NCBI GenBank assembly: GCA_963751345.1
Contig: CAVVUS010000014.1
Span: 224,001 to 288,000 of the forward strand
DNA from: an uncultured Chloroflexia bacterium
GTDB taxonomy: Bacteria; Chloroflexota; Anaerolineae; B4-G1; SLSP01
DNA length: 64,000 nt
Reading direction: 5' to 3'
Positions 1-64,000 of this stretch are shown here, in pieces. Each line of letters starts with the position of its first letter. Within the stretch, counting starts at the first letter, position 1. The notes beneath the pieces were generated by a model, which saw only the letters and a program-made list of their open reading frames with translations, had not been told where the DNA came from and did no database searches. The translations under genes and the position numbers were made by a program.

Positions 1-2060
1 AGCGCCTCAGCAAGCTCCTGCGTGCGCTCCGAAACGCGCTCCTCCAATTCCTCATTGAAGTGCTTGACTTCCTCAAAGAGACGCGCATTGTCTACTGCCA
101 CCGATACCTGATCCGCCAATGCCATCAGTGTCGCGACATCCGCTGCAGAAAACTCCCCCTTTTGCTTACGGTCGGCAGTGAGAATGCCCACGGACCGACC
201 CTCGGCCATCAGAGGCACCACGATGGAGGAGCCCATTGGGATAGGCGTGGAGGCAAACCGAGGATCATCCTCGGTATCCTCGGCCACAATCGGCATCCCC
301 GTGTGAATCACTTCACGAATAAAGCCCGCCTCACCAGTCATCGAGACGTCGGCAGGGTAGTACTCCAATGCATAACCCGAAGACGCCATCGGCGTAAAGG
401 CTTGCTCAGTGCGGTTCTGGAGGAATATGGTGGAGAAGTCGTAGCCCAGGAGATTCGTAACAGACTGCACAACGGTGTTCAGGACCAACGGCAGATCCAG
501 TTTGGTCGTAATTGAGCGGTTTAGCTCGTTGAAGAGCTGCAACGTTGTGACCTGCTTGCGCAGGCTTTCCACCAGGCGCTGATTCTCGATGATCTGCGCG
601 ACCTGGGACGCAAAAACCTCGATGACTTCCGCCGTCATCGCTGTTGGCGCGAGCCCATCTCTGGGGCGATCCACCGACATGATGCCGATGATATCTTCGG
701 CGCTGCCACGCAGCGGCACAAAGAAGACGTCCTCGTTATGCCAGAGCGTGAGATCCTCGTCTACGTCAAGCCTGTCTGGGACAAAGACATCGAGACCCTC
801 GGTGAGAGCGCGGAACTGCTCCGGTATATAATAACACTGGCCAAGTCTGAAGCGGTCCTGGAACAGGCGTCGGACCCGATCCCAGCGAAGTCGAACTCTC
901 TTACGCTTCTCCAGCTCCGTCAAGGGGATACCGGCCCCGGCCACGCGACGAAGAGAGTTGCCCTCCAGCACGCTGATCAGCACGAGGTCGAAACCCGTGC
1001 CTTCCTGCACTGCATAGGCCACGTCCAGCAGGACGTCCTCCAACGGGCGCTCCGAGCGCATCGTGCGGCTGACTTCCAGCAGAAGCGACATCTGCTCAGC
1101 CCGCTGACGCATCTGCTCACCACGTCGGAGCTGCTCCTCAAAGCGACGCGCATTGCCCACGGCGATCGCTGCCTGGCCCGACAACGCCTCGACAAGGGTA
1201 ACGGCATCAGACGTGAAAGCATCCGATCGGGTTGACTGAACCAGGATTGAGCCCACCTGGTGCTGTTCGTAGAACACTGGCGTCACCAACATGCTACGAA
1301 TTGGACCCAGTACTTCGTCAATCGGCCCACCCGCGAAGTCCGGGAAATAGAGGGTCTCCCCCGCACTGAACCACCCCCTGAGTTCGCTCCTTTTCTCCCC
1401 TTCCAAGAGCGCAGTAGCAATCTTGGCGAGATCCTCGTCATTGTAACCGCTGGCGGCGTAGATCTGGGCACTGCCATCCGTAAAAAGCGCGATGAAGCCG
1501 GCCTCAGCCCGCAAGGCTCCCAGCGCATCGTCCAGAACCACGCGCAAGATGTGATCGAGATCGATCGTCGATGTGATCTCGGTCGTGACGTGCCTCAGTG
1601 CCTCTATCTGACGGAGGTGCGCGGACTCGCTCTGCTGCCGGCCCGTGATCCCCACCACTGCAAGCCGGGCCATCTCACCGATCCAGGTTGCAGCCGCCAG
1701 GTCACTATCGCTATACGGACCGTCATCGCGGCCTAGCACGAGCCAACCGCGCCAACTGTCGACTGTCACGGGAACAAACAGGCTGCCGGTAGGGGACCCA
1801 TCTGCGGCATCGGGACCAATGGATAGAGGGGCCTCGGGCGAGCCGGCCCGTGCGAGTATCTGCTGCCAGGTGCCGGAATCCGACACCCGCGATCCTGATC
1901 CGACCTCGACTTTGGGCCGAGGTGCGGACCAGATCCAGGCACCGGCGTCGGCAGCGAGCTCGCGCATCGCGGCCTCCAACGCAATGGACCACGCCTGATC
2001 CACGCGAGAGGCTGCGGCGAACTGCTCTCCGACCGCCTTGAGCCCTAAGGTGTGCGGCAA
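1..2060 (-). CDS. Multi-GAF sensor protein, probably a histidine kinase (runs off the left window edge)
   Basis: Not in the ORF track because it has no stop in the window. Manual translation gives GAF linkers in one frame: RQIEALRHVTTEITSTIDLDHIL, FASQVAQIIENQRL, QVSVAVDNARLFEEVKHFNEELEERVSERTQELAEAL. TTG start at 2060 follows GGAGG. Confidence 0.8.
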   Translation of the reverse strand, partial: MPHTLGLKAVGEQFAAASRVDQAWSIALEAAMRELAADAGAWIWSAPRPKVEVGSGSRVSDSGTWQQILARAGSPEAPLSIGPDAADGSPTGSLFVPVTVDSWRGWLVLGRDDGPYSDSDLAAATWIGEMARLAVVGITGRQQSESAHLRQIEALRHVTTEITSTIDLDHILRVVLDDALGALRAEAGFIALFTDGSAQIYAASGYNDEDLAKIATALLEGEKRSELRGWFSAGETLYFPDFAGGPIDEVLGPIRSMLVTPVFYEQHQVGSILVQSTRSDAFTSDAVTLVEALSGQAAIAVGNARRFEEQLRRGEQMRQRAEQMSLLLEVSRTMRSERPLEDVLLDVAYAVQEGTGFDLVLISVLEGNSLRRVAGAGIPLTELEKRKRVRLRWDRVRRLFQDRFRLGQCYYIPEQFRALTEGLDVFVPDRLDVDEDLTLWHNEDVFFVPLRGSAEDIIGIMSVDRPRDGLAPTAMTAEVIEVFASQVAQIIENQRLVESLRKQVTTLQLFNELNRSITTKLDLPLVLNTVVQSVTNLLGYDFSTIFLQNRTEQAFTPMASSGYALEYYPADVSMTGEAGFIREVIHTGMPIVAEDTEDDPRFASTPIPMGSSIVVPLMAEGRSVGILTADRKQKGEFSAADVATLMALADQVSVAVDNARLFEEVKHFNEELEERVSERTQELAEA

Positions 2061-2086
2061 TTTCCCTCCAACCGTGCTAGCCCTGG

Positions 2087-2977
2087 CTAGCTGGTGCCCC
2101 GGCGGCGCGCCTCGGCGGCGGCCTCGGTGATCTCACGGATATCCGTGAACGGTCCATCCTCGGTCGTTAATATACCGACGGCCAAGCTCATCAACGGGGT
2201 ATGAAGCTCGTTACCTTCGTCGTCCTTGGTGACGAGATAGCCTTGCATCCGGGTCATGAAGTCGTAGTGCGTGCCGACATCTTTGCTGAACCGCCGGACG
2301 ATCCCGTCCCTGAGCGCCTCGGCCCTTGACGCTCGTGAGATAACCACGAAATCGTCGCCGCCAATGTGCCCCACAAAGTCGTCTGGGGTACCAAACGTGT
2401 CGACGGCCTCATTCAACACGATCCCCGTGAAGCGCAACACGTCCCCGCCGGCTACAAAGCCATAGGCCTGGTTAAAGGCATCCAATCCCTTGATCCCGAT
2501 ATAGAGAATGGACCAGTCATCGGCGCCCATGAGCTCGCGAAGCTGCTCCTCTATCAGACGTCCACTTGCCAGCCCCGTGCTGGGGCTGGTCAGACTGGCG
2601 ATCTCCGCGCTCTTGATCGTGTTGCGCACGCGCAGACGGAGTTCCTCGACATCGAACGGCTTCGTGATGTAGTCGTCCGCACCGAGCTCGAGACCACGGA
2701 TCTTGTCGCTGCGCTCATCTTTCTGCGTCAAGAAGATAATCGGAATGTGGCTGGTTCTCAGGTTCGTTCGGAGGCGACGACAGACCTCATACCCATCGAT
2801 ATCGGGCAGCATAATATCGAGCACGATCACGTTGGGCATTTTCTGCCGCGTCATGTTAAGGGCATCATTCCCAACCGGCGCAACGAAGACCTCATAACCC
2901 TGCGATTTGAAGTAGAGCTGCAGCATGTTGGAGATGTCTGCATCATCTTCCACGACGAGGATGCGACCTTCACTCAT
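2087..2977 (-). CDS. Response regulator with REC and GGDEF-like domains
   Basis: ILVVEDD...VLDIMLP...KPF receiver; C-terminal GHIGGDDF motif. Confidence 0.9.
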   Translation of the reverse strand: MSEGRILVVEDDADISNMLQLYFKSQGYEVFVAPVGNDALNMTRQKMPNVIVLDIMLPDIDGYEVCRRLRTNLRTSHIPIIFLTQKDERSDKIRGLELGADDYITKPFDVEELRLRVRNTIKSAEIASLTSPSTGLASGRLIEEQLRELMGADDWSILYIGIKGLDAFNQAYGFVAGGDVLRFTGIVLNEAVDTFGTPDDFVGHIGGDDFVVISRASRAEALRDGIVRRFSKDVGTHYDFMTRMQGYLVTKDDEGNELHTPLMSLAVGILTTEDGPFTDIREITEAAAEARRRGTS

Positions 2978-3051
2978 CCGATACCTCCTAGTTGGGAAAT
3001 CGAATCCATCACCACCTGCCCCCTGGAACAGGGAGGAGCGAAATCCATAAC

Positions 3052-4305
3052 CTAATCCCGCGGATAGAGCCTGGGATGCAACTGCTCCCCATTCTCCAGC
3101 TTGAGATGATCACTATCCTCCCAAAGCACGTTCCTGCGGATCACATACCGCTCAGGAGATGCAAGAAGGACGACGTCGGAATCGATCATGCGAGCGGGGT
3201 ACACAAGTATGCCGGACCCGATCCGAACGTGATGACCAACAGCGCCGCCGAGCGCCGTCATCCCCGTTTCCTCCAGCTTGCCGTGAAAGTGCGATCTGAT
3301 CGACTTATCCACAAGGTTGAAGTCCGTGAACGTGTTCCCTGCACCGATGAACGATCCTCGTCCAACGACACACATCTGGAGACACGTATTCTGCGCCACC
3401 ATACAATCTTCCATCAGGATCGTGCGATAGAGCGAGGCCCTGAAGGGAAGGAATGACCGATCTCCGACGACACTGAGCATCAGTTGGCAACCCTGATCGA
3501 TCGTCACGTTATTGCCGATGTAGCAGTTGCCGATCACGGCGCCCGCACCGATTGAGACGTTGTCGCCAATGACAGTCGGGCCCTGGATCGTGGCGGTAGG
3601 ATCGATGCTGCAGTTTCTGCCGACCTTCACCAACAGAGACGAAGTGAGAACCTGTTTGCGCTCCAGCATGCCGCGCCAGAGAAGCTTGAGGTTCAGCCCA
3701 ACGTCACATTCGGCCTGCTGCTCAAAGCGTGCGCCGATGGCAAAGATGCCAAAGTCGATATTAGCGTGCAGGACCTGCAGCCAATGCTCGACCGAGAGGA
3801 AGGGCTTGGTTGGTAGGTCATAGACAAGATCCCCGTACTGGTCAGACATGTGCGTCGGCACGTGATAAAAGCCAACCTCGCGTGTCTCGGTGTCCATTAC
3901 CAGAGGCCGGACGACGGGCTCGACGCCATAGGGGTAGTACCATAGGTCCGCGACATAGTGCGCACCTTCTTGGCGAATGCCCCGTTGTAGATACAGCGCG
4001 TGCCCTACGATGGCAGGATCGTCCAACGCAAAAGCGACCTGACACGCCTTGCCGGAAGCTCGAGCCCGAAGGATAAACTCGTCGATGAAAACCTCATCGA
4101 AGTAGAGGTTATCGCGATAGACGAGGGTCTCCTGCCGGTCAGTTGGGAGATCGGATAGCGCCTCGACTTCCCGTTCCTCGGTAGTGTACCGCGCCAACAC
4201 GTCGCGCTGAAAAAGCCAGAGGGGCTTCGTCAACACGCTCAACTCGCGTGCCGGCTCGTTGAATGGAGGAATCTTCCGTCGATCTCGTAATATGACCTTA
4301 TGCAC
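3052..4305 (-). CDS. GlmU-like left-handed beta-helix (hexapeptide repeat) protein
   Basis: Hexapeptide repeats VGRNCSIDPTATIQGPTVIGDNVSIGAGAVIGNCYIGNNVTID; N-terminal PARELSVLTKPL resembles a degenerate NDP-sugar transferase. Confidence 0.7.
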   Translation of the reverse strand: MHKVILRDRRKIPPFNEPARELSVLTKPLWLFQRDVLARYTTEEREVEALSDLPTDRQETLVYRDNLYFDEVFIDEFILRARASGKACQVAFALDDPAIVGHALYLQRGIRQEGAHYVADLWYYPYGVEPVVRPLVMDTETREVGFYHVPTHMSDQYGDLVYDLPTKPFLSVEHWLQVLHANIDFGIFAIGARFEQQAECDVGLNLKLLWRGMLERKQVLTSSLLVKVGRNCSIDPTATIQGPTVIGDNVSIGAGAVIGNCYIGNNVTIDQGCQLMLSVVGDRSFLPFRASLYRTILMEDCMVAQNTCLQMCVVGRGSFIGAGNTFTDFNLVDKSIRSHFHGKLEETGMTALGGAVGHHVRIGSGILVYPARMIDSDVVLLASPERYVIRRNVLWEDSDHLKLENGEQLHPRLYPRD

Positions 4306-4326
4306 CTGAGATCCTTCCGCCCGCGA

Positions 4327-4962
4327 CTAACGCAGCGGCTCCCTCTCGACCAAGAAGGTACAGACGGGATCGCCACAGGCAATACACGTCGTCTCTTCCA
4401 CCAGAAACCTCTGGCCGCGACTCACCCAGAAGAGCGTCTCCTCCAGGAGGCCAACGGGAAAGGCACACACCGGCTCATCAGTCCTGCGACGGGCACAGAA
4501 CCCGCACGTCTCAAGAACGAAAAAAAAACCGCTGCTTCCCCTCCCGAGCGTCACGCTTTGATCCGAGTAACGGTTGAAGATCTCGGCCAGGACCTCCAGT
4601 CCTATCCGAGCTCGCAGGCTGACGGGCAGGACACGTAGGGCGACATCGGCGAAGCCAAGAATACCGCCGAATCCCTCAACCCAGTACTTGAAGCTCTCGC
4701 GGCCTGCTTGCCGCGCCAGCCGATGGCCACCTTGAACCCCATAGATACTCTCGATCGCCTCAAACAGACGACCGACCTCAACGAAAGACAGTCCCGGCTC
4801 AAAATCCGCAGGGGGCGTCCCATCGATAAGGTGGGCAAGCCTCGCCGTCGTCAGGACGGCACTGCTCCCGTTCTCACCCAGAACTTCCTTGACTGCCAGT
4901 AACAGGATGCGCGAGATCTTGTTAGGAAACCCTGCACGGTGTTGGACCGAATCCGCGCTCAC
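4327..4962 (-). CDS. V4R (4-vinyl reductase) domain protein
   Basis: CGFC...PVC...GLLEE...VEETTCIACGDPVCTF pattern. Confidence 0.85.
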   Translation of the reverse strand: MSADSVQHRAGFPNKISRILLLAVKEVLGENGSSAVLTTARLAHLIDGTPPADFEPGLSFVEVGRLFEAIESIYGVQGGHRLARQAGRESFKYWVEGFGGILGFADVALRVLPVSLRARIGLEVLAEIFNRYSDQSVTLGRGSSGFFFVLETCGFCARRRTDEPVCAFPVGLLEETLFWVSRGQRFLVEETTCIACGDPVCTFLVEREPLR

Positions 4963-5759
4963 GTGTCGGCCAAAAACCCGAGAATCACTTCGTGGAAATG
5001 CTGTGTCTCGTCCAGCATAGGGAAATGACCGGACTCCTCAAAGTAATGCACGACAGCCGGAGTCCCGTGGTCACCGATCCCATTCCGGAGAACGTCGCCC
5101 TGTTTAGGATCGACGATATTGTCTTTGCGTCCGTAGATCCCCATCGTTGGGACCCGGCATTCGTGTAGGCGCGGGCGAAGGTCCGTCTGGCGCAGATCCT
5201 CGATACTCCGCGAGAACGATTCAACGGTTGTGCGAGAGAGATCCCTGGACAGCATTCCCCAGAGCGTGCGCCAGTCCTGGGCATAGGTCGTCGAAAGCAT
5301 CTTGATCATCGCGGGAAGCAGGCCCGGAATCGCATAGAGTAGCTGGGCGACGCGGCGGCGTCCGGAGAACTTCAACAGCATACTCAGGCCGGACCCGACA
5401 ATCGGCGATCCCACGACGGCGACTTTGGAGACCCGCTCCGGATGCTGGAGTGTGAGCGATAGGGAAACCGTTCCGCCCATCGAATGTCCCATCACACGGG
5501 CGCTGGACAGCCCCATCCGCTCCATGAACTGATTCACCATATCAACATATTCGTCGACGGAGAAGGCACCCTGCTTTGCGGACTCGCCAAAACCCCAGAA
5601 GTCGAGAGCGTACGTCTTATACTGGTGTTCGGCCAGATACTCCATCGTCGACAGCCAATAATTCCACGAGCCGAGCCAGCAATGCAACAACACCACCGGC
5701 CTGCCGCGGCCAAAGGTCTCATAGTGAACGATGCCCCTGTCCGTCACAATCGAGCTCAT
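4959..5759 (-). CDS. Alpha/beta hydrolase
   Basis: GHSMGG nucleophile elbow, DFWGFGES, GRKDNIV Asp, SGHFPM His. Confidence 0.9.
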   Translation of the reverse strand: MSSIVTDRGIVHYETFGRGRPVVLLHCWLGSWNYWLSTMEYLAEHQYKTYALDFWGFGESAKQGAFSVDEYVDMVNQFMERMGLSSARVMGHSMGGTVSLSLTLQHPERVSKVAVVGSPIVGSGLSMLLKFSGRRRVAQLLYAIPGLLPAMIKMLSTTYAQDWRTLWGMLSRDLSRTTVESFSRSIEDLRQTDLRPRLHECRVPTMGIYGRKDNIVDPKQGDVLRNGIGDHGTPAVVHYFEESGHFPMLDETQHFHEVILGFLADT

Positions 5760-5804
5760 CGCAAGAAGATCACACCCTTACGCGTTCAAACGTATTGACG
5801 TCCA

Positions 5805-6338
5805 TTACTCCGCGTCGACGAGTTCCAGGATAGCGTACAACAGCTCCAATAGGACCTGCTTCACCGTATCCTTACTGTTGGCAATGCACGGGATGACTTT
5901 GATTCCTGGCTCCACCCGCAATACGATGCGCAGATCCTCCGGGGACCAGGCATCTATCAAATCCTGCTTGTTTGCCGCGACAATATAGGGCACGGGAGAG
6001 TAACTGCGGAAGGTATCGAGAATCCTTCGGGCCTCACGGAATGTCTCGGGACGCGTGCTATCCACCATGACGACGAAGCCCAGCATCCCCTCCGAGAGAA
6101 TCTCCCACATGAAATCGAAGCGCCGCTGTCCCGGCGTGCCGAAGAGATAGAGGATGAGCTCCTCATCCACGGTGATTCGACCGAAGTCCATCGCGACGGT
6201 CGTCTGATCCTTGATCCGCTCCGACACCTGAGTGATCTTGCGTTCGGTGGCGACGACGTCAATCTCACTGATGGCCTGGATGAACTCGGTCTTGCCAGAT
6301 GAGAACGGCCCCGTTACAACGATCTTCACCGTCTGCAT
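5805..6338 (-). CDS. Small GTPase of MglA/conservon CvnD type
   Basis: GPFSSGKT P-loop, TTVAMDFG, LFGTPGQRRFDFMW, NKQD. Confidence 0.9.
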   Translation of the reverse strand: MQTVKIVVTGPFSSGKTEFIQAISEIDVVATERKITQVSERIKDQTTVAMDFGRITVDEELILYLFGTPGQRRFDFMWEILSEGMLGFVVMVDSTRPETFREARRILDTFRSYSPVPYIVAANKQDLIDAWSPEDLRIVLRVEPGIKVIPCIANSKDTVKQVLLELLYAILELVDAE

Positions 6339-6341
6339 GGA

Positions 6342-7196
6342 CTACAGCTCCCGAATACGCCGGATCAGCCTCTGGATGATGCCTCGCTTGACCGCTGGTC
6401 GGCGCATTTGAGGAGCCGCAGCAGCTTTCTCGACGCTCTCTCCGTCCGCAGGACGAGGACTGGGGGGAGCGGCAGCCGGTCGCGCCGGCCGGACCATCTC
6501 CACAAGCCCCGCCTGCAGCAGACCGTAGACGATCTTGCGGATCTGAAGCTCGTCCATATTGTTGTAGTGGGCGACCTGCTGAATAGTGTTGCGCGGGTTG
6601 ATAAAGGAGATCACCCGCCATTCCTCGACGCTCAGGTTGATGTCACGCAGGGGCGTCGATGGTCGCTCGGCAAACTTCAGCGCGATATCCAGGTCAGGAA
6701 GCTCATCACGGAGCAGTTCCCATTCCTTGAGCCGCCGGTTACCCTCCATAATCAGGTTTTCCAGGGCGATGGAGGTTGTGATCTTGCCCTGCACCGGCAG
6801 TTCGGAGGCCTCAAACCTGAAGGTGCCGCGGTTCCAGGAGATTACCTGATAGACGAGGGTGACAATGTATTCGCGCACGTGGCGCATGACAACCTGCTGC
6901 TTGAGACGACCGCTGGTAATCAGGACCCTGGCAATGTCCTGATCGGATTTCCCGGGCATGTTCTCCCGGATCATCCGGACATGATCAGCGGTAAAGACGC
7001 CGGCCCGCTGAAGAATTACGGGGAGATCGTCATCGATACCGGCTTTCGCCGCATGGATCAGCTTGCCCTCACGGAAGCACAGATAGGCCTCGTCCTCGGG
7101 ACCATGGAGATAGAGAGTGCCACTCTTGCGCGCCAAGTTGATAAGATTCAGCAACTGGGTGATACCAAAGTCCTCGATCTTACCCCTGAGTGCCAT
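6342..7196 (-). CDS. DUF4388 (PatA N-terminal-like) domain protein
   Basis: MALRGKIEDFGITQLLNLINLARKSGTL...FREGKLIHA...WNRGTFRF...ENLIMEG; C-terminal wHTH-like segment. Confidence 0.85.
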   Translation of the reverse strand: MALRGKIEDFGITQLLNLINLARKSGTLYLHGPEDEAYLCFREGKLIHAAKAGIDDDLPVILQRAGVFTADHVRMIRENMPGKSDQDIARVLITSGRLKQQVVMRHVREYIVTLVYQVISWNRGTFRFEASELPVQGKITTSIALENLIMEGNRRLKEWELLRDELPDLDIALKFAERPSTPLRDINLSVEEWRVISFINPRNTIQQVAHYNNMDELQIRKIVYGLLQAGLVEMVRPARPAAAPPSPRPADGESVEKAAAAPQMRRPAVKRGIIQRLIRRIREL

Positions 7197-7342
7197 ATGC
7201 GACCGTCCTTAGTATGACCTGACGAGACAGGGAAGGAGCCGGTTCACCTACAATGATCGATCCGTCCCATAAGACTTTGTGATCATTATAATGGTCTTCT
7301 AACATTCAGCAACCGCTGCAGTAGGCTGCGTACCGCTCAGTC

Positions 7343-9190
7343 CTAAACCTCTGTCCCCCGGCTTCTATGCTCCTTCACCTTCGCGGCCTGATCCAGGATC
7401 TCTTGGGCGCCCCGCACAGCCGCCGCGCCGTTGGTTCCCAGCATTTGCGATAGTTCCACGATCCGCTCATCGGGGCCAAGTAGGGTGACGTGGGTAACGG
7501 TTCGGTTGCCCACGATCTCTTTGGCCACCTTGAAGTGGGCGTCGCCAAAGCCCGCCAACTGAGGAAGGTGGGTGATGCAGAGCACTTGGTGGCCGATGGC
7601 ATCGTCGCGATCCGTAGCGGTCAGGCGCCACAACTTCCTGCCCACAACCGTCCCGATGCGCCCGCCGATGCCCTGGTCGATCTCGTCAAAGATCAGGGTC
7701 GGCGTGCGATCGGCTCGGGCCAGGACTGTCTTGAGCGCCAACATCAGTCGCGACGTCTCACCGCCAGAGGCGGTGCGCACGAGGGGCTTGAGGCCCTCGC
7801 CCACGTTGGGTGCGACGAGAAATTCCACCCGGTCGATTCCGGTCGCATCAAACGCCGCCCTCCGCACGACGGCTTCCTCCAGGACTTCGGTACCATCGCT
7901 CGATACCGCAATGACGTGGGAAACGGGAGAGGACAGCAGGACACCATCCTCGGCTTCGTCCCAGCGGAAGGCGACGCCAAAGCGGGCGCCCGCCATTCGC
8001 AGATCGTCGAGTTCGACCTCGATGGCCGCCGCAAGTTGTGAGGAGGCCTCCCTGCGCCGCAGGGAAAGCTCCTCCGCCAACTCGCCACACGTTGTCAGGA
8101 GCGCACTCTCTTGCTGCTGTAGCTCCCCAATCCGTTCATCACTATGTTCGAGCGTTTCGAGCTCCGCCGCCGCGCTCTCGGCATAGGCCAGGATATCCTC
8201 GATATCGCCGCCGTATTTGCGCTCCAGATGTCGCAACAGACTGAGACGTTCCTCAACCCAGGTCTGCCGCTTCGGGTTGAACTCGATCTCGGCAGCGTAA
8301 TCCCGAAGGGTCCGGGCGATGTCCTCGATCTGATAGCCGATCTCATCCAGGGTCTGCATCTGAGGGCCAAGACTGGGGTCAACCCGCACAAGGGATGCCA
8401 TATCCTTTTGGCAGCGGCCCAGCAAGTCCAGGATCGCCCCCGCCCGGAGAGCACCCGATCGCTCACTACCTTCCTCCAGACGCTCCACGATGCCGGTAGC
8501 CAGGGTGACGAGCTGTTCTGCATTGGTTAGGCGCAGCAGCTCGGCCTCTAGGGTTTCCTTTTCACCGGACTTCAGTTGCGCGCTGCGAATATCCTCGACC
8601 TGAAAGCGCAGAAGATCGATCCGCTGCATCCGCTCGCGTTCGTTGCTGAGGAGCTGGTTGAGCTCGCGGCGAATCCCACGGATCTCGCGAACGGCGCCGG
8701 CCATGCGCTCGGCCAGCGGCTCAAGCCCCGCAAAGCGATCCAGGAGGCTCAAGTGCTCCCTGACCCTGAGCAGGCTGAGGTGCTCGCTCTGGCCGTGGAC
8801 ATCCACAAGCTTCTCGGCGATCTCTCGCAGCAGAGAGACGGACACCGCCCGACCATTGACACGGGCTATCGTGCGGCCGGAGCTGCGCAGTTCGCGCGCC
8901 AACCACAACGTGTCCGGGGCATCGCCTTCCAGTCCCTCGCGCTCCAGAATGGGGGCGAGGGCAGTCTGCATGTCCGGAGAGAGCAGGAACATTCCCTCGA
9001 CGCGTCCGCTCTCTGCGCCCTGGCGGAGGGCGCTGGTATCGGCACGTTCGCCAAGGATGAGGGTTACCGCATCAATCAGGATCGACTTGCCCGCTCCTGT
9101 CTCGCCGGTGAGGATATTGAAGCGCGGCTCCAATGTGAGATGGAGCTCATCGATGATCGCGAAGTCCTCGATGTGCAGTTCGCGTAACAC
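7343..9190 (-). CDS. recN: DNA repair protein RecN
   Basis: LTGETGAGKSILIDA Walker A, long coiled coil, ASGGETSR, LIFDEIDQGIGG, ITHLPQLA. Confidence 0.97.
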   Translation of the reverse strand: MLRELHIEDFAIIDELHLTLEPRFNILTGETGAGKSILIDAVTLILGERADTSALRQGAESGRVEGMFLLSPDMQTALAPILEREGLEGDAPDTLWLARELRSSGRTIARVNGRAVSVSLLREIAEKLVDVHGQSEHLSLLRVREHLSLLDRFAGLEPLAERMAGAVREIRGIRRELNQLLSNERERMQRIDLLRFQVEDIRSAQLKSGEKETLEAELLRLTNAEQLVTLATGIVERLEEGSERSGALRAGAILDLLGRCQKDMASLVRVDPSLGPQMQTLDEIGYQIEDIARTLRDYAAEIEFNPKRQTWVEERLSLLRHLERKYGGDIEDILAYAESAAAELETLEHSDERIGELQQQESALLTTCGELAEELSLRRREASSQLAAAIEVELDDLRMAGARFGVAFRWDEAEDGVLLSSPVSHVIAVSSDGTEVLEEAVVRRAAFDATGIDRVEFLVAPNVGEGLKPLVRTASGGETSRLMLALKTVLARADRTPTLIFDEIDQGIGGRIGTVVGRKLWRLTATDRDDAIGHQVLCITHLPQLAGFGDAHFKVAKEIVGNRTVTHVTLLGPDERIVELSQMLGTNGAAAVRGAQEILDQAAKVKEHRSRGTEV

Positions 9191-9375
9191 GGTGGACGTT
9201 AGCTCCTGGTGCCGTTGCCTGAATGTCTTTCAATGAAGAACATACCTTTTTCGAGAATAGCGCAATCGGTGAGGAAGGCAAGACGCACGGCTGGGGTTAA
9301 GCCAATAACAGCCCACAAGCGTATGCATGCGGTTAGAAACAGTGATCTGGTAGCTTTTGAGAGAGAGCCTGTGCT

Positions 9376-10722
9376 ATGATTCGTACGGCGGAAAGCGAAA
9401 CAGTGCCCACAATACCAACAACCATCCATACGGTGACTCCTGTGGCGAACTCACGACTCAGTGGCTTCTACCAGCGCTCCATCGAAGAACGCATCAAAGT
9501 CATTCGGGACCAGGTCTCCTTGTCGGACGATGAGGTCCGGGTTCTGAGCGCGGGTATGGGGCTGCAGGCCGATCAGGCCGATCATATGGTCGAGAACGCC
9601 CTCGGTCTGTATGCCTTGCCGCTGGGCATTGCCACGAACTTCGTCGTAAACCACAAAGACGTGCTGGTGCCTATGGTGATCGAAGAGCCCTCGGTGATCG
9701 CCGGCGCATCTCTGGCTGCCAAGCTGGCACGCGCGGGGGGCGGGTTCCACGCCGAAGCGGACGATCCTGTGATGATCGGCCAGATCCAGCTCGTCGACGT
9801 CGCCGACCTCCAGGCTGGGCGCGAAGCGATCCAAACGCACAAGTCCGAGTTGATGGCACTCGCCGATGAGGTCGATCCGGTGCTCGTCGGGCTTGGCGGG
9901 GGCGCTAGGGACATCCACGTACGTGCCCTGGACACGCCGAAGGGTCCGATGTTAATTGTGCACTTGCTCTTCGACGTCCGGGATGCGATGGGGGCCAATG
10001 CGGTGAACACGGCGTGCGAGCAGCTTGCGCCAAAGCTTGGCGCGCTCACCGGCGGCAGGCCCTATTTGCGCATCCTGAGTAATCTGGCAGATCAACGGCT
10101 GGCGCGGGCTACGGTAACGATACCTGAGGCTGCGTTGGCGTTCAGAGATTTCGAGGGAAGTGAGGTGGCCGAGGGCATCGAGTTGGCCTGGGCCTTCGCT
10201 GCCGCTGATCCCCATCGCGCCACAACACACAACAAGGGCATCATGAACGGAGTCGATGCCGTAGTATTGGCCACCGGCAACGATTGGCGCGCTGTTGAGG
10301 CAGGCGCGCACGCCTATGCCGCCCGGAATGGAACGTATACCAGCCTGAGCACGTGGCGCCGCGACGGCAAAGGGAATCTCGTCGGAACTCTTGAAATGCC
10401 GCTGGCCCTTGGTACCATCGGGGGCGCGACGCGGGTCCACCCCACGGCCCAGGTGGTGCTGAAGGTCCTTGGTGTCGAGAACGCGAGAGAGCTTGCAGAG
10501 ATTGTCGTGAGCGTGGGGCTGGCTCAGAATCTGGCCGCCATCCGGGCCCTGGCTACGGAGGGCATCCAGAAGGGCCATATGAGTCTGCACGCTCGCCAGG
10601 TGGCGATGGCGGCAGGCGCCCAGGGACCAGAGATCGATCAGGTCGCCCAAGCTATGATTGCTGATCATACGATTCGTATTGACTACGCCAAGACGCTGCT
10701 TGATGGACAGCGCAAATGTTGA
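9376..10722 (+). CDS. mvaA: HMG-CoA reductase, class II (true start may be slightly downstream)
   Basis: MVENALG, EEPSVIAGAS, DAMGANAVN, THNKGIMNG, GNDWRAVEAGAH, GIQKGHMSLH. Confidence 0.93.
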   Translation: MIRTAESETVPTIPTTIHTVTPVANSRLSGFYQRSIEERIKVIRDQVSLSDDEVRVLSAGMGLQADQADHMVENALGLYALPLGIATNFVVNHKDVLVPMVIEEPSVIAGASLAAKLARAGGGFHAEADDPVMIGQIQLVDVADLQAGREAIQTHKSELMALADEVDPVLVGLGGGARDIHVRALDTPKGPMLIVHLLFDVRDAMGANAVNTACEQLAPKLGALTGGRPYLRILSNLADQRLARATVTIPEAALAFRDFEGSEVAEGIELAWAFAAADPHRATTHNKGIMNGVDAVVLATGNDWRAVEAGAHAYAARNGTYTSLSTWRRDGKGNLVGTLEMPLALGTIGGATRVHPTAQVVLKVLGVENARELAEIVVSVGLAQNLAAIRALATEGIQKGHMSLHARQVAMAAGAQGPEIDQVAQAMIADHTIRIDYAKTLLDGQRKC

Positions 10723-10734
10723 GAGGAGTGGTGT

Positions 10735-11796
10735 GTGAGTAGTGTGCGTTTGATGAACCCGCAGCGGGCCGTAGGGATTGCCGGTTATGGCTCATACATC
10801 CCTATGTATCGGCTGCCCGGTACGGAAATCGCGAGGGTGTGGTCCGGTTCAGGACGCGGTCCCATTCGCGAAAAGGCCGTTGCCGGTCTCGATGAGGACA
10901 CGGTGACCATCTCGCTGGAGGCCGCACGCAATGCCATCGCGCGGTCCGAGGTTCCGCCCGAAGCGCTGCGAGCTATCTGGATTGGCAGCGAATCTCCACC
11001 TTACGCCGTGAAGCCCTCGTCCACAATAGTGGCCGAGGCCCTCGGTGCGACACCGTACCTGCTGGCGGCCGATTTCGAGTTTGCGTGCAAAGCGGGCACA
11101 GAGGCCCTACAAGCCGCGCTCGGGCTGGTGGGCTCCGGGATGGGAGAGTTTGCCCTGGCCATCGGCGCCGACACCGCGCAGGGGCGTCCCGGCGACGAAC
11201 TCGAATATACTGCGGCCAGCGGCGGCAGTGCCTTCGTGGTAGGGCCGGCGGATAGCGCGGTGGCGACCTTTCTTGGATCGCTCTCCTACGCCACCGACAC
11301 ACCTGATTTCTGGCGCCGCGCCTACCAGCACTACCCCAGCCACGGCGGACGATTCACCGGCGAGCCCGCCTACTTCCATCATACGGAGTCCGCTGCGGCT
11401 GCCTTGATGGAGGAGCTGGGTATGTCGGCGAGTGATTTCGACTACGCGGTCTTCCACCAGCCAAACGTCAAGTTTCCCACGCGCGCTGCCAAGCGATTGG
11501 GATTCACACCGGAGCAGATCGAGCCGGGTCTCCTGAGCAACGTGATCGGCAACACCTATGCAGGCGCATCCCTGACAGGCTTCTCGGCGGTGCTGGACAT
11601 TGCCCAGCCGGGCGCGCGGATCCTCCTGGTCAGCTTCGGCTCCGGCGCAGGCTCGGACGCCTTTGCCTGGGAGGTCACGGAGCGCATCGAATCGCGCCGG
11701 GACAAGGCCCCGACCGTGTCTGACTATATTCGCCGGCGTGTGGAGATCGACTACGCACTTTACGCCCGCTTCCGCGGGAAACTGCGGGACGCCTAG
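10735..11796 (+). CDS. HMG-CoA synthase, archaeal type
   Basis: [20 protein letters not shown] catalytic Cys, [34 protein letters not shown]. Confidence 0.93.
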
Positions 11797-11852
11797 GACT
11801 ATCTCCCCCGTGGGAGGGAGTTGGAACCAGTAAGAAGGGACAGAGAACTCGA

Positions 11853-13082
11853 ATGCGGGATGTAGCTATTATCGGTATCGGTCAGACCCGAGTGGATGAG
11901 CATTGGAGCGTCGGTATCCGGCACCTGATGCTGGAGGCGGGGCTCAGTGCCCTGCGAGACGCCAACCTCGAGACGGTCGACGCCGTCTACGTGGGCAATA
12001 TGCTCTCAGGTGAGATCTCGGGTCAATCACATTTAGGCGCCCTGGCAGTGGACTTTATGGGCCTGCACGGCGCCGAGGCCTTCAAGGTGGAGGCTGCGTG
12101 CGCCTCGGGCGCAGCGGCTTTGAGAGTGGGCTATATGGCGGTCGCCAGCGGGCTCGTCGACCTCGTCCTGGCCTTGGGCGTCGAGAAGATGACGGACACC
12201 TCAGGGCGTGAGACGACGGCGGCATTGGCCGGGGCAGCGGACGCCGAGTATGAGGTCAGCCAGGGCATCTCGTTTGTGGCGCTCAATGCGCTGTTGATGC
12301 AGCGCTATATGTACGAGTTCGGCTGGAAACGGGAGGACTTCGCCAACTTCTCCGTCAACGCCCACGCTAACGGCGCCAATAATCCTAACGCGATGTTCCA
12401 ATCGAAGATCACGGCTGAGGCTTACGCACGCGCGCCGATGATCGCGACGCCGGTGGGGCTCTTCGATGCCTCGCCGGTGTGTGACGGCTCGGCCGCAGTG
12501 GTGTTGGCCCCCGCGGAATATGCGCGGACCTTGAGCCCGGCGCCGGTGAAACTTCGAGCCTCGGCCGTGGGAATGGCACCGTTGGCAGTTCACGACCGGA
12601 AAGACCCCCTGACCCTTGAGGCTGCGGTGACCTCGTCACAAAAAGCCTTCAAGCAGGCAGGAATCACGCGGAAGGATCTCGACTTCTTCGAGCTACACGA
12701 CGCCTTCACAATTATGGCGGCGTTGAGCCTGGAGGCGGCGGGCTTCGCCGAGCGAGGCAAGGGGGTGCAGCTTGCGATGGACAATGAGATCTCACTCCAG
12801 GGCCGAGTGCCCATCGCCACGATGGGGGGGCTGAAAGCGCGAGGCCATCCCGTCGGCGCGACGGGCCTCTATCAGATCGTGGAGACCGTTCTGCAACTAC
12901 GAGGACTGGCAGGACCCAACCAAATACCGAACGCGCATCTCGCCATGACGCAGAATATCGGCGGAAGTGGCGCGACGATCATCACACACATCCTGGAGAC
13001 GGATGGAGTAACAGAGCGTTGGCGCGTTTTAACGTTCAAACGTTTGAACGTGAAAACGTGTCAACGCAATAGCGTCTTATAG
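11853..13082 (+). CDS. Acetoacetyl-CoA thiolase, archaeal type
   Basis: VEAACASG, GVEKMTD, ELHDAF, GGLKARGHPVGATG, QNIGGSG. The last ~25 aa run into an 8-bp repeat array; the true stop may be the TAA near 13009 if there is a 1-nt indel. Confidence 0.9.
   Translation: MRDVAIIGIGQTRVDEHWSVGIRHLMLEAGLSALRDANLETVDAVYVGNMLSGEISGQSHLGALAVDFMGLHGAEAFKVEAACASGAAALRVGYMAVASGLVDLVLALGVEKMTDTSGRETTAALAGAADAEYEVSQGISFVALNALLMQRYMYEFGWKREDFANFSVNAHANGANNPNAMFQSKITAEAYARAPMIATPVGLFDASPVCDGSAAVVLAPAEYARTLSPAPVKLRASAVGMAPLAVHDRKDPLTLEAAVTSSQKAFKQAGITRKDLDFFELHDAFTIMAALSLEAAGFAERGKGVQLAMDNEISLQGRVPIATMGGLKARGHPVGATGLYQIVETVLQLRGLAGPNQIPNAHLAMTQNIGGSGATIITHILETDGVTERWRVLTFKRLNVKTCQRNSVL
13015..13078 (+). repeat. 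Tandem 8-bp-period array, consensus AACGTNNN, 8 units
   Basis: agcgttgg cgcgtttt aacgttca aacgtttg aacgtgaa aacgtgtc aacgcaat agcgtctt. Confidence 0.8.
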
Positions 13083-13100
13083 CGAAAGGGAGCCAACATT

Positions 13101-13502
13101 ATGGAGTCCAAAGTAGCAAACGATTGGCGGTTGCGGGGACAGCGCTATCGGCTGGAGGGTGAAGTATGCGACCACTGCGGGGCGGCCATCTTCCCCCCGC
13201 GCGACATCTGCCCGGAGTGCAACGAGCCGGCCAAGACCCCGGCCCCGTTGAGTGGTCGTGGCGAGGTGTACTCCTTTAGCACCGTCTACAGCGCGCCCGA
13301 GGGCTTTGAGCCCTACACACCCTATACCGTGGCGCTTGTGAAGCTGGAAGAGGGCCCCGTCGTCACGGCGCAGCTCACCGACGTCGCCCCGAACGACGTC
13401 CGGATCGGGATGTCCGTCGAGATGGTCACCCGCCGCCTGCGCACGAACGGCGACGAGGGCACGATTGTGTATGGCTATAAGTTCCGACCTTCTGGATTTT
13501 AA
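13101..13502 (+). CDS. DUF35 Zn-ribbon/OB-fold protein (thiolase-HMGCS scaffold)
   Basis: CDHCG...FPPRDICPEC zinc ribbon, OB fold PYTVALVKLEEG, YGYKFRP. Confidence 0.92.
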   Translation: MESKVANDWRLRGQRYRLEGEVCDHCGAAIFPPRDICPECNEPAKTPAPLSGRGEVYSFSTVYSAPEGFEPYTPYTVALVKLEEGPVVTAQLTDVAPNDVRIGMSVEMVTRRLRTNGDEGTIVYGYKFRPSGF

Positions 13503-13555
13503 CATTCGCTGGAACTTCACAGCCCACGTATCATCGCCTCTTCGCAGTATCTGAG

Positions 13556-13581
13556 TTGCCGCCGGTGAGGCCCGGCGGCAA
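13556..13581. terminator. GC-rich hairpin between convergent genes
   Basis: TTGCCGCCGG-tgaggc-CCGGCGGCAA. Confidence 0.55.
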
Positions 13582-13602
13582 CCCAAGATCGTCACCTACA
13601 GC

Positions 13603-15378
13603 TCAGCCGTGGTAGGTAACGGTGCCGTCCGGCTCACGGGTGAAGTGGCACAGGAACGTGTCCCACGTCAACTGCGCCATCTCCGCGGTGTAGGTGTGCG
13701 GGCAATTGCGCATGATCGTGAACTGCACCATAGGCGCGTGGTTCCCGTCGTACATCACGAGCGTGTGATAGTTGCCGTTGTCATACCAGTTGTCCGGCTG
13801 CATCGCCATAGCGTTGGCCTTGCAATAGGCGGCGAGCGTCTCCCACGCCACCGAGCCCTCGCTGAGATCGCCTGAAAACAGATCGTATTCCCCGATCATG
13901 AACCAGGTGGGACGCTGGATTTCGTTTGGGAGGGGTTCGACCTTGCCGGGCCCCATAGCGCCGAGAGAACCCGTCGGGCTGAACGCCGCGAAGCGTTCCG
14001 GCATCGTGCGGCTGAGATCCTGAACCATCATGCCGCCATTGGAGTGACCGACGGCATAGATGCGCGACGCGTCGATGGCGTAGTTACCGGTCATATCGTC
14101 GAGAAGCCTCTCGAAGTACGGGATCTCGCTGATGTCGCCCTCTCTCTGTAGCGCCCCACAAGCCCATCTGGGGAGTTGCAGCCTTGCCAGCATCCCCCCC
14201 TGGGGATAGGCGGACGGGAATACCACGAAGAAGCCGCGCTCCTCGCCCAGCCTGTACCAGTCGCTGGTCTGCTCGAAGTACTCGGAGTTGCAGGAATAGC
14301 CGTGAATCGCCAGGACCAGCGGGTAGGTCTTCCCGTCGTCGGGCCGGTAACAGGACGGCACGTAGACGTCCCAGTATCGGTCAAGTCCGTCGATCACCTG
14401 GTGCACGCGCTCGACGCCCACGTCCTCGGGGCTTCGGCGAGGGCGCAGGTGATTGTTGCCGAAGCCGCCCCACCGGGCAAACCTTAGCACAAAACTCAGC
14501 ATCTCCTCGTCCAGGGTCTCGCGGCTCATCCCATCCACGCTCTTAGCGTCCGCGATCCAGACCTGCGAGATCGGCTGGTCGTTCACGAAGTATGCCCCGC
14601 GCCTCGGCTGCTCCAGGTACACCTGGGCAAAGCCGTTGGACAGGTGCTCCTCCTTCGCACGGATGATCTCCTTCATATACGCCGCGGTCGCGCCCGCCTT
14701 GCCACTTCTGTCCACGATGAAGCCCGGCAGCGCGATGTCCGTCTTTTTCAGCGTGTCGATGCCGTCCGACGGGAGCCGCCGCAGGACATCCAATAGCTCC
14801 GGGTCCACGGCGCAGTCGCCGTCGGCTGCAAAGGCCGGATACGTCGCGCTATACGTGAGGGCAAACGCTGTCGCGATGGTCGCACCCTCGCCAAAGCCTA
14901 TGGGGTAGATGAAGGCCTCGCAGATATCCACGGTCACGCGGGCCAGATACTCCAGGTCCACGATCTTCTGGGCGTAGTCGAACTCCTTGGAGATGTCCTC
15001 TTTGTCCCAGGCCTCACTCTCAAGCACGATGAGCGCCATATGGTACTTTTCTGCCAGCGCCGTCCAGTGGCCGGACCGCAGGAACGCCTCCGCCTTCACG
15101 CCGCTGTCGGGGAAGATCAGCGCCGCCGGGCCCTTGGAGGGCATGCTGTGGGCCACGTAGATCGCATAGGCGCGCTTATGCGTCCCCATATCCGCTTCCC
15201 TCAGGAAGAGTCCCGTGTTCGGTTGGGCGTAGGGATTCGCCGGATCGATCGGCACGGTCTCGTCAACGGGCGCGCGCTTCATCGGCTTCGGCGCGTACTT
15301 GGTTCCCTTTGGGATACGCGGCATCAGCATGGACCGGTTGTTCAACGGGCTGAAATGAAAGCTGGTGTATTTTCCCAT
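13603..15378 (-). CDS. Two-domain PHB-depolymerase/LpqC-family esterase
   Basis: C-terminal domain YPLVLAIHG, GHSNGG, GEYD, CPH; N-terminal domain degenerate (GFGEGA lacks Ser). ATG at 15378 follows a GGAG-type RBS. Confidence 0.75.
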   Translation of the reverse strand: MGKYTSFHFSPLNNRSMLMPRIPKGTKYAPKPMKRAPVDETVPIDPANPYAQPNTGLFLREADMGTHKRAYAIYVAHSMPSKGPAALIFPDSGVKAEAFLRSGHWTALAEKYHMALIVLESEAWDKEDISKEFDYAQKIVDLEYLARVTVDICEAFIYPIGFGEGATIATAFALTYSATYPAFAADGDCAVDPELLDVLRRLPSDGIDTLKKTDIALPGFIVDRSGKAGATAAYMKEIIRAKEEHLSNGFAQVYLEQPRRGAYFVNDQPISQVWIADAKSVDGMSRETLDEEMLSFVLRFARWGGFGNNHLRPRRSPEDVGVERVHQVIDGLDRYWDVYVPSCYRPDDGKTYPLVLAIHGYSCNSEYFEQTSDWYRLGEERGFFVVFPSAYPQGGMLARLQLPRWACGALQREGDISEIPYFERLLDDMTGNYAIDASRIYAVGHSNGGMMVQDLSRTMPERFAAFSPTGSLGAMGPGKVEPLPNEIQRPTWFMIGEYDLFSGDLSEGSVAWETLAAYCKANAMAMQPDNWYDNGNYHTLVMYDGNHAPMVQFTIMRNCPHTYTAEMAQLTWDTFLCHFTREPDGTVTYHG

Positions 15379-15403
15379 TCTTTTCCTCTCCGGATCAACT
15401 TGA

Positions 15404-15520
15404 GTGTTCGATGATGCGTCCGAGCACCGGAACTTCGTCATTGGGTCGGGATGCGACCTGCCGCCCGGCACCCCTCCGGAGAATCTGCAAGCCTTCTACG
15501 AAACGGTGCGGGCGGCATAG
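15404..15520 (+). pseudogene. C-terminal remnant of a uroporphyrinogen decarboxylase/MtaA-family gene
   Basis: Translates as VFDDASEHRNFVIGSGCDLPPGTPPENLQAFYETVRAA*, with an in-frame TGA immediately upstream. Confidence 0.6.
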
Positions 15521-15600
15521 CGGTACAAGGATCCTATCTTGGCCGGAGGCTCCGGGCCTTGGCAGACCAAACGTTCAGGGTGATGTGACCATGACGGACT

Positions 15601-16740
15601 CTACTGCGACGGCGTTTTCCCTGCCAGCAGCCTGTCCGCCCCGGACTGCGCGACCATCCGCGCCATCTCCAGCGGTCCCAGTTTCCCGCGGGTGTGGGCC
15701 AGGCGGATCATCGTGCGGGCGATATCCGGCGGGATGTTGGGTTGCTCTGCGTCAGGCTTGCGCTCTAATGTCAGTGCCCCCGTCGGACAGGTGCTGACGC
15801 ACAGGCCGCAGCCGATGCAACGTCCGAGATCCAGCGTCGCCCTGCCGGCTACGACCGCCAGGGCCTCCATCTGACAGCGACCCACGCACACCCCACAGCC
15901 GATGCACGTCTCCGGGTCGAGGTGCGCTCGAAAGGTCGTGGCGACGAGCGACGCAGGGTCGGGATAGCGCTTCAGGTTGCGGAGCACGCCGCAACAGCAG
16001 CCGCAGCACGCACAGATGAAGGCTGCCTCCCTGGAGTTGCTGGGCTGTAGCACGAGGCCCGCCTCATTGGCCAACGCGATGACGTCCAGCGCCTCTTCGT
16101 GGGTGATATAGCGTCCCATCCCGTTGCGCACGTAGAAATCGGCCCCACCGTCGAAGGAGAGGCACGTCTCCCGCGGTTTGTCACAGGGATCGCCGAGGAT
16201 CTCTTTCTCCTGACGGCAGATGCACGGCGCCACCGCGACACGGTCGTGGCTTCGAATCAGGGGCTCTGCCTGCTCGTAGGCCAGGACTTCGGGGGTCGTA
16301 GAAATGGCTTCGTTGACGGGAATAGTACGGAGTTGGGGAACCCGTTCCCACACGTCAGGCTTGAAGAGCGTGGGCCAGTAGGCCTCCACGTCGCGGATGA
16401 AACCCTCGTCCATCTTGTTCAGTTGGTATTCGTAGATGCCGACGACGAACTGGGCCGCCTGATAACGCGGCGGACGATTCTCGTGGTGGATGCTGAAAAT
16501 GAGCCCCTTCTCCGCCATTGCGGCGAGCAACGACGCCATCTCCTCCGTCGGTCGGCCGGCCCTCCGAGCGATGACACGCGCGGTCTCGGGAATCAGCGTG
16601 AGCCGACAGGCAATCTCGGCCTCCTCCGGGGTAAAGAGCCGGCGGAGAATCCGGAGTTCCAGCCCGTCTTCGGTGGCAGGGAAGCCGCCGGGCAGGTCAT
16701 CCAGGTGCTCGCGCAAAGCCTCGTAGATCGGGTCGTTCAA
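15601..16740 (-). CDS. 4Fe-4S dicluster protein with N-terminal wHTH
   Basis: CICR, ICACCGCCC, CIGCGVCVGRC, CIGCGLCVSTCP. Confidence 0.85.
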   Translation of the reverse strand: MNDPIYEALREHLDDLPGGFPATEDGLELRILRRLFTPEEAEIACRLTLIPETARVIARRAGRPTEEMASLLAAMAEKGLIFSIHHENRPPRYQAAQFVVGIYEYQLNKMDEGFIRDVEAYWPTLFKPDVWERVPQLRTIPVNEAISTTPEVLAYEQAEPLIRSHDRVAVAPCICRQEKEILGDPCDKPRETCLSFDGGADFYVRNGMGRYITHEEALDVIALANEAGLVLQPSNSREAAFICACCGCCCGVLRNLKRYPDPASLVATTFRAHLDPETCIGCGVCVGRCQMEALAVVAGRATLDLGRCIGCGLCVSTCPTGALTLERKPDAEQPNIPPDIARTMIRLAHTRGKLGPLEMARMVAQSGADRLLAGKTPSQ

Positions 16741-16940
16741 ATCGCTCTCCTCGTTGGGACCAACGGTATGGCCCTATGGTACCGGGTCGGCGACCGGAGG
16801 CAAGCGGCGCAGGCAGGGGCGCGGCGCAGGTTGGTAACACATCGCACCGACCGCAGTGCAGCTTTCCCACGATTTGAAGTTGTCCGGCTTTCACATTACA
16901 CTCTAGCCCTTGTTCTCATCATCTTACGTGGGGGTGTCCG

Positions 16941-18194
16941 GTGGAACAGCCGACGTTCAAAGTCTACGGTTATCGTTGGATCGTGCTCTTAGCATTCATG
17001 TGTATCGTCGTCGCCAACCAGTTCTTATGGATCACGTTCGCGCCGATCACGAGCAGTGCCGCCGCCTTTTACGGCGTCTCGGATCTCAGCATCGGGCTCC
17101 TGTCAATGAGCTTCATGATCGTCTACCTCGTCGTCTCGATCCCTGCCTCATGGGCCATAGACACGTATGGGATCCGCGTTGCCGTGGGGATAGGCGCGGC
17201 GCTCACAGGTGTCTTTGGCCTGCTTCGGGGTCTGTTGGCGGCGAATTTCACGCTGGTACTCATTTCGCAAATCGGCATCGCCGTGGGGCAACCGTTTATC
17301 CTCAACGCCATCACCAAGGTAGCCGCACGTTGGTTTCCAATTCGCGAACGCGCGACCGCGTCAGGTTTCGCGTCGCTGGCCATGTATCTTGGGATTATGC
17401 TCGGCCTGGTGCTGACTCCCTACCTTACGATTCGCTCCGGCATGGCTCAGATGCTTGTCATCTATGGTATCGTGTCCGTGATCGCCGCGATGGTGTTCTT
17501 TGGGTTTGCCAGGGAGCATCCCCCAACACCTCCGTGTCTCCCAGGCCAGGAGGAGCGCGCGCTGGTTTTTGACGGCCTCAAACTGGCCCTAGGCAGGAAG
17601 AGCTTTGTCCTGCTGATGCTGGTCTTCTTTGTGGGGTTGGGCGTGTTCAATGCAGTCACGACGTGGATCGAGGACATCGTAAGGCCGAGGGGGTTCTCGA
17701 TCACGCAGGCGGGCATGACCGGAGGCCTGATGGTCATCGGGGGCATCGTCGGTGCTCTGGTTCTGCCAACGCTGTCCGATCGCTCTCACAGGAGAATCCC
17801 CTTCATGATCCTGGCTTTGGCCGGTGCAACTCTAGGGCTGATCGGCATCACCTACGCCACGGTCTACTGGCTCCTGCTTGTCTCTGCATTTTCCATGGGT
17901 TTCTTTCTGCTGGCTTCAGGCCCGATCGGATTCCAGTACGGCGCCGAGATTGCCTACCCGGCGCCGGAGGGCACCACAAACGGCTTGCTCCTGCTCATGG
18001 GCCAGATCTCGGGGATCGCCTTCATCTTTGGGATGGACGCCCTCAAGTCTCCGGCTACAGGCTCGATGACCCTCTCACTGGCTATTCTCATTGGGTTGAT
18101 GGTCCTGGGCCTGCTCCTTGGCACAAGGCTCAGGGAATCGACGATGATGACCGGAGACGTGAGCCCTTCACAGCCCGACCTGCAGGGCTACTAA
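16941..18194 (+). CDS. MFS transporter
   Basis: ~12 hydrophobic segments, IDTYGIR, WFPIRERATASG, LSDRSHRR. Confidence 0.9.
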   Translation: MEQPTFKVYGYRWIVLLAFMCIVVANQFLWITFAPITSSAAAFYGVSDLSIGLLSMSFMIVYLVVSIPASWAIDTYGIRVAVGIGAALTGVFGLLRGLLAANFTLVLISQIGIAVGQPFILNAITKVAARWFPIRERATASGFASLAMYLGIMLGLVLTPYLTIRSGMAQMLVIYGIVSVIAAMVFFGFAREHPPTPPCLPGQEERALVFDGLKLALGRKSFVLLMLVFFVGLGVFNAVTTWIEDIVRPRGFSITQAGMTGGLMVIGGIVGALVLPTLSDRSHRRIPFMILALAGATLGLIGITYATVYWLLLVSAFSMGFFLLASGPIGFQYGAEIAYPAPEGTTNGLLLLMGQISGIAFIFGMDALKSPATGSMTLSLAILIGLMVLGLLLGTRLRESTMMTGDVSPSQPDLQGY

Positions 18195-18280
18195 ACCAAT
18201 CCGGTCAAGAGGATGGCGATAGGGCCCGCCCATCCGATTGAGTCACGGGGCGAAGTGCATCTGGCATTCCCTTCAGCCTG

Positions 18281-18320
18281 AGAAGATGCCCCGCGATTTC
18301 GCGAGGCGTCTTCTTGTGTT
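18281..18320 (+). terminator. Probable intrinsic terminator
   Basis: AGAAGATGCCCCGCGA-tt-TCGCGAGGCGTCTTCT followed by TGTGTT. Confidence 0.5.
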
Positions 18321-18438
18321 ACTATGCCGTCGGACGTGGGTTCAGCACCGGATCCTGGCTGGTCCATCTCACGCTGGACCCGGAGCGTGATGGATCTTGT
18401 TCCACATCTGCGAAGCATATCACAAAGGAGACTTTCAG

Positions 18439-19536
18439 GTGAAAACCAATCCTTTCCTCGATCTCGGAGATCTTTATGCCGGCCCAGAGATGCAGGTGAT
18501 CCACGAGCAGATGATTCGGTGGATGGAAAGCACGTTCGGATGGGTCGACGGTGTACTGCGTCAGAATCCACCCACATGGCCGGAACCGGCGATTCGCCGG
18601 CACGCATTGTTCGTATTGGACGACCCCCTCCACGTGCTATCGGCACCGATTGAGCCGTGCTTGAACACGTTTCTCAACAGCAGAATCGAGCATGTGGTAT
18701 CGGAGATTGAGGAGGAGGTGGTCACCAGCGGGGCGACCCTCTGGAAGCTATACAACCACGGCTTCGTGGTCAAGACGCCCGAACTCACGATTGGATTCGA
18801 TCTCCATCGAGGTCCCTTCGAGACCTTCCAAATCGAGTCGGGGCTATTCGATAGGATTCTGGAGGCCACGCAGGCGCTCTTCATCAGTCACGCGCATGGC
18901 GACCACGCTGATGCCGATGCCATTCCCAGGATGGTCGAGCTAGATCGACCGGTGATCGTCCCTCCCGGACTCTGGTCAGAGGCCGCGATCTATCCCAAGT
19001 TGGTCAAGCCCGAACGATACTGGGAGCAGGAGAATCGCTTGGCCTTGGGCGACACGGCTATCACGTATCGCGTCTTCCCGGGGCACCAAGGCACGGAACT
19101 GCTCAACAATGTTTACCTGGTGGGCTTGCCGAACGGCCTCCACGTGATGCACACCGGCGACCAGTCGAACCGGGAGGATTTCGGCGTCTGGATCGATGGG
19201 TTGCACGAGCGGTTCAGCGTCGACGTCCTGCTTCCCAACTGCTGGTCAACCGACCTACCGCGGCTGATTCATGAGGTGACTCCCCGTCTGGTGATCACGG
19301 GCCACGAAAACGAGATGTCCCATCCGGTAGACCACCGCGAAGCCTTCTCCAAGACCTATGCGCACATCGCCGGCGAGCCGACCCCGGTCCTGGTGATGGC
19401 CTGGGGCGAACGTTATCACTACGAGCAAGGCCAACTTCTTGGTCCTGTGGCGCCTGAGGATGGTTCGAGAGTGGGTCAAGTACAGGACAGCGCTCTCAAG
19501 ACGGTCCAGGACTACTTACACAGATTTGACGGATAG
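18439..19536 (+). CDS. Metallo-beta-lactamase-fold hydrolase
   Basis: ISHAHGDHAD, PGHQ, HTGD, GHENEMSH; GTG start after AAGGAG. Confidence 0.85.
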   Translation: MKTNPFLDLGDLYAGPEMQVIHEQMIRWMESTFGWVDGVLRQNPPTWPEPAIRRHALFVLDDPLHVLSAPIEPCLNTFLNSRIEHVVSEIEEEVVTSGATLWKLYNHGFVVKTPELTIGFDLHRGPFETFQIESGLFDRILEATQALFISHAHGDHADADAIPRMVELDRPVIVPPGLWSEAAIYPKLVKPERYWEQENRLALGDTAITYRVFPGHQGTELLNNVYLVGLPNGLHVMHTGDQSNREDFGVWIDGLHERFSVDVLLPNCWSTDLPRLIHEVTPRLVITGHENEMSHPVDHREAFSKTYAHIAGEPTPVLVMAWGERYHYEQGQLLGPVAPEDGSRVGQVQDSALKTVQDYLHRFDG

Positions 19537-19602
19537 TGGGTGGCGCTATGAGGACAGCCCAAAAGCCCCCACGGAACCCCGACGCCCCCGAGGATAGATA
19601 GA

Positions 19603-20889
19603 GTGGCACCACGTCATAGCCAAATAGATGGTCACATTGATATGGGGAGACTGCTGTTCCCGCTCGGACTGGGAACCGCCCTGTCGCTCATGGGAGATGC
19701 GACGCTATATACCGTACTCCCCACCCACACAGCCGAGGCGGGTATCACCTTAGGAGGGGTAGGCGTCCTGCTCGGGGTCAACCGCGCCGTGCGGCTGTTC
19801 CTCAACGGCCCTGCCGGCCTGGCCTACGATCGTTGGCCCCGCCGCCGGCTCTTCATCTCGGCCCTCTTCATCGGGGCGCTCTCCACCGCACTATATGCCG
19901 CGACTCACGGGTTCTGGCCTCTGCTTGTTGGGCGCATGCTCTGGGGGCTGGCATGGTCGGGCATCTGGGTCGGCGGGGCGACGATGATCCTCGATGCAGC
20001 GGCGACCCAAGAGCGAGGTCGATGGACCGGGCTCTACCAGACATGGTTCTTCGTGGGGTCGGCCCTCGGCGCGTTCGGCGGCGGGGTGCTCACGGACCTG
20101 CTGGGCTACACCCTGACCATGGCGATCGGTGCGGCGCTGACGGCTGCGGGCGGCGTGGTCGCCTTTTTCCTGTTGCCGGAGACATCCGGCGCCCGAGCGC
20201 TGATGGATGCCGCCGGCGCGCGCAGCGCACCTGCCTCGAGCCCGGGCTTGAGGCCCGACAGGCCCAATCGCCTGAGCCTCAGGGCGAATGGGGGGCTTTG
20301 GCTCACCATCTCCTTGCAGGGCGTCAACCGTTTCATCGTCTCGGGCGTGGTGTCAGCCACCCTCGGGCTCTTGATCCAGGACTGGGCTCAGAGAGCCGGC
20401 ATAGCGATCGGCGTTGCGACCCTGACGGGCGTGGCGATGGCCGGGCGGACGCTGCTAAGTATGGTGGCAGCTCCACTCGCCGGGACGATGTCGGACCGGC
20501 AGGGCAGTCGCTGGCCGGTCGTCGCGTGGAGTCTGGGCATCGGGACGGCTGGGATGGGACTGTTGGCACTGGGCGGGCCGGTCTGGATCTTGCTGGGTGT
20601 CTCAACCGTGGCAGTTTCCGGCGGAGGTCTGCAGGCCCTGGCGACAGCGCTAACCGGCGACGCCGTCGATCCCTCACAACGAGGCCGAGCCATCGGCCTG
20701 CTGCACACCGCGGGTGATTTCGGCAGCGCCATCGGCCCGTCGCTGGCCTATGCACTGCTGCCGGTCATTGGGCTGCGCGCAATGTACCTACTGTGCGCAG
20801 CTGTCTTTCTGGTCAGTCTGGGCCCGGTTATTCGCTTCTTCGGCAAAGAGCAAGGGCAACACACCACAGCTCAGGCTTCACACGGTTAG
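19603..20889 (+). CDS. MFS transporter
   Basis: GLAYDRWPRRR, ERGRWTG, GTMSDRQG, RGRAIG; ~12 TM segments. Confidence 0.9.
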   Translation: MAPRHSQIDGHIDMGRLLFPLGLGTALSLMGDATLYTVLPTHTAEAGITLGGVGVLLGVNRAVRLFLNGPAGLAYDRWPRRRLFISALFIGALSTALYAATHGFWPLLVGRMLWGLAWSGIWVGGATMILDAAATQERGRWTGLYQTWFFVGSALGAFGGGVLTDLLGYTLTMAIGAALTAAGGVVAFFLLPETSGARALMDAAGARSAPASSPGLRPDRPNRLSLRANGGLWLTISLQGVNRFIVSGVVSATLGLLIQDWAQRAGIAIGVATLTGVAMAGRTLLSMVAAPLAGTMSDRQGSRWPVVAWSLGIGTAGMGLLALGGPVWILLGVSTVAVSGGGLQALATALTGDAVDPSQRGRAIGLLHTAGDFGSAIGPSLAYALLPVIGLRAMYLLCAAVFLVSLGPVIRFFGKEQGQHTTAQASHG

Positions 20890-21102
20890 GGGCCCCGAGA
20901 CCGAACTGGGAGGCCAAGGAGCCGGGGTATCGATACTCACGACAACGCTGCCCTGATAGCTTTCTCCCGCACGGCACCCTGTCCACCAAGAAGACTTGCG
21001 AAGGGCGTGCGACTGCGATACGATGCAGCGAGCTCGAGAACAATGCCGGAGCCCCCGGCACCATGTCACCGATTCTCTCATGCGCTGAGTTGCTGATTTG
21101 CC

Positions 21103-21801
21103 ATGGACACTCGCTACCACATTGCGCTGACACGGATGGCTCTGAAGGACGACTTCAGCGAGGCCGCGCTCGCCGAGGTGATCGCGGCGAACCTGGGTCA
21201 GGATGCCCTACGCTATCAACTCGGCGCTTATCCGCACTTCCACTTCGACAACAACCGCATCGCAGCCTCGCTCGCCTATGTTGAAGACCAACATGCCGCT
21301 ATCGCTGCGGCGGCGTCAGAGAGAGATGGTCCGCGGATGCGGGCCGCGCTAGGCCACATCTTTCACACCGTGCAGGACTTCTACGCCCACGCCAACTACG
21401 TCGACCTCTGGCTGGAGGCCCAGGAGGGTCCGTCGCGCCCACCCCCTGAGGCCATCGACGGCCTGAACGAGCAGATCCTGGCCCATCCCAACCTGCGGAC
21501 CGGCACCTTCGTGATGCTGCGGGACTTCATTTATTACGTACCCCTCATCGGACGCATTGCCCGCAGGATCTACGTCCCGCCGGGCTCACACGAGGCAATG
21601 CACCTCGATTCACCCGACCGTGGCTGGAAGTTCAACTACGCCTTCAGGGCCGCCTACCAGCGCACGTGCGCCGAATATCGGCGCGCAGGTGATGCGGTCA
21701 TCCGGGCCGGTGGCCAGGCGGCCCTCCGGTCATTGACAACCGAGGGCCAGGAATCCGGATTCAGTTCGTCGCCTTCTCCGCCACCGGCAAGACCACTGTG
21801 A
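21103..21801 (+). CDS. HET-C-like zinc-dependent phospholipase C/P1-nuclease-fold protein
   Basis: HFHFDNN, LGHIFHTVQDFYAHANYVD, HEAMHLD. Confidence 0.65.
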   Translation: MDTRYHIALTRMALKDDFSEAALAEVIAANLGQDALRYQLGAYPHFHFDNNRIAASLAYVEDQHAAIAAAASERDGPRMRAALGHIFHTVQDFYAHANYVDLWLEAQEGPSRPPPEAIDGLNEQILAHPNLRTGTFVMLRDFIYYVPLIGRIARRIYVPPGSHEAMHLDSPDRGWKFNYAFRAAYQRTCAEYRRAGDAVIRAGGQAALRSLTTEGQESGFSSSPSPPPARPL

Positions 21802-23278
21802 ACCGGCTGCCCTCGCCAGGACGGCTCTCCACCTCGACGCGCCCTCCGTAAGCCTCTGCCACGCCTTTTACCAGCGCGAGGCCCAAGCCGGCTCCCCCCT
21901 TCTTGCGCGCCCGCGCTTTGTCGACCCGGTAAAAGCGGTCGAAAATGCGGGGGATATCCTCCGGCGGGATCCCCGGGCCGGTGTCGATGACAGAGACCCG
22001 GACGGTCCGGTTGGTCACTTCTGCGGCAAGGGTGATGGTACCGTCAGGTGCCGTGTACTTGATCGCATTGTCCAACAGGTTGCGGATGGCCGCCTGAATC
22101 TGGTCCACGTTGGCAGAGACCGGCGGCAGATGCGGCGGAACCTCGACCTGCAGACGATGACCGGCAAGTTGTAGCAGCGGACCGAAGTCGTCGGCTACCT
22201 GATACAGCAGTGGCGCCAGGTCGATCTGCGCATAGGGCGGCAGTTCGTGGGCGTCCAGCGCCGCCAAAGCCAGCAGATGGTCAACAAGGCGGCGCAGATG
22301 CTGGATCTCGTCCGCCATCTGCCCCACGTAATGATCGACCAGTTCGGGCTGGTCCTTCCCGTGTGCCTGAGCAAGCTCAAGCCGGAGGCTCAGAGCAGTG
22401 AGCGGGGTCCGCAGCTCGTGGGCGGCATGAGCGACGAAGTCACGCTGACGGGCCAGCATATCCCGAAGACGGGCCGTCATTTGATTGAAGGCAGTTGCCA
22501 GGCGGCGGAGCTCTTCCGGGCCACCGGGCCGAACCTGGTAAGTCAGATCCCCGCCGGCAATAGCGTCAGCACCACGCGTCAAGGCGCCAATAGGATGCAG
22601 GATGAAGTGCGCCATGCCGATGCTGATGAGGATGGTCAACAGGGCCACGCCACCCCCGGCAAGGAAGAGGCCGGCCCAGGTCTCCGCAATCTGCCGGTTA
22701 ACCGACGCCATTGGGAGCGAGAGCTGGACATACCCGGCGAGGGCACCGCCGGTGTTGAGCATCGGCGCGGCGACAAACAACCTGCGATCCTGCGACCACG
22801 CATCTCGACGAACATCACGGGTTTGGGTGCTGAACTCCGGCGCGGAAGCGGGAACTTCTGCCCCCAGCGGGATGGCACCGTCGGAACTGAAGATAACACG
22901 CCGATGAGCATCGGTCAACGTCACGCGCCCGCCGGTACTCGCCGCCGCAGACATCACCAGGTGTGTGAGCGTCTCGTCCGGGGCAATGACCTGGACCGAA
23001 CCGTCGTGGTCATCATCATCCGTCTCCAGCGCGTGTTCCGATTCCACACGGCGCACCAGCGGCTCCTCCAGCCCGTTGGCGACGAGGCGAGCCTGCAGCT
23101 CAAGGTCGTTCCCGGCCTGCGTCAAGGCAGCGGATTGCATCCGCAGCCCAAACCAGAGGATCAGGCCGCCAACGCTCAACACGACCAATGCCAGATAGGT
23201 AGCGGGCAGCAGAAAACGCAACCTCTGGGGCTTGATGCCCCGGAGCACTGGGAACCTGCGCGACTTACGTGACGACAT
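21761..23278 (-). CDS. Membrane sensor histidine kinase with HAMP domain
   Basis: Two TMs, HAMP, AAHELRTPL, NLLDNAIKY, DTGPGI, GAGLGL; ATG at 23278 overlaps the regulator's 3' end. Confidence 0.93.
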   Translation of the reverse strand: MSSRKSRRFPVLRGIKPQRLRFLLPATYLALVVLSVGGLILWFGLRMQSAALTQAGNDLELQARLVANGLEEPLVRRVESEHALETDDDDHDGSVQVIAPDETLTHLVMSAAASTGGRVTLTDAHRRVIFSSDGAIPLGAEVPASAPEFSTQTRDVRRDAWSQDRRLFVAAPMLNTGGALAGYVQLSLPMASVNRQIAETWAGLFLAGGGVALLTILISIGMAHFILHPIGALTRGADAIAGGDLTYQVRPGGPEELRRLATAFNQMTARLRDMLARQRDFVAHAAHELRTPLTALSLRLELAQAHGKDQPELVDHYVGQMADEIQHLRRLVDHLLALAALDAHELPPYAQIDLAPLLYQVADDFGPLLQLAGHRLQVEVPPHLPPVSANVDQIQAAIRNLLDNAIKYTAPDGTITLAAEVTNRTVRVSVIDTGPGIPPEDIPRIFDRFYRVDKARARKKGGAGLGLALVKGVAEAYGGRVEVESRPGEGSRFTVVLPVAEKATN

Positions 23279-23990
23279 CGGGGTCCGCGAAGCGGTAGCC
23301 ATAGCCGCGCACCGTCTCAATGAAGCGTGGGGAGGAAGGATCATCCTCCACTTTCTCTCGAAGCCAGCGAATATGCACGTCCAACGTGCGGACATCGCCG
23401 ATCCAATCTTCACCCCACACCGTGTCCAATAGGGTCTGCCGCGCGACGGCGTGCCCGGCCTCTGCCATCAGGGCATAGAGCAAATCAAACTCCCGCTGAG
23501 TGAGCTCAACGGAGCGCTCTCCACGCCAGGCCAGGCGGGCCGTACGATCCAGTACCAAGTCTCCCACCTTGAGGCGCTCGTGCGGCTCATCGATGCCGCG
23601 GTCGAGCTCGCGGCGACGCAGAATCGCACGCACGCGGGCCAACAGCTCGCGGAAACTGAACGGCTTGACGATGTAGTCATCCGCGCCCAGCTCCAGCCCC
23701 ATCACGCGGTCCATCTCCTGGCCACGTGCGGTAAGCATTAGGATGGGGACCGCCGAAGATTTGCGCAGCGCCCGGCAGACAGCGTAGCCGTCCATCGTGG
23801 GCAACATCACGTCGAGCAGGACCAAATCGGGGTCATGATCGAGCGCTTGGGTCAATCCATCTCGACCATCGGTGCTGTGAAGCACGCGAAATCCGGCATC
23901 CTGGAGACCGAAGATCAACGGCTCGGCAATCAGCTCATCATCTTCAATCAGCAGGATCATGACCGGCGTAGGGCCTTGTGATACGGACAT
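23265..23990 (-). CDS. OmpR-family response regulator
   Basis: LLIEDD, LLDVMLP, KPF, DVHIRWLREKVE, ETVRGYGY. Confidence 0.95.
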   Translation of the reverse strand: MSVSQGPTPVMILLIEDDELIAEPLIFGLQDAGFRVLHSTDGRDGLTQALDHDPDLVLLDVMLPTMDGYAVCRALRKSSAVPILMLTARGQEMDRVMGLELGADDYIVKPFSFRELLARVRAILRRRELDRGIDEPHERLKVGDLVLDRTARLAWRGERSVELTQREFDLLYALMAEAGHAVARQTLLDTVWGEDWIGDVRTLDVHIRWLREKVEDDPSSPRFIETVRGYGYRFADPDVVT

Positions 23991-24657
23991 GCACCTCCTC
24001 AGGCGCGCCTGCCCTGGAAGACACGGAGATCAGGATCCGGTAGACGGTCAATGCATAGGTAACCAGCCCAGTACTCAGATAGAGCGCCAACGCCCAGGGA
24101 GTCTGCGCATCCGTCCCTGCGAGCAGACCGTGTGCGAGTGCCAGATAGAATAGGATGAACGTGGTGTAATGCAAAGCGCGCCAGACCCTGGTGCCGATGC
24201 GGCGGCGCACGTAGGAACTAAGCGCGACCATGGCCAACAGGTAGGCCGCGACCTGCCCCAAGCCCACCCAGAACGGCCGGTATGCCGTAGTCGCGAAAGG
24301 CACCAGCAGCGAAATGAGGCTGAATCCAATGTAGCGATCCCCCAGCAGAATCAGCATATGAAAGACAATATAGACCAGCGCCAACACGCTGAGGCTGCGG
24401 TGTATGCTAGCGGCCTGTCCCGCACCGGGCCAGGCACGAGCGACCTTGCTCGTGAGAAGCAGGCCAAAAGTCACCGATAGCCACACCAAGACGTAGGCTA
24501 CGAAGCCACCCACACGGGCCAGATACCAAAAGGCCGTCTCCTGGGAGATGGAGGTGCCCAGGGCCGGGAACGCTCCCGGCAGCAGGGCTATGACTAACGC
24601 AATGCTCAGGACCCCCACAGCCACTATTCCCCACGATATAGCATCGCGACCCTTCAC
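23944..24657 (-). CDS. Ferric reductase-like / MsrQ-like heme b membrane protein
   Basis: WYLARVGG, IHRSLS, FHML, WRALHY, AHG: His pairs in TM helices. Confidence 0.8.
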   Translation of the reverse strand: MKGRDAISWGIVAVGVLSIALVIALLPGAFPALGTSISQETAFWYLARVGGFVAYVLVWLSVTFGLLLTSKVARAWPGAGQAASIHRSLSVLALVYIVFHMLILLGDRYIGFSLISLLVPFATTAYRPFWVGLGQVAAYLLAMVALSSYVRRRIGTRVWRALHYTTFILFYLALAHGLLAGTDAQTPWALALYLSTGLVTYALTVYRILISVSSRAGAPEEVHVRITRPYAGHDPAD

Positions 24658-24661
24658 AGTA

Positions 24662-25774
24662 TCACCTCCACGCATGATCGTCGCGCACTCTGCCTGGCAG
24701 GTAGGCTCCCATCCCCTGCGTCCGCCACTGACGCCCGTCCTGATCCACAAGCACGCCCTCGAGCTCGGGGTGTGCCTCCAATAGGGTCAGCCCAGCCGAG
24801 CGGCCCAGAACCATCACCACGAGAGCATAGAGATCAGCCCTGGCCGCATCCGGAGCGATCACGGTAGCCGTAAGCAGGTCAGTGGCAGCCGGCTGACCGG
24901 TGCGTGGATCGATGATGTGATGCTGCACAGCACCATTTGAGACCCAGCGGCGGTAGTCTACACCGGAGGTGGCCACGCCGCGGTCATGCACCACAATCGT
25001 CGCAATCGGAAGTACGTCGTTGTTGGGGTCGGCGATACCGATTGGCCACCCACGTACACCGGGCAAGCTCCCACGCACTGCCAGATCGCCACCCGCGTCC
25101 ACCAGACACGGGCCCAGCGATGTCAGCATATCGGCAGCACGTGCCGCGGCCCAACCCTTTGCCGTTCCGCTCAAGTCGAGACGAAGGCCGGGCGGCAGGA
25201 TCACCGTACGATGCATCGCATCACGTTCAATCGTCCGCCAGTGCCCACCGTTCCCCTGCCACCCACTGATCTGATGGCTTCCATCTGTCTGCTGGCGCTC
25301 GCCGGTCTGCTGGCGCTCGCCGGTCTGCTGGCGCTCGCCGGTCTGCCGGCGCATGGCCCTTGAACTTGGGGCACCAGCACCGCCCCCGCGGCGGATCTCG
25401 TCGAAATCCCTCTCGTATCCTGCAGCAACCAGAGCGTCCAGCATCGTGGGATTATAGAGCCCACCGGTCTCCTGTGCTGCCTTCAGTGCCCAGGCCAGTG
25501 CATCCCATAGTAGCGAGCTGACAGCTACCTGCCGGCCGGGAGAGACATTCAGACGACCGAGCTCGCTATCCGGTTGGAAGCGGGTGAGTCTGGCATCCAC
25601 CAGCATCATCCACATTTGCACCAGGTCGAGCCGCTCCTCGGCAGCGGCCCTATCACGCGCCAACACCCACGCACCCATTTCGCAGCCCATGGCGCGGAAC
25701 GCCACGTGGTAGAGCTTGGCATCAAGCTCTACCGGGTCGGCGAACCGCACCGGGGCCGTCATCGTGGTCATCAT
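24662..25774 (-). CDS. apbE: FAD:protein FMN transferase
   Basis: FRAMG, SELGRLN, LDLSGTAKG, VDAGGD, ATSG, HHIIDPRTG; ATGA overlap with the upstream gene. Confidence 0.92.
   Translation of the reverse strand: MMTTMTAPVRFADPVELDAKLYHVAFRAMGCEMGAWVLARDRAAAEERLDLVQMWMMLVDARLTRFQPDSELGRLNVSPGRQVAVSSLLWDALAWALKAAQETGGLYNPTMLDALVAAGYERDFDEIRRGGGAGAPSSRAMRRQTGERQQTGERQQTGERQQTDGSHQISGWQGNGGHWRTIERDAMHRTVILPPGLRLDLSGTAKGWAAARAADMLTSLGPCLVDAGGDLAVRGSLPGVRGWPIGIADPNNDVLPIATIVVHDRGVATSGVDYRRWVSNGAVQHHIIDPRTGQPAATDLLTATVIAPDAARADLYALVVMVLGRSAGLTLLEAHPELEGVLVDQDGRQWRTQGMGAYLPGRVRDDHAWR
25287..25352 (-). repeat. In-frame 18-bp tandem repeat in apbE (encodes RQQTGE repeats)
   Basis: gtctgctggcgctcgccg x3 plus a partial copy. 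Confidence 0.9.
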
Positions 25775-26118
25775 CTGGACGAGCGCGTTGTCACAAACGG
25801 CCGCGCAGGCAACGGGGCCGAGGCTGATGGCGCCTGGGTCTGTGGACGCGACGCGGGCGCCGCCACTTGCGGCACCGGGGGAAGGTCCACCTGAGATCCG
25901 GATGGCGACGCCGGCGCGGCATAGGCCTGCAGTGCCTGAACAGTAGGGATTGGCGGCAGCTCGACCGTCACCGATTGCGTTGCACCAGATGTTGCCGGCG
26001 CAACTTGCGGCGTGGAATCTGTGGCCTGGCGGGCCAGGAACACCCACCCACCTACCGTAGCGCCAAGCGACAGCGCAACCATCCAGGGCTTGAGCACCGA
26101 ATTGCGTGGTTTAGTCAT
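25771..26118 (-). CDS. Small membrane-anchored Pro/Ala-rich protein with TSGAT motif and C-terminal TTRSSR
   Basis: ATG at 26118 overlaps the upstream stop; single N-terminal TM. Confidence 0.7.
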   Translation of the reverse strand: MTKPRNSVLKPWMVALSLGATVGGWVFLARQATDSTPQVAPATSGATQSVTVELPPIPTVQALQAYAAPASPSGSQVDLPPVPQVAAPASRPQTQAPSASAPLPARPFVTTRSSR

Positions 26119-26566
26119 CGTCCCCCTCCCGATTGTGTGACTCAAAGGCCCCATCGTCAGAATAGGGTTGCCCATAGGCAGGGGCCGCGGGGGCAGGCGA
26201 CGCCTGTCGTGCCGCCTGTTGCTGCAGTAGGGCGTTAGCGCGTTGGAGCGTCTGTTGGTAGGCAGCCTCACGCGCCAGTAACGTCTGGTTCTGAGTGACC
26301 AGCGCCGCCTGTTCTTGCTGCAGTTGCGCGATCGTGGCATTTGCCTGCTGGATCTCTTGATTAGCCTTCTGTAGCCGAGCTTGGTATTCCGCCTCACGAG
26401 CTAACAGAATATCGACCGTTGCAGGATCCGATGGGGACACGACGGCAGCTTCTACCGGAGCAGGGCCCCTCTGCCCGTGCATCAACGACAGCGCTATCAA
26501 GCTACCGGCGCCCAGCACAAAGACCGTCAGCACCGCCGTGATCCACAAAGCCCTCCGCTGCCTCAT
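26111..26566 (-). CDS. Membrane-anchored coiled-coil protein
   Basis: N-terminal TM, two LLAREA[EA]YQ repeats, acidic C-terminus; GGAGG RBS. Confidence 0.75.
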   Translation of the reverse strand: MRQRRALWITAVLTVFVLGAGSLIALSLMHGQRGPAPVEAAVVSPSDPATVDILLAREAEYQARLQKANQEIQQANATIAQLQQEQAALVTQNQTLLAREAAYQQTLQRANALLQQQAARQASPAPAAPAYGQPYSDDGAFESHNREGDDD

Positions 26567-26596
26567 CGCATGCCTCCTGTGTGTGGGGATGCAATG

Positions 26597-26651
26597 AGTA
26601 TAACGGGTTAGCGGTGACCTGAGGTTAAGCAGGACTTAAGCGAAGTTTAAG
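26597..26651 (-). promoter_or_regulatory. Promoter with three CTTAA direct repeats at 11-bp period (OmpR-family box) and a TATACT -10
   Basis: TTAAG on + at 26625, 26636 and 26647; AGTATA at 26597-26602. Confidence 0.65.
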
Positions 26652-26839
26652 GGGAGGTTATGTCGCGGAATCCTGATCCCATGCGCCGTTTTGTGACTCA
26701 CGTAAATCTCCAGAGCGTGCTGGGGCAGCACATCCCGCACGCTCTGGAGAAGATCACTGTCACTGTCGTAGGGCATGATCTTGCCCTCACTTCCGATCAA
26801 CTACCCGCTATTTTCCTCGCTCGCTCCCTCAGTGACTTG

Positions 26840-27805
26840 TTAGTTCACCGAGTTGCCCACCGGGGGCAGGAGCTCGGGCGGCGTGGGTGTTGCCGGCTGT
26901 GCCTCCAATTGCTGCTCAACCTTACGCGCACCCTCACGCCAGCGCAGCCAGAGGCTGAACAGACCGGCCGCACCGATAAAAGCCTGAGCGATGAATATGT
27001 CCAGGCCGGAGGCAACATAGTTGGACAGCAGCCCGGGAAGCCCATCCCACAGACCATGCAGGGCTACGACCCAAAGATAGGCGCCGATCACCTTCAGGTT
27101 GATCCGGAAGTGCCCCTCCCTGCTCTCGCGAAACAGCACTGCAGCCAATATCGCGGTCCACGTACCGTGGCCCAAGGGCGAGAGAAAGCCACGGAGAAGG
27201 GTCACGCCCACCGTCGCCGACAGGCTTCCCTGGCTGCTCAGGAACGCCGTGAAGGCGTAACCGGTGCTCTCAAGCGCGGCAAACCCCATCCCTGCAGCGG
27301 CGCCCAATATGAGGCCGTCGATTTCCGAGTCATGACCTCGACGGCGGGCGACGATCAAGACGCCCAGGATCTTCACGAACTCCTCGATGAAGCCGATGAC
27401 GAAGGCGGTGACGAAGTCCAGACGACGGACGAAAAGCGGCTCCAGGATTGAGGCAGCAATGACGCCCAACACACCGCCATAGACCATAGCCATGGCCGTG
27501 GTTGGCATCGTTAGTTTGCTGTAGTGGCGGTGCTCGTAAAAGAAGGCCACGTAGGTGATAGGCACCAAGAAGTTTCCTACCATGACCACCGTCGGAAACA
27601 GATTCGGGTTGCCGGTGAGAACAAGGGCGGCCAGGCCCAGGAAGTAGAACACAATGCCGAGCACCAAGACCTTCCACCATGACCAGGAAGGCTTTTTCTT
27701 GTCTTTTGCCGATTTGCCCACTCCCGCAGGCGCTGCTGTTCCGACGGGCGTACCTGTTCCGACAGGCGTACCCGTTCCGACGGGCGTTAGTTCGCTTTCA
27801 GCCAT
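26840..27805 (-). CDS. prsW: PrsW-family intramembrane metalloprotease
   Basis: GFIEEFVK, GMGFAALES, PLGHGTW, LHGLWD. Confidence 0.88.
   Translation of the reverse strand: MAESELTPVGTGTPVGTGTPVGTAAPAGVGKSAKDKKKPSWSWWKVLVLGIVFYFLGLAALVLTGNPNLFPTVVMVGNFLVPITYVAFFYEHRHYSKLTMPTTAMAMVYGGVLGVIAASILEPLFVRRLDFVTAFVIGFIEEFVKILGVLIVARRRGHDSEIDGLILGAAAGMGFAALESTGYAFTAFLSSQGSLSATVGVTLLRGFLSPLGHGTWTAILAAVLFRESREGHFRINLKVIGAYLWVVALHGLWDGLPGLLSNYVASGLDIFIAQAFIGAAGLFSLWLRWREGARKVEQQLEAQPATPTPPELLPPVGNSVN
27736..27787 (-). repeat. In-frame 18-bp tandem repeat in the prsW N-terminus (TPVGTG x3)
   Basis: ctgttccgac(g/a)ggcgtac units. Confidence 0.85.
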
Positions 27806-28036
27806 CGTTCATCCTCCTCTGGACAAGACTTTCTTGCGGCAAAGCTCTCGAAGATGAGACATTCCACACTTTGGTCCGGAGCTACCGACCGAAAACAAAA
27901 GTGCCTTCTCATCAGAATACCACATGAACGATAGACACTCTATTCGGAGTCGGGTTGGATTTGGTTTGCCACGGTTGGGATAGTTGGAGATAGACAGGGC
28001 TTCCTCAATGCGATGCCGAGGATCGGCGATGGCAAC

Positions 28037-28080
28037 AAAAAGGGCGGCGCCACCCCTGATTACTGTAGGGTGGCGCCGCC
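28037..28080 (-). terminator. Intrinsic terminator after rny
   Basis: 13-bp stem GGCGGCGCCACCC/GGGTGGCGCCGCC followed by CTTTTT on the minus strand. Confidence 0.85.
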
Positions 28081-28113
28081 ACAGGCAGCGTAACGTTTGA
28101 TCGTTCCGACGGT

Positions 28114-29644
28114 TTACTTGGCGTATTCGACCGCGCGGGTCTCCCGGATCACGGTCACCTTGATCTGACCGGGATACTCCATCGTCTCCTCGATCTTGTG
28201 CGCTACTTCACGCGACAGCTTGAGCGATGCCAGATCGTCGATCTCACCGGGGCGGACGATAATCCGAATCTCGCGCCCGGCCTGAATCGCGTAGGACTCC
28301 TCCACACCATCGAAGGAGCGCGCAATCTCCTCAAGACCCCGAATGCGCTTGATGTAGTGCTCCAGGCTCTCCCGACGGGCACCCGGGCGCGCGCCGGAGA
28401 TCGCATCCGCGGCCTCAACCAGAACGGACTCGAGCGACTGCTGCTCGACCTCGTGGTGGTGCGACTCAATGCAGTTGATCACTGCCTTGGGGACCCCGTA
28501 GCGGCGGGCCAACTCGGCCCCGATCGTCGCGTGCGTGCCCTCAATCTCGAAATCGACCGCCTTGCCGATGTCGTGGAGCAACCCACCCATCCGCGCGATC
28601 TCGGGATTGCCTCCTACCTCGGCAGCTAACAAGCTGGACAGCTTGGCGACCTCGACAGCGTGTCCCAGTTGGTTCTGGCCATAGCTGGTTCTGAAGTATA
28701 GCCGACCCAGCAGCTTCATCAGCTCCGGATGCAGGTTCGGGACCTCAGCCTCGTAGACGGCCCGGTCAGCCTGCTCCTTCATGATCTGGTCCACTTCCTT
28801 GGTCGCCTTCTCCAGCACCTTCTCGATGCGGGCCGGGTGGATTCGCCCGTCCGCGACCAGGTAGTGCATGGCCCGTCGCCGCGATCTCCCTGCGAATAGG
28901 ATTGAATGATGAGATCGTGATCAACTCCGGCGTGTCATCGACGATGACATCCACGGCAGCCTTCTGCTCGAAGACACGGATATTGCGCCCACCACGACCA
29001 ATGATACGCCCCTTGAGTTCATCGTTGGGGATTTCGAGCGTCTTGGTGGTCAGCTCGGCAACCTGCTCCGAAGCGAGTCGCTGGATCGATGTGGTGATGA
29101 TGTCGCGCGCTCGTTCGTCCGACTCCTGCCGCGCCCGCATCTCCTCCTCGCGCATCACCCGCGCCATATCCTGGCGTGTTTCCTGCGCGACCTGATCCAG
29201 GAGTACATTCCGGGCATCCTCAACCGTGAGATTTGCGATGCGCTGCAACTCCTCCAGGCGCTGCTCTTCCACCTTCTGCAGATCGTTGTGGCGCTTATCA
29301 AGTGCGCTCTGGCGCTTACTCAACTGCTGCTCACGCTGATCGACGCGTTCCTGTCGGGTGTCCAGCTGCTCACGGCGCTTCTGTAAGCGATCTTCCTCAC
29401 GCCGTAACTGCTGATTCCGTGCATCGAGCTCGGCCTCCATCTCTTGCCGAGTCTTGAGGGTCTCATCCCTCGCGTTAAGCACGATGTCCCGAGCCTGTTT
29501 CTCTGCTTCCTCAAGCAAGCGGGCCCGCATCGCCTCCAGATTACCGAGCTCTTGCTGGAAACGCTGCTGGCGGACGAAGTATCCTGCTGCTCCGCCGGCG
29601 GCCAGTCCGATGATTAGTGCAATGACACCAATAAGCCACTCCAT
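28114..29644 (-). CDS. rny: Ribonuclease Y (one frameshift near 28880, likely a sequencing indel)
   Basis: N-terminal TM and coiled coil, [37 protein letters not shown]; removing 1 nt restores REIARRAMHYL. Confidence 0.95.
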
Positions 29645-30290
29645 TCAGTCCTCCTCGCTGTTTTCATCATGTAATTGGGGGAAGTCTTGAGTAGCCAGCG
29701 TATCCTGGATAAGGTCATAGGAGAATCCGCGACGGGCCAGTCGACCAACGAGGCGACGTCGGAACTCGTCGGGCGGCTAAGTTGCTCAAGCGCCGTGCCT
29801 GTTCCTGCGCCACTTTTGTGATAGCAGCGACCTCGTCGTAGTCTTCAAGGGCAACCTCTATCGCATCCGAAGCGATGCCCTTCTGGCCCAACTCATATCT
29901 TAGCATCCTACTTCCCCGAGGGCGGAAACTAGCCCGGTTGTCGCGCCAATAGCGGGCGAAAGCTTCATCGTCAACCAGCCCAACGCGCTTCAAACGGACG
30001 ATCACTTCTTCGATAACGTTCTCCGAAGAACCCTTATCTGCCAGGTACTCCCGCAACTCAGCTTCGCTGCGCGGTCGGTATGTGAGATAGTCCAACGCTC
30101 TGCTGTGGGCTTTCTCGATCACGTCGGCCACGTCAAGCTCGGCGATGACCTCATCGGATAACCACGAACCCACCTTCAGATGCGCGGCAACAGAAACCGC
30201 CAAGCCAAAAGCAAACTCACCATCCAGGTAGACATTCACCCGGTCCTTGGAACGTTTCTGAGGCTCCAGCGCCGTGATTCTTCCGGCCAT
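29645..30290 (-). CDS. recX: Regulatory protein RecX (frameshift near 29775)
   Basis: RVNVYLDGEFAF, ALDYLTYRPRSEAEL, VDDEAFA, ELGQKGI; the shifted frame gives RLARRGFSYD...EED*. Confidence 0.9.
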
Positions 30291-30299
30291 ACCTATCCT

Positions 30300-30339
30300 A
30301 ACGGCTGAACGTCGAAACATGTGGACGTGAGCACGTCTA
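30300..30339 (+). repeat. 8-bp-period AACGT-type array, 5 units
   Basis: aacggctg aacgtcga aacatgtg gacgtgag cacgtcta. Confidence 0.65.
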
Positions 30340-30348
30340 CAGAAACAC

Positions 30349-30381
30349 AAAAACGGCTATGGCAGACTTACCATAGCCGTT
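30349..30381 (-). terminator. Intrinsic terminator ~60 nt upstream of recX
   Basis: AACGGCTATGG-taagtctg-CCATAGCCGTT then TTTGTG on the minus strand. Confidence 0.8.
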
Positions 30382-30511
30382 GAGCACGCGGGCCGCCCCC
30401 GCCCTGAAAGGCAAACCTGGCTAAGACATACGAATGTCGTCGGAGACATCCATGCCGCTCGGGTCACAAATCTTCCTACGAGCGACCGCCTCCGAAAACA
30501 CTCCCCTCGAA

Positions 30512-30575
30512 AACGTTCAAACACCTCGACGTTCTAACGTCAAAACGCTTGAACGTCCGAACGTCTCAACGTTCC
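30512..30575 (+). repeat. 8-bp-period AACGT-type array, 8 units
   Basis: aacgttca aacacctc gacgttct aacgtcaa aacgcttg aacgtccg aacgtctc aacgttcc. Confidence 0.8.
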
Positions 30576-30897
30576 CTGTCAGAGCCATCCACATTCCAGA
30601 CTGAACCATGGGCGTTCCCACAGCTTGCGATTTCCACAACAGCTAGACTCGTCTACCACACGGATCCAGTCCCGACTTCGATGTCCCGGTGCACAGGCCG
30701 CGAACTCAGGCACATACCCTGTTCACACGCAAACACTTTACAGCGGTAAAGTCACCAAAACATCGTGACGCGTCGGGTTGCTCCATCACCTCATCCGCAT
30801 TCTATCTATTCTACACTAGTCTTGGATAAAAGGAAGACCCGCACGCAACACGCGCGCGGCGACCTGCCGCACTCCGCATGAGGTGCGTCGCGTCGTC

Positions 30898-30925
30898 TTG
30901 CCAATATCGACGATCTGGGTATAAT
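30898..30925 (+). promoter_or_regulatory. Sigma70-type promoter of the tRNA
   Basis: TTGCCA-16 nt-TATAAT. Confidence 0.75.
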
Positions 30926-30938
30926 GTTCGGGCTAAGC

Positions 30939-31011
30939 GCCACCCTAGCTCAATCGGCAGAGCAGACGCTTCGTAAGCGCCAGGTTCTGGGTTCAATTCC
31001 CAGGGGTGGCT
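30939..31011 (+). tRNA. tRNA-Thr(CGT)
   Basis: Acceptor stem GCCACCC/GGGTGGC, D-arm GCTCAATCGGCAGAGC, anticodon loop TTCGTAA, T-arm CTGGGTTCAATTCCCAG; CCA not encoded. Confidence 0.95.
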
Positions 31012-31013
31012 CT

Positions 31014-31045
31014 AAAGCCCCGGCAGCATTCGGGGCTTTTTTCTT
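31014..31045 (+). terminator. Intrinsic terminator of the tRNA
   Basis: AAAGCCCCGG-cagcat-TCGGGGCTTTTTT. Confidence 0.85.
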
Positions 31046-31065
31046 ATAGGGGAATCGTGCAACCA

Positions 31066-32079
31066 ATGCGGATCAGGCGGCTGGCGAACCAGCTATGGGG
31101 AGGGTTGGGTGACCAAAGGCTTGCCCTTCTGGCCCTGGTCCTCCTGTCAATCACCCAGATTGCCGCCTTCATCCTTCCCCAGATCCCCGTCTCGTCGGAC
31201 CAGAGCGTGCTGTTCAATCGCTGGCTGGCCGAGTTTCGTCCACGATTGGGCGAGGCCGCCCGCCCCCTCGCAGCGTTGGGCCTTCTGACAATCCGTGCTT
31301 CATACCTTCTCCGGGCGATCCTGGCGTTTTTCGGCCTGCTCGTCGCGGCCAACTTGGACCGGCTGCGTGAGATCCGGCGCGCTCGGACCCCGATGCCCAG
31401 GCAGATCGGGCGAATCTTGATCTGCATAGGTGGCCTGCTGATCATCGGTGGTTGGGCGGGCCAAATGAGTGCGGGTTGGCGCGACCCGGAGGTCATCGCG
31501 TGGCCCGGCGCGGAGATCGCCGTTCCGGACCACAATCTGTCGCTCCCGCAACCCTCCGGCCCGCTCGGTGTTTGGCGCGGGGGCTATGGCTACTATGTCA
31601 TCTCCCGAGGCCAACGCATCGGGCTCGAGATCCAGGCCGCCGACGATGCAGGCGACAGCCTCCCGCTCCTACCGGCGGTGGGCGAAGCCCCACAGCCAAG
31701 CTTGCGGCTGGCTTTCACGACGGCAGAGCCCGAGGCATTCTTCGCCATTCAGGAAGCCGGCCTGATCTTTCGGCTGAACCAGATTGCTGACAACATCCAG
31801 GTGCAAGCGTACCGCAGCGCCAGCGGTGAGTTACTCACCGAAGTTCAGCTCGACGGCAACGCGACATCCACGCTGCAGCTTGACGGGACCAAAGTGACCA
31901 TCGTCCAGACCCTTCTCCCACGCTATGAAGTGATCTATAATCCAGGTGCCGCTCTTGAGGGCAGTGGGATGGTGCTCTTCGCCGTGGGCGCGGTGCTTGG
32001 TACATTGCACAGCGCTCGGCGGCACGTGAGACGAAGCTTGCTGGACGAAGCGTCAGAGCAGCACGAGACGACGGGGTAG
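31066..32079 (+). CDS. ResB/Ccs1-like membrane protein
   Basis: ILPQ...LGLLTIRASYLLRAIL N-terminus, three TMs, large loop, C-terminal YNPG plus TM. Confidence 0.55.
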   Translation: MRIRRLANQLWGGLGDQRLALLALVLLSITQIAAFILPQIPVSSDQSVLFNRWLAEFRPRLGEAARPLAALGLLTIRASYLLRAILAFFGLLVAANLDRLREIRRARTPMPRQIGRILICIGGLLIIGGWAGQMSAGWRDPEVIAWPGAEIAVPDHNLSLPQPSGPLGVWRGGYGYYVISRGQRIGLEIQAADDAGDSLPLLPAVGEAPQPSLRLAFTTAEPEAFFAIQEAGLIFRLNQIADNIQVQAYRSASGELLTEVQLDGNATSTLQLDGTKVTIVQTLLPRYEVIYNPGAALEGSGMVLFAVGAVLGTLHSARRHVRRSLLDEASEQHETTG

Positions 32080-32094
32080 GGAGTCAGAGCCGGC

Positions 32095-32713
<619 letters not shown>

Positions 32714-32812
32714 GTGCCGCTTCGAGGGCGCGCCGATGTATGCAGTGGGGACTGACCATTACCTGATCCGAGGCTACAGCGAGACCCATCACAGCCCCTC
32801 GCAGGTCTAGCT

Positions 32813-34258
32813 ATGCAGGAGAGCCTGGCCAAACGTGCCATCTCCTCGACGCTCTGGCAGAGCAGCGCCAGCCTCATCACTACCGCCATTGTCTTTGTGC
32901 GCTCGGTTCTCCTCGCTCGCTGGGTACCCGTCGAAGCATTCGGCATCTATGGGTATGCGGGCGCTATCATCGGCTTCAGCTCGATCCTCGCGGATTTCGG
33001 CATGGGTGCGGCCTTCATCCACCAGACCCAGGAAACGGAAGACGAATCTGAGGCTGCCGCCAACTATCTCGCCGTCAAGGCCATCTTGGCCATCGTTTGG
33101 GCAGCCCTGGTCATCGCCTGCAGTCGGATCTTCATCGCGCCACAATACCGCCCGGCCCTGGTTATCCTGACCCTGATCCAAGCTGGGACGAGCCTCACGG
33201 CTGTTCCACGGCTGATTCTGCAGCGGCGTGTTGTTCACAGGCGGCTCTCGCTGCTCAGTACTCTGGATATCGTCGTAGGCAGCGCCGCCGCTCTGAGTCT
33301 TGCGCTGCTAAGGCAGCCTCTCTGGGCGTTGATGGTCACAAACCTCGCCGGGCTCGTCGTTAACGTCATCGGGCTGTACGTTTGGCGTCCCGTCTGGCGC
33401 CCGAAATTACGCTGGTCCCCACCCGTCGTGCGCTATCTATTGGGATTTGGTGCCCGCAGTTTTGTGGCAGGTCTGCTCGCCCGAGCTTTGGATCAACTGG
33501 ATGACATCTGGACGGGGAGCGTGCTTGGCAGTGTGGCCGTTGGCTTCTATAGTAAGGCTTATTCCTTTGCCACCTACCCCAGGAAGGTCGTCGCGGCTCC
33601 CCTCATAGCGGTGTCGACCGGGAGTTATGCTGCTCTCAAGGGCGACCGGCAGCGGCTGTCCGAAGCCTTCTTCCGTGTGAATGCAGCGCTGGTGAGATCA
33701 AGCTTTCTGTTCGGTGGGCTGTTGGCGCTAATCGCCCCGGAGTTCATCCGCATCCTCTTAGGTGCCCAATGGCTACCCATGTTGAATGCTTACCGCCTCA
33801 TGCTGGTCTTTACGTTACTCGATCCGATCAAGGTCACGATTGCCAATCTTTTCACCGCGGTTGGCAAACCCGAGCACGTGATCACGGCACGGGTTGTACA
33901 ATTGCTGGTCCTGGTCGTTGGTCTCGCTGCGCTGGGCCCCCGGTTTGGTATCGCGGGCGTAGCCATCGCAGTTGACGTGATGCTCTTCATCGGTATAGTA
34001 CTCTTGCTTTGGCGGGCACGGGCATACGTCGACTTCTCTCCTGTCCGCCTCTTCGGCATCCCCACCGTGGCACTGGCGCTCGGCATGGCGGTCGCCCGTG
34101 GGACACTGGCCCTCCCGGGGATCCTGGGCTCTGACTGGCGCACGGCAGGTGTAAAGATCTGTGCTTATGGTGTCGTCTACGCCGGCATGTTGCTGCTTAT
34201 GGAGCGCCACGAGACAGCAAGAATGGTGAGGTGGACAGTCGCCACGCTGCGGTCCTAA
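32813..34258 (+). CDS. Wzx-type oligosaccharide flippase
   Basis: LLARWVPVEAFG, ADFGMGAAFI, VGFYSKAY; many TM segments. Confidence 0.85.
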   Translation: MQESLAKRAISSTLWQSSASLITTAIVFVRSVLLARWVPVEAFGIYGYAGAIIGFSSILADFGMGAAFIHQTQETEDESEAAANYLAVKAILAIVWAALVIACSRIFIAPQYRPALVILTLIQAGTSLTAVPRLILQRRVVHRRLSLLSTLDIVVGSAAALSLALLRQPLWALMVTNLAGLVVNVIGLYVWRPVWRPKLRWSPPVVRYLLGFGARSFVAGLLARALDQLDDIWTGSVLGSVAVGFYSKAYSFATYPRKVVAAPLIAVSTGSYAALKGDRQRLSEAFFRVNAALVRSSFLFGGLLALIAPEFIRILLGAQWLPMLNAYRLMLVFTLLDPIKVTIANLFTAVGKPEHVITARVVQLLVLVVGLAALGPRFGIAGVAIAVDVMLFIGIVLLLWRARAYVDFSPVRLFGIPTVALALGMAVARGTLALPGILGSDWRTAGVKICAYGVVYAGMLLLMERHETARMVRWTVATLRS

Positions 34259-34373
34259 CGACCGGCAACGAAAAGGCTTTGCTCTGCAATCATTCCTGGT
34301 AGAATCCGGCTAATGCAGGATCTGAAGTAGGAGAGACCGCGGTTCGGACATTGAGGATCATCGTAAGAACCCT

Positions 34374-35219
34374 ATGACAACGACGGTGGAACAGCTTGAC
34401 CTGCCGGTCACCATCATCAAGCCCAAACGAGGCTGGATCTCACTCGACTTGCGTGAGCTGTGGGAATATCGCGAATTGCTCTTCTTCCTCTCGTGGCGCG
34501 ACATCAAGGTACGATATACGCAGACCGCCTTAGGGATCGCGTGGGCGATTCTCCAGCCCGTTTTCACGATGGTGATATTCAGTGTCTTCTTGGGCCGGCT
34601 GGCGAAGATCCCCTCCGAGAACATTCCGTATCCCATCTTTAGCTTTGCTGCTCTCGTGCCCTGGCAGTTCTTCGCCAATGGACTGAGCGCCTCGGCGGAC
34701 AGCCTGGTGGCTAGCGCCAATCTCCTGAAAAAAGTCTATTTCCCGCGGCTCGTGATTCCCATTTCAGCCGTGCTCTCGGGTGCACTGGACTTTGCCATCG
34801 CCTTTGTTGTACTACTCGGGATGATGCTGGCCTACGGCATTGTGCCAACCTGGAACGTTCTGTGGCTTCCACTGCTGATATTGCTGGCACTGGTGACGTC
34901 GTTAGGCGTGGGACTATGGCTAACCGCGATGAACGTGCAATTTCGCGATGTCCGCTATGCCATCCCCTTTCTGGTTCAAGCCTGGATGTATGCCTCGCCC
35001 ATCGTTTATCCCAGCACCATCTTGAGTGAGCCCTGGCGGACCGTCTACGGTATCAACCCCATGGTCGGTGTCGTCGAAGGCTTCCGTTGGGCGCTGCTGG
35101 GCACAGACACGGCGCCCGGCCCGATGGTCCTGGTCTCGTCGCTGGTCGCGATTGCACTTCTGTTCAGCGGTGCTTACTACTTCCGGAGAATGGAGAAGAG
35201 CTTCGCGGATGTGGTCTGA
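34374..35219 (+). CDS. wzm: Polysaccharide ABC transporter permease
   Basis: RDIKVRYTQTALGIAWAILQP, LLKKVYFPR, YASPIVYP, INPM. Confidence 0.92.
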   Translation: MTTTVEQLDLPVTIIKPKRGWISLDLRELWEYRELLFFLSWRDIKVRYTQTALGIAWAILQPVFTMVIFSVFLGRLAKIPSENIPYPIFSFAALVPWQFFANGLSASADSLVASANLLKKVYFPRLVIPISAVLSGALDFAIAFVVLLGMMLAYGIVPTWNVLWLPLLILLALVTSLGVGLWLTAMNVQFRDVRYAIPFLVQAWMYASPIVYPSTILSEPWRTVYGINPMVGVVEGFRWALLGTDTAPGPMVLVSSLVAIALLFSGAYYFRRMEKSFADVV

Positions 35220-35260
35220 ACGCTTACACATGCCAACCTTGAGGCGTTGAAACGAGCATA

Positions 35261-36547
35261 ATGTCTGATATTGCGATCCGAGTCGAAGGCTTATCAAAGC
35301 AATACCGCATCGGTGGCCCGCAAGCGCACTACAAGACGCTGCGGGAATCGCTGATGGCCGCGGCGAAAGTCCCACTGCAACGGCTCCGTTCTACCTTCGG
35401 ACGGTCTGGCGGCGCACACCCCAACGACACGATCTGGGCCCTGAAGGACGTCTCCTTCGATATCAACCGCGGGGAGGTCGTCGGCATCATTGGGCGAAAC
35501 GGAGCGGGGAAAAGCACACTACTCAAGATCCTCAGCCGTATCACTGAGCCGACCGACGGGTACGCTGAGCTTCACGGGCGGGTTGGTTCGCTGCTCGAGG
35601 TCGGGACCGGCTTTCATCCGGAACTGACCGGGCGGGACAACATCTACCTGAATGGCGCCATCCTCGGGATGAAGCGCGACGAGATCGAGCGCAAGTTTGA
35701 CGAGATCGTAGACTTCGCCGAGATTGAGAAGTTCTTGGACACCCCGGTCAAGCACTATTCGAGCGGGATGTACGTGCGTCTCGCCTTTGCCGTCGCGGCA
35801 CATCTCGAACCGGAGATTCTGCTGGTCGATGAAGTGCTCGCGGTGGGGGATGCTGCGTTCCAGAAGAAGTGCTTGGGGAAAATGGGAGACGTGGCGAAGA
35901 GTGGACGGACAGTGCTGTTTGTGAGTCACAATATGGCCGCGATCCTAAACCTATGTAGGAGAGGCATTCTGCTAAGACATGGGCATTTGGCCATGTCCGG
36001 CGCTCCGCGCGAGGCGGCGGAACCGTATCTAGCAGAAGATGCAGAAACAACCGGAGAGGCATTGTTGTCAGCAGAGCCGGGAAAAGTCGCTGACGGATTC
36101 TGCTTTAGGGGCATTCGAACACGAAGACCGGGCGGTGGGGTAATTGGCCAAATTCCCCTGGAAACGGGAGTTGATATCGAAATCACATACGAGCTTGCAC
36201 ATCCAGTGGGTGGGATGAATGTGGCGTTTCATCTCTTCGATAGCACAGGGATCTGCATCCTATCCAGTACAGATGTCGATCAGGATCCCTCATCCATCGC
36301 CAAGCATCGTGAGCCCGGAAGGTATCAGGCTACATGCCATATTCCGTCGGAATACTTACGCCCCGGTAGATACTACCTTAGTCTGTCATCAAGTATTCCT
36401 CGTGTCAAGGTCCTAGCCAATCTAACACATGCGCTTTCTTTCGATATCGTGGACACAGGCAGCGTGGAGTCAACGATCGCTCAAGGGCGACAAGGCGTGA
36501 TCTCGCCAATCCTCGAATGGTCCACACTACATATTGATGAACCATGA
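35261..36547 (+). CDS. wzt: Polysaccharide ABC transporter ATPase with C-terminal carbohydrate-binding domain
   Basis: GRNGAGKSTLLK, YSSGMYVRLAF, LLVDEVLAVGD; ~170-aa C-terminal extension. Confidence 0.93.
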   Translation: MSDIAIRVEGLSKQYRIGGPQAHYKTLRESLMAAAKVPLQRLRSTFGRSGGAHPNDTIWALKDVSFDINRGEVVGIIGRNGAGKSTLLKILSRITEPTDGYAELHGRVGSLLEVGTGFHPELTGRDNIYLNGAILGMKRDEIERKFDEIVDFAEIEKFLDTPVKHYSSGMYVRLAFAVAAHLEPEILLVDEVLAVGDAAFQKKCLGKMGDVAKSGRTVLFVSHNMAAILNLCRRGILLRHGHLAMSGAPREAAEPYLAEDAETTGEALLSAEPGKVADGFCFRGIRTRRPGGGVIGQIPLETGVDIEITYELAHPVGGMNVAFHLFDSTGICILSSTDVDQDPSSIAKHREPGRYQATCHIPSEYLRPGRYYLSLSSSIPRVKVLANLTHALSFDIVDTGSVESTIAQGRQGVISPILEWSTLHIDEP

Positions 36548-37780
36548 AGATTGGCAAAGAGTCATTGCGGCGATTGCCTGAACGAAATGCCCTCTTGCGT
36601 TTGTGTCACCGGGTAAGATCTGCTCTCAAGAATAGGCTATTACCTCCAGAACGATTGGGCAACCTTGACCTTCGAAAGGAGAAGACCACGACCGCTCACT
36701 AAGAGAGCACTGCTCTCTTACATAGTGCATCCGTTTGCCACTTCGCCGGATACTACTCGCTTCCCGCCTCACATCAATATCTGGCACGCCTGGGAAATGG
36801 TCAGAGTACTGAATCAACTGGGCTTTATTGTCGATGTCGTCGATTACAGAGATGAAGGTTTTGCGCCAAGTCAGAGATATGACCTATTTATCGGTCACGG
36901 GGGTATCAATTACGTGAAGATCGCTGGCCGGCTGCATGCGAGCGCAACGAAGATCTACTTCTCGACCGGATGCTACTGGAAGTTCCACAACGAGCAGGAA
37001 TTGGCCCGCTTTTCCGCGCTTAGAGAACGGCGAGGCGTTACCCTACCACCGGATCGGCTTATCACCACCAGCGAAGAGGAAGCCTTGCTGGCAGCTGATG
37101 GCATCGTCGGAATAGGCAACGATTTCACGAAAAACACATATGTGGGCTACTCACCCATCACTATGATCAACGGTACCTCACTGTTTGATGATCACTATGA
37201 TCAGCACGACAAGAATTTCGATAAGGGTAGAGAGCATTTCCTCTATTTTGCTCGTTCAGGCAACGTACACAAAGGCCTGGACCTATTGCTAGAGGCATTT
37301 GCAGATCTAAGACAACATCTATGGATCTGTTCCAAAATCGATCAGGGATTCGCAGACGTTTACTCAAAGGAACTGCACGACCTACCAAATATCCATCTAG
37401 TGAGTTGGGTGCAGGAACGTTTTGCCAAGTTCTATGAAATGATGGATACATGTAACTTTGTCATCTTGCCTTCCTGCAGTGAAGGACAGGCTCAGTCTGT
37501 AGTAAAATGCATGAATCAAGGGCTAATTCCTATCGTCAGTTCAGCATGTGGACTGGCGGTCGGCGGCTACGGAGTCTCACTAACACCCTGTACCATCGAG
37601 CAGATCGCGAGAGTTCTCCCGATGCTCGCCTCCACTTCGGCCACATCATGCAGAAAGATGTCCCTAGAAGTACGTAAAGTTGCTGCCCTAGACTTCTCGG
37701 AGAGTGCGTTTACCTACAGCTTTACCGAGGCAATTCGCTACTACATCGCTCAGACAGAGCCCAGTAAGCGACGGCAGTAG
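36544..37780 (+). CDS. Glycosyltransferase, GT-B fold (N-terminal frameshift)
   Basis: HKGLDLLLEAF, ILPSCSEG; an ATG at 36544 overlaps the wzt stop in another frame. Confidence 0.75.
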
Positions 37781-37792
37781 GGAAAGGTTGGA

Positions 37793-38724
37793 GTGCCTTA
37801 AGCTGACTCTGTAAAGCGACTAGGTAACTTACTTTCGCACGTTCGCAGGCAGATTGAAAGCCGCAGCCCTACGCACAATAGGCCGATCGAGAGCTCAGGG
37901 AGGCTCCCACTCACAAGGGCCCTTACTCTTGATACCTGCTTTAGTGGAACGAATTCGGCAACCTCTCCACTGGTCGAGAAGCCGCAGCACAACTTGCACC
38001 ATAAAGATGGACATCAGATGATCCAGGAAGAGCACGGGGTATCACCGAGGTGGATGTGGTACGCTGGGAAGAAGCGCAACGCTACGAACATCGGGTATGG
38101 ATGGGGGAAAGTGGGCTCAACGCCGGGGAGGACCGCAATAAGGCACACGAACGAGCCTTCAGTAACTACGCAGTCATCCGTGGAGAGCGCTTCGAGAACG
38201 CTATCGAGATCGGGTGTGGTCCATTCACGAGACATGATCCGCATTCTGAAGTACGTTCGATGCAAAGATTACCCTCCTCGATCCGCTCATGAAGATATGA
38301 CTATCTCCTCCACCCCAATTGCACGTACAGACGCAAACGGCTCGGAGGGTGGCCGGGCGTGAATGTCCAGACCATTGCCATGCCGATCGAGAACTTCGCC
38401 ACTAGTCAGAGCTATGATCTAGTGGTGGTTGTCAATGTGCTGGAACACTGTTTTTCGGCATCGAAGTTCTTTGACCAAATCCTTTCTCTCACAGCGCCAC
38501 ACGGCACTTTCTGGTATTCTATGACAAGCTTATCCCAGCCACGATGATCCATACCTTCGTTGAGAACATCTTACGATGCTGGCCATCCACTGCGTATAGC
38601 TGGAGATCTGATTCTGAGATTTCTGAGCGGAAACTACAACCAAGTCTACAACGAACATGAGTCAATACCCTCCCCCATTGGTCAGTTTGATTCTGTCTAC
38701 TTTATCGGCAAGAAGAGAGGGTAA
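37793..38724 (+). CDS. Class I SAM methyltransferase (multiply frameshifted; start approximate)
   Basis: Fragments AIEIGCGPFT and YDLVVVVNVLEHC. Confidence 0.55.
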
Positions 38725-38730
38725 CTCGTA

Positions 38731-39412
38731 ATGCGGATTGCATGGAAGTTGCCCAGAGGCTTCGGATGATCATCGCAAGGACGTTCCCTGGACGCTTTCC
38801 AGACCTGTACTCAACCCTAGATCACCCTATGGTCGGCTACCGTACAGGCCGCAGCATACCAGCTCGCTGTCAGTGACTACATCCATCCAGGCGATCGGAT
38901 CCTGGATGTTGGGTTCGGCTAGGCTATGGACTCAGAATGATGGCACATGAAGCCGAGGAGTTGTGCGGCATTGAGATTGATCGTAGGGCGTCTCTAGGGG
39001 AGTAAGATTCCTTCGGGGGATTCCAGCAATTCGCGAACTTCAGCAATACGATGGATGTACAATTCCCTATCAGAGCGCTGCCTTTGATGTTGTTACCTGT
39101 ATAGACGTTCTAGAGCACGTCCACGACTATGTAGGACTAATCAGGGAGCTTCTTCGAACATCAAAGCGGGTGGTTCTAATCTCTACGCCAAACCGCCGTC
39201 CTGAATACACGATGCCCGATGGAAGGCCTCGGAACCGCTGGCATTTGCGTGAATGGTCCTTTGAAGAACTGGATACCATCTTACGAGCAGTTCCCCATAT
39301 CGATATAGAGTGGAATTTCTTGAGCGGCCCGTGGGAAGGGCCTTGCGAGCGCACATCAACCATATCTTCGGAAACCTTGGCCCTGACGCCAGCTCTCCTA
39401 ATGCGAAGATGA
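38731..39412 (+). CDS. Class I SAM methyltransferase (multiply frameshifted)
   Basis: Fragments DRILDVGFG, FDVVTCIDVLEHV, LISTPNRR...HLREW. Confidence 0.6.
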
Positions 39413-39419
39413 GCCTTGC

Positions 39420-40515
39420 ATGGGGGACAGACTGAGACTGACCGTTGATGGTGTCATCTTCCAGCTACAGACATACGGAGGGATCTCGCGTCTATTCAGT
39501 GAGATACTACCCCGAATGTGCGATCAATTCCCGCGCCTGTACATCACTCTGCTGACGGAAGGCAAACTCCAGCAGGATCCACCGCTTCACGAACGTATCT
39601 CCAACCGCGCGATTCCCGATGTTGGACGCTACCTACACCCCGACGGATATGGCAGCCTGCCGCACAGATCGTCCGACGCCTTGTAAGAGAGCGGTATGTG
39701 GAACTTGGAGAAGACCGGATCTGGCACTCCACATACTACACGATGCCAACTCGGTGGGATGGTAAACAGGTTGTTACAGTAATGGACATGATCCACGAGC
39801 ACTATGCTGGGTTGTTCACCGGACAAACAAACGACAACTTCCGGGCACGAAAGGAAGAATGTGTCTCAAGGGCTGATGCAGTCATTTGTATATCACAGAC
39901 CACACGCCTGGACGTAGAAAGGTACTATGGCATCAATGGCGGTGCCCGCTATGTTGTGCCCTTGGGTTACAGCCCTGTTTTCAGGCAGATGGGACGAAAT
40001 CAGGAGCAATCAAATCCACCGTACCCACAACCCTTCATGCTTTACGTTGGCAGGCGTTCACATTACAAGAACTTCAGCACACTGCTTCAGGCTTACAGTG
40101 TGTGGAAACACAGAAATGAAATCACCCTCGCCGCCGTTGGCCCTCCCTGGTCTCGTGTCGAGGAACAGCAATTAGCGAAGCTGGGAATCCACGATCAGTG
40201 CACTACCTGACGAATGTAAACGACGAGGAACTGTGTCTGCTGTACAACGAGGCCATTGCTTTTGTCTATCCTTCTTTATACGAAGGCTTCGGGGTTCCTA
40301 CTATAGGCGATGGCGAGCGGTTGTCTCATTGACCGCTTCCCGCATTTCTGCAACGATTCAAGTAGAATAGGAGAATGCCCAGTGTACTTTGAAGCTACCG
40401 CAACCGGGTTGCGGCTGAAGGCGTTAGACGTCTCACATTCTGGAGGGCAGAGACTTGAAACAAGTGTAGCTGGGACTTGAGCAGGCTGTCTCAACATATC
40501 GGGGATCGGACTAAT
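39420..40515 (+). CDS. GT4-family glycosyltransferase (multiply frameshifted; end approximate)
   Basis: QTYGGISR, HSTYY, VMDMIHE, LYVGRRSHYKNF, FVYPSLYEGFG. Confidence 0.7.
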
Positions 40516-40539
40516 TAAAAACTGGAGGACTATCAAACG

Positions 40540-41457
40540 CCGTCCACTCTTGAGCGCACTCCCTCCCTCCGCTGGGCAAGACAGGCTGGCCTTGGATGGC
40601 AGAGCGGGCCACAACCTCGGGGCCAGGTCGTCGATGGCGCTCTCTGGCCCTGAATAAGCATCGTCACGCCGTCGTACAACCAGGGACAATTCCTTGAAGA
40701 GACCATCCGCTCGGTGTTGTCACAAAATACCCAAATCTCGAATACATCGTCATGGACGGTGGAAGCACCGACGGAAGCGCGGACATCATCCGACAGTACG
40801 AGCCATGGCTTAGCTATGTACGAATCGGGCCTGATGACGGTCAGGCAGCAGCCATTGCCGAGGGATTTCGCCACGCTACCGGAGACATCCTCGCCTGGCT
40901 CAATTCCGACGACCGCTACCGGTCCGGGACATTGCAACGGGTGGGGCGCTTCTTCACAATGCACAAGGATGTGGTCTTCGCCAACGGAGACGTGAACTAC
41001 ATCGATGTCGACGGGAATTTCGTCCTCCGTAGTTACGCGGTTCGGCCGAATCGTCTCCTTGGCCGCTAACATCGCCGTTCACGGCTGGCCGCAGCCTGGC
41101 TGTTTTTGGCGCCGTGAAGCCTACGAACAGGTGGGGGGGATAGATCCATCTCTGCAGTTCTCTATGGATCGCGACCTGTTTATACGACTGATCTCGGTCG
41201 GTGACAGCAGAACTATTCCTGGCCCTCCACTCGCCGACTTCCGGACCCACGGTAAAGCGAAGAGTTCCACACTACGGACTGTGCAGGCCAGGGAGGATCA
41301 AACGGTAATCGCCAGATATGAAGACCCACGCTATCGTTCACTGAAATGGTTGCTCCGCTTCCTCTGGTGGCTGTGGTGCAAACCAAAGGGCTTACAGGCA
41401 AGACTGAACAAGGTCCTCACAAACGAGACCCGATGGAACCGATTGTTAGCGTCATAG
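40540..41457 (+). CDS. GT2-family glycosyltransferase (frameshifted; start approximate)
   Basis: ISIVTPSYNQGQFLEETIRSV, MDGGSTDGS, WLNSDD, QPGCFWRR. Confidence 0.7.
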
Positions 41458-42415
41458 TTCCCACATATAACAGGGCCAACTACCTTGGAGAAGCACTCGA
41501 CAGCATTCTGGGTCAAACGTATGCCGGGAATGAAATCATCGTTGTCGATGACGGTTCCACTGACTGCACCGCCGAATTGGTCAGATCGGTGCCGGATCCG
41601 CGTATTCGCTATGTATACCAGGAAAACCAAGGAGTGAGCAGTGCCCGCAACAGAGGGATCCGGGAAGCTCGGGGGAGCTACATCGCCTTCCTGGATTCAG
41701 ATGACCTCTGGCTGCCAGAATTACTCGAGACTGCCACAAAAGTGCTGGGTTCAGATTCCACCATCGGATTGGTCTATGCCAGAGCGCAAGCCTTTCACTC
41801 CAAGGGGAACCCATTACCTTACACAAGTGGAGCTCCCCCGAGATTTGCGGACGACCTACTCAAGAGTGCTTTGTGGGGCGACTTCGTTTGCACGATCACA
41901 TCTGTGGTGAGACGTGAGGTCCTTGACCGGGCGGGCCTTTCGACGAAACTATGAAAGGCAATGAGGACTGGGACATGTGGATCCGGCTCTCGCGGGTAAC
42001 GGGTTTCCGATTCGTCGACCGAGTCCTCGCGCTATTCAGAGTTCACAGTGGACGTATGACCCTCAGCGCCTCCGAACACTTCGAAACTATCACTGAGGGG
42101 CGGTTCCAGCCCCTCAACAAGGTCTTCGATGATCCCGGGGCGTCCGAGCACATCCTGAGCCTGAAACCGTTGGCGTACCGCAACGCCCACATCGATGTGG
42201 CTTGCAGATGGATGACTGCTGGGAAAGTCAGCAAGGGACTAACACACGTACGTAAGGCAATCGCAGTTGGTCCATCCCCCATCGCAACTCTTGCACGCGT
42301 CGCACAGAGCATACTTTTCTCTCAGGTGCTTGTGAAGCATACCTGGGGATTCCAGCTCTTACAGAAGGGAGCTGCAGCCAGGCGTAAGTTGCATTGGCTC
42401 GCTAGACGCTCGTAG
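41433..42415 (+). CDS. GT2-family glycosyltransferase (frameshift near 41945)
   Basis: VSVIVPTYNRA, VDDGSTD, ARNRGI, FLDSDDLW, EDWDMWIRL. Confidence 0.8.
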
Positions 42416-42535
42416 CGTCTTGATCAGAATGAGTCCAGGTGTTCGTCATCCGACTTGGAATCGCCAGGCCACAACTTTTCGGCTTATGCAGGGCCGAGCG
42501 GGCCAGTTCACCAGTGTGTTCTTTGTGGGAGATCT

Positions 42536-43252
42536 ATGCCTAGCAATATGCTGAGAGTAAAGTCCTACGCGAAGAAGTGGTTGGGCCGACTCGGTCTGCT
42601 TGAACGCCTTAGGCACCTGCATAGACCGCAGATGACCTGTCCTATCCAGCATCTGGGCAGTGCATACGGTGGATGGGCGGTGTGTCCCCTCACCCTTTCC
42701 GCGAACAGCATAGTCTATTCATTTGGCATAGGAGAAGACGCATCCTTCGATCAGGATGTGATAGAGCGATACGGCGCACAGGTGTTTGCCTTCGACCCCA
42801 CACCGGATTCTATCAATTGGGTAGCCCATCAAGAGTGGCCTGCGAACTTCAGTTTCTTTCCGTGGGGACTAGCCGGTGGAGACGGCAAACGTTACCTGTA
42901 CCCGCCGTCTGATCCCAGCCATATCTCTCACACTGTACTGACCCGACGGCACATGGTTGGCGATCCCATTGAAGTGAGCATGTATCAGTTGAGTACGATA
43001 GCTAGGACTTTAGGGCATCGGCACATTGATGTGCTGAAGATGGACATAGAAGGTGCCGAATACGAAGTCATAGATAACATCGTTGCGCTAGAACGGGTCG
43101 AAATTGACCAGATTCTGGTGGAATTCCATCATTTCTTCCCAAACGTGAGGCACCGGCAAACGCGAAAAGCGGTCCGCCTGCTAAATGCGGCTGGATACCG
43201 GATATTCTACATATCGCCCAGTGGCCACGAGTACAGTCTTGTCAAGCTCTGA
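42536..43252 (+). CDS. FkbM-family methyltransferase
   Basis: VYSFGIGEDASFD, FDPTP, IDVLKMDIEGAEY, VEFHH. Confidence 0.85.
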   Translation: MPSNMLRVKSYAKKWLGRLGLLERLRHLHRPQMTCPIQHLGSAYGGWAVCPLTLSANSIVYSFGIGEDASFDQDVIERYGAQVFAFDPTPDSINWVAHQEWPANFSFFPWGLAGGDGKRYLYPPSDPSHISHTVLTRRHMVGDPIEVSMYQLSTIARTLGHRHIDVLKMDIEGAEYEVIDNIVALERVEIDQILVEFHHFFPNVRHRQTRKAVRLLNAAGYRIFYISPSGHEYSLVKL

Positions 43253-44450
43253 GCAGCACCTTAGAATCGCATGCCTGACTCGCATCACATTGGCCCACAA
43301 GGTCAAAGGGGGAATGGAGCAACACCTGCGAGTTTTGGCAGAAGGCCTGACGGACTTGGGACACGAGGTGGAGGTCTACACAACTGCTAGTCCAACCGGT
43401 GAAGCCGATATCACTCTTAACGGTATTCCATACCACTTTTTGGCCTCTCCAGCAGGTCGATACAGACCAGCGTGGACGCGGGAGAGCCAGATAGTAGCTA
43501 AGCAGATGGGCCACGACCACACAGTTGATGTTCTATGGGGCCAAGGGGCGGGAGCCGAAGCAGCTTCGAGACTATCACGGCGCAGTCGTCCTCCTCTGGT
43601 AACAGTGCTTCATGGTACCTTCCTTGGTGAGTTCCGAACCAATATCCGGAATCTCGGCGGGGTGCGAAGTGCAGCACTGGCCCTCCTAATGATCTGGAGA
43701 TTTGCGGCATGGCGCGGTCACATAAAGAAAGCGGACCATCTTGTAGTTCTCACGCATTCAGAGGAACAGAGCCTGCGCCGATGGTTTCGTGATCTTCCAC
43801 CGATGACGGTGATTCCAAATGGAATAGATGTCGGTCTCTTCGCTCCAGACCCAATCGCGGGAAGTCACATCAGAGAGCAACTCAGTATCCCACGAAGTAC
43901 ACCTCTGTTGATCGCCGTTGGGCGATTAGTACATGAAAAGGGGACTCACCTCGCTATCGCCGCTCTACAGGGCCTCAAAAACCGAAACGCGCATCTCGTG
44001 ATTGTCGGAGATGGCCCAGATCGGGAGGCCCTTCGAAATATGTCACAAACACTCGGCGTGTCGCAGCGTGTTCGTTTCGTCGGGCATGTGGACCGAGCCC
44101 AACTTCCGGCCTATTACAGCTCCGCCGATGCCTTCATTATGCCTACTCTCCGCCACGAAGGCCTTCCGCTCACACTGATCGAGGCAATGGCATCTGGCTT
44201 GCCCACGGTGGCGACGAACGTCAGTGGAATCTCTGCTGCCATCACGCAGCATCGGGAGGGACTACTTATCCCTATGGGAGACAAGGCTGCTCTGGTCAGG
44301 GCCATTGATCAACTTCTCGATAGTCCCACCATTGCCCTTCAGCTCGGCCGGAATGCAAGAGCCAAGGCTGTAGACCAATTCAGTGTCAAGCGTATGATCA
44401 CTGACACCGAGAAAGTATTCAGACAGGTTGTGGCGGAACACGTTGGATGA
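43185..44450 (+). CDS. GT4-family glycosyltransferase (start uncertain)
   Basis: GGMEQH, IPNGID, GRLVHEKG, EGLPLTLIEAMASG. Confidence 0.9.
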   Translation: MRLDTGYSTYRPVATSTVLSSSEQHLRIACLTRITLAHKVKGGMEQHLRVLAEGLTDLGHEVEVYTTASPTGEADITLNGIPYHFLASPAGRYRPAWTRESQIVAKQMGHDHTVDVLWGQGAGAEAASRLSRRSRPPLVTVLHGTFLGEFRTNIRNLGGVRSAALALLMIWRFAAWRGHIKKADHLVVLTHSEEQSLRRWFRDLPPMTVIPNGIDVGLFAPDPIAGSHIREQLSIPRSTPLLIAVGRLVHEKGTHLAIAALQGLKNRNAHLVIVGDGPDREALRNMSQTLGVSQRVRFVGHVDRAQLPAYYSSADAFIMPTLRHEGLPLTLIEAMASGLPTVATNVSGISAAITQHREGLLIPMGDKAALVRAIDQLLDSPTIALQLGRNARAKAVDQFSVKRMITDTEKVFRQVVAEHVG

Positions 44451-44500
44451 ACACATAAGCATCTCAAACGCCGTTCGCACCGGACAGGAGAGTCCCAGCA

Positions 44501-45352
44501 TTGGGCGGACCGGATAGCCTCTCAGTGATAATTCCTTCCTTGCGTGGAGTTCCGCAGGAGCTGTTACACAGTATTGAAGGTCAGTCTCTTGTTCCAGGTG
44601 AGACTGAGATTGTCGTCGGTGTGAGCCCAAATGGACGAGCACGCAATGTAGGTGTGGCCCGCACAACAGGAAGCGTCTTGTTCTTCATCGATGATGATGC
44701 TGTGTTGGCACATAGTCGCGTGATAGAGACAATGGTCTCCCTCCTCGAAGACCCTGAAGTTGGTGTCGTTGGGGCATCAAGGTTGGTGCCGCCCGAATCG
44801 TCCCCCTTCCAACAACGTGTGGCGCGCCAGGTAGCCCGGATCAACAATCCCGTGGTCCACGTACCCCTGGAGACAAATCCCGATCCGCCGTTGTACAGCA
44901 CCCAAGTCACGACGACTTGTGCAGCTATGAGAAGAGAGGTCTTTGAGCGGGCGGGCGGATTCAGCGAGGTGCTTGTCCGCAGCGTTGATCCGGAGTTCTT
45001 CCATCGTGTGCGGGCACTTGGCTACCGGTTTTTTCTTGCGCCGGACGTATGGGCTTGGCACCCTGCTCCGCCAACGCTCCGGAAGCTGGTAATCAAGCAT
45101 TTCAACTATGGCCTCGGACATGCCCAAGCTGCGCATATACATCCGGAACTAGCTCGTGGGCCGGAGCGCTATCCTTTGCCATACTTCATCCTGAGAACCC
45201 TTCTGGCGCCTCTGCAGATCTTCACGTCGTATTCATTTGGCGATCCAGACTTTCGCCTCACATTTGCGCCACTCAAAGCCGTGGCGAGCTACGCTAGTGC
45301 CGTGGGCTACGTCTATGGTTGCCTGGCAAATGTCGACCAGAAGTATGTGTGA
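44501..45352 (+). CDS. GT2-family glycosyltransferase
   Basis: LSVIIPS, ARNVG, FIDDDA, FERAGGF. Confidence 0.8.
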   Translation: MGGPDSLSVIIPSLRGVPQELLHSIEGQSLVPGETEIVVGVSPNGRARNVGVARTTGSVLFFIDDDAVLAHSRVIETMVSLLEDPEVGVVGASRLVPPESSPFQQRVARQVARINNPVVHVPLETNPDPPLYSTQVTTTCAAMRREVFERAGGFSEVLVRSVDPEFFHRVRALGYRFFLAPDVWAWHPAPPTLRKLVIKHFNYGLGHAQAAHIHPELARGPERYPLPYFILRTLLAPLQIFTSYSFGDPDFRLTFAPLKAVASYASAVGYVYGCLANVDQKYV

Positions 45353-45395
45353 CCATAAGACATCGAGCGGGGACAGATAGGCGGAGGAACGTAGG

Positions 45396-46163
45396 GTGGA
45401 CAGAGTTGTTAGGACGCATTACGATGCCGTAATCTCAGAATTGGCGAGGTCCTATCCGAAAGACCCGAGTCTGTCCCAATTCCAGAACCTGGTGTCCGCA
45501 CATCAATACTTCCGCCTGTATGACACCATCGCCAAATACTTGCTCCCGGGCAAGACAGTCTTGGACTGGGGTTCGGGCAATGGCCACTTCTCCTATTACC
45601 TGGTGCGCTCGGGATACCTCACTTGCGGATATGGGTTCAATGACGTACCTCAGATCTGCCGAGACCTGCCGGACAAGGCCTACGTCTATCGACAAGGCAG
45701 CACGGATGACCCGGTCAGGATCCCTTATGAAGACCAGAGCTTCGACGCTGTGGTTTCGGTGGGGGTTCTCGAGCACGTACGCGAGTCAGGTGGTGACGAG
45801 ATCAGCAGCCTCAGGGAGATCCATCGACTGCTCAAACCGGGCGGCGTTTTCATCTGCTATCATCTGCCGAACCAATACAGTTTGATAGAGTGGGGCCTGC
45901 GCCGGGTCGGGCGGTGGTCTCACAAATACCGCTATACCCAGCGCGACATCCTCTCACTCGCATCTTCAGCGGATCTGCGGGTGGTCGAGACCATGCGCTA
46001 TGCAATCTTGCCCAGGAACATCTGGTTTTGGGCCAACAAAAACGAAGTGAGCTTGTCTAGGAGACTGGCGCGCGTGTATGACCGTCTGGATGATGCGCTG
46101 TCTCTCCTGGCCTCGCCGATCTGCCAGAACTACCTCTTTGTCGCCGAAAGGGCTCGCTCATAG
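45396..46163 (+). CDS. Class I SAM methyltransferase
   Basis: VLDWGSGNG, FDAVVSVGVLEHV, LLKPGG. Confidence 0.88.
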   Translation: MDRVVRTHYDAVISELARSYPKDPSLSQFQNLVSAHQYFRLYDTIAKYLLPGKTVLDWGSGNGHFSYYLVRSGYLTCGYGFNDVPQICRDLPDKAYVYRQGSTDDPVRIPYEDQSFDAVVSVGVLEHVRESGGDEISSLREIHRLLKPGGVFICYHLPNQYSLIEWGLRRVGRWSHKYRYTQRDILSLASSADLRVVETMRYAILPRNIWFWANKNEVSLSRRLARVYDRLDDALSLLASPICQNYLFVAERARS

Positions 46164-46325
46164 TCCGCGTAAGCGGGTGCCCGTGGGATGGCTTGCTCAC
46201 GCCTCAGAATCTGCTATCGTTCACAGGATTCCAACAGAGGCGGACCCAAATGTCCACCAAGGAGCCTGACGTTCGTCCAACAATGTAGGCCGTTAACACC
46301 AGCACATCTTGTGAGATTAGAGCCC

Positions 46326-47064
46326 TTGACCACCCGCATCATCATCCCAACCTATAACGAACGAGAGAACATCGCGCCGCTCGTCGAGCGGCTGCTCGCC
46401 CAACCCGTAGACATCGGCGTGATCGTCGTCGACGACGCCTCCCCCGACGGCACCGGCGAGATCGCCGACCGGCTGGCGGCGCAGCACGACGGGCGCGTCC
46501 AGGTGATCCACCGCGAGGGCAAGCTCGGCCTCGGCACCGCCTACATCGCCGGGTTCCGCCGAGCGATTGCGGAGGGCGCCGACTTCGCCATCACGATGGA
46601 CGCCGACTTCTCCCACCCGCCCGAGAAGGTCCCCGAGCTGCTCGCCAAAGCCCGGGACGGCTACGACCTGGTCATCGGCAGCCGCTACGTGCCGGGGGGT
46701 CGCGCGGTCGAGTGCACCCTGCCTCGCAAGATGCTGAGTTGGGGCGCCAACGCCTTCGCGCGCGATCTTGTTGGGCCTCAAGGCCCACGACACCACCGCC
46801 GGCTTCCGCTGCTACCGCGGCGAGGTCCTGGCCTCCATTGCGCTCGAACAGATCTTCTCCGATGGCTACTCCTTTCTGATGGAGATGCTCTACAAGGTGC
46901 AGCGAGCGGGCTGGCGCGTCGGCGAGGTCCCCATCGTCTTTCATAACCGCCAGCAGGGCGTCTCCAAGATCTCGCGAACCGAAGTATATAAGGCGCTCTA
47001 CACCGTCTTGCGTCTCTTCAAGTCGCGGGTGTTCCCCACGTCGAGCGCCCCCCCACCCGCATGA
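46326..47064 (+). CDS. Polyprenol-phosphate mannose synthase (DPM1-like GT2; frameshift near 46765)
   Basis: [50 protein letters not shown]. Confidence 0.88.
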
Positions 47065-48038
47065 TGTACACCCGCTGCAACCTCTGCGGTGCCGACGATG
47101 CCGTGGAGATCATTCCCTCCACCCTGGATCCGGAGGGAAAGAGCGAAAGTCCTCCTCGTGACCGCGCCAGACAGGGCAATTGGTCCGCCTACGCCTGCAC
47201 GAGCGGCGGCTATGGCCTGCACGGCCCCATCGTCAAGTGCCGGCGGTGTGGTCTCGTCTACGTGGCGCCGCGGCCCAACCACGACGACGTGGTCGGTATC
47301 TACACCGCCGTCAAGGACCCCCTCTACGTCGCCGAGCGCGCCGGGCGTGTGCTGACCTTCGAACACCACCTGAGACCTATGGAACGCTTCACCGGCCCTG
47401 CGGATGGACGCCGGCTGCTGGACGTCGGGGCCTATACCGGCGTCTTCGTCGAGATCGCATCCGACCACGGATGGAACGCGTGGGGCGTCGAGCCCAGCGC
47501 GTGGGCCGTGGCCGAGGCTCGCAGTCAAGGGTTACAGATGGTGCTCGGCACCCTGGAGGATGCGGACGTCGGCGAGGGCGGACCCCTCGCACACGGTAGC
47601 TTCAGCGTCGTGACGATGTGGGACGTGATCGAGCACGTCGCCGATCCCCTGGCCACGCTGCAAGCAGCCTGGCATGCGCTCAAGCCGGGGGGCTATCTGG
47701 TGGTGCACACGATGGATCTCGATAGCTTCTTCGCGCGACTGATGGGCAGTCGCTGGCCGTGGTTCATGGAGATGCACCTCACGTACTTTACGCGAAGCAC
47801 CTTGCGGCACATGCTGGAAGCGGCGGGATTCACCGTCTTCTGGATGGGCGCCCAGGGCCGCTATCTACATGCGGGCTACCTGGCAAGCAGGGTCACCGCG
47901 CTGTTTCGCCGGTCCCCCGTCACCCGCCTCCTCGGCCCCTCGCTGGAGTGGGCCGTCAACATGACGAAGCTATCCAACCTGCCCCTGCGCGTCAACCTGG
48001 GCGACCTCTTCACGACCTACGCACGCAAACCAACCTGA
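47061..48038 (+). CDS. Class I SAM methyltransferase with N-terminal zinc ribbon
   Basis: CNLCG...CRRCG, LLDVGAYTG, WDVIEH, LKPGG. Confidence 0.88.
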   Translation: MMYTRCNLCGADDAVEIIPSTLDPEGKSESPPRDRARQGNWSAYACTSGGYGLHGPIVKCRRCGLVYVAPRPNHDDVVGIYTAVKDPLYVAERAGRVLTFEHHLRPMERFTGPADGRRLLDVGAYTGVFVEIASDHGWNAWGVEPSAWAVAEARSQGLQMVLGTLEDADVGEGGPLAHGSFSVVTMWDVIEHVADPLATLQAAWHALKPGGYLVVHTMDLDSFFARLMGSRWPWFMEMHLTYFTRSTLRHMLEAAGFTVFWMGAQGRYLHAGYLASRVTALFRRSPVTRLLGPSLEWAVNMTKLSNLPLRVNLGDLFTTYARKPT

Positions 48039-48149
48039 ATTCCAACGCGAACCACCGATTCCGGCTCGCCCGGCCTGCTATGCTGAGAGTGAGGAAGTCT
48101 AGGGCAAGATCATCCGCTGCTTGCAGGCGACAGGGAAGCGGAGAGGACT

Positions 48150-48560
48150 ATGGATAAGGTCATTGTTCAGCAAAACCGAGAGTTTCAGGTAGCATTCCGG
48201 GCGCAGAGTGAGGAGGAAGAGGAGCTTCACGAGGTCGCGCATATCTACGAGCTTTCCCCCTACACGATGATGCTGGCGAGCTTGGGCGTGTGCACGACCA
48301 TTGTGATGCACACATATGCGCAGCACCACGGGGTCGATCTCGACCTGGTGCAGGCAACCGTCACCTATCATCGCAAAGAGCACGAGGACGCGCAGGGAGA
48401 CCAACCCTTCGATGAATGGATCGAGGAGGAGCTCTCAATGGAGGGCGACCTGACCGATGCTCAATACGAACGCCTGGGACACGTTGGCCACGCCTGTTCC
48501 ATCCGCAAGATGCTGGAATCGGGCATCGAGGTGAGATCCAGGCTCGCAGAACCCGCGTGA
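48150..48560 (+). CDS. OsmC-family protein
   Basis: SPYTMMLASLGVCT...YA and HACSIRKML: two conserved Cys. Confidence 0.8.
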   Translation: MDKVIVQQNREFQVAFRAQSEEEEELHEVAHIYELSPYTMMLASLGVCTTIVMHTYAQHHGVDLDLVQATVTYHRKEHEDAQGDQPFDEWIEEELSMEGDLTDAQYERLGHVGHACSIRKMLESGIEVRSRLAEPA

Positions 48561-48781
48561 GAAGGAAACCTTGCGAAGATGACGAAGGCTCGTGCTAGCG
48601 AAGGTAGCGTTCGTAAGCGAACGACACCTAGTTTCTGACGAAGCCGCGCTAACCTGCGCAAGGTTCGCCCGGTTTGGCGAAATCGCCAGAGGCTGGTAGA
48701 ATAGTGACGGCTCCAGTAGGAGCCGTCTTTCTTGTTAGGCTCCACAGGAGTCCCAATAACGTTACAGAGGGGGAAATGTAG

Positions 48782-49897
48782 ATGATCTACCGTACATTAG
48801 GGCGGACTGGACTTAAGGTCTCACAGTTGGGCTTTGGCGCTATGCGCCTGCCGATGACCGAGGTGGACGGCAAGAAAGTCGTCGATCGCGAGTTATCCAC
48901 GCCCATGATCCACCGGGCCTTCGAGGCCGGCCTCAACTACATCGACACCGCCGTGGGCTACTGCGACGAGGATAGCCAGCGGGCCGTCGGCGCCGCCCTC
49001 AAGGGCTGGCGTGACAAGATCGTGGTTTCGACCAAGAACCATTACTACGGTGAGGACGAAAGCGAGTGGTGGGCCCACCTGGAGCATAGCCTGGAGCGTC
49101 TTGACGTCGACTACATCGACATCTACAACCATCATGGCATCAACTGGGAGCGCTACGAGAACAACGTCGAGCCCCGGGTCAGCAAGTGGATGCTGAAAGC
49201 CAAGGACCAGGGACTCATCAGGCACATCTGCACCTCGTTCCACGACAGCAACGAGGCCCTGATGAAGCTGGTGGATACCGGATATGTCGAGTCCATCACG
49301 CTGCAGTACAACCTGCTCTACCGCGACCTCGAAGAAGGCATCGCCTACGCCAAGGAGAATAACGTCGGCGTGGTCGTGATGGGCCCCGTCGCCGGCGGCC
49401 GCCTGGCCGGACCTTCCGACGTGCTGACCGGCCTCGTCCCGGGCATCGAGCGCGTGCCTGAGCTGGCGCTGCGTTTCGTGCTGTCCAACCCCAACGTCAC
49501 CGTTGCCCTGTCCGGCATGGGCACCATGCAGATGGTGGAGGAGAATACGGCCATCGCAGCAGACGCGATCAGCCTGACCGCAGACGAGCGCGCAAACATC
49601 GAGACGCACGTCCAGCGGCTGGTGGAGATGGAGAAGCTCTACTGCACAGGCTGCAAGTACTGCCAACCGTGTCCCCAGGAGGTCAATATCCCCCACATCT
49701 TCGAGCAGTACAACCTGGGCAAAGTCTACGGACTGTGGACCGTGGCCAAGGACAACTACGCCAAGTTCCCCGACCAGCGATGGATTGGCGGCAAGCAGGC
49801 CGACGCGTGTATCGAATGCGGCGAGTGCGAGGACAAGTGCCCGCAGCACATCGAGATCCGCGAGCAGCTCAAGGCAGCCCACGCCGCTCTAGCATAA
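48782..49897 (+). CDS. Aldo/keto reductase with C-terminal 4Fe-4S domain
   Basis: LGFGAMRLP, YIDTAVGY, STK, CTGCKYCQPCP, CIECGECEDKCP. Confidence 0.92.
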   Translation: MIYRTLGRTGLKVSQLGFGAMRLPMTEVDGKKVVDRELSTPMIHRAFEAGLNYIDTAVGYCDEDSQRAVGAALKGWRDKIVVSTKNHYYGEDESEWWAHLEHSLERLDVDYIDIYNHHGINWERYENNVEPRVSKWMLKAKDQGLIRHICTSFHDSNEALMKLVDTGYVESITLQYNLLYRDLEEGIAYAKENNVGVVVMGPVAGGRLAGPSDVLTGLVPGIERVPELALRFVLSNPNVTVALSGMGTMQMVEENTAIAADAISLTADERANIETHVQRLVEMEKLYCTGCKYCQPCPQEVNIPHIFEQYNLGKVYGLWTVAKDNYAKFPDQRWIGGKQADACIECGECEDKCPQHIEIREQLKAAHAALA

Positions 49898-49904
49898 TTC
49901 CCGC

Positions 49905-49974
49905 AACCTTGCGAAGGTGGCCCGAGCCCCGACAGACGACCGTCGGGGACTCGGGCTTGAACCTTCGCGAGGTT
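49905..49974. repeat. REP-like doublet of AACCTT(GCG/CGC)AAGGTT palindromes
   Basis: aaccttgcgaaggt...aaccttcgcgaggtt; related copies at 48567, 48651, 52160 and 52196. Confidence 0.65.
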
Positions 49975-50032
49975 TAGCACCTTCCTAGTGCATTAGCATA
50001 GTACCTCTTCGTGATAAGCGCCTGAGGCGCAT

Positions 50033-50096
50033 GTTCCAGGCGGATCTGTGATCCGCCGTCTGCACGGAGACGACGGATCACAGATCCGCCTGGAAC
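50033..50096. repeat. 64-bp near-perfect inverted repeat (REPIN-like) between convergent genes
   Basis: 29-bp arms gttccaggcggatctgtgatccg(c/t)cgtct with 1 mismatch and a 6-nt loop; each arm is itself a hairpin. Confidence 0.85.
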
Positions 50097-50136
50097 GAGG
50101 TCAGGATCTCTCCCGAAAAGCTCCCTTGACTTTGCA

Positions 50137-51438
50137 CTAGTCGAAAAACATCACCTTCACGTGCGCCCCGGCCGGAGCGTTGGACCAATCTTCTGGGATG
50201 ATTGCCAGGCCATTCGCTCTGACCATCGAGTTGAGAATGCCCGACCCCTGCTCACCCGTCAGGCTCGCGTGATAGATCCCGTCCCCAGCAACCTGGGCCC
50301 CAGGCTGCTGGCGCTCGCCAGGCTGCTGGCGCTCGATCCGCACGCGCACGTAGTGGCGGCGGTCGTCCTTGGATAGGATCGGGTCGTCAAGGATAGCGTC
50401 GAACATCGGCCGGCTCAAGTCCTTGTAGCCGAGCATCGTCAGGATCGCGGGCCGGACGAAGAGCTCAAACGAGACCATCGCCGAGACGGGATTCCCCGGC
50501 ATGCCCAGCACCGGGACGGTACGGGTGACACCACCGACATCTGCCGTAATCTTGCCGAACGCCAGGGGCTTGCCCGGCTTCATCCGCACGCGCCAGAACG
50601 TCATCTCGCCCTCGGCGATCAGCACCTGCTTCACTACGTCAAAATCACCTACCGACACGCCGCCGGAGGTGAGCAGCAGGTCAGCCCCCATCTCCAACCC
50701 CTGTCGGATCTTGTCTGTAAGGTCGCCGATGCTATCCTGCGCGATGCCCAGCATCAGTGGCTCCCCACCGTACTTCAACACCTGCGCTGCATTCGAGTAG
50801 CCGTTGGCATTGCGGATCTTCCCGGGCGTCAGCGGCGCATCGATGTCGACAAGCTCATCTCCCGTGGCCAAAATCGCCACGCGAGGCCGCCGGATCGCCT
50901 TGATCTGCGAATAGCCCAGCGCCGCCAGCATTCCGATCTCCTGGGGTCGCAAGCGCGCACCCGCGGAGAGCACCTGTGTCCCCTCGCGCACATCCTCCCC
51001 TGCGAAGCGCACGTTCTTCCCCACGGCCATCTCGGCGAAGAGTGCCACCTGGTCCCCTTCTTGCTGCGTCTCCTCGAAAGGTATCACCGCATCGGCCCCG
51101 TCAGGCATCGGCGCGCCCGTCATGATACGGATCGCCGTTCCCGAGGTTACCTCCGCCTCGGCCATATAGCCTGCGGCCAGGTTCTCTATGACGCGCAGCG
51201 TTCTGGGAGAGTCGGACGTGGCACCGGCGGTATCTGCGGCGATGACGGCATAGCCATCCATCGCGGTGTTTGCATGAGGGGGGATGTCCCCCCGGGCATA
51301 GGCGTCCTCGGCCAGTACACGCCCCAGGGCCTCCAAGATCGGCACCTGTTCCGCCTCCAGCGGGTGAAACGCGCCCAGCACCCGCTCCAACGCCCGCTCA
51401 ACGCTCAACATCGGGTACAACTCGTGGTGGTGTCTCAT
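50137..51438 (-). CDS. moeA: Molybdopterin molybdenum/tungsten insertase MoeA
   Basis: [55 protein letters not shown]. Confidence 0.95.
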
Positions 51439-51890
51439 AGCTCGCTTTTCCACTCCGCCTCCAGTTGGCCCGCCTTCACCGACCCAGACTTCCTTCTTCC
51501 AGATGGGGGCGATCTCCTTCAAACGATCGATCGCATAGCGCAGCGCGTCGAACGTGTCCCGCCGGTGCGCCGCCGCCAATGCAATCACGACGGCCGTCTC
51601 GCCAATCTCCAGATCGACCCACCCGATGGAGGATGGCCGCATCCCGGATGTCGGGCCACCGCTCACGCACCTCATCTGCGATCTGCCGTCAACACTTGCA
51701 CCGCCATCTCCGGATAGGCCTCGTACTCCAGGTAACGCACTTCGCGCCCGTCCGTTTCGCCGCGCACCACGCCCACAAACGTAACCACGGCACCAACGGC
51801 AGGGACGACGAGCCGCGAGATGACCTCGTCGACGGTGAGCACCTGGTCCGTGACCGCGAACCTTCGATCCCGTACATCCCCTCCGGCCAT
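51435..51890 (-). CDS. moaE: Molybdopterin synthase catalytic subunit (several frameshifts)
   Basis: [46 protein letters not shown]. Confidence 0.85.
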
Positions 51891-51894
51891 CACT

Positions 51895-52134
51895 TTACCC
51901 ACCACCCACCGGAGGGATCACAGCGACCTCGTCCGACTCGTGGAGACGCTGCTCCAGTGGCGCGTACGCCGCATTCACTGCAAAGCGCAACTTCAGGGCC
52001 TCCAAACTCGGGTAATGCCGGAAAAGGGCATCCTGCAGGTCCGCCAACGTATCCCCGTCGGTGAGATCGTGTTCGATCTCCGAGGCGCCTGCCAACTCCC
52101 TGGAAAACGCGAAGAATCGCACTTTAACCTTCAT
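51895..52134 (-). CDS. moaD: Molybdopterin synthase sulfur carrier
   Basis: MKVKVRFFA...FAVN...DEVAVIPPVGGG. Confidence 0.92.
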   Translation of the reverse strand: MKVKVRFFAFSRELAGASEIEHDLTDGDTLADLQDALFRHYPSLEALKLRFAVNAAYAPLEQRLHESDEVAVIPPVGGG

Positions 52135-52173
52135 GTTGTACTCCATCCTCGTTGTGGAAAACCTTGCCAAGGT

Positions 52174-52713
52174 TCAAGCCCCAGTCTGCTCGGACGCCTT
52201 CGCAAGGTCAATAGCCCACGTCCCGCTCTTGCCGCCTTCCTTGCGAACGAGGCGTATGTTTGTGATTTGCATCGTCTTCTCGACGGCCTTTGCCATATCG
52301 TAGATCGTCAGTGCCGCCACGCTGACCGCGGTCAAGGCCTCCATCTCCACCCCGGTCTTGCCCCGCGTGCGTACAGTCGCCGTGATCCCGATGCGTGCAC
52401 GCCCAGTCTGCTGGGCGCGCCGTCCGAGGCGCGAGGCCTCCTCGTCAATCTCAAAAGTGACATCGATCTTGGTGAGTGCCAGCGGATGGCAGAGCGGGAT
52501 CAGATCGGCCGTATGCTTGGCCGCCATTATCCCCGCAATCTGGGCAGTCGTCAGGACGTCGCCTTTCGGCACACCCTCGGTCGCGATAAGGTGCAGCGTT
52601 TCGGGCAGCATCATGACCTCACCCTTCGCCACCGCCAGCCGCTCGGTATCCTCCTTGTCGCCGACATCCACCATCCGGACGCTGCCCGTCTCATCTACGT
52701 GCGTCAGATCCAT
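52174..52713 (-). CDS. moaC: Cyclic pyranopterin monophosphate synthase MoaC
   Basis: [47 protein letters not shown]. Confidence 0.96.
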
Positions 52714-52717
52714 GCGC

Positions 52718-53767
52718 TCAACCTCCGATCTGGGCCATTGCTCGTTTTTCCGCGCGCTCATCCATATTGAGACGGTGTCCCAGGGGTTTGGCCTGGATGG
52801 CGCTCATGAGCAGCGCCTTAAGGTCCTCCTCGTCCGCCCCACTCCGCAGAGGCGTTCTCAGATCGATCTCATCGTCTGCGAGAAGACACGGGCGCAGCTT
52901 ACCATCAGAAGTCAGCCGCAGACGGTTGCAGAGGTCACAGAAGTGCGCGCTGACCGGCGTGATAAAGCCCAGGGTGCCACCTGCGCCAGGCAGTCGATAG
53001 CTCCGTGCCGGACCAGCACCCACAGGTCCTTCGACCTGCGTCAAGTGTCCCAGGGAGGCTTCCACGCGGGCGCGGATTTCCACCGCCGGCACTACGTGCG
53101 TACGCCAGTTCTCGTCGAGAGCCCCCACGTCGCCAACAGGCATCCACTCGATGAAGCGCAGATGCCACCCGTCGCTGATCGTCTTTCGTGCCAGATCGAC
53201 AACCTCGTCGTCATTGAGATCGCGGATCACCACCGCGTTGATCTTCACGGGTCCCAGTCCCGCCGCTTCAGCAGCATCGATCCCCGCCAGCACGTCTCCG
53301 AGCCGGCCGCGTCGCGTCATTGTCGTGAACCGCTCGGGGCGCAGTGTGTCGAGGCTGATATTGATCCTATCTAGCCCCGCCTCGGCCAGGTCCGCAGCAA
53401 ACCGGCTCAACAGCACGCCGTTGCTCGTCATCGAGAGATCCTCGATCCCCGGAACGTTCGCCAGGGCGCGCACGAGATCGACAATGCCCAATCTGACCAA
53501 CGGTTCGCCCCCGGTCAGACGTACCTTACGCACACCGAGCGCAACCGCCGCGCGGACCACGGCCTCAATCTCCTCGAACCGCAGGATCTCGTCGTGGCCG
53601 CAGAGCGACACACCCTCTTCCGGCATACAATAGACGCAGCGAAGGTTGCAGCGGTCCGTCACCGAGATGCGGAGGTAGTCAATCGAGCGCATATACCTAT
53701 CGTACGCAACCATAGTGGCTCCCACTCTACTCATAGATCCAGGCACTTTATCTTCCAACTTGCTCAC
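52718..53767 (-). CDS. moaA: GTP 3',8-cyclase MoaA (radical SAM)
   Basis: [45 protein letters not shown]-terminal IGG. Confidence 0.97.
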
Positions 53768-53770
53768 GTG

Positions 53771-54319
53771 CTATCGACGCTCGGCGAGATAGGCAAAAAA
53801 CCCGGCTTTGCGCAGCGCCCGCAGCGTCAAAGCCCCGAGGACGCCGCCGAGCGCACCGAATATGGCATAAGTCAGGAACGACCACGCCAGCCCCAAGGCC
53901 ACGAACCCCAGCGGCGCGCCGGTCAGCACGCCCAAGATCCACTTTACCAGGAACTTGCCCAGATGCCCGAGCATCCCCGCCAACCCCGCAGCGACGAAGT
54001 TCTCCGGGCTTCCCAACAGCCATAGCGCCAGGTCCGCGGCGATTCCGACCACCGTATAAGAGAGAAAGGTGTTGAGGGCACCGAGATCGCCCATGCCCAG
54101 GAACGCCGCAAGTACCCCCGACGAGACCCCGACCAGGCTGGCCGCGCCCCGCTTGGGGACGATACCCGCAGCCGCGATGACAATCGCCAACCAGAAAAGA
54201 CCGGAGTGCCCCGGAACCTGTATGGGGAACCGGAGCGCGATCTTGGCGACCACGACCAATGCCGCGAATAGCGCCAGCAGGACCAACTCAAAGGTGGAGA
54301 AATACGCCTTCTTGTCCAT
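53771..54319 (-). CDS. ECF transporter substrate-specific S-component
   Basis: ~180 aa with ~6 TMs; ALFAALVVV (AxxxA-type helix 1), PGHSG loop; adjacent to the ECF ATPase/T module. Confidence 0.75.
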   Translation of the reverse strand: MDKKAYFSTFELVLLALFAALVVVAKIALRFPIQVPGHSGLFWLAIVIAAAGIVPKRGAASLVGVSSGVLAAFLGMGDLGALNTFLSYTVVGIAADLALWLLGSPENFVAAGLAGMLGHLGKFLVKWILGVLTGAPLGFVALGLAWSFLTYAIFGALGGVLGALTLRALRKAGFFAYLAERR

Positions 54320-54798
54320 CAATTCACGTCGATCCGGTCGACATCCTGAACCCATTCGTCGCGGGTGGCAAGCCCCGGCATTCTTGAAGCAAGCTTCAGA
54401 GTTCCACGCCCCGAGAGATCGAACATGATCATATTGTCGACGTCGCCGATCTCCCCCCAGGTCAGGTCAACGGACCTTTCCCGGCTGCTGCTGCTCACGA
54501 TGATCTCGGTATCCGCCGTCAAGTCATCGGCCGGGAGAATCTGAAGGAGAACGTCCTTCAGCAGCCACCCCTCCTGGGTCTTGCCCTCTTCATCGTCCAC
54601 GAAACTGACCTTCTCAAGCGATGCCAGATCGTCAGGTGTGAAAGCGCCGGCCAGCTGGCCGTTGACGTAAACAGGAATGCTGCCGGGTACCAGTCCCGCC
54701 ACTGTGTTGCGCCGGCGAATCAATTCGCCTACGAGCACAACGCCCGCCACCAACGCTACAACCACAAGTACAATGACGATCCGCGTACTCTGCTTCAT
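54319..54798 (-). CDS. Membrane-anchored protein resembling the molybdopterin-dependent oxidoreductase (SUOX/MsrP) fold, with no Cys
   Basis: N-terminal TM; FTPDDLASL...EGWLLKDVL...GTLKLAS...WVQDVDRIDV pattern. Confidence 0.6.
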   Translation of the reverse strand: MKQSTRIVIVLVVVALVAGVVLVGELIRRRNTVAGLVPGSIPVYVNGQLAGAFTPDDLASLEKVSFVDDEEGKTQEGWLLKDVLLQILPADDLTADTEIIVSSSSRERSVDLTWGEIGDVDNMIMFDLSGRGTLKLASRMPGLATRDEWVQDVDRIDVN

Positions 54799-57098
54799 AC
54801 AGTTCCTCTATATGCCAACACCAAAAGACCCATCGCAGCCAGGGTCGCCCCGATCAAGACCCAATCAGCCCAGCGCATCCGGAGAACGTGATACGGAGCG
54901 CGATGCGGCGACTCGAATCCCCGGGCATAGGCAGCTTCGGTCATCGTCCACGCCCGCCGCGTCGCCATGACGATAGCCGGCACGGTCAATGTGATGAGAT
55001 CTCGGGGCCGCCATCCGAGCGCCCTCCTCAGCCCTTCCCCCGATTTGGCCCGGAATATGCCGCTGGAGAAGAACGGGAAATGCGCCCCCGCCGTCCGAGG
55101 CGCATCCGCCGTCTGAGGCGCATCCGCCGTCCGAGGCGCCCCCACTCCCCGCGCCATCTGCGCCTCGCGGATTGAGCGCCACTCGCCACGCAGCAGCTCG
55201 ACACTCTGGAACGCCAAGCTGAGGCTGAAGGCATACCGGTACGGGAGACCCAGGCGCTCCAGGCCCAGCCCGAACTCCTCCGGTGTCGTCGTACTGACCA
55301 GCAGGGCGAAGACACTCGCCAGGAGCGCCACGCGCAGCGTGATCACCACGGCCAGGTCCAGACCGATGAAGATCCAATCTACCGCGAACAGAGCCACCAA
55401 GAGCCACCTGAGCCGCCAGATCTGGCGACCGGCAACCTTCAGCAGCTGCGCCCACAGGAGCAGCGCACCATACAAGGCGATGAACACCAGCATTCGCTCC
55501 AGCGGCAGCATCACAGCCAGTGAGGTCACCACGCTCAAGGCCAGTTTCGCCCGCGGGTCCACGTGACGCAGGGGTGATTGCGTCACCAACTGGGCGGAGC
55601 GGTGGGGAGGCAGAGGAGCCGGGGAGCCAAGGAGCCGAGGAGTTACCTCACATTCCCTCGCGCCTCCGTTGCTTTGCACGGGACATACCCAGTCAGGGAC
55701 GCGAAGGCCGATCCGACGCCAGGCGGAATCCTCGGAGAAGACCACATCCGGGGGCCCGTCTGCCACGAGCCCGTCTCGGCCCAACAACAGAACACGATCG
55801 GCCTGCGCCGCCAATGCCAGATCGTGGGTCGTCATCATCACGATGCGCCCTCGCTCAGCCAGGGCCCGCGCCACGCGCATCAGACGCGCCTTGTGACCGG
55901 CATCCTGACCCAACGATGGCTCGTCCAACAGCACCCCATGCCTCGGCGCACGCATCAACGCCGTGGCCAGGGCAACGCGTTTCTTCTCACCCTCGCTCAA
56001 GAGCAGCGGTGACAGTCCCTCATAGCGTGCCAGACCCAGATTCTCCATGAGCCAGCGAAACCGCCCTGGATCGGGCGTGTCCAGGCGGAATAGCACTTCG
56101 TCACGCACGGTGGGGTTGAAGAGCTGCACGTCCGGATTTTGGAAGACCATCGCGAGATCCGGTCGTCCGCCATCCACTCGAACCGATCCGGTGTGACCTT
56201 GCAGCCCCATCAATGCACGCAGCAGCGTCGTCTTGCCGACACCATTGGGCCCGACGACGGCGACGATCTGGCCACCGGGGATAACAAGATCCAGGCCATG
56301 CAGAATCCTGCGCCCTCCCAGATCCACACCCAGGCCGGCGATCTCCAGCGCGAAGGGTGCAAACGAGGGCGAAGGGAACTCACGCACCGGGTATGGCGCA
56401 TCGGAGGGTATGTCGGCCTTATGCAGGCCCAGAGCCAAGGTATACAAGCCCGACAGCGGCTGCAGGGGTTCCTGCCGGTGCTCGCAAATCACGACCGCGG
56501 TACCCCGGCGCCCAAGCGATTCGAGGCGCGCAACTAGATCGGCACTTGCCGTGCTGTCGAGCATCGACAGGGGCTCGTCGAGGACCAAGACCGGCGGACG
56601 CCGGGCCATCACCGCGGCCAATGCCAATCGCTGCTGTTCTCCGCCCGACAACGTCTGGGGCGACCGGTCTACGAGGTGATCCAACCCAAAGGAGTCAAGG
56701 GCCTCGTCAAGGCGCCCTGCGATCTCACATGATGACAGTCCGAGGTTCTCCAGGCCAAAGACGATCTCGGCCTCGACCGAAGAGCCCAGCATCTGGGCCG
56801 CCGCGTTCTGGAGTACAAACCCGACCCGCTCCGATAGATGCCACAGCGGCGTGTCCACCGTTCTCACCGCATGGGTCGGCCCCGCACCATCCAGCCACAC
56901 CTCACCGGTGAGTTCCCCCCGATAGAGATGGGGGATCAGTCCGGTCAAACAACGTGCCAACGTGCTCTTTCCGCACCCCGAAGGGCCCGTGACCAGGAGC
57001 ACATCCCCGGCCTCCACCGCCAAGGACACAGGCCTCAGCCCGTGGGAATGCTGCGGGTACCGGTAGGCAACGTCGTCAGCTCTGAGAAGAGGAGACAT
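54795..57098 (-). CDS. Fused ECF module: two ATPases plus transmembrane T component (A-A-T)
   Basis: GPSGCGKS/LSGGEQQR/LDEP; GPNGVGKT/LSEGEKKR/LDEP; DPRAKL, AQMARG, AYARGF. Confidence 0.9.
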   Translation of the reverse strand: MSPLLRADDVAYRYPQHSHGLRPVSLAVEAGDVLLVTGPSGCGKSTLARCLTGLIPHLYRGELTGEVWLDGAGPTHAVRTVDTPLWHLSERVGFVLQNAAAQMLGSSVEAEIVFGLENLGLSSCEIAGRLDEALDSFGLDHLVDRSPQTLSGGEQQRLALAAVMARRPPVLVLDEPLSMLDSTASADLVARLESLGRRGTAVVICEHRQEPLQPLSGLYTLALGLHKADIPSDAPYPVREFPSPSFAPFALEIAGLGVDLGGRRILHGLDLVIPGGQIVAVVGPNGVGKTTLLRALMGLQGHTGSVRVDGGRPDLAMVFQNPDVQLFNPTVRDEVLFRLDTPDPGRFRWLMENLGLARYEGLSPLLLSEGEKKRVALATALMRAPRHGVLLDEPSLGQDAGHKARLMRVARALAERGRIVMMTTHDLALAAQADRVLLLGRDGLVADGPPDVVFSEDSAWRRIGLRVPDWVCPVQSNGGARECEVTPRLLGSPAPLPPHRSAQLVTQSPLRHVDPRAKLALSVVTSLAVMLPLERMLVFIALYGALLLWAQLLKVAGRQIWRLRWLLVALFAVDWIFIGLDLAVVITLRVALLASVFALLVSTTTPEEFGLGLERLGLPYRYAFSLSLAFQSVELLRGEWRSIREAQMARGVGAPRTADAPQTADAPRTAGAHFPFFSSGIFRAKSGEGLRRALGWRPRDLITLTVPAIVMATRRAWTMTEAAYARGFESPHRAPYHVLRMRWADWVLIGATLAAMGLLVLAYRGTV
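55088..55139 (-). repeat. In-frame 18-bp tandem repeat in the T domain (AP[RQ]TAD x3)
   Basis: ccgccgtc(c/t)gaggcgcat units. Confidence 0.85.
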
Positions 57099-57784
57099 CA
57101 GTCAAGTTTCAGCGGCATCCAATATCCATCGGCCTGCTCCACAACAGCAATCGGCCTTCCACCGCGACGCGCGGGACGCAGCCGATCGGTCTGTACCAGA
57201 CCCTCGCTTACGATTTCCCCATCCATCGTCTGCACGGCGGCGATACCGGCACCGAGAACCGCTGAGATAGGCTGGAGCCCCTGTAGATCACGCATCGTGC
57301 CGACGAGCACGTAGCGCCCGTCCTCGCCGCTGGCGGCCAAACCAACCGCCGCCAGGGCACCGATAACACCATCTTCGTCGCCTCCGAGCCCAAGCAGAGG
57401 CAGGCCCAATTCCCTGGCCAGATCGCGAGCCTCGGCCCGCGTGACCAATTCCTGCTGTACGCGGTGCCCGAATGCGGTAGCCTCCGGCGGTACGTCCACC
57501 GCGATGCACAATCCAGGATCGCTGCCCGGCACGTTCTCGGCTACCATCAAGTCACGCACACGCGCCAGAAGCTCATCGACATCGATGCCGGTGGAGGGTT
57601 CCAGCAGGATCGCCGCGCTGCTGTTATTCTTCGTACATGGAACGCGGGGGTCGCGCAGCAGTTGGTGGCGCGTCACGCCCAACACCGTGTAGTCCTCGGC
57701 CAAGTTCGCGGCGATTTCCCGGGCCAGATGCCCCGTTCCGCGCGATTCCAGAACATCCGTGTCATCGAGTCCGATATAGATCAT
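57098..57784 (-). CDS. Stand-alone TiaS N-terminal-like (DUF1743-related) protein
   Basis: MIYIGLDDTD...RGTG, RHQL...PRVPCTKNNSSA, SDPGLC, DGVIGALAAVG; no OB or Zn-ribbon tRNA-binding domains. Confidence 0.7.
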   Translation of the reverse strand: MIYIGLDDTDVLESRGTGHLAREIAANLAEDYTVLGVTRHQLLRDPRVPCTKNNSSAAILLEPSTGIDVDELLARVRDLMVAENVPGSDPGLCIAVDVPPEATAFGHRVQQELVTRAEARDLARELGLPLLGLGGDEDGVIGALAAVGLAASGEDGRYVLVGTMRDLQGLQPISAVLGAGIAAVQTMDGEIVSEGLVQTDRLRPARRGGRPIAVVEQADGYWMPLKLD

Positions 57785-57813
57785 AGTGGGCCCTGTCCTC
57801 ATCTGATGGCAAC

Positions 57814-57840
57814 AAAAAAGGCGTCTCACAAGGAGACGCC
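57814..57840 (-). terminator. Riboswitch-controlled intrinsic terminator
   Basis: GGCGTCTC-cttgt-GAGACGCC-TTTTTT on the minus strand. Confidence 0.9.
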
Positions 57841-57895
57841 GCACCCCACAACCACATACCAGGCAGGACGATCGACCTGCACTGTGGGCTGGTGC

Positions 57896-58009
57896 ATCTC
57901 CTTTCCAAACACGGGAGGCGTCGCCGTTTCCGACGAAACCCTATTGCCCAACGTCCATGGACCGTCCGCACAGATCGTGCTCAGCCTGTAGGCGCATTGG
58001 GTCGGAGAT
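57896..58009 (-). ncRNA. Moco/Tuco RNA motif (riboswitch candidate), P3-less subtype
   Basis: P1 AUCUCC/GGAGAU; P2 CCCAAUG/CGUUGGG with CCUAC...CAUGG receptor; AGGGU...GUCG-GAAA-CGGC P4; GCCUCCCGUGUUUGGAAAGGAG 3' signature; upstream of moa/moe genes. Confidence 0.9.
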
Positions 58010-58030
58010 TGACCGTAATCCGCACCCGGG

Positions 58031-58058
58031 ATTATACCCGGCGCGCCTCTAGCGACAA
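58031..58058 (-). promoter_or_regulatory. Sigma70-type promoter of the riboswitch operon
   Basis: TTGTCG-16 nt-TATAAT on the minus strand, ~20 nt before P1. Confidence 0.75.
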
Positions 58059-58240
58059 GGCGGCCTCCCGCAACGCAGTACATATCTTCCGGCAGTGGCA
58101 GGGCGTACACATCGCGAGCCGGATCGGCCCACGAACCGAGTGGCGCCCACCGGTGTCGGTCTTCTCCGCCGTAGAGACGGGGCGGCGCCCCGTCTTCTGC
58201 CCGCGCGACACACGGCGCGGAGCCGGAAGACGCCCCGCCG

Positions 58241-58293
58241 ACGCGTTCCGACGCGCCAACGCGTTCCGACGCGCCAACGCGTTCCGACACGCG
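58241..58293 (+). repeat. Intergenic 18-bp tandem repeat
   Basis: acgcgttccgacgcgcca x2 plus a variant third copy. Confidence 0.85.
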
Positions 58294-58429
58294 TCGTGTG
58301 CACAAGGACACGCAGGCCGAGATGCGTTCGCCCTGTTGGCAGAGCTGTGGGCTCTCTACGCAGGATGGCTATGTTATAATGGCGCAGAGATGCGCACGCC
58401 GATCATCAAGGAGCCACAAGGACGGTGAC

Positions 58430-58898
58430 ATGAGCTTTACAGATCCCACGATTCACGTCTATGCCAACGGACACGGGTTTGTCGTGGTTCCGGTACTGAT
58501 CGATGCCGCGGGGCACGAGGTGGAGGGAACCCCGGCGAACCTCGCCGCGCTGACCTTAGGACGTCCCACCACGTTGGCCCTCACGAAGGCCCTCAGAAGC
58601 GCCCGCGAGCAGAGCGCAGCCGGCCAAAGCGACACCTGGATCGCATGGGATGGTGACAACGGCAAATGGTGGGCCCATCACCTTTTCAGGGCGACGATCG
58701 TGTGGCACGCCGATGCCGTGGTCATCACATCAGAGCCTCGCGGGAAAGCTCTGACGCAATCTTGCCGAGGCCCAAACAAGCCGGCCTCGCGCAGGACGAC
58801 CAATTGGAGCCCACAAGGTTTCCGAGCTTCCCGCGGACGCCCCGGCATCCGAGATCGCCGAGTGGCTGATTCGCCACCTCGGAGAGTGCTTGGGCTAA
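58430..58898 (+). CDS. Hypothetical protein (probably frameshifted near its 3' end)
   Basis: ATG at 58430; protein-like N-terminus; an alternative frame ends ELPADAPASEIAEWLIRHLGECLG*. Confidence 0.5.
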
Positions 58899-58926
58899 GG
58901 TGTCCCTCTGCGACCCGCTAGCACCC

Positions 58927-60279
58927 CTATTGCGACTCGGGCGCAGCCTGCTGGTCCAGGTAGGCCTTGATCGTGGGCATAGCGTTCAGCTTCTCATAGA
59001 AGAAGTTATTCACGATATTCAGCACCTCCGCACGCGCTGCCTCCGCCTCGGTGTTGAGTTCATCCCCTTCCTGTGGCCTGGAGAGGCTGTCGCGCAAACG
59101 AAGGAGCCGGCGCACGATTTCTGTCTCTTGCTCGCCTTCCAACGCATCAATCACGGAGAGGATCAGCGCGTCGATCTGCTGGAAGACATTCTCGCGCGAG
59201 ATCGCAGAACCCGACCGTACGGTGTCGTCCACGGTCCGGATGAGGCTGTGCACCTGGTAAAGCATCGTCGTGGGCTCGTCGAAGAGTTCGCGGAGGAAGG
59301 CCGCTTCCTCGTAGCGACCCGTCAAACGGAAGATGTTGTACATCCGCTTGGCGGCCTTGCCGTAGTTCAGAGGATCCTTCGCGATGTACTTCTGTACCTC
59401 ATGCTCCAGTCCGGCCACATAGTCGCCCAGCGCATCCGAGGATACATGCTTGACCAGCTTCGAGAAGATCGGCACAGACTCGGCCTGCAGATAGACTTCC
59501 TGGAAGTACGGGTCCAGATAGCCATCTAATGGCGTGATCGTACCATCTGGCGCTTCCCAGGTCACATCAAGCATATTGCTTGCGTTGGCGAGGGTGCCAC
59601 GCACGGGATCCGCCACTACCCAGTCGAGTTTGCACCAACCCGGGTCTTGCGCCGCCTCGTCCCAACCGATTGTCATCGGCGTGCCGTCCGAATGCGTGCC
59701 TCGGATCTCGCCGGCCTCGACGTCCGCCGCTGACCATGAGATGGGCGTCCCCGCCTTCATCGTGCGGCCATCCCGGACCATTTCCCGCGGATATGAGCCT
59801 AACTTGGCCTCAATGAACTGGTACGTGTCCCCACGCATCGTCTTGAGAGCCTTCTCGCGCATGACCTCACCCAGTATCCGGCAGCTATGCTCGCGGCTGT
59901 CGGCAATGATGTTGACGCGCTCGAAGTAATCGGCATCGCCCGGATAAGTCTGGATCTTCGATTGGGCGGCTGAGCCGGACAGGGCCAGGGCCGTCTCCAC
60001 CTTGCCGGGGACGTCATCGAACTCAACCAGCCGGCCGATTTCGCGAAAACGCGCGAGCTCCGCAGGGCTGAAGTCCAGCATTGTGACCCGGTGCCCGTAG
60101 ACGCCACTCTCCACATCCATCACGACGTTGGCCTCGGCCTGCATAGCTGCGATCGACGTGAGCCACTGCAGCGCTTCTTCCTCGTCCATTTCCACACCCA
60201 GACGCTTCGCGGACTCAATGATACTGTGCAGATTGGCTTCGCCATCGACTGTTCCCGCTCGGTCCGTGATTTCACCCAT
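58927..60279 (-). CDS. Pol-beta-superfamily nucleotidyltransferase-like protein
   Basis: LSGSAAQSKIQTYPGDADYF fits hG[GS]x(9-13)Dh[DE]h; possible third Asp in WCKLDWV; helical C-terminus; GGAGG RBS. Confidence 0.6.
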   Translation of the reverse strand: MGEITDRAGTVDGEANLHSIIESAKRLGVEMDEEEALQWLTSIAAMQAEANVVMDVESGVYGHRVTMLDFSPAELARFREIGRLVEFDDVPGKVETALALSGSAAQSKIQTYPGDADYFERVNIIADSREHSCRILGEVMREKALKTMRGDTYQFIEAKLGSYPREMVRDGRTMKAGTPISWSAADVEAGEIRGTHSDGTPMTIGWDEAAQDPGWCKLDWVVADPVRGTLANASNMLDVTWEAPDGTITPLDGYLDPYFQEVYLQAESVPIFSKLVKHVSSDALGDYVAGLEHEVQKYIAKDPLNYGKAAKRMYNIFRLTGRYEEAAFLRELFDEPTTMLYQVHSLIRTVDDTVRSGSAISRENVFQQIDALILSVIDALEGEQETEIVRRLLRLRDSLSRPQEGDELNTEAEAARAEVLNIVNNFFYEKLNAMPTIKAYLDQQAAPESQ

Positions 60280-60310
60280 CATAAGCCTCCTTACTACCTC
60301 GCTTCGCGCG

Positions 60311-60923
60311 CTACCGCCCGGAGCCCATCGCTCCGAATCGAGCTCTTGCTTCCGCCAGGATGTGGAAGAAGATCTCTGCTTGATCTTTGGCATCTTGCAG
60401 CGCATTGTGGGTCAGTTTCCGCCCACCCAGATAACGTCCGGCGAGCGCTCGCATCGAGGTCTGAGCCCAATGCGCACCGGTCAGCCCCATATAGAACGCC
60501 TTGATATCCAACGCGCTGTGGCCGAAGGGGTTCCGTTGCAGACAGCGGTGGAAGTAATCGTTGACAAACATCCAGTCGAAAGGCGCATTGAGCGCCACAA
60601 AGACGGGTCGATGGGCGGGAGGCACCGTGCGGTCGAGCCAATCCTCGAATAGGGCCATCGCCCTCGTCGGGGGTGTGCCGGTTTCGGCCAATGCCTGCAT
60701 CGACAACCCGGAAATGGCCAGCGCACCCGGAATCGCCCGCCCTGTGACGGGCTGGAGCTCGATGTAGAACGCCTCACCGGTCCGAAATTCGGACTTCTGT
60801 GTCATCAACCCGGCATGCGCCGATGGACAGAAGATCATAGTCACCGGGGTTCGGACCGGAGGTCTCCACATCAACGGAGATGTAGGCCTCGCGTTGTATG
60901 CCCGGATGCGAGACGAATCCCAT
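60311..60923 (-). CDS. DEDDh 3'-5' exonuclease (frameshift near 60790)
   Basis: [14 protein letters not shown] (ExoI, other frame), NAPFDWMF (ExoII), HNALQDA (ExoIII). Confidence 0.85.
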
Positions 60924-60940
60924 AGAATCCTTTCAGGCAA

Positions 60941-63311
60941 CTACCGCTCGGCCCGTATTAGCCCGAGTGTCACGATGCTTTGCGATGCGGCCGTGAAATT
61001 CGCGCGGCGCTCTCGGATGGCCAGCTTGTGCTGAGGACGCTCGAGGGCATCACATACCTCCGCGGCCACAAAGCCGTCGGGTAGCTTGACCGAGCCGGAG
61101 ATCGGCCGATCGAGTGCGTTCCACAGCCGCAGGATCAACCTCGCACCATCCTCCGCAACCTTGAGAGTCGTCACCGGGCCGCCACCGAAGTCGACGTCGA
61201 GCGCATCCAGCGACGCCACGGTCGGCCTCCCGCCCGGCACCTGCAGGTAAGGAGGAACGCCGAACTGCTGTGCTTCCCGTATAGGCTGAAGCGGATCGTA
61301 GGCACCGGAAAGCACGAGACGGTAGCGAAAACGCCATCGACGCTGTCCGCCTTGGTTGAACTGCCAGTCATTGCGGGTCAGGTTCATCATCGGCATCGAG
61401 GTGATATTGGTGGTCAGTGGCGCGGCCGGAGCTCCCTCCCGCACGACCGCTGCTTCCCCAAACTGTACCAACAGGGCATCCGGTGTGAGCAGATACGCGC
61501 CAATCTCGTCTCCGTGCACGGCGGCAAAGGTCTGCGCCGCACAGAGGCTTGGGTTGGCACCCGGCAGATCGTTCCCCCCATCGGCAATGGCGCCGGCGAT
61601 CACTATGGCGCCCGCCATGATCGTAGCGGTAGCTGGGGTTGGAGATGGCCAGCGGAAAACAGAACTGGACCGATTGCTGGGGCTCGGACCATCCCCTCTC
61701 CAGGTCGTAGGCGACATCGATCCAGGGTCGACCGGCATGAAAGAACCAGTGCGTAGACCACTGAAACCCCCATCGTTCGCCGGTCGTCTCTACGGAGACG
61801 CCCTCCGGCCCACGCTTGCAGCGGATGTCGTGCACGACCGGGGCTGCGGCGGCGTGAGGCAATACCTCGGGGAAGACCTCCCCCGGTATGGGCTCGCCAT
61901 ATCGGGTATGTACGAACTCGCCCAGTCCGATTGCGGCATCCTGGGGCACCCATTCCCGACCCTCACCGTCGACAAGTGACGCGACAACACAGCGGCGACC
62001 GTCAAAGGACACCCGCCCGCCGCGCCAGGCAAAGGACAAGGACTCGTCAGCAGGCTGAGTCAGAGTCTGCCAGGGAACGCCATCAGGTTCCGGACTCAAG
62101 CCTCGGCCAATGGACAACGCCTCGGTCGCCGCAGCCGCACGCACCCCGGCTGAGATAGCAGCTCGAGCGCGATCTACCCCACCGAAGTCGTGCTCCGCAA
62201 AACGGAGCAGGGCATCGTACCCCTGCCGAATCGCGGCAGCTCGCTTCTCATCGCTGGGACCGCTGCTGGTTTCCAGCGCGTGGACTGCTTCAACCTGTCG
62301 AAGCAGACGCTCGGCCTCCCGGAAGTCCGCTGTCGGTCCCGCCAGGTGGGCAGCCCATTCCTCCCAGCAGATGCCAAAGGTACCCTCCTGCGTAGGAAGG
62401 GCCAGCCCCCGGGCCTCAACCTCCTGCGACACTGCCTCGAAGTACTCCTCATATCGCGCGTCAACCAGCCGCACGTCGCCGTCAGAGGCGTTGAACCGCC
62501 GAATGAAGGCCGCGATGTCATCCGTGCGTGTCCAATTGTCCCACCCGGTGCCCAGCAGCAGAATGCTGGAGACAGGATAGGCATCGCCATAAGCCTCATA
62601 CCGCTCGATCGTCGCTTCGATGAAGGCTACACGCCGGCGGTAGACCTCCTCTGTGTTGCGATCCCCGAAGTCCCGGATGTGGAGGGCATCCCACGTCTCC
62701 CCTGCCAGTCGCGCCAACTCGAAGGCCTCGGCATAACCGCCCCAACTGCCGGTGTCGCTGTAGAGATCCCAATGCACCAACAGTCGTTGTCCGCCGGGCC
62801 CAACCCACCAGAACAGCGGATATGGCTCGCGCTCGGCATAGTAGCTCTCCGCGCGAAGCGAGTAGATTCCCCGGCCCAGGTAGAGGAAGCCACCCTCAGC
62901 CACGATGCCGGCAATGCCCCAGGGCAGACCCGCATTTTCCATGATGAGGGCGGTGCGGCAAGGACGGCCTGCAGCCTCCTCGATGGGCAATGCGCCGTAA
63001 CAGGCTCGGATCGCGAGTTCCGAGCTCAACAGCCCCCAGAGCAGTACGGCGCGATTTCCCGCGTAACCGATCCGCCCCTCGTGGATGGCCCGCAGCAAGC
63101 AGCCGGCCGCTGCGTCGCCACGCTGCCGGCGATAGACCTCCAGCCATAGCGTGCCGTCCAGATTCCAGCGACCGTCAGTCCTCCGGGTGAGATCGAGGTA
63201 GTAGTCGACCAATGCCGCCATCCGCGTCTCGACTTCGACCGGCGAGCCGCACCAGTTGTAATCGAGATGTTTGTCCTGAGCGAGATAGATCGTCCACTGC
63301 CGTGATTTCAT
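60941..63311 (-). CDS. GH38-like glycoside hydrolase (frameshift near 61620)
   Basis: HLDYNW, YPLFWWVGPGGQRLLV, GWDN, EHDFG; C-terminal LKVAEDG...ILRLWN...DALER. Confidence 0.65.
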
Positions 63312-63429
63312 TGGCTATTCCCCTATCGACTGGAGTCAAGGTCCGATTCTACGCCGTCCCCTCGACGGTGCAACCTTGACGAGACCCCCGGAATTGCGGA
63401 ATCTGCGAAGTGCTGATAAGATCCCGGCT

Positions 63430-64000
63430 ATGACGACCCTATGGGACCCACCCCGCGAGTTCAGTCTGTCGCCGTTCTGGTTCTGGAACGATGCCCTGGA
63501 CGAGGATGAGATCGTGCGCCAGATCGCCGACTTCGAGGCCCACGGCGTCTACGGCTTTGTCATCCACCCGCGCGTCGGCCTGCCACGCGACATTGGCTGG
63601 ATGTCCGACCGCATGATGCACTTCATGCGCGTCGCGGTCGAGGAAGCCGCGCGGCGGGAGATGACCGTCATCCTCTATGACGAAGGGATGTACCCCTCCG
63701 GCTCTTCCTCGGGACAGGTGGTCGCCGCCAATCCCGCCTACGCCTGCCGCTGTCTGGCCCGCATCGAACTCGACGAGGAAGAGGCGCCCTCACTCCCGGC
63801 GGGACAGAACCTTGTCGCCGTGGTCGAACGCACGAACGGCCGCCGCATCGCCGTCATCGATCGCCCGGTCGACGCCGTCATCCGGGGCCTCCATTACATC
63901 GGCGAGGGGCCGGCGGAGGATCTGCCACCTGCGGCCGATCTGCTCAACCCTGCGTCGGTCGCCACGTTCATCCACCTGGTCTACGACCGCTATGCCGACG
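63430..64000 (+). CDS. GH106-like glycoside hydrolase (runs off the right window edge)
   Basis: PFWFWNDALDEDEIVRQIADF...GFVIHPRVGL...LYDEGMYPSGSSSGQV. Confidence 0.75.
   Translation, partial: MTTLWDPPREFSLSPFWFWNDALDEDEIVRQIADFEAHGVYGFVIHPRVGLPRDIGWMSDRMMHFMRVAVEEAARREMTVILYDEGMYPSGSSSGQVVAANPAYACRCLARIELDEEEAPSLPAGQNLVAVVERTNGRRIAVIDRPVDAVIRGLHYIGEGPAEDLPPAADLLNPASVATFIHLVYDRYAD

Follow-up and report, generated by a model that had tools for sequence, protein, structure and literature searches.

The first gene of a molybdopterin operon in an uncultured Chloroflexia bacterium encodes a protein that combines a TiaS-type kinase domain (TCKD) with a small C-terminal domain of its own, and we lean towards regarding this TCKD-like protein as an ATP-using cytoplasmic accessory of tungstate/molybdate acquisition. 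Judged from its sequence and predicted structure, it is probably active and belongs to the TiaS TCKD fold, that of an unusual ATP-using kinase. Its substrate is probably a metal and not tRNA, because relatives adjoin tungstate/molybdate uptake and storage genes. The reading builds on the fold, motif conservation, operon structure, riboswitch type and neighbourhood statistics described below, from which we infer ATP use, a metal substrate and the direction of hand-over.

Operon structure and riboswitch

Positions refer to the window, the whole 64,000-nucleotide stretch of DNA that was analysed. The gene and its surroundings, all on the minus strand, comprise:

58031..58058 (-): promoter-like site TTGTCG, 16-nt spacer, TATAAT, directly upstream of the aptamer; consensus match only
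57882..58019 (-): Moco/Tuco riboswitch aptamer RF01055, P3-less variant; 63.8 bits (gathering threshold 36), E 1.3e-13, model positions 1-135
57810..57840 (-): intrinsic terminator GGCGTCTCC-TTGT-GAGACGCC then TTTTTTG, between aptamer and start codon
57098..57784 (-): TCKD-like gene, 228 aa plus stop; predicted TCKD fold (residues 1-154) and 74-aa beta-rich C-terminal domain
54795..57098 (-): fused ECF energising module (A-A-T), 767 aa, two ABC ATPase domains and a CbiQ-type T domain
54319..54798 (-): p159, 159 aa, predicted N-terminal hydrophobic anchor and a domain distantly Oxidored_molyb-like
53771..54355 (-): p194, 194-aa integral membrane protein, candidate ECF S component
52718..53767 (-): moaA, radical-SAM GTP cyclase (Radical_SAM E 4e-34, Mob_synth_C E 2e-34)
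52174..52761 (-): moaC (MoaC E 1.7e-56)
51895..52170 (-): moaD, ThiS-family sulfur carrier (ThiS E 7.9e-17)
50137..51881 (-): moaE running into moeA, metal insertase, ORF 50137-51675 (MoeA_N E 1.4e-49, MoCF_biosynth, MoeA_C)

The promoter-like site agrees with the consensus in 10 of 12 positions, one such site being observed against 0.1 expected in shuffles. In the alignment the P3 columns are deleted both in the window's aptamer and in the second aptamer that the genome has. RNAs without P3 are linked to tungsten-cofactor metabolism in the available text of Regulski 2008 (PMC2408646), and by the classes given in that text the window's aptamer is, on its alignment, Tuco-type. The terminator has an 8-pair stem, 6 pairs of which are GC, and a T-run, and is likely, from its sequence and place, the OFF-switch expression platform. 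A GAGGA Shine-Dalgarno-like site stands between it and the ATG at 57784. A longer, GTG-started ORF (57098-57844) was rejected, since it reaches into the terminator and homologues begin at MIYIG.

That the gene opens a pterin-cofactor operon, as the first-pass annotation had read it, is borne out by RF01055 and the terminator upstream and by the ECF cassette and moa/moeA genes downstream. The ATG of the ECF module overlaps the stop codon of the TCKD-like gene by one base (TGATG). This module matches ABC_tran twice (E 1e-45) and CbiQ at residues 508-654 (E 1.6e-16) in Pfam, and ECF_ATPase_1 (E 4e-78) and ECF_ATPase_2 (E 1e-70) in NCBIfam, both below the equivalog cut-offs; the cassette is without a TOBE-type sensor. 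p159 belongs to no Pfam family and is conserved in the cassette of relatives. By hhalign it resembles an Oxidored_molyb-like domain (probability 67%, E 5e-5, 119 columns), which relatives have either fused to TupA or next to it. BLASTP of p159 against one such fusion, in locus L027, gave nothing (E 1.2), the weak link coming from profile comparison only. p194 is, on sequence features, the probable substrate-specific S component of the transporter: it reaches the threshold of no Pfam family (best E 0.37), falls in an Atlas feature search among clusters named ECF S component at 0.94-0.98, of whose members 14-31% carry PF09819, and is conserved in relatives, including an archaeal locus at 34% identity whose homologue matches PF09819 at E 0.005. 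In this assembly moaE is read in three frames (three MoaE tblastn pieces), and the N-terminus of the moeA ORF consists of a fragment of MoaE; a close relative has MoaE as a single intact match.

The best-known cargoes of ECF transporters are vitamins and Ni/Co cations, not oxyanions. The architecture of the cassette resembles that of the Group I metal systems CbiMNQO and NikMNQO(KL): a dedicated A/T module is accompanied by a probable S component of its own and by one more small anchored protein, and here as there a riboswitch senses the end-product cofactor. It differs from them in that A, A and T are fused in one protein, that the cassette includes a cytoplasmic TCKD enzyme and that the probable S component lies in no curated Pfam family at threshold. 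In place of a cation, the likely cargo is an oxyanion or a pterin.

Kinship with TiaS and conservation

The motifs quoted in the first-pass annotation are all present in the protein, with GLDDTD at residues 5-10, GTG at 16-18, RHQL at 39-42, PCTKNNSSA at 49-57 and GVIGALAA at 139-146. Pfam family PF22641 (TiaS_TCKD) is matched with 29.6 bits, above its gathering cut-off of 27, in an alignment that spans only residues 3-63, whereas the fold match to TiaS extends over the entire TCKD domain. A profile of 101 relatives matches TiaS chains at E 4e-13 to 6e-13, placing D7, D8, T9 and D10 on TiaS D8, D9, T10 and D11, and T17 on TiaS T18. The AF2 model (pLDDT 96.7) was superposed by VIA on TiaS 3amt_A with Z 22.3 and rmsd 1.7 Å over 147 residues at 24% identity, and Foldseek returned 4rvz, 5xob and 3amt_A at E 1e-10 to 7e-10. 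Pfam, the profile, the superposition and Foldseek put the TiaS-like domain beyond chance, and the comparison of a predicted structure with TiaS, proposed earlier as a check, models residues 1-154 as a TCKD domain.

With TiaS, the archaeal tRNA(Ile2) 2-agmatinylcytidine synthetase (PDB 3AMT, 3AMU, 4RVZ, 5XOB; P. furiosus 3U02), the protein shares the TCKD fold, the DDTD motif, a Thr at the Thr18 position and the P-x-T-x-x-N and G-x-I-G-A-L-A-A motifs. From these motifs it probably binds ATP as TiaS does. In TiaS, DDTD is the metal/ATP motif and Thr18 the site of autophosphorylation. The differences are equally plain: at 228 aa against 417-440 aa for TiaS chains, the protein has no FLD, OB or zinc-ribbon module and carries instead its own C-terminal domain of unmatched fold, its bacterial host has TilS, and its setting is tungsten and molybdenum, not translation. 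The NCBIfam TiaS equivalog NF040849 is not reached (27.8 bits, cut-off 600). The C-terminal domain (residues 155-228), which belongs to no Pfam family, was also modelled alone (pLDDT 87.7); its best VIA Z is 2.3, Foldseek has no match at E <= 0.001, and a TOBE/Mop-like molybdate-binding fold was sought in the model and not seen. The earlier description of a protein with no tRNA-binding domains agrees with this lack of a Pfam family or structural match in the remaining 74 residues.

Among the 101 relatives (35-68% identity) D7, D8, T9, T17, N54, G142 and G156 are invariant, and D10, R39, H40, Q41, P49, T51, R157, R203 and P204 are conserved in at least 90%. Invariants specific to the family are RHQ (39-41), NSS (54-56), SD (88-89), R157 and R203/P204. 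The family forms 852 clusters at 50% identity. Twelve longer members show TCKD or nothing in Pfam, hence no informative fusion, and their extensions have no match in the surveyed loci.

The best NCBIfam match is methanogenesis marker protein 11 (TIGR03280; 48.3 bits, cut-off 255.8, E 7e-13), likewise of undefined function (model type hypoth_equivalog). Since residues 2-154 align to positions 135-287 of the 292 in that model, marker 11 has a related TCKD-like domain as its C-terminal half; its N-terminal half is missing in the TCKD-like protein, whose C-terminal domain is in turn missing in marker 11. HPPK (6-hydroxymethyl-7,8-dihydropterin pyrophosphokinase) acts on a pterin, with cleavage of ATP to AMP. 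Its alpha/beta core is weakly similar to the model (VIA Z 6.3-6.4, rmsd 3.2-3.6 Å, 107-112 residues; Foldseek probability 0.6-0.9 at E 0.05-0.07). The Z-score ties with many ferredoxin-like and ACT-like folds and lies in the range that the tool calls common, and there is neither sequence similarity nor a common motif; we do not count HPPK as a relative.

Neighbourhoods of relatives and genomic setting

The first-pass annotation had named homologues with no link to Mo/W genes as something that would refute its reading; the gene-neighbourhood survey linked homologues to them strongly, with at least one Mo/W-linked neighbour in 102 of 125 related loci. TupA occurs in 30 of the 125 and Moa/MoeA genes in 12. 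The well-flanked set comprises the 69 loci that extend at least 1100 nt upstream and 1500 nt downstream. MoSto-like gene and ECF cassette occur together in 11 of them; 25 have just the cassette, another 25 just the MoSto-like gene, and the remaining 8 lack both, so that cassette and storage protein each total 36. In five of these 8 a broken cassette, a p194-like gene or Moa genes are still present. No Mo/W neighbour is seen in three amply flanked loci (L042, L045 and L130).

The most constant neighbours are on the metal side: the MoSto-like protein, TupABC, MOT1 and a TOBE-bearing ATPase. MoSto is an ATP-dependent Mo/W handling system. The MoSto-like neighbour is a true homologue (E 6.5e-74 to MosB), lies upstream of the TCKD-like gene in 49 of the 93 loci with room for it and occurs as a single gene per locus, as opposed to the alpha/beta pair of MoSto (MosA/MosB of Azotobacter vinelandii, PDB 2OGX, 6GU5). 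The homology concerns this neighbour and not the TCKD-like protein, whose fold differs from that of MoSto. A complex prediction for the MoSto-like and TCKD proteins of locus L006 scored 0.00, with the tool verdict 'no answer', and is uninformative either way. The binding protein in relatives' loci is TupA-like (E 2.5e-66), and TupABC adjoins the ECF cassette in several of them (e.g. L002, L003, L007). Distant relatives (44-51% identity) stand in clusters of MOT1, MoSto, TCKD and TupA-TupB-TupC(TOBE), or behind TonB receptors. A p194 homologue was not found in any of five genomes with TCKD genes in MoSto context, one of them a complete chromosome. A riboswitch was sought at E <= 0.1 in the DUF134-TCKD spacer of 9 loci and none was found there; this spacer holds a conserved 84-aa gene.

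The genome of the window, in an assembly that is 93% complete, has a single TCKD copy, and 9 AFOR_N matches corresponding to about 8 AOR-type genes. In this 93% no ModA, TupA, MoSto or MOT1 was found, nor any other known Mo/W importer; three SBP_bac_11 matches are a PstS-type, a thiamine/iron-type and a VWA protein. TilS is present (N-terminal family TIGR02432, 182 bits, cut-off 93.6); TiaS serves AUA decoding in organisms without TilS. A second riboswitch-controlled ECF operon encodes a phosphodiesterase of the alkaline-phosphatase superfamily and two proteins with Oxidored_molyb domains (E 3e-13 and 2e-6). In a sample of the phylum the family occurs in 6 of 151 genomes, and AOR genes in 5 of these 6 (5-13 matches each) against 54 of the 145 others, the six positives being mutually non-independent. 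A role as replacement for MogA/MoaB was dropped: the protein lacks PF00994 and the genome has two MoCF_biosynth proteins besides MoeA.

Literature searches over papers available without subscription returned none on the TCKD-like family and none pairing a Moco riboswitch with an ECF transporter; the titles listed for TiaS combined with molybd were all unrelated. In the available text of PMC3766115, on molybdenum cofactor, riboswitch and energy-coupling factor, the family is not mentioned.

Proposed function and rival readings

In the reading we lean towards, the TCKD-like protein would have lost all tRNA-binding modules and would be co-made and translationally coupled with a dedicated ECF importer (A-A-T, p159, p194) and the molybdopterin and metal-insertion genes. 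The whole set would be off when finished cofactor is plentiful, because the P3-less Tuco-type riboswitch and the terminator control it all. Mg-ATP would be bound through the invariant DDTD and used, possibly by way of phospho-Thr17 as at TiaS Thr18, on the imported oxyanion or on its hand-over. Tungstate or molybdate may so be trapped or activated for MoeA, and in genomes that have one a MoSto-like store may be loaded or unloaded. Some points tell against this. Conserved motifs are no proof of catalysis, TupABC beside the ECF cassette would be odd if both import the same oxyanion, and the resemblance of p159 and of two proteins of the second ECF operon to the Moco-binding domain of sulfite-oxidase-type enzymes would suit a pterin equally.

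A pterin is what the first-pass annotation had in mind when it suggested action on a small molecule. The ECF system would import a dephosphorylated or degraded molybdopterin-type pterin caught outside by p159, and the TCKD enzyme would re-phosphorylate or activate it with ATP, like salvage kinases for other ECF-imported vitamins. Translational coupling to the importer, the vitamins that such systems typically carry, and the distant kinship of p159 to the Oxidored_molyb-like domain are consistent with it, as is the weak fold resemblance to HPPK, with its Z-score in the range that the tool calls common; the phosphodiesterase and Oxidored_molyb-domain proteins of the second ECF operon would fit a scheme in which a phosphorylated cofactor is processed outside the cell. 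It has to contend, however, with the 25 of 69 well-flanked loci that pair the MoSto-like protein with Tup or MOT1 genes and have no ECF cassette, and with the five MoSto-context genomes in which no S-component homologue was found. Moreover, the operon in the window has the genes to make MPT de novo (moaA/C/D/E, moeA), and relatives carry the Oxidored_molyb-like domain as a fusion with TupA, a tungstate-binding lipoprotein. Of the original suggestion, the stand-alone TiaS-type kinase domain and the Mo/W link stand, and action on tRNA(Ile2) is indeed unlikely because TilS is present; re-phosphorylation of a pterin is less supported, given the metal-side neighbours, and we judge pterin salvage unlikely and weaker than the role in tungstate/molybdate acquisition.

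The protein might instead phosphorylate itself or a partner (the ECF ATPase, the MoSto-like protein or MoeA) and as a gatekeeper tune metal uptake, storage and release, touching neither metal nor pterin. TiaS has been described as a kinase of both RNA and protein, the Thr at its autophosphorylation position is invariant in the relatives, and the partners to which the gene is tightly coupled change from genome to genome. The same variety leaves no constant protein target, the partners being ECF only, MoSto-like only or both; the missing TOBE-type sensor does not demand a kinase, and the conserved C-terminal domain with invariant R157 and near-invariant R203 looks more like a small-ligand site, which makes such regulation improbable. 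Even though fold and motifs are those of TiaS and some sources name relatives so, a minimal TiaS still modifying tRNA or other RNA, for instance with a separate RNA-binding partner, is hardly credible for a protein that lacks FLD, OB and zinc-ribbon, has an unmatched C-terminal domain and falls far short of the TiaS equivalog, in a genome with TilS, under control of a cofactor riboswitch and with relatives so often beside Mo/W genes.

The role in tungstate/molybdate acquisition can tentatively be taken further. The TCKD-like protein might catalyse a new ATP-dependent, metal-side cofactor step, by way of an adenylyl- or phospho-oxyanion or phospho-Thr17, that supplies MoeA or a MoSto-like store and may contribute to the choice of W over Mo, and A-A-T/p159/p194 might be the first ECF-type W/Mo oxyanion importer; we offer this as a doubtful extension. 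Neither 'TiaS' nor 'ABC transporter substrate-binding protein', the names used in databases, finds support, and both call for correction.

How tungstate and molybdate are handed over from transporters to MoeA, and how tungsten users separate both metals, is poorly understood. Here a widespread family whose kinase fold is rare appears tied to the metal hand-over step in several independent gene architectures, and an undescribed, probable ECF importer is encoded in a genome that has about eight genes of AOR type and in which no Mod, Tup or MOT1 importer could be recognised. The TCKD-like family offers a concrete protein for the study of metal hand-over and, if it acts on the metal, would add an extra step to the textbook pathway and place the TiaS kinase domain outside tRNA modification.

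The TCKD gene, its riboswitch and its operon

The stand-alone TiaS-TCKD-like gene (hereafter TCKD gene) and its surroundings comprise the following features.

58019-57882 (-): RF01055 aptamer, 63.8 bits, with a promoter-like site upstream
57840-57820 (-): intrinsic terminator with a T-run, 3' of the aptamer
57784-57098 (-): TCKD ORF, translating to 228 aa and a stop
operon gene 2: 767-aa protein in which two ECF ATPases are fused to a CbiQ-type T domain
operon gene 3: p159, hydrophobic N-terminus, no Pfam family
operon gene 4: p194, membrane protein grouped by Atlas with the ECF S components
operon genes 5-7: moaA, moaC and moaD, in that order after p194
51484-51881 (-): moaE, three partial matches, each in a different reading frame, the last of them in frame with moeA
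last operon gene: moeA, after moaE

The mechanical ORF list offers an alternative GTG start at 57844 for the TCKD gene. Since this position falls within the terminator and close homologues all start with MIYIG, ATG 57784 was taken as the start; GAGGA is found a few bases 5' of it. All motifs that the first-pass annotation had read from the sequence are present in the 228-aa protein, i.e. GLDDTD (5-10), GTG (16-18), RHQL (39-42), PCTKNNSSA (49-57) and GVIGALAA (139-146).

Judged from sequence, the aptamer and terminator form a putative transcriptional OFF design. The P3 stem is missing from this aptamer as well as from the only other RF01055 copy of the genome. According to Regulski et al. 2008 (PMC2408646), 58 of 176 Moco RNAs lack P3, tungsten-cofactor genes occur in 17 of 19 organisms with P3-less RNAs, and these RNAs are proposed as Tuco sensors. 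Among relatives of the TCKD gene, RF01055 was detected in 11 of the 45 genome loci, the set covered by the scan, each time on the strand of the TCKD gene.

Downstream of the TCKD gene the operon genes are packed, and the ATG of the ECF gene overlaps the TCKD stop (TGATG). MoaE is a single intact match in L010, a relative 94-100% identical, and the frame breaks in the window reflect either faulty assembly or a recent disruption. A palindromic hairpin (50021-50105) lies between the end of moeA and a convergent aldo/keto-reductase gene; several miRNA models match it on both strands, all under gathering, and it is most likely a bidirectional terminator rather than an RNA gene. The large ORFs beside the operon, 58927-60405 (-) of 492 aa and 61368-63311 (-) of 647 aa, as well as the open-ended ORF 63376-63999 (+) of 208 aa, lack any Pfam match at E <= 1e-6. 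Elsewhere in the window, 9376-13502 (+) encodes in a row HMG-CoA reductase, a KAS-III-like protein, a thiolase and a ChsH2-type OB/zinc-ribbon protein, which we take to be a mevalonate-pathway cluster with an archaeal-style thiolase/HMG-CoA synthase scaffold protein.

Fold and family of the TCKD protein

Pfam TiaS_TCKD matches the protein with 29.6 bits (cut-off 27), aligning residues 3-63 only. The top NCBIfam match, with E 7e-13, is to methanogenesis marker 11, in its C-terminal half; TiaS comes next (E 9e-7), and both are far under their cut-offs. The likeness to TiaS proposed in the first-pass annotation is borne out by structure prediction: the AF2 model (pLDDT 96.7) superposes on 3amt_A with Z 22.3 and an rmsd of 1.7 Å over 147 residues, in model range 1-154, and its top Foldseek matches are 4rvz, 5xob, 3amt and 3amu (E 1e-10 to 4e-9). 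The 252-aa chain of P. furiosus 3U02, titled as TiaS, reaches Z 15.3, whereas HPPK chains remain at Z ~6, the tool's 'common' range. Residues 155-228, modelled alone (pLDDT 87.7), gave no match in structure searches and have no Pfam family.

A search of 1.84 billion cluster representatives identified 852 family clusters at E <= 1e-3, of which 559 also pass E <= 1e-10. Among the 150 cluster matches listed, most are 225-270 aa long and aligned over their whole length, hence the family consists of stand-alone proteins rather than fragments. Across 101 aligned members with 35-68% identity to the query, D7, D8, T9, T17, N54, G142 and G156 are invariant, and conservation reaches at least 90% at D10, G16, R39, H40, Q41, P49, T51, G87, G91, R157, R203 and P204. 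The family profile aligns gap-free with A. fulgidus TiaS, D7/D8/D10 corresponding to D8/D9/D11 and T17 to T18, which are reported to be its Mg-ATP ligands and its autophosphorylated threonine, respectively (Terasaka 2011, Osawa 2011). A literature search found no paper on the family. The database names of relatives ('TiaS', 'ABC transporter substrate-binding protein') are automatic and are not backed by the tests performed here.

Gene neighbourhoods of relatives

We collected 125 loci, 45 from species genomes and 80 from metagenomes, all with 44-95% identity. The genome loci are mostly from Anaerolineae and other Chloroflexota, with few from Spirochaetota, Planctomycetota and Gemmatimonas and one from Bathyarchaeia. 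Neighbours were sought by tblastn using the window's proteins and neighbours met on the way as queries (E <= 1e-6, query cover at least 50%); an ECF ATPase was considered cognate only at 45% identity or more.

The link to Mo/W genes on which the first-pass annotation depended is upheld by this survey, as one or more Mo/W-linked neighbours were found in 102 of the 125 loci. Among the 23 that have none, 20 are flanked by less than 1.2 kb on one or both sides of the TCKD gene; L042, L045 and L130 have ample flanks, yet tblastn identified no recognisable Mo/W neighbour. An ECF ATPase lies immediately 3' of the TCKD gene in 45 of 83 loci with room, and the full ECF cassette (ATPases, T component, p159 and p194) is found in 33/60. 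A close homologue of molybdenum storage protein (MoSto-like; AA_kinase, E 6.5e-74 to MosB and 2e-46 to MosA) is encoded at most 1.1 kb upstream in 49 of 93 loci. TupA, a TupA-like binding protein with E 2.5e-66 that remains under the equivalog cut-off, occurs in 30 loci and Moa/MoeA genes in 12 (of 125).

Where both sides offer room (69 loci), 11 loci combine the MoSto-like gene with the ECF cassette, 25 have ECF only, 25 MoSto-like only and 8 neither. These eight include a broken cassette (L015), a p194-like gene (L041 and L127), moaA (L118) and a truncated TCKD gene with p194 and Moa genes (L043), which leaves L042, L045 and L130 with nothing recognisable. Context is most informative in the remotest loci: L111 has the order MOT1 (opposite strand), MoSto-like gene, TCKD, TupA, permease and an ATPase with TOBE domains, L133 differs from it in having TCKD ahead of the MoSto-like gene, and in L122 and L132 TCKD follows a TonB-dependent receptor.

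Two relatives have separate A-A and T parts in place of one ECF gene (L036:3194-6187, L037:8695-14197); between the two parts lies in each case an extra RF01055 riboswitch, and in L037 also TupA and an ABC ATPase. Many loci carry a divergent gene pair directly upstream of the TCKD gene, e.g. at L017:3770-4024 (-) and as follows.

L026:7654-7908 (-): conserved hypothetical gene of 84 aa, 71 clusters, no Pfam family
L026:7336-7647 (-): DUF134 HTH gene, following the 84-aa gene

Where the loci offer room, the 84-aa gene is found in 59/111 and the DUF134 HTH gene in 38/103; the window's genome has neither. We consider the pair a candidate for the regulation of loci without a riboswitch.

Metal or pterin

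ECF systems usually transport vitamins, which favours the first-pass idea of a pterin salvage kinase, as does p159, which is distantly like the Oxidored_molyb-like domain (hhalign 67%, E 5e-5), itself linked by Pfam with the domain by which sulfite-oxidase-type enzymes bind Moco. Further support comes from contig C37 of the same genome, where the second P3-less RF01055 (71.6 bits) heads another ECF operon (L053:1-12501). It encodes a 480-aa PF09819-type S component, an A-A ATPase of 512 aa, a CbiQ T component of 261 aa, an unassigned 304-aa protein, a 379-aa phosphodiesterase of the alkaline-phosphatase superfamily and two small Oxidored_molyb-domain proteins, and might serve to process a phosphorylated cofactor outside the cell; the TCKD gene is missing from it. 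The Oxidored_molyb-like domain (~115 aa), present in 40 of 125 loci, takes two forms.

L027:4991-6301 (+): domain fused to the C-terminus of lipoprotein TupA
L005:7481-7876 and L016:7629-7997, for example: domain encoded on its own, immediately 5' of the TCKD gene

The fusion ties the domain to tungstate capture, which counts against the cofactor-processing reading. We regard pterin salvage as an unlikely role of the TCKD protein.

A role in metal handling is favoured by the genes that constantly accompany the TCKD gene, which encode oxyanion transporters or a metal store and form at least four architectures (ECF, Tup, MOT1, TonB). No p194 homologue was detected with the window's p194 as query in five genomes, one a complete chromosome, whose TCKD gene lies in MoSto context; the same query reaches homologues down to 34% identity elsewhere. 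The window's operon itself encodes MPT synthesis de novo, ending with the insertase MoeA. ModA, TupA, MoSto and MOT1 were not found in the window's genome (93.4% complete), its three SBP_bac_11 matches being PstS-like, thiamine/iron-like and a VWA protein.

Outside the window, at loci L134-L141, this genome has nine AFOR_N matches in about eight genes of the aldehyde:ferredoxin oxidoreductase (AOR) family, one of which, on contig C47, is in two pieces; Mo-bisPGD matches in the genome are few. Members of the AOR family are typically tungstoenzymes. Among 151 genomes sampled evenly across the phylum, the TCKD family occurs in 6 and AOR in 59, the AOR tally including one genome flagged unpublished (G043). 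AOR is found in 5 of the 6 TCKD-positive genomes (5-13 matches each) vs 54 of 145 others, an association that is only suggestive because the positives are few and related.

A regulatory protein kinase appears to us just as improbable as pterin salvage, and an RNA modifier very much more so. ATP use by the TCKD protein is suggested by the conserved TiaS active-site residues and its substrate by gene context. On these grounds we lean towards the TCKD protein being an ATP-using cytoplasmic accessory, which would act on tungstate or molybdate, or on its hand-over to MoeA or a MoSto-like store.
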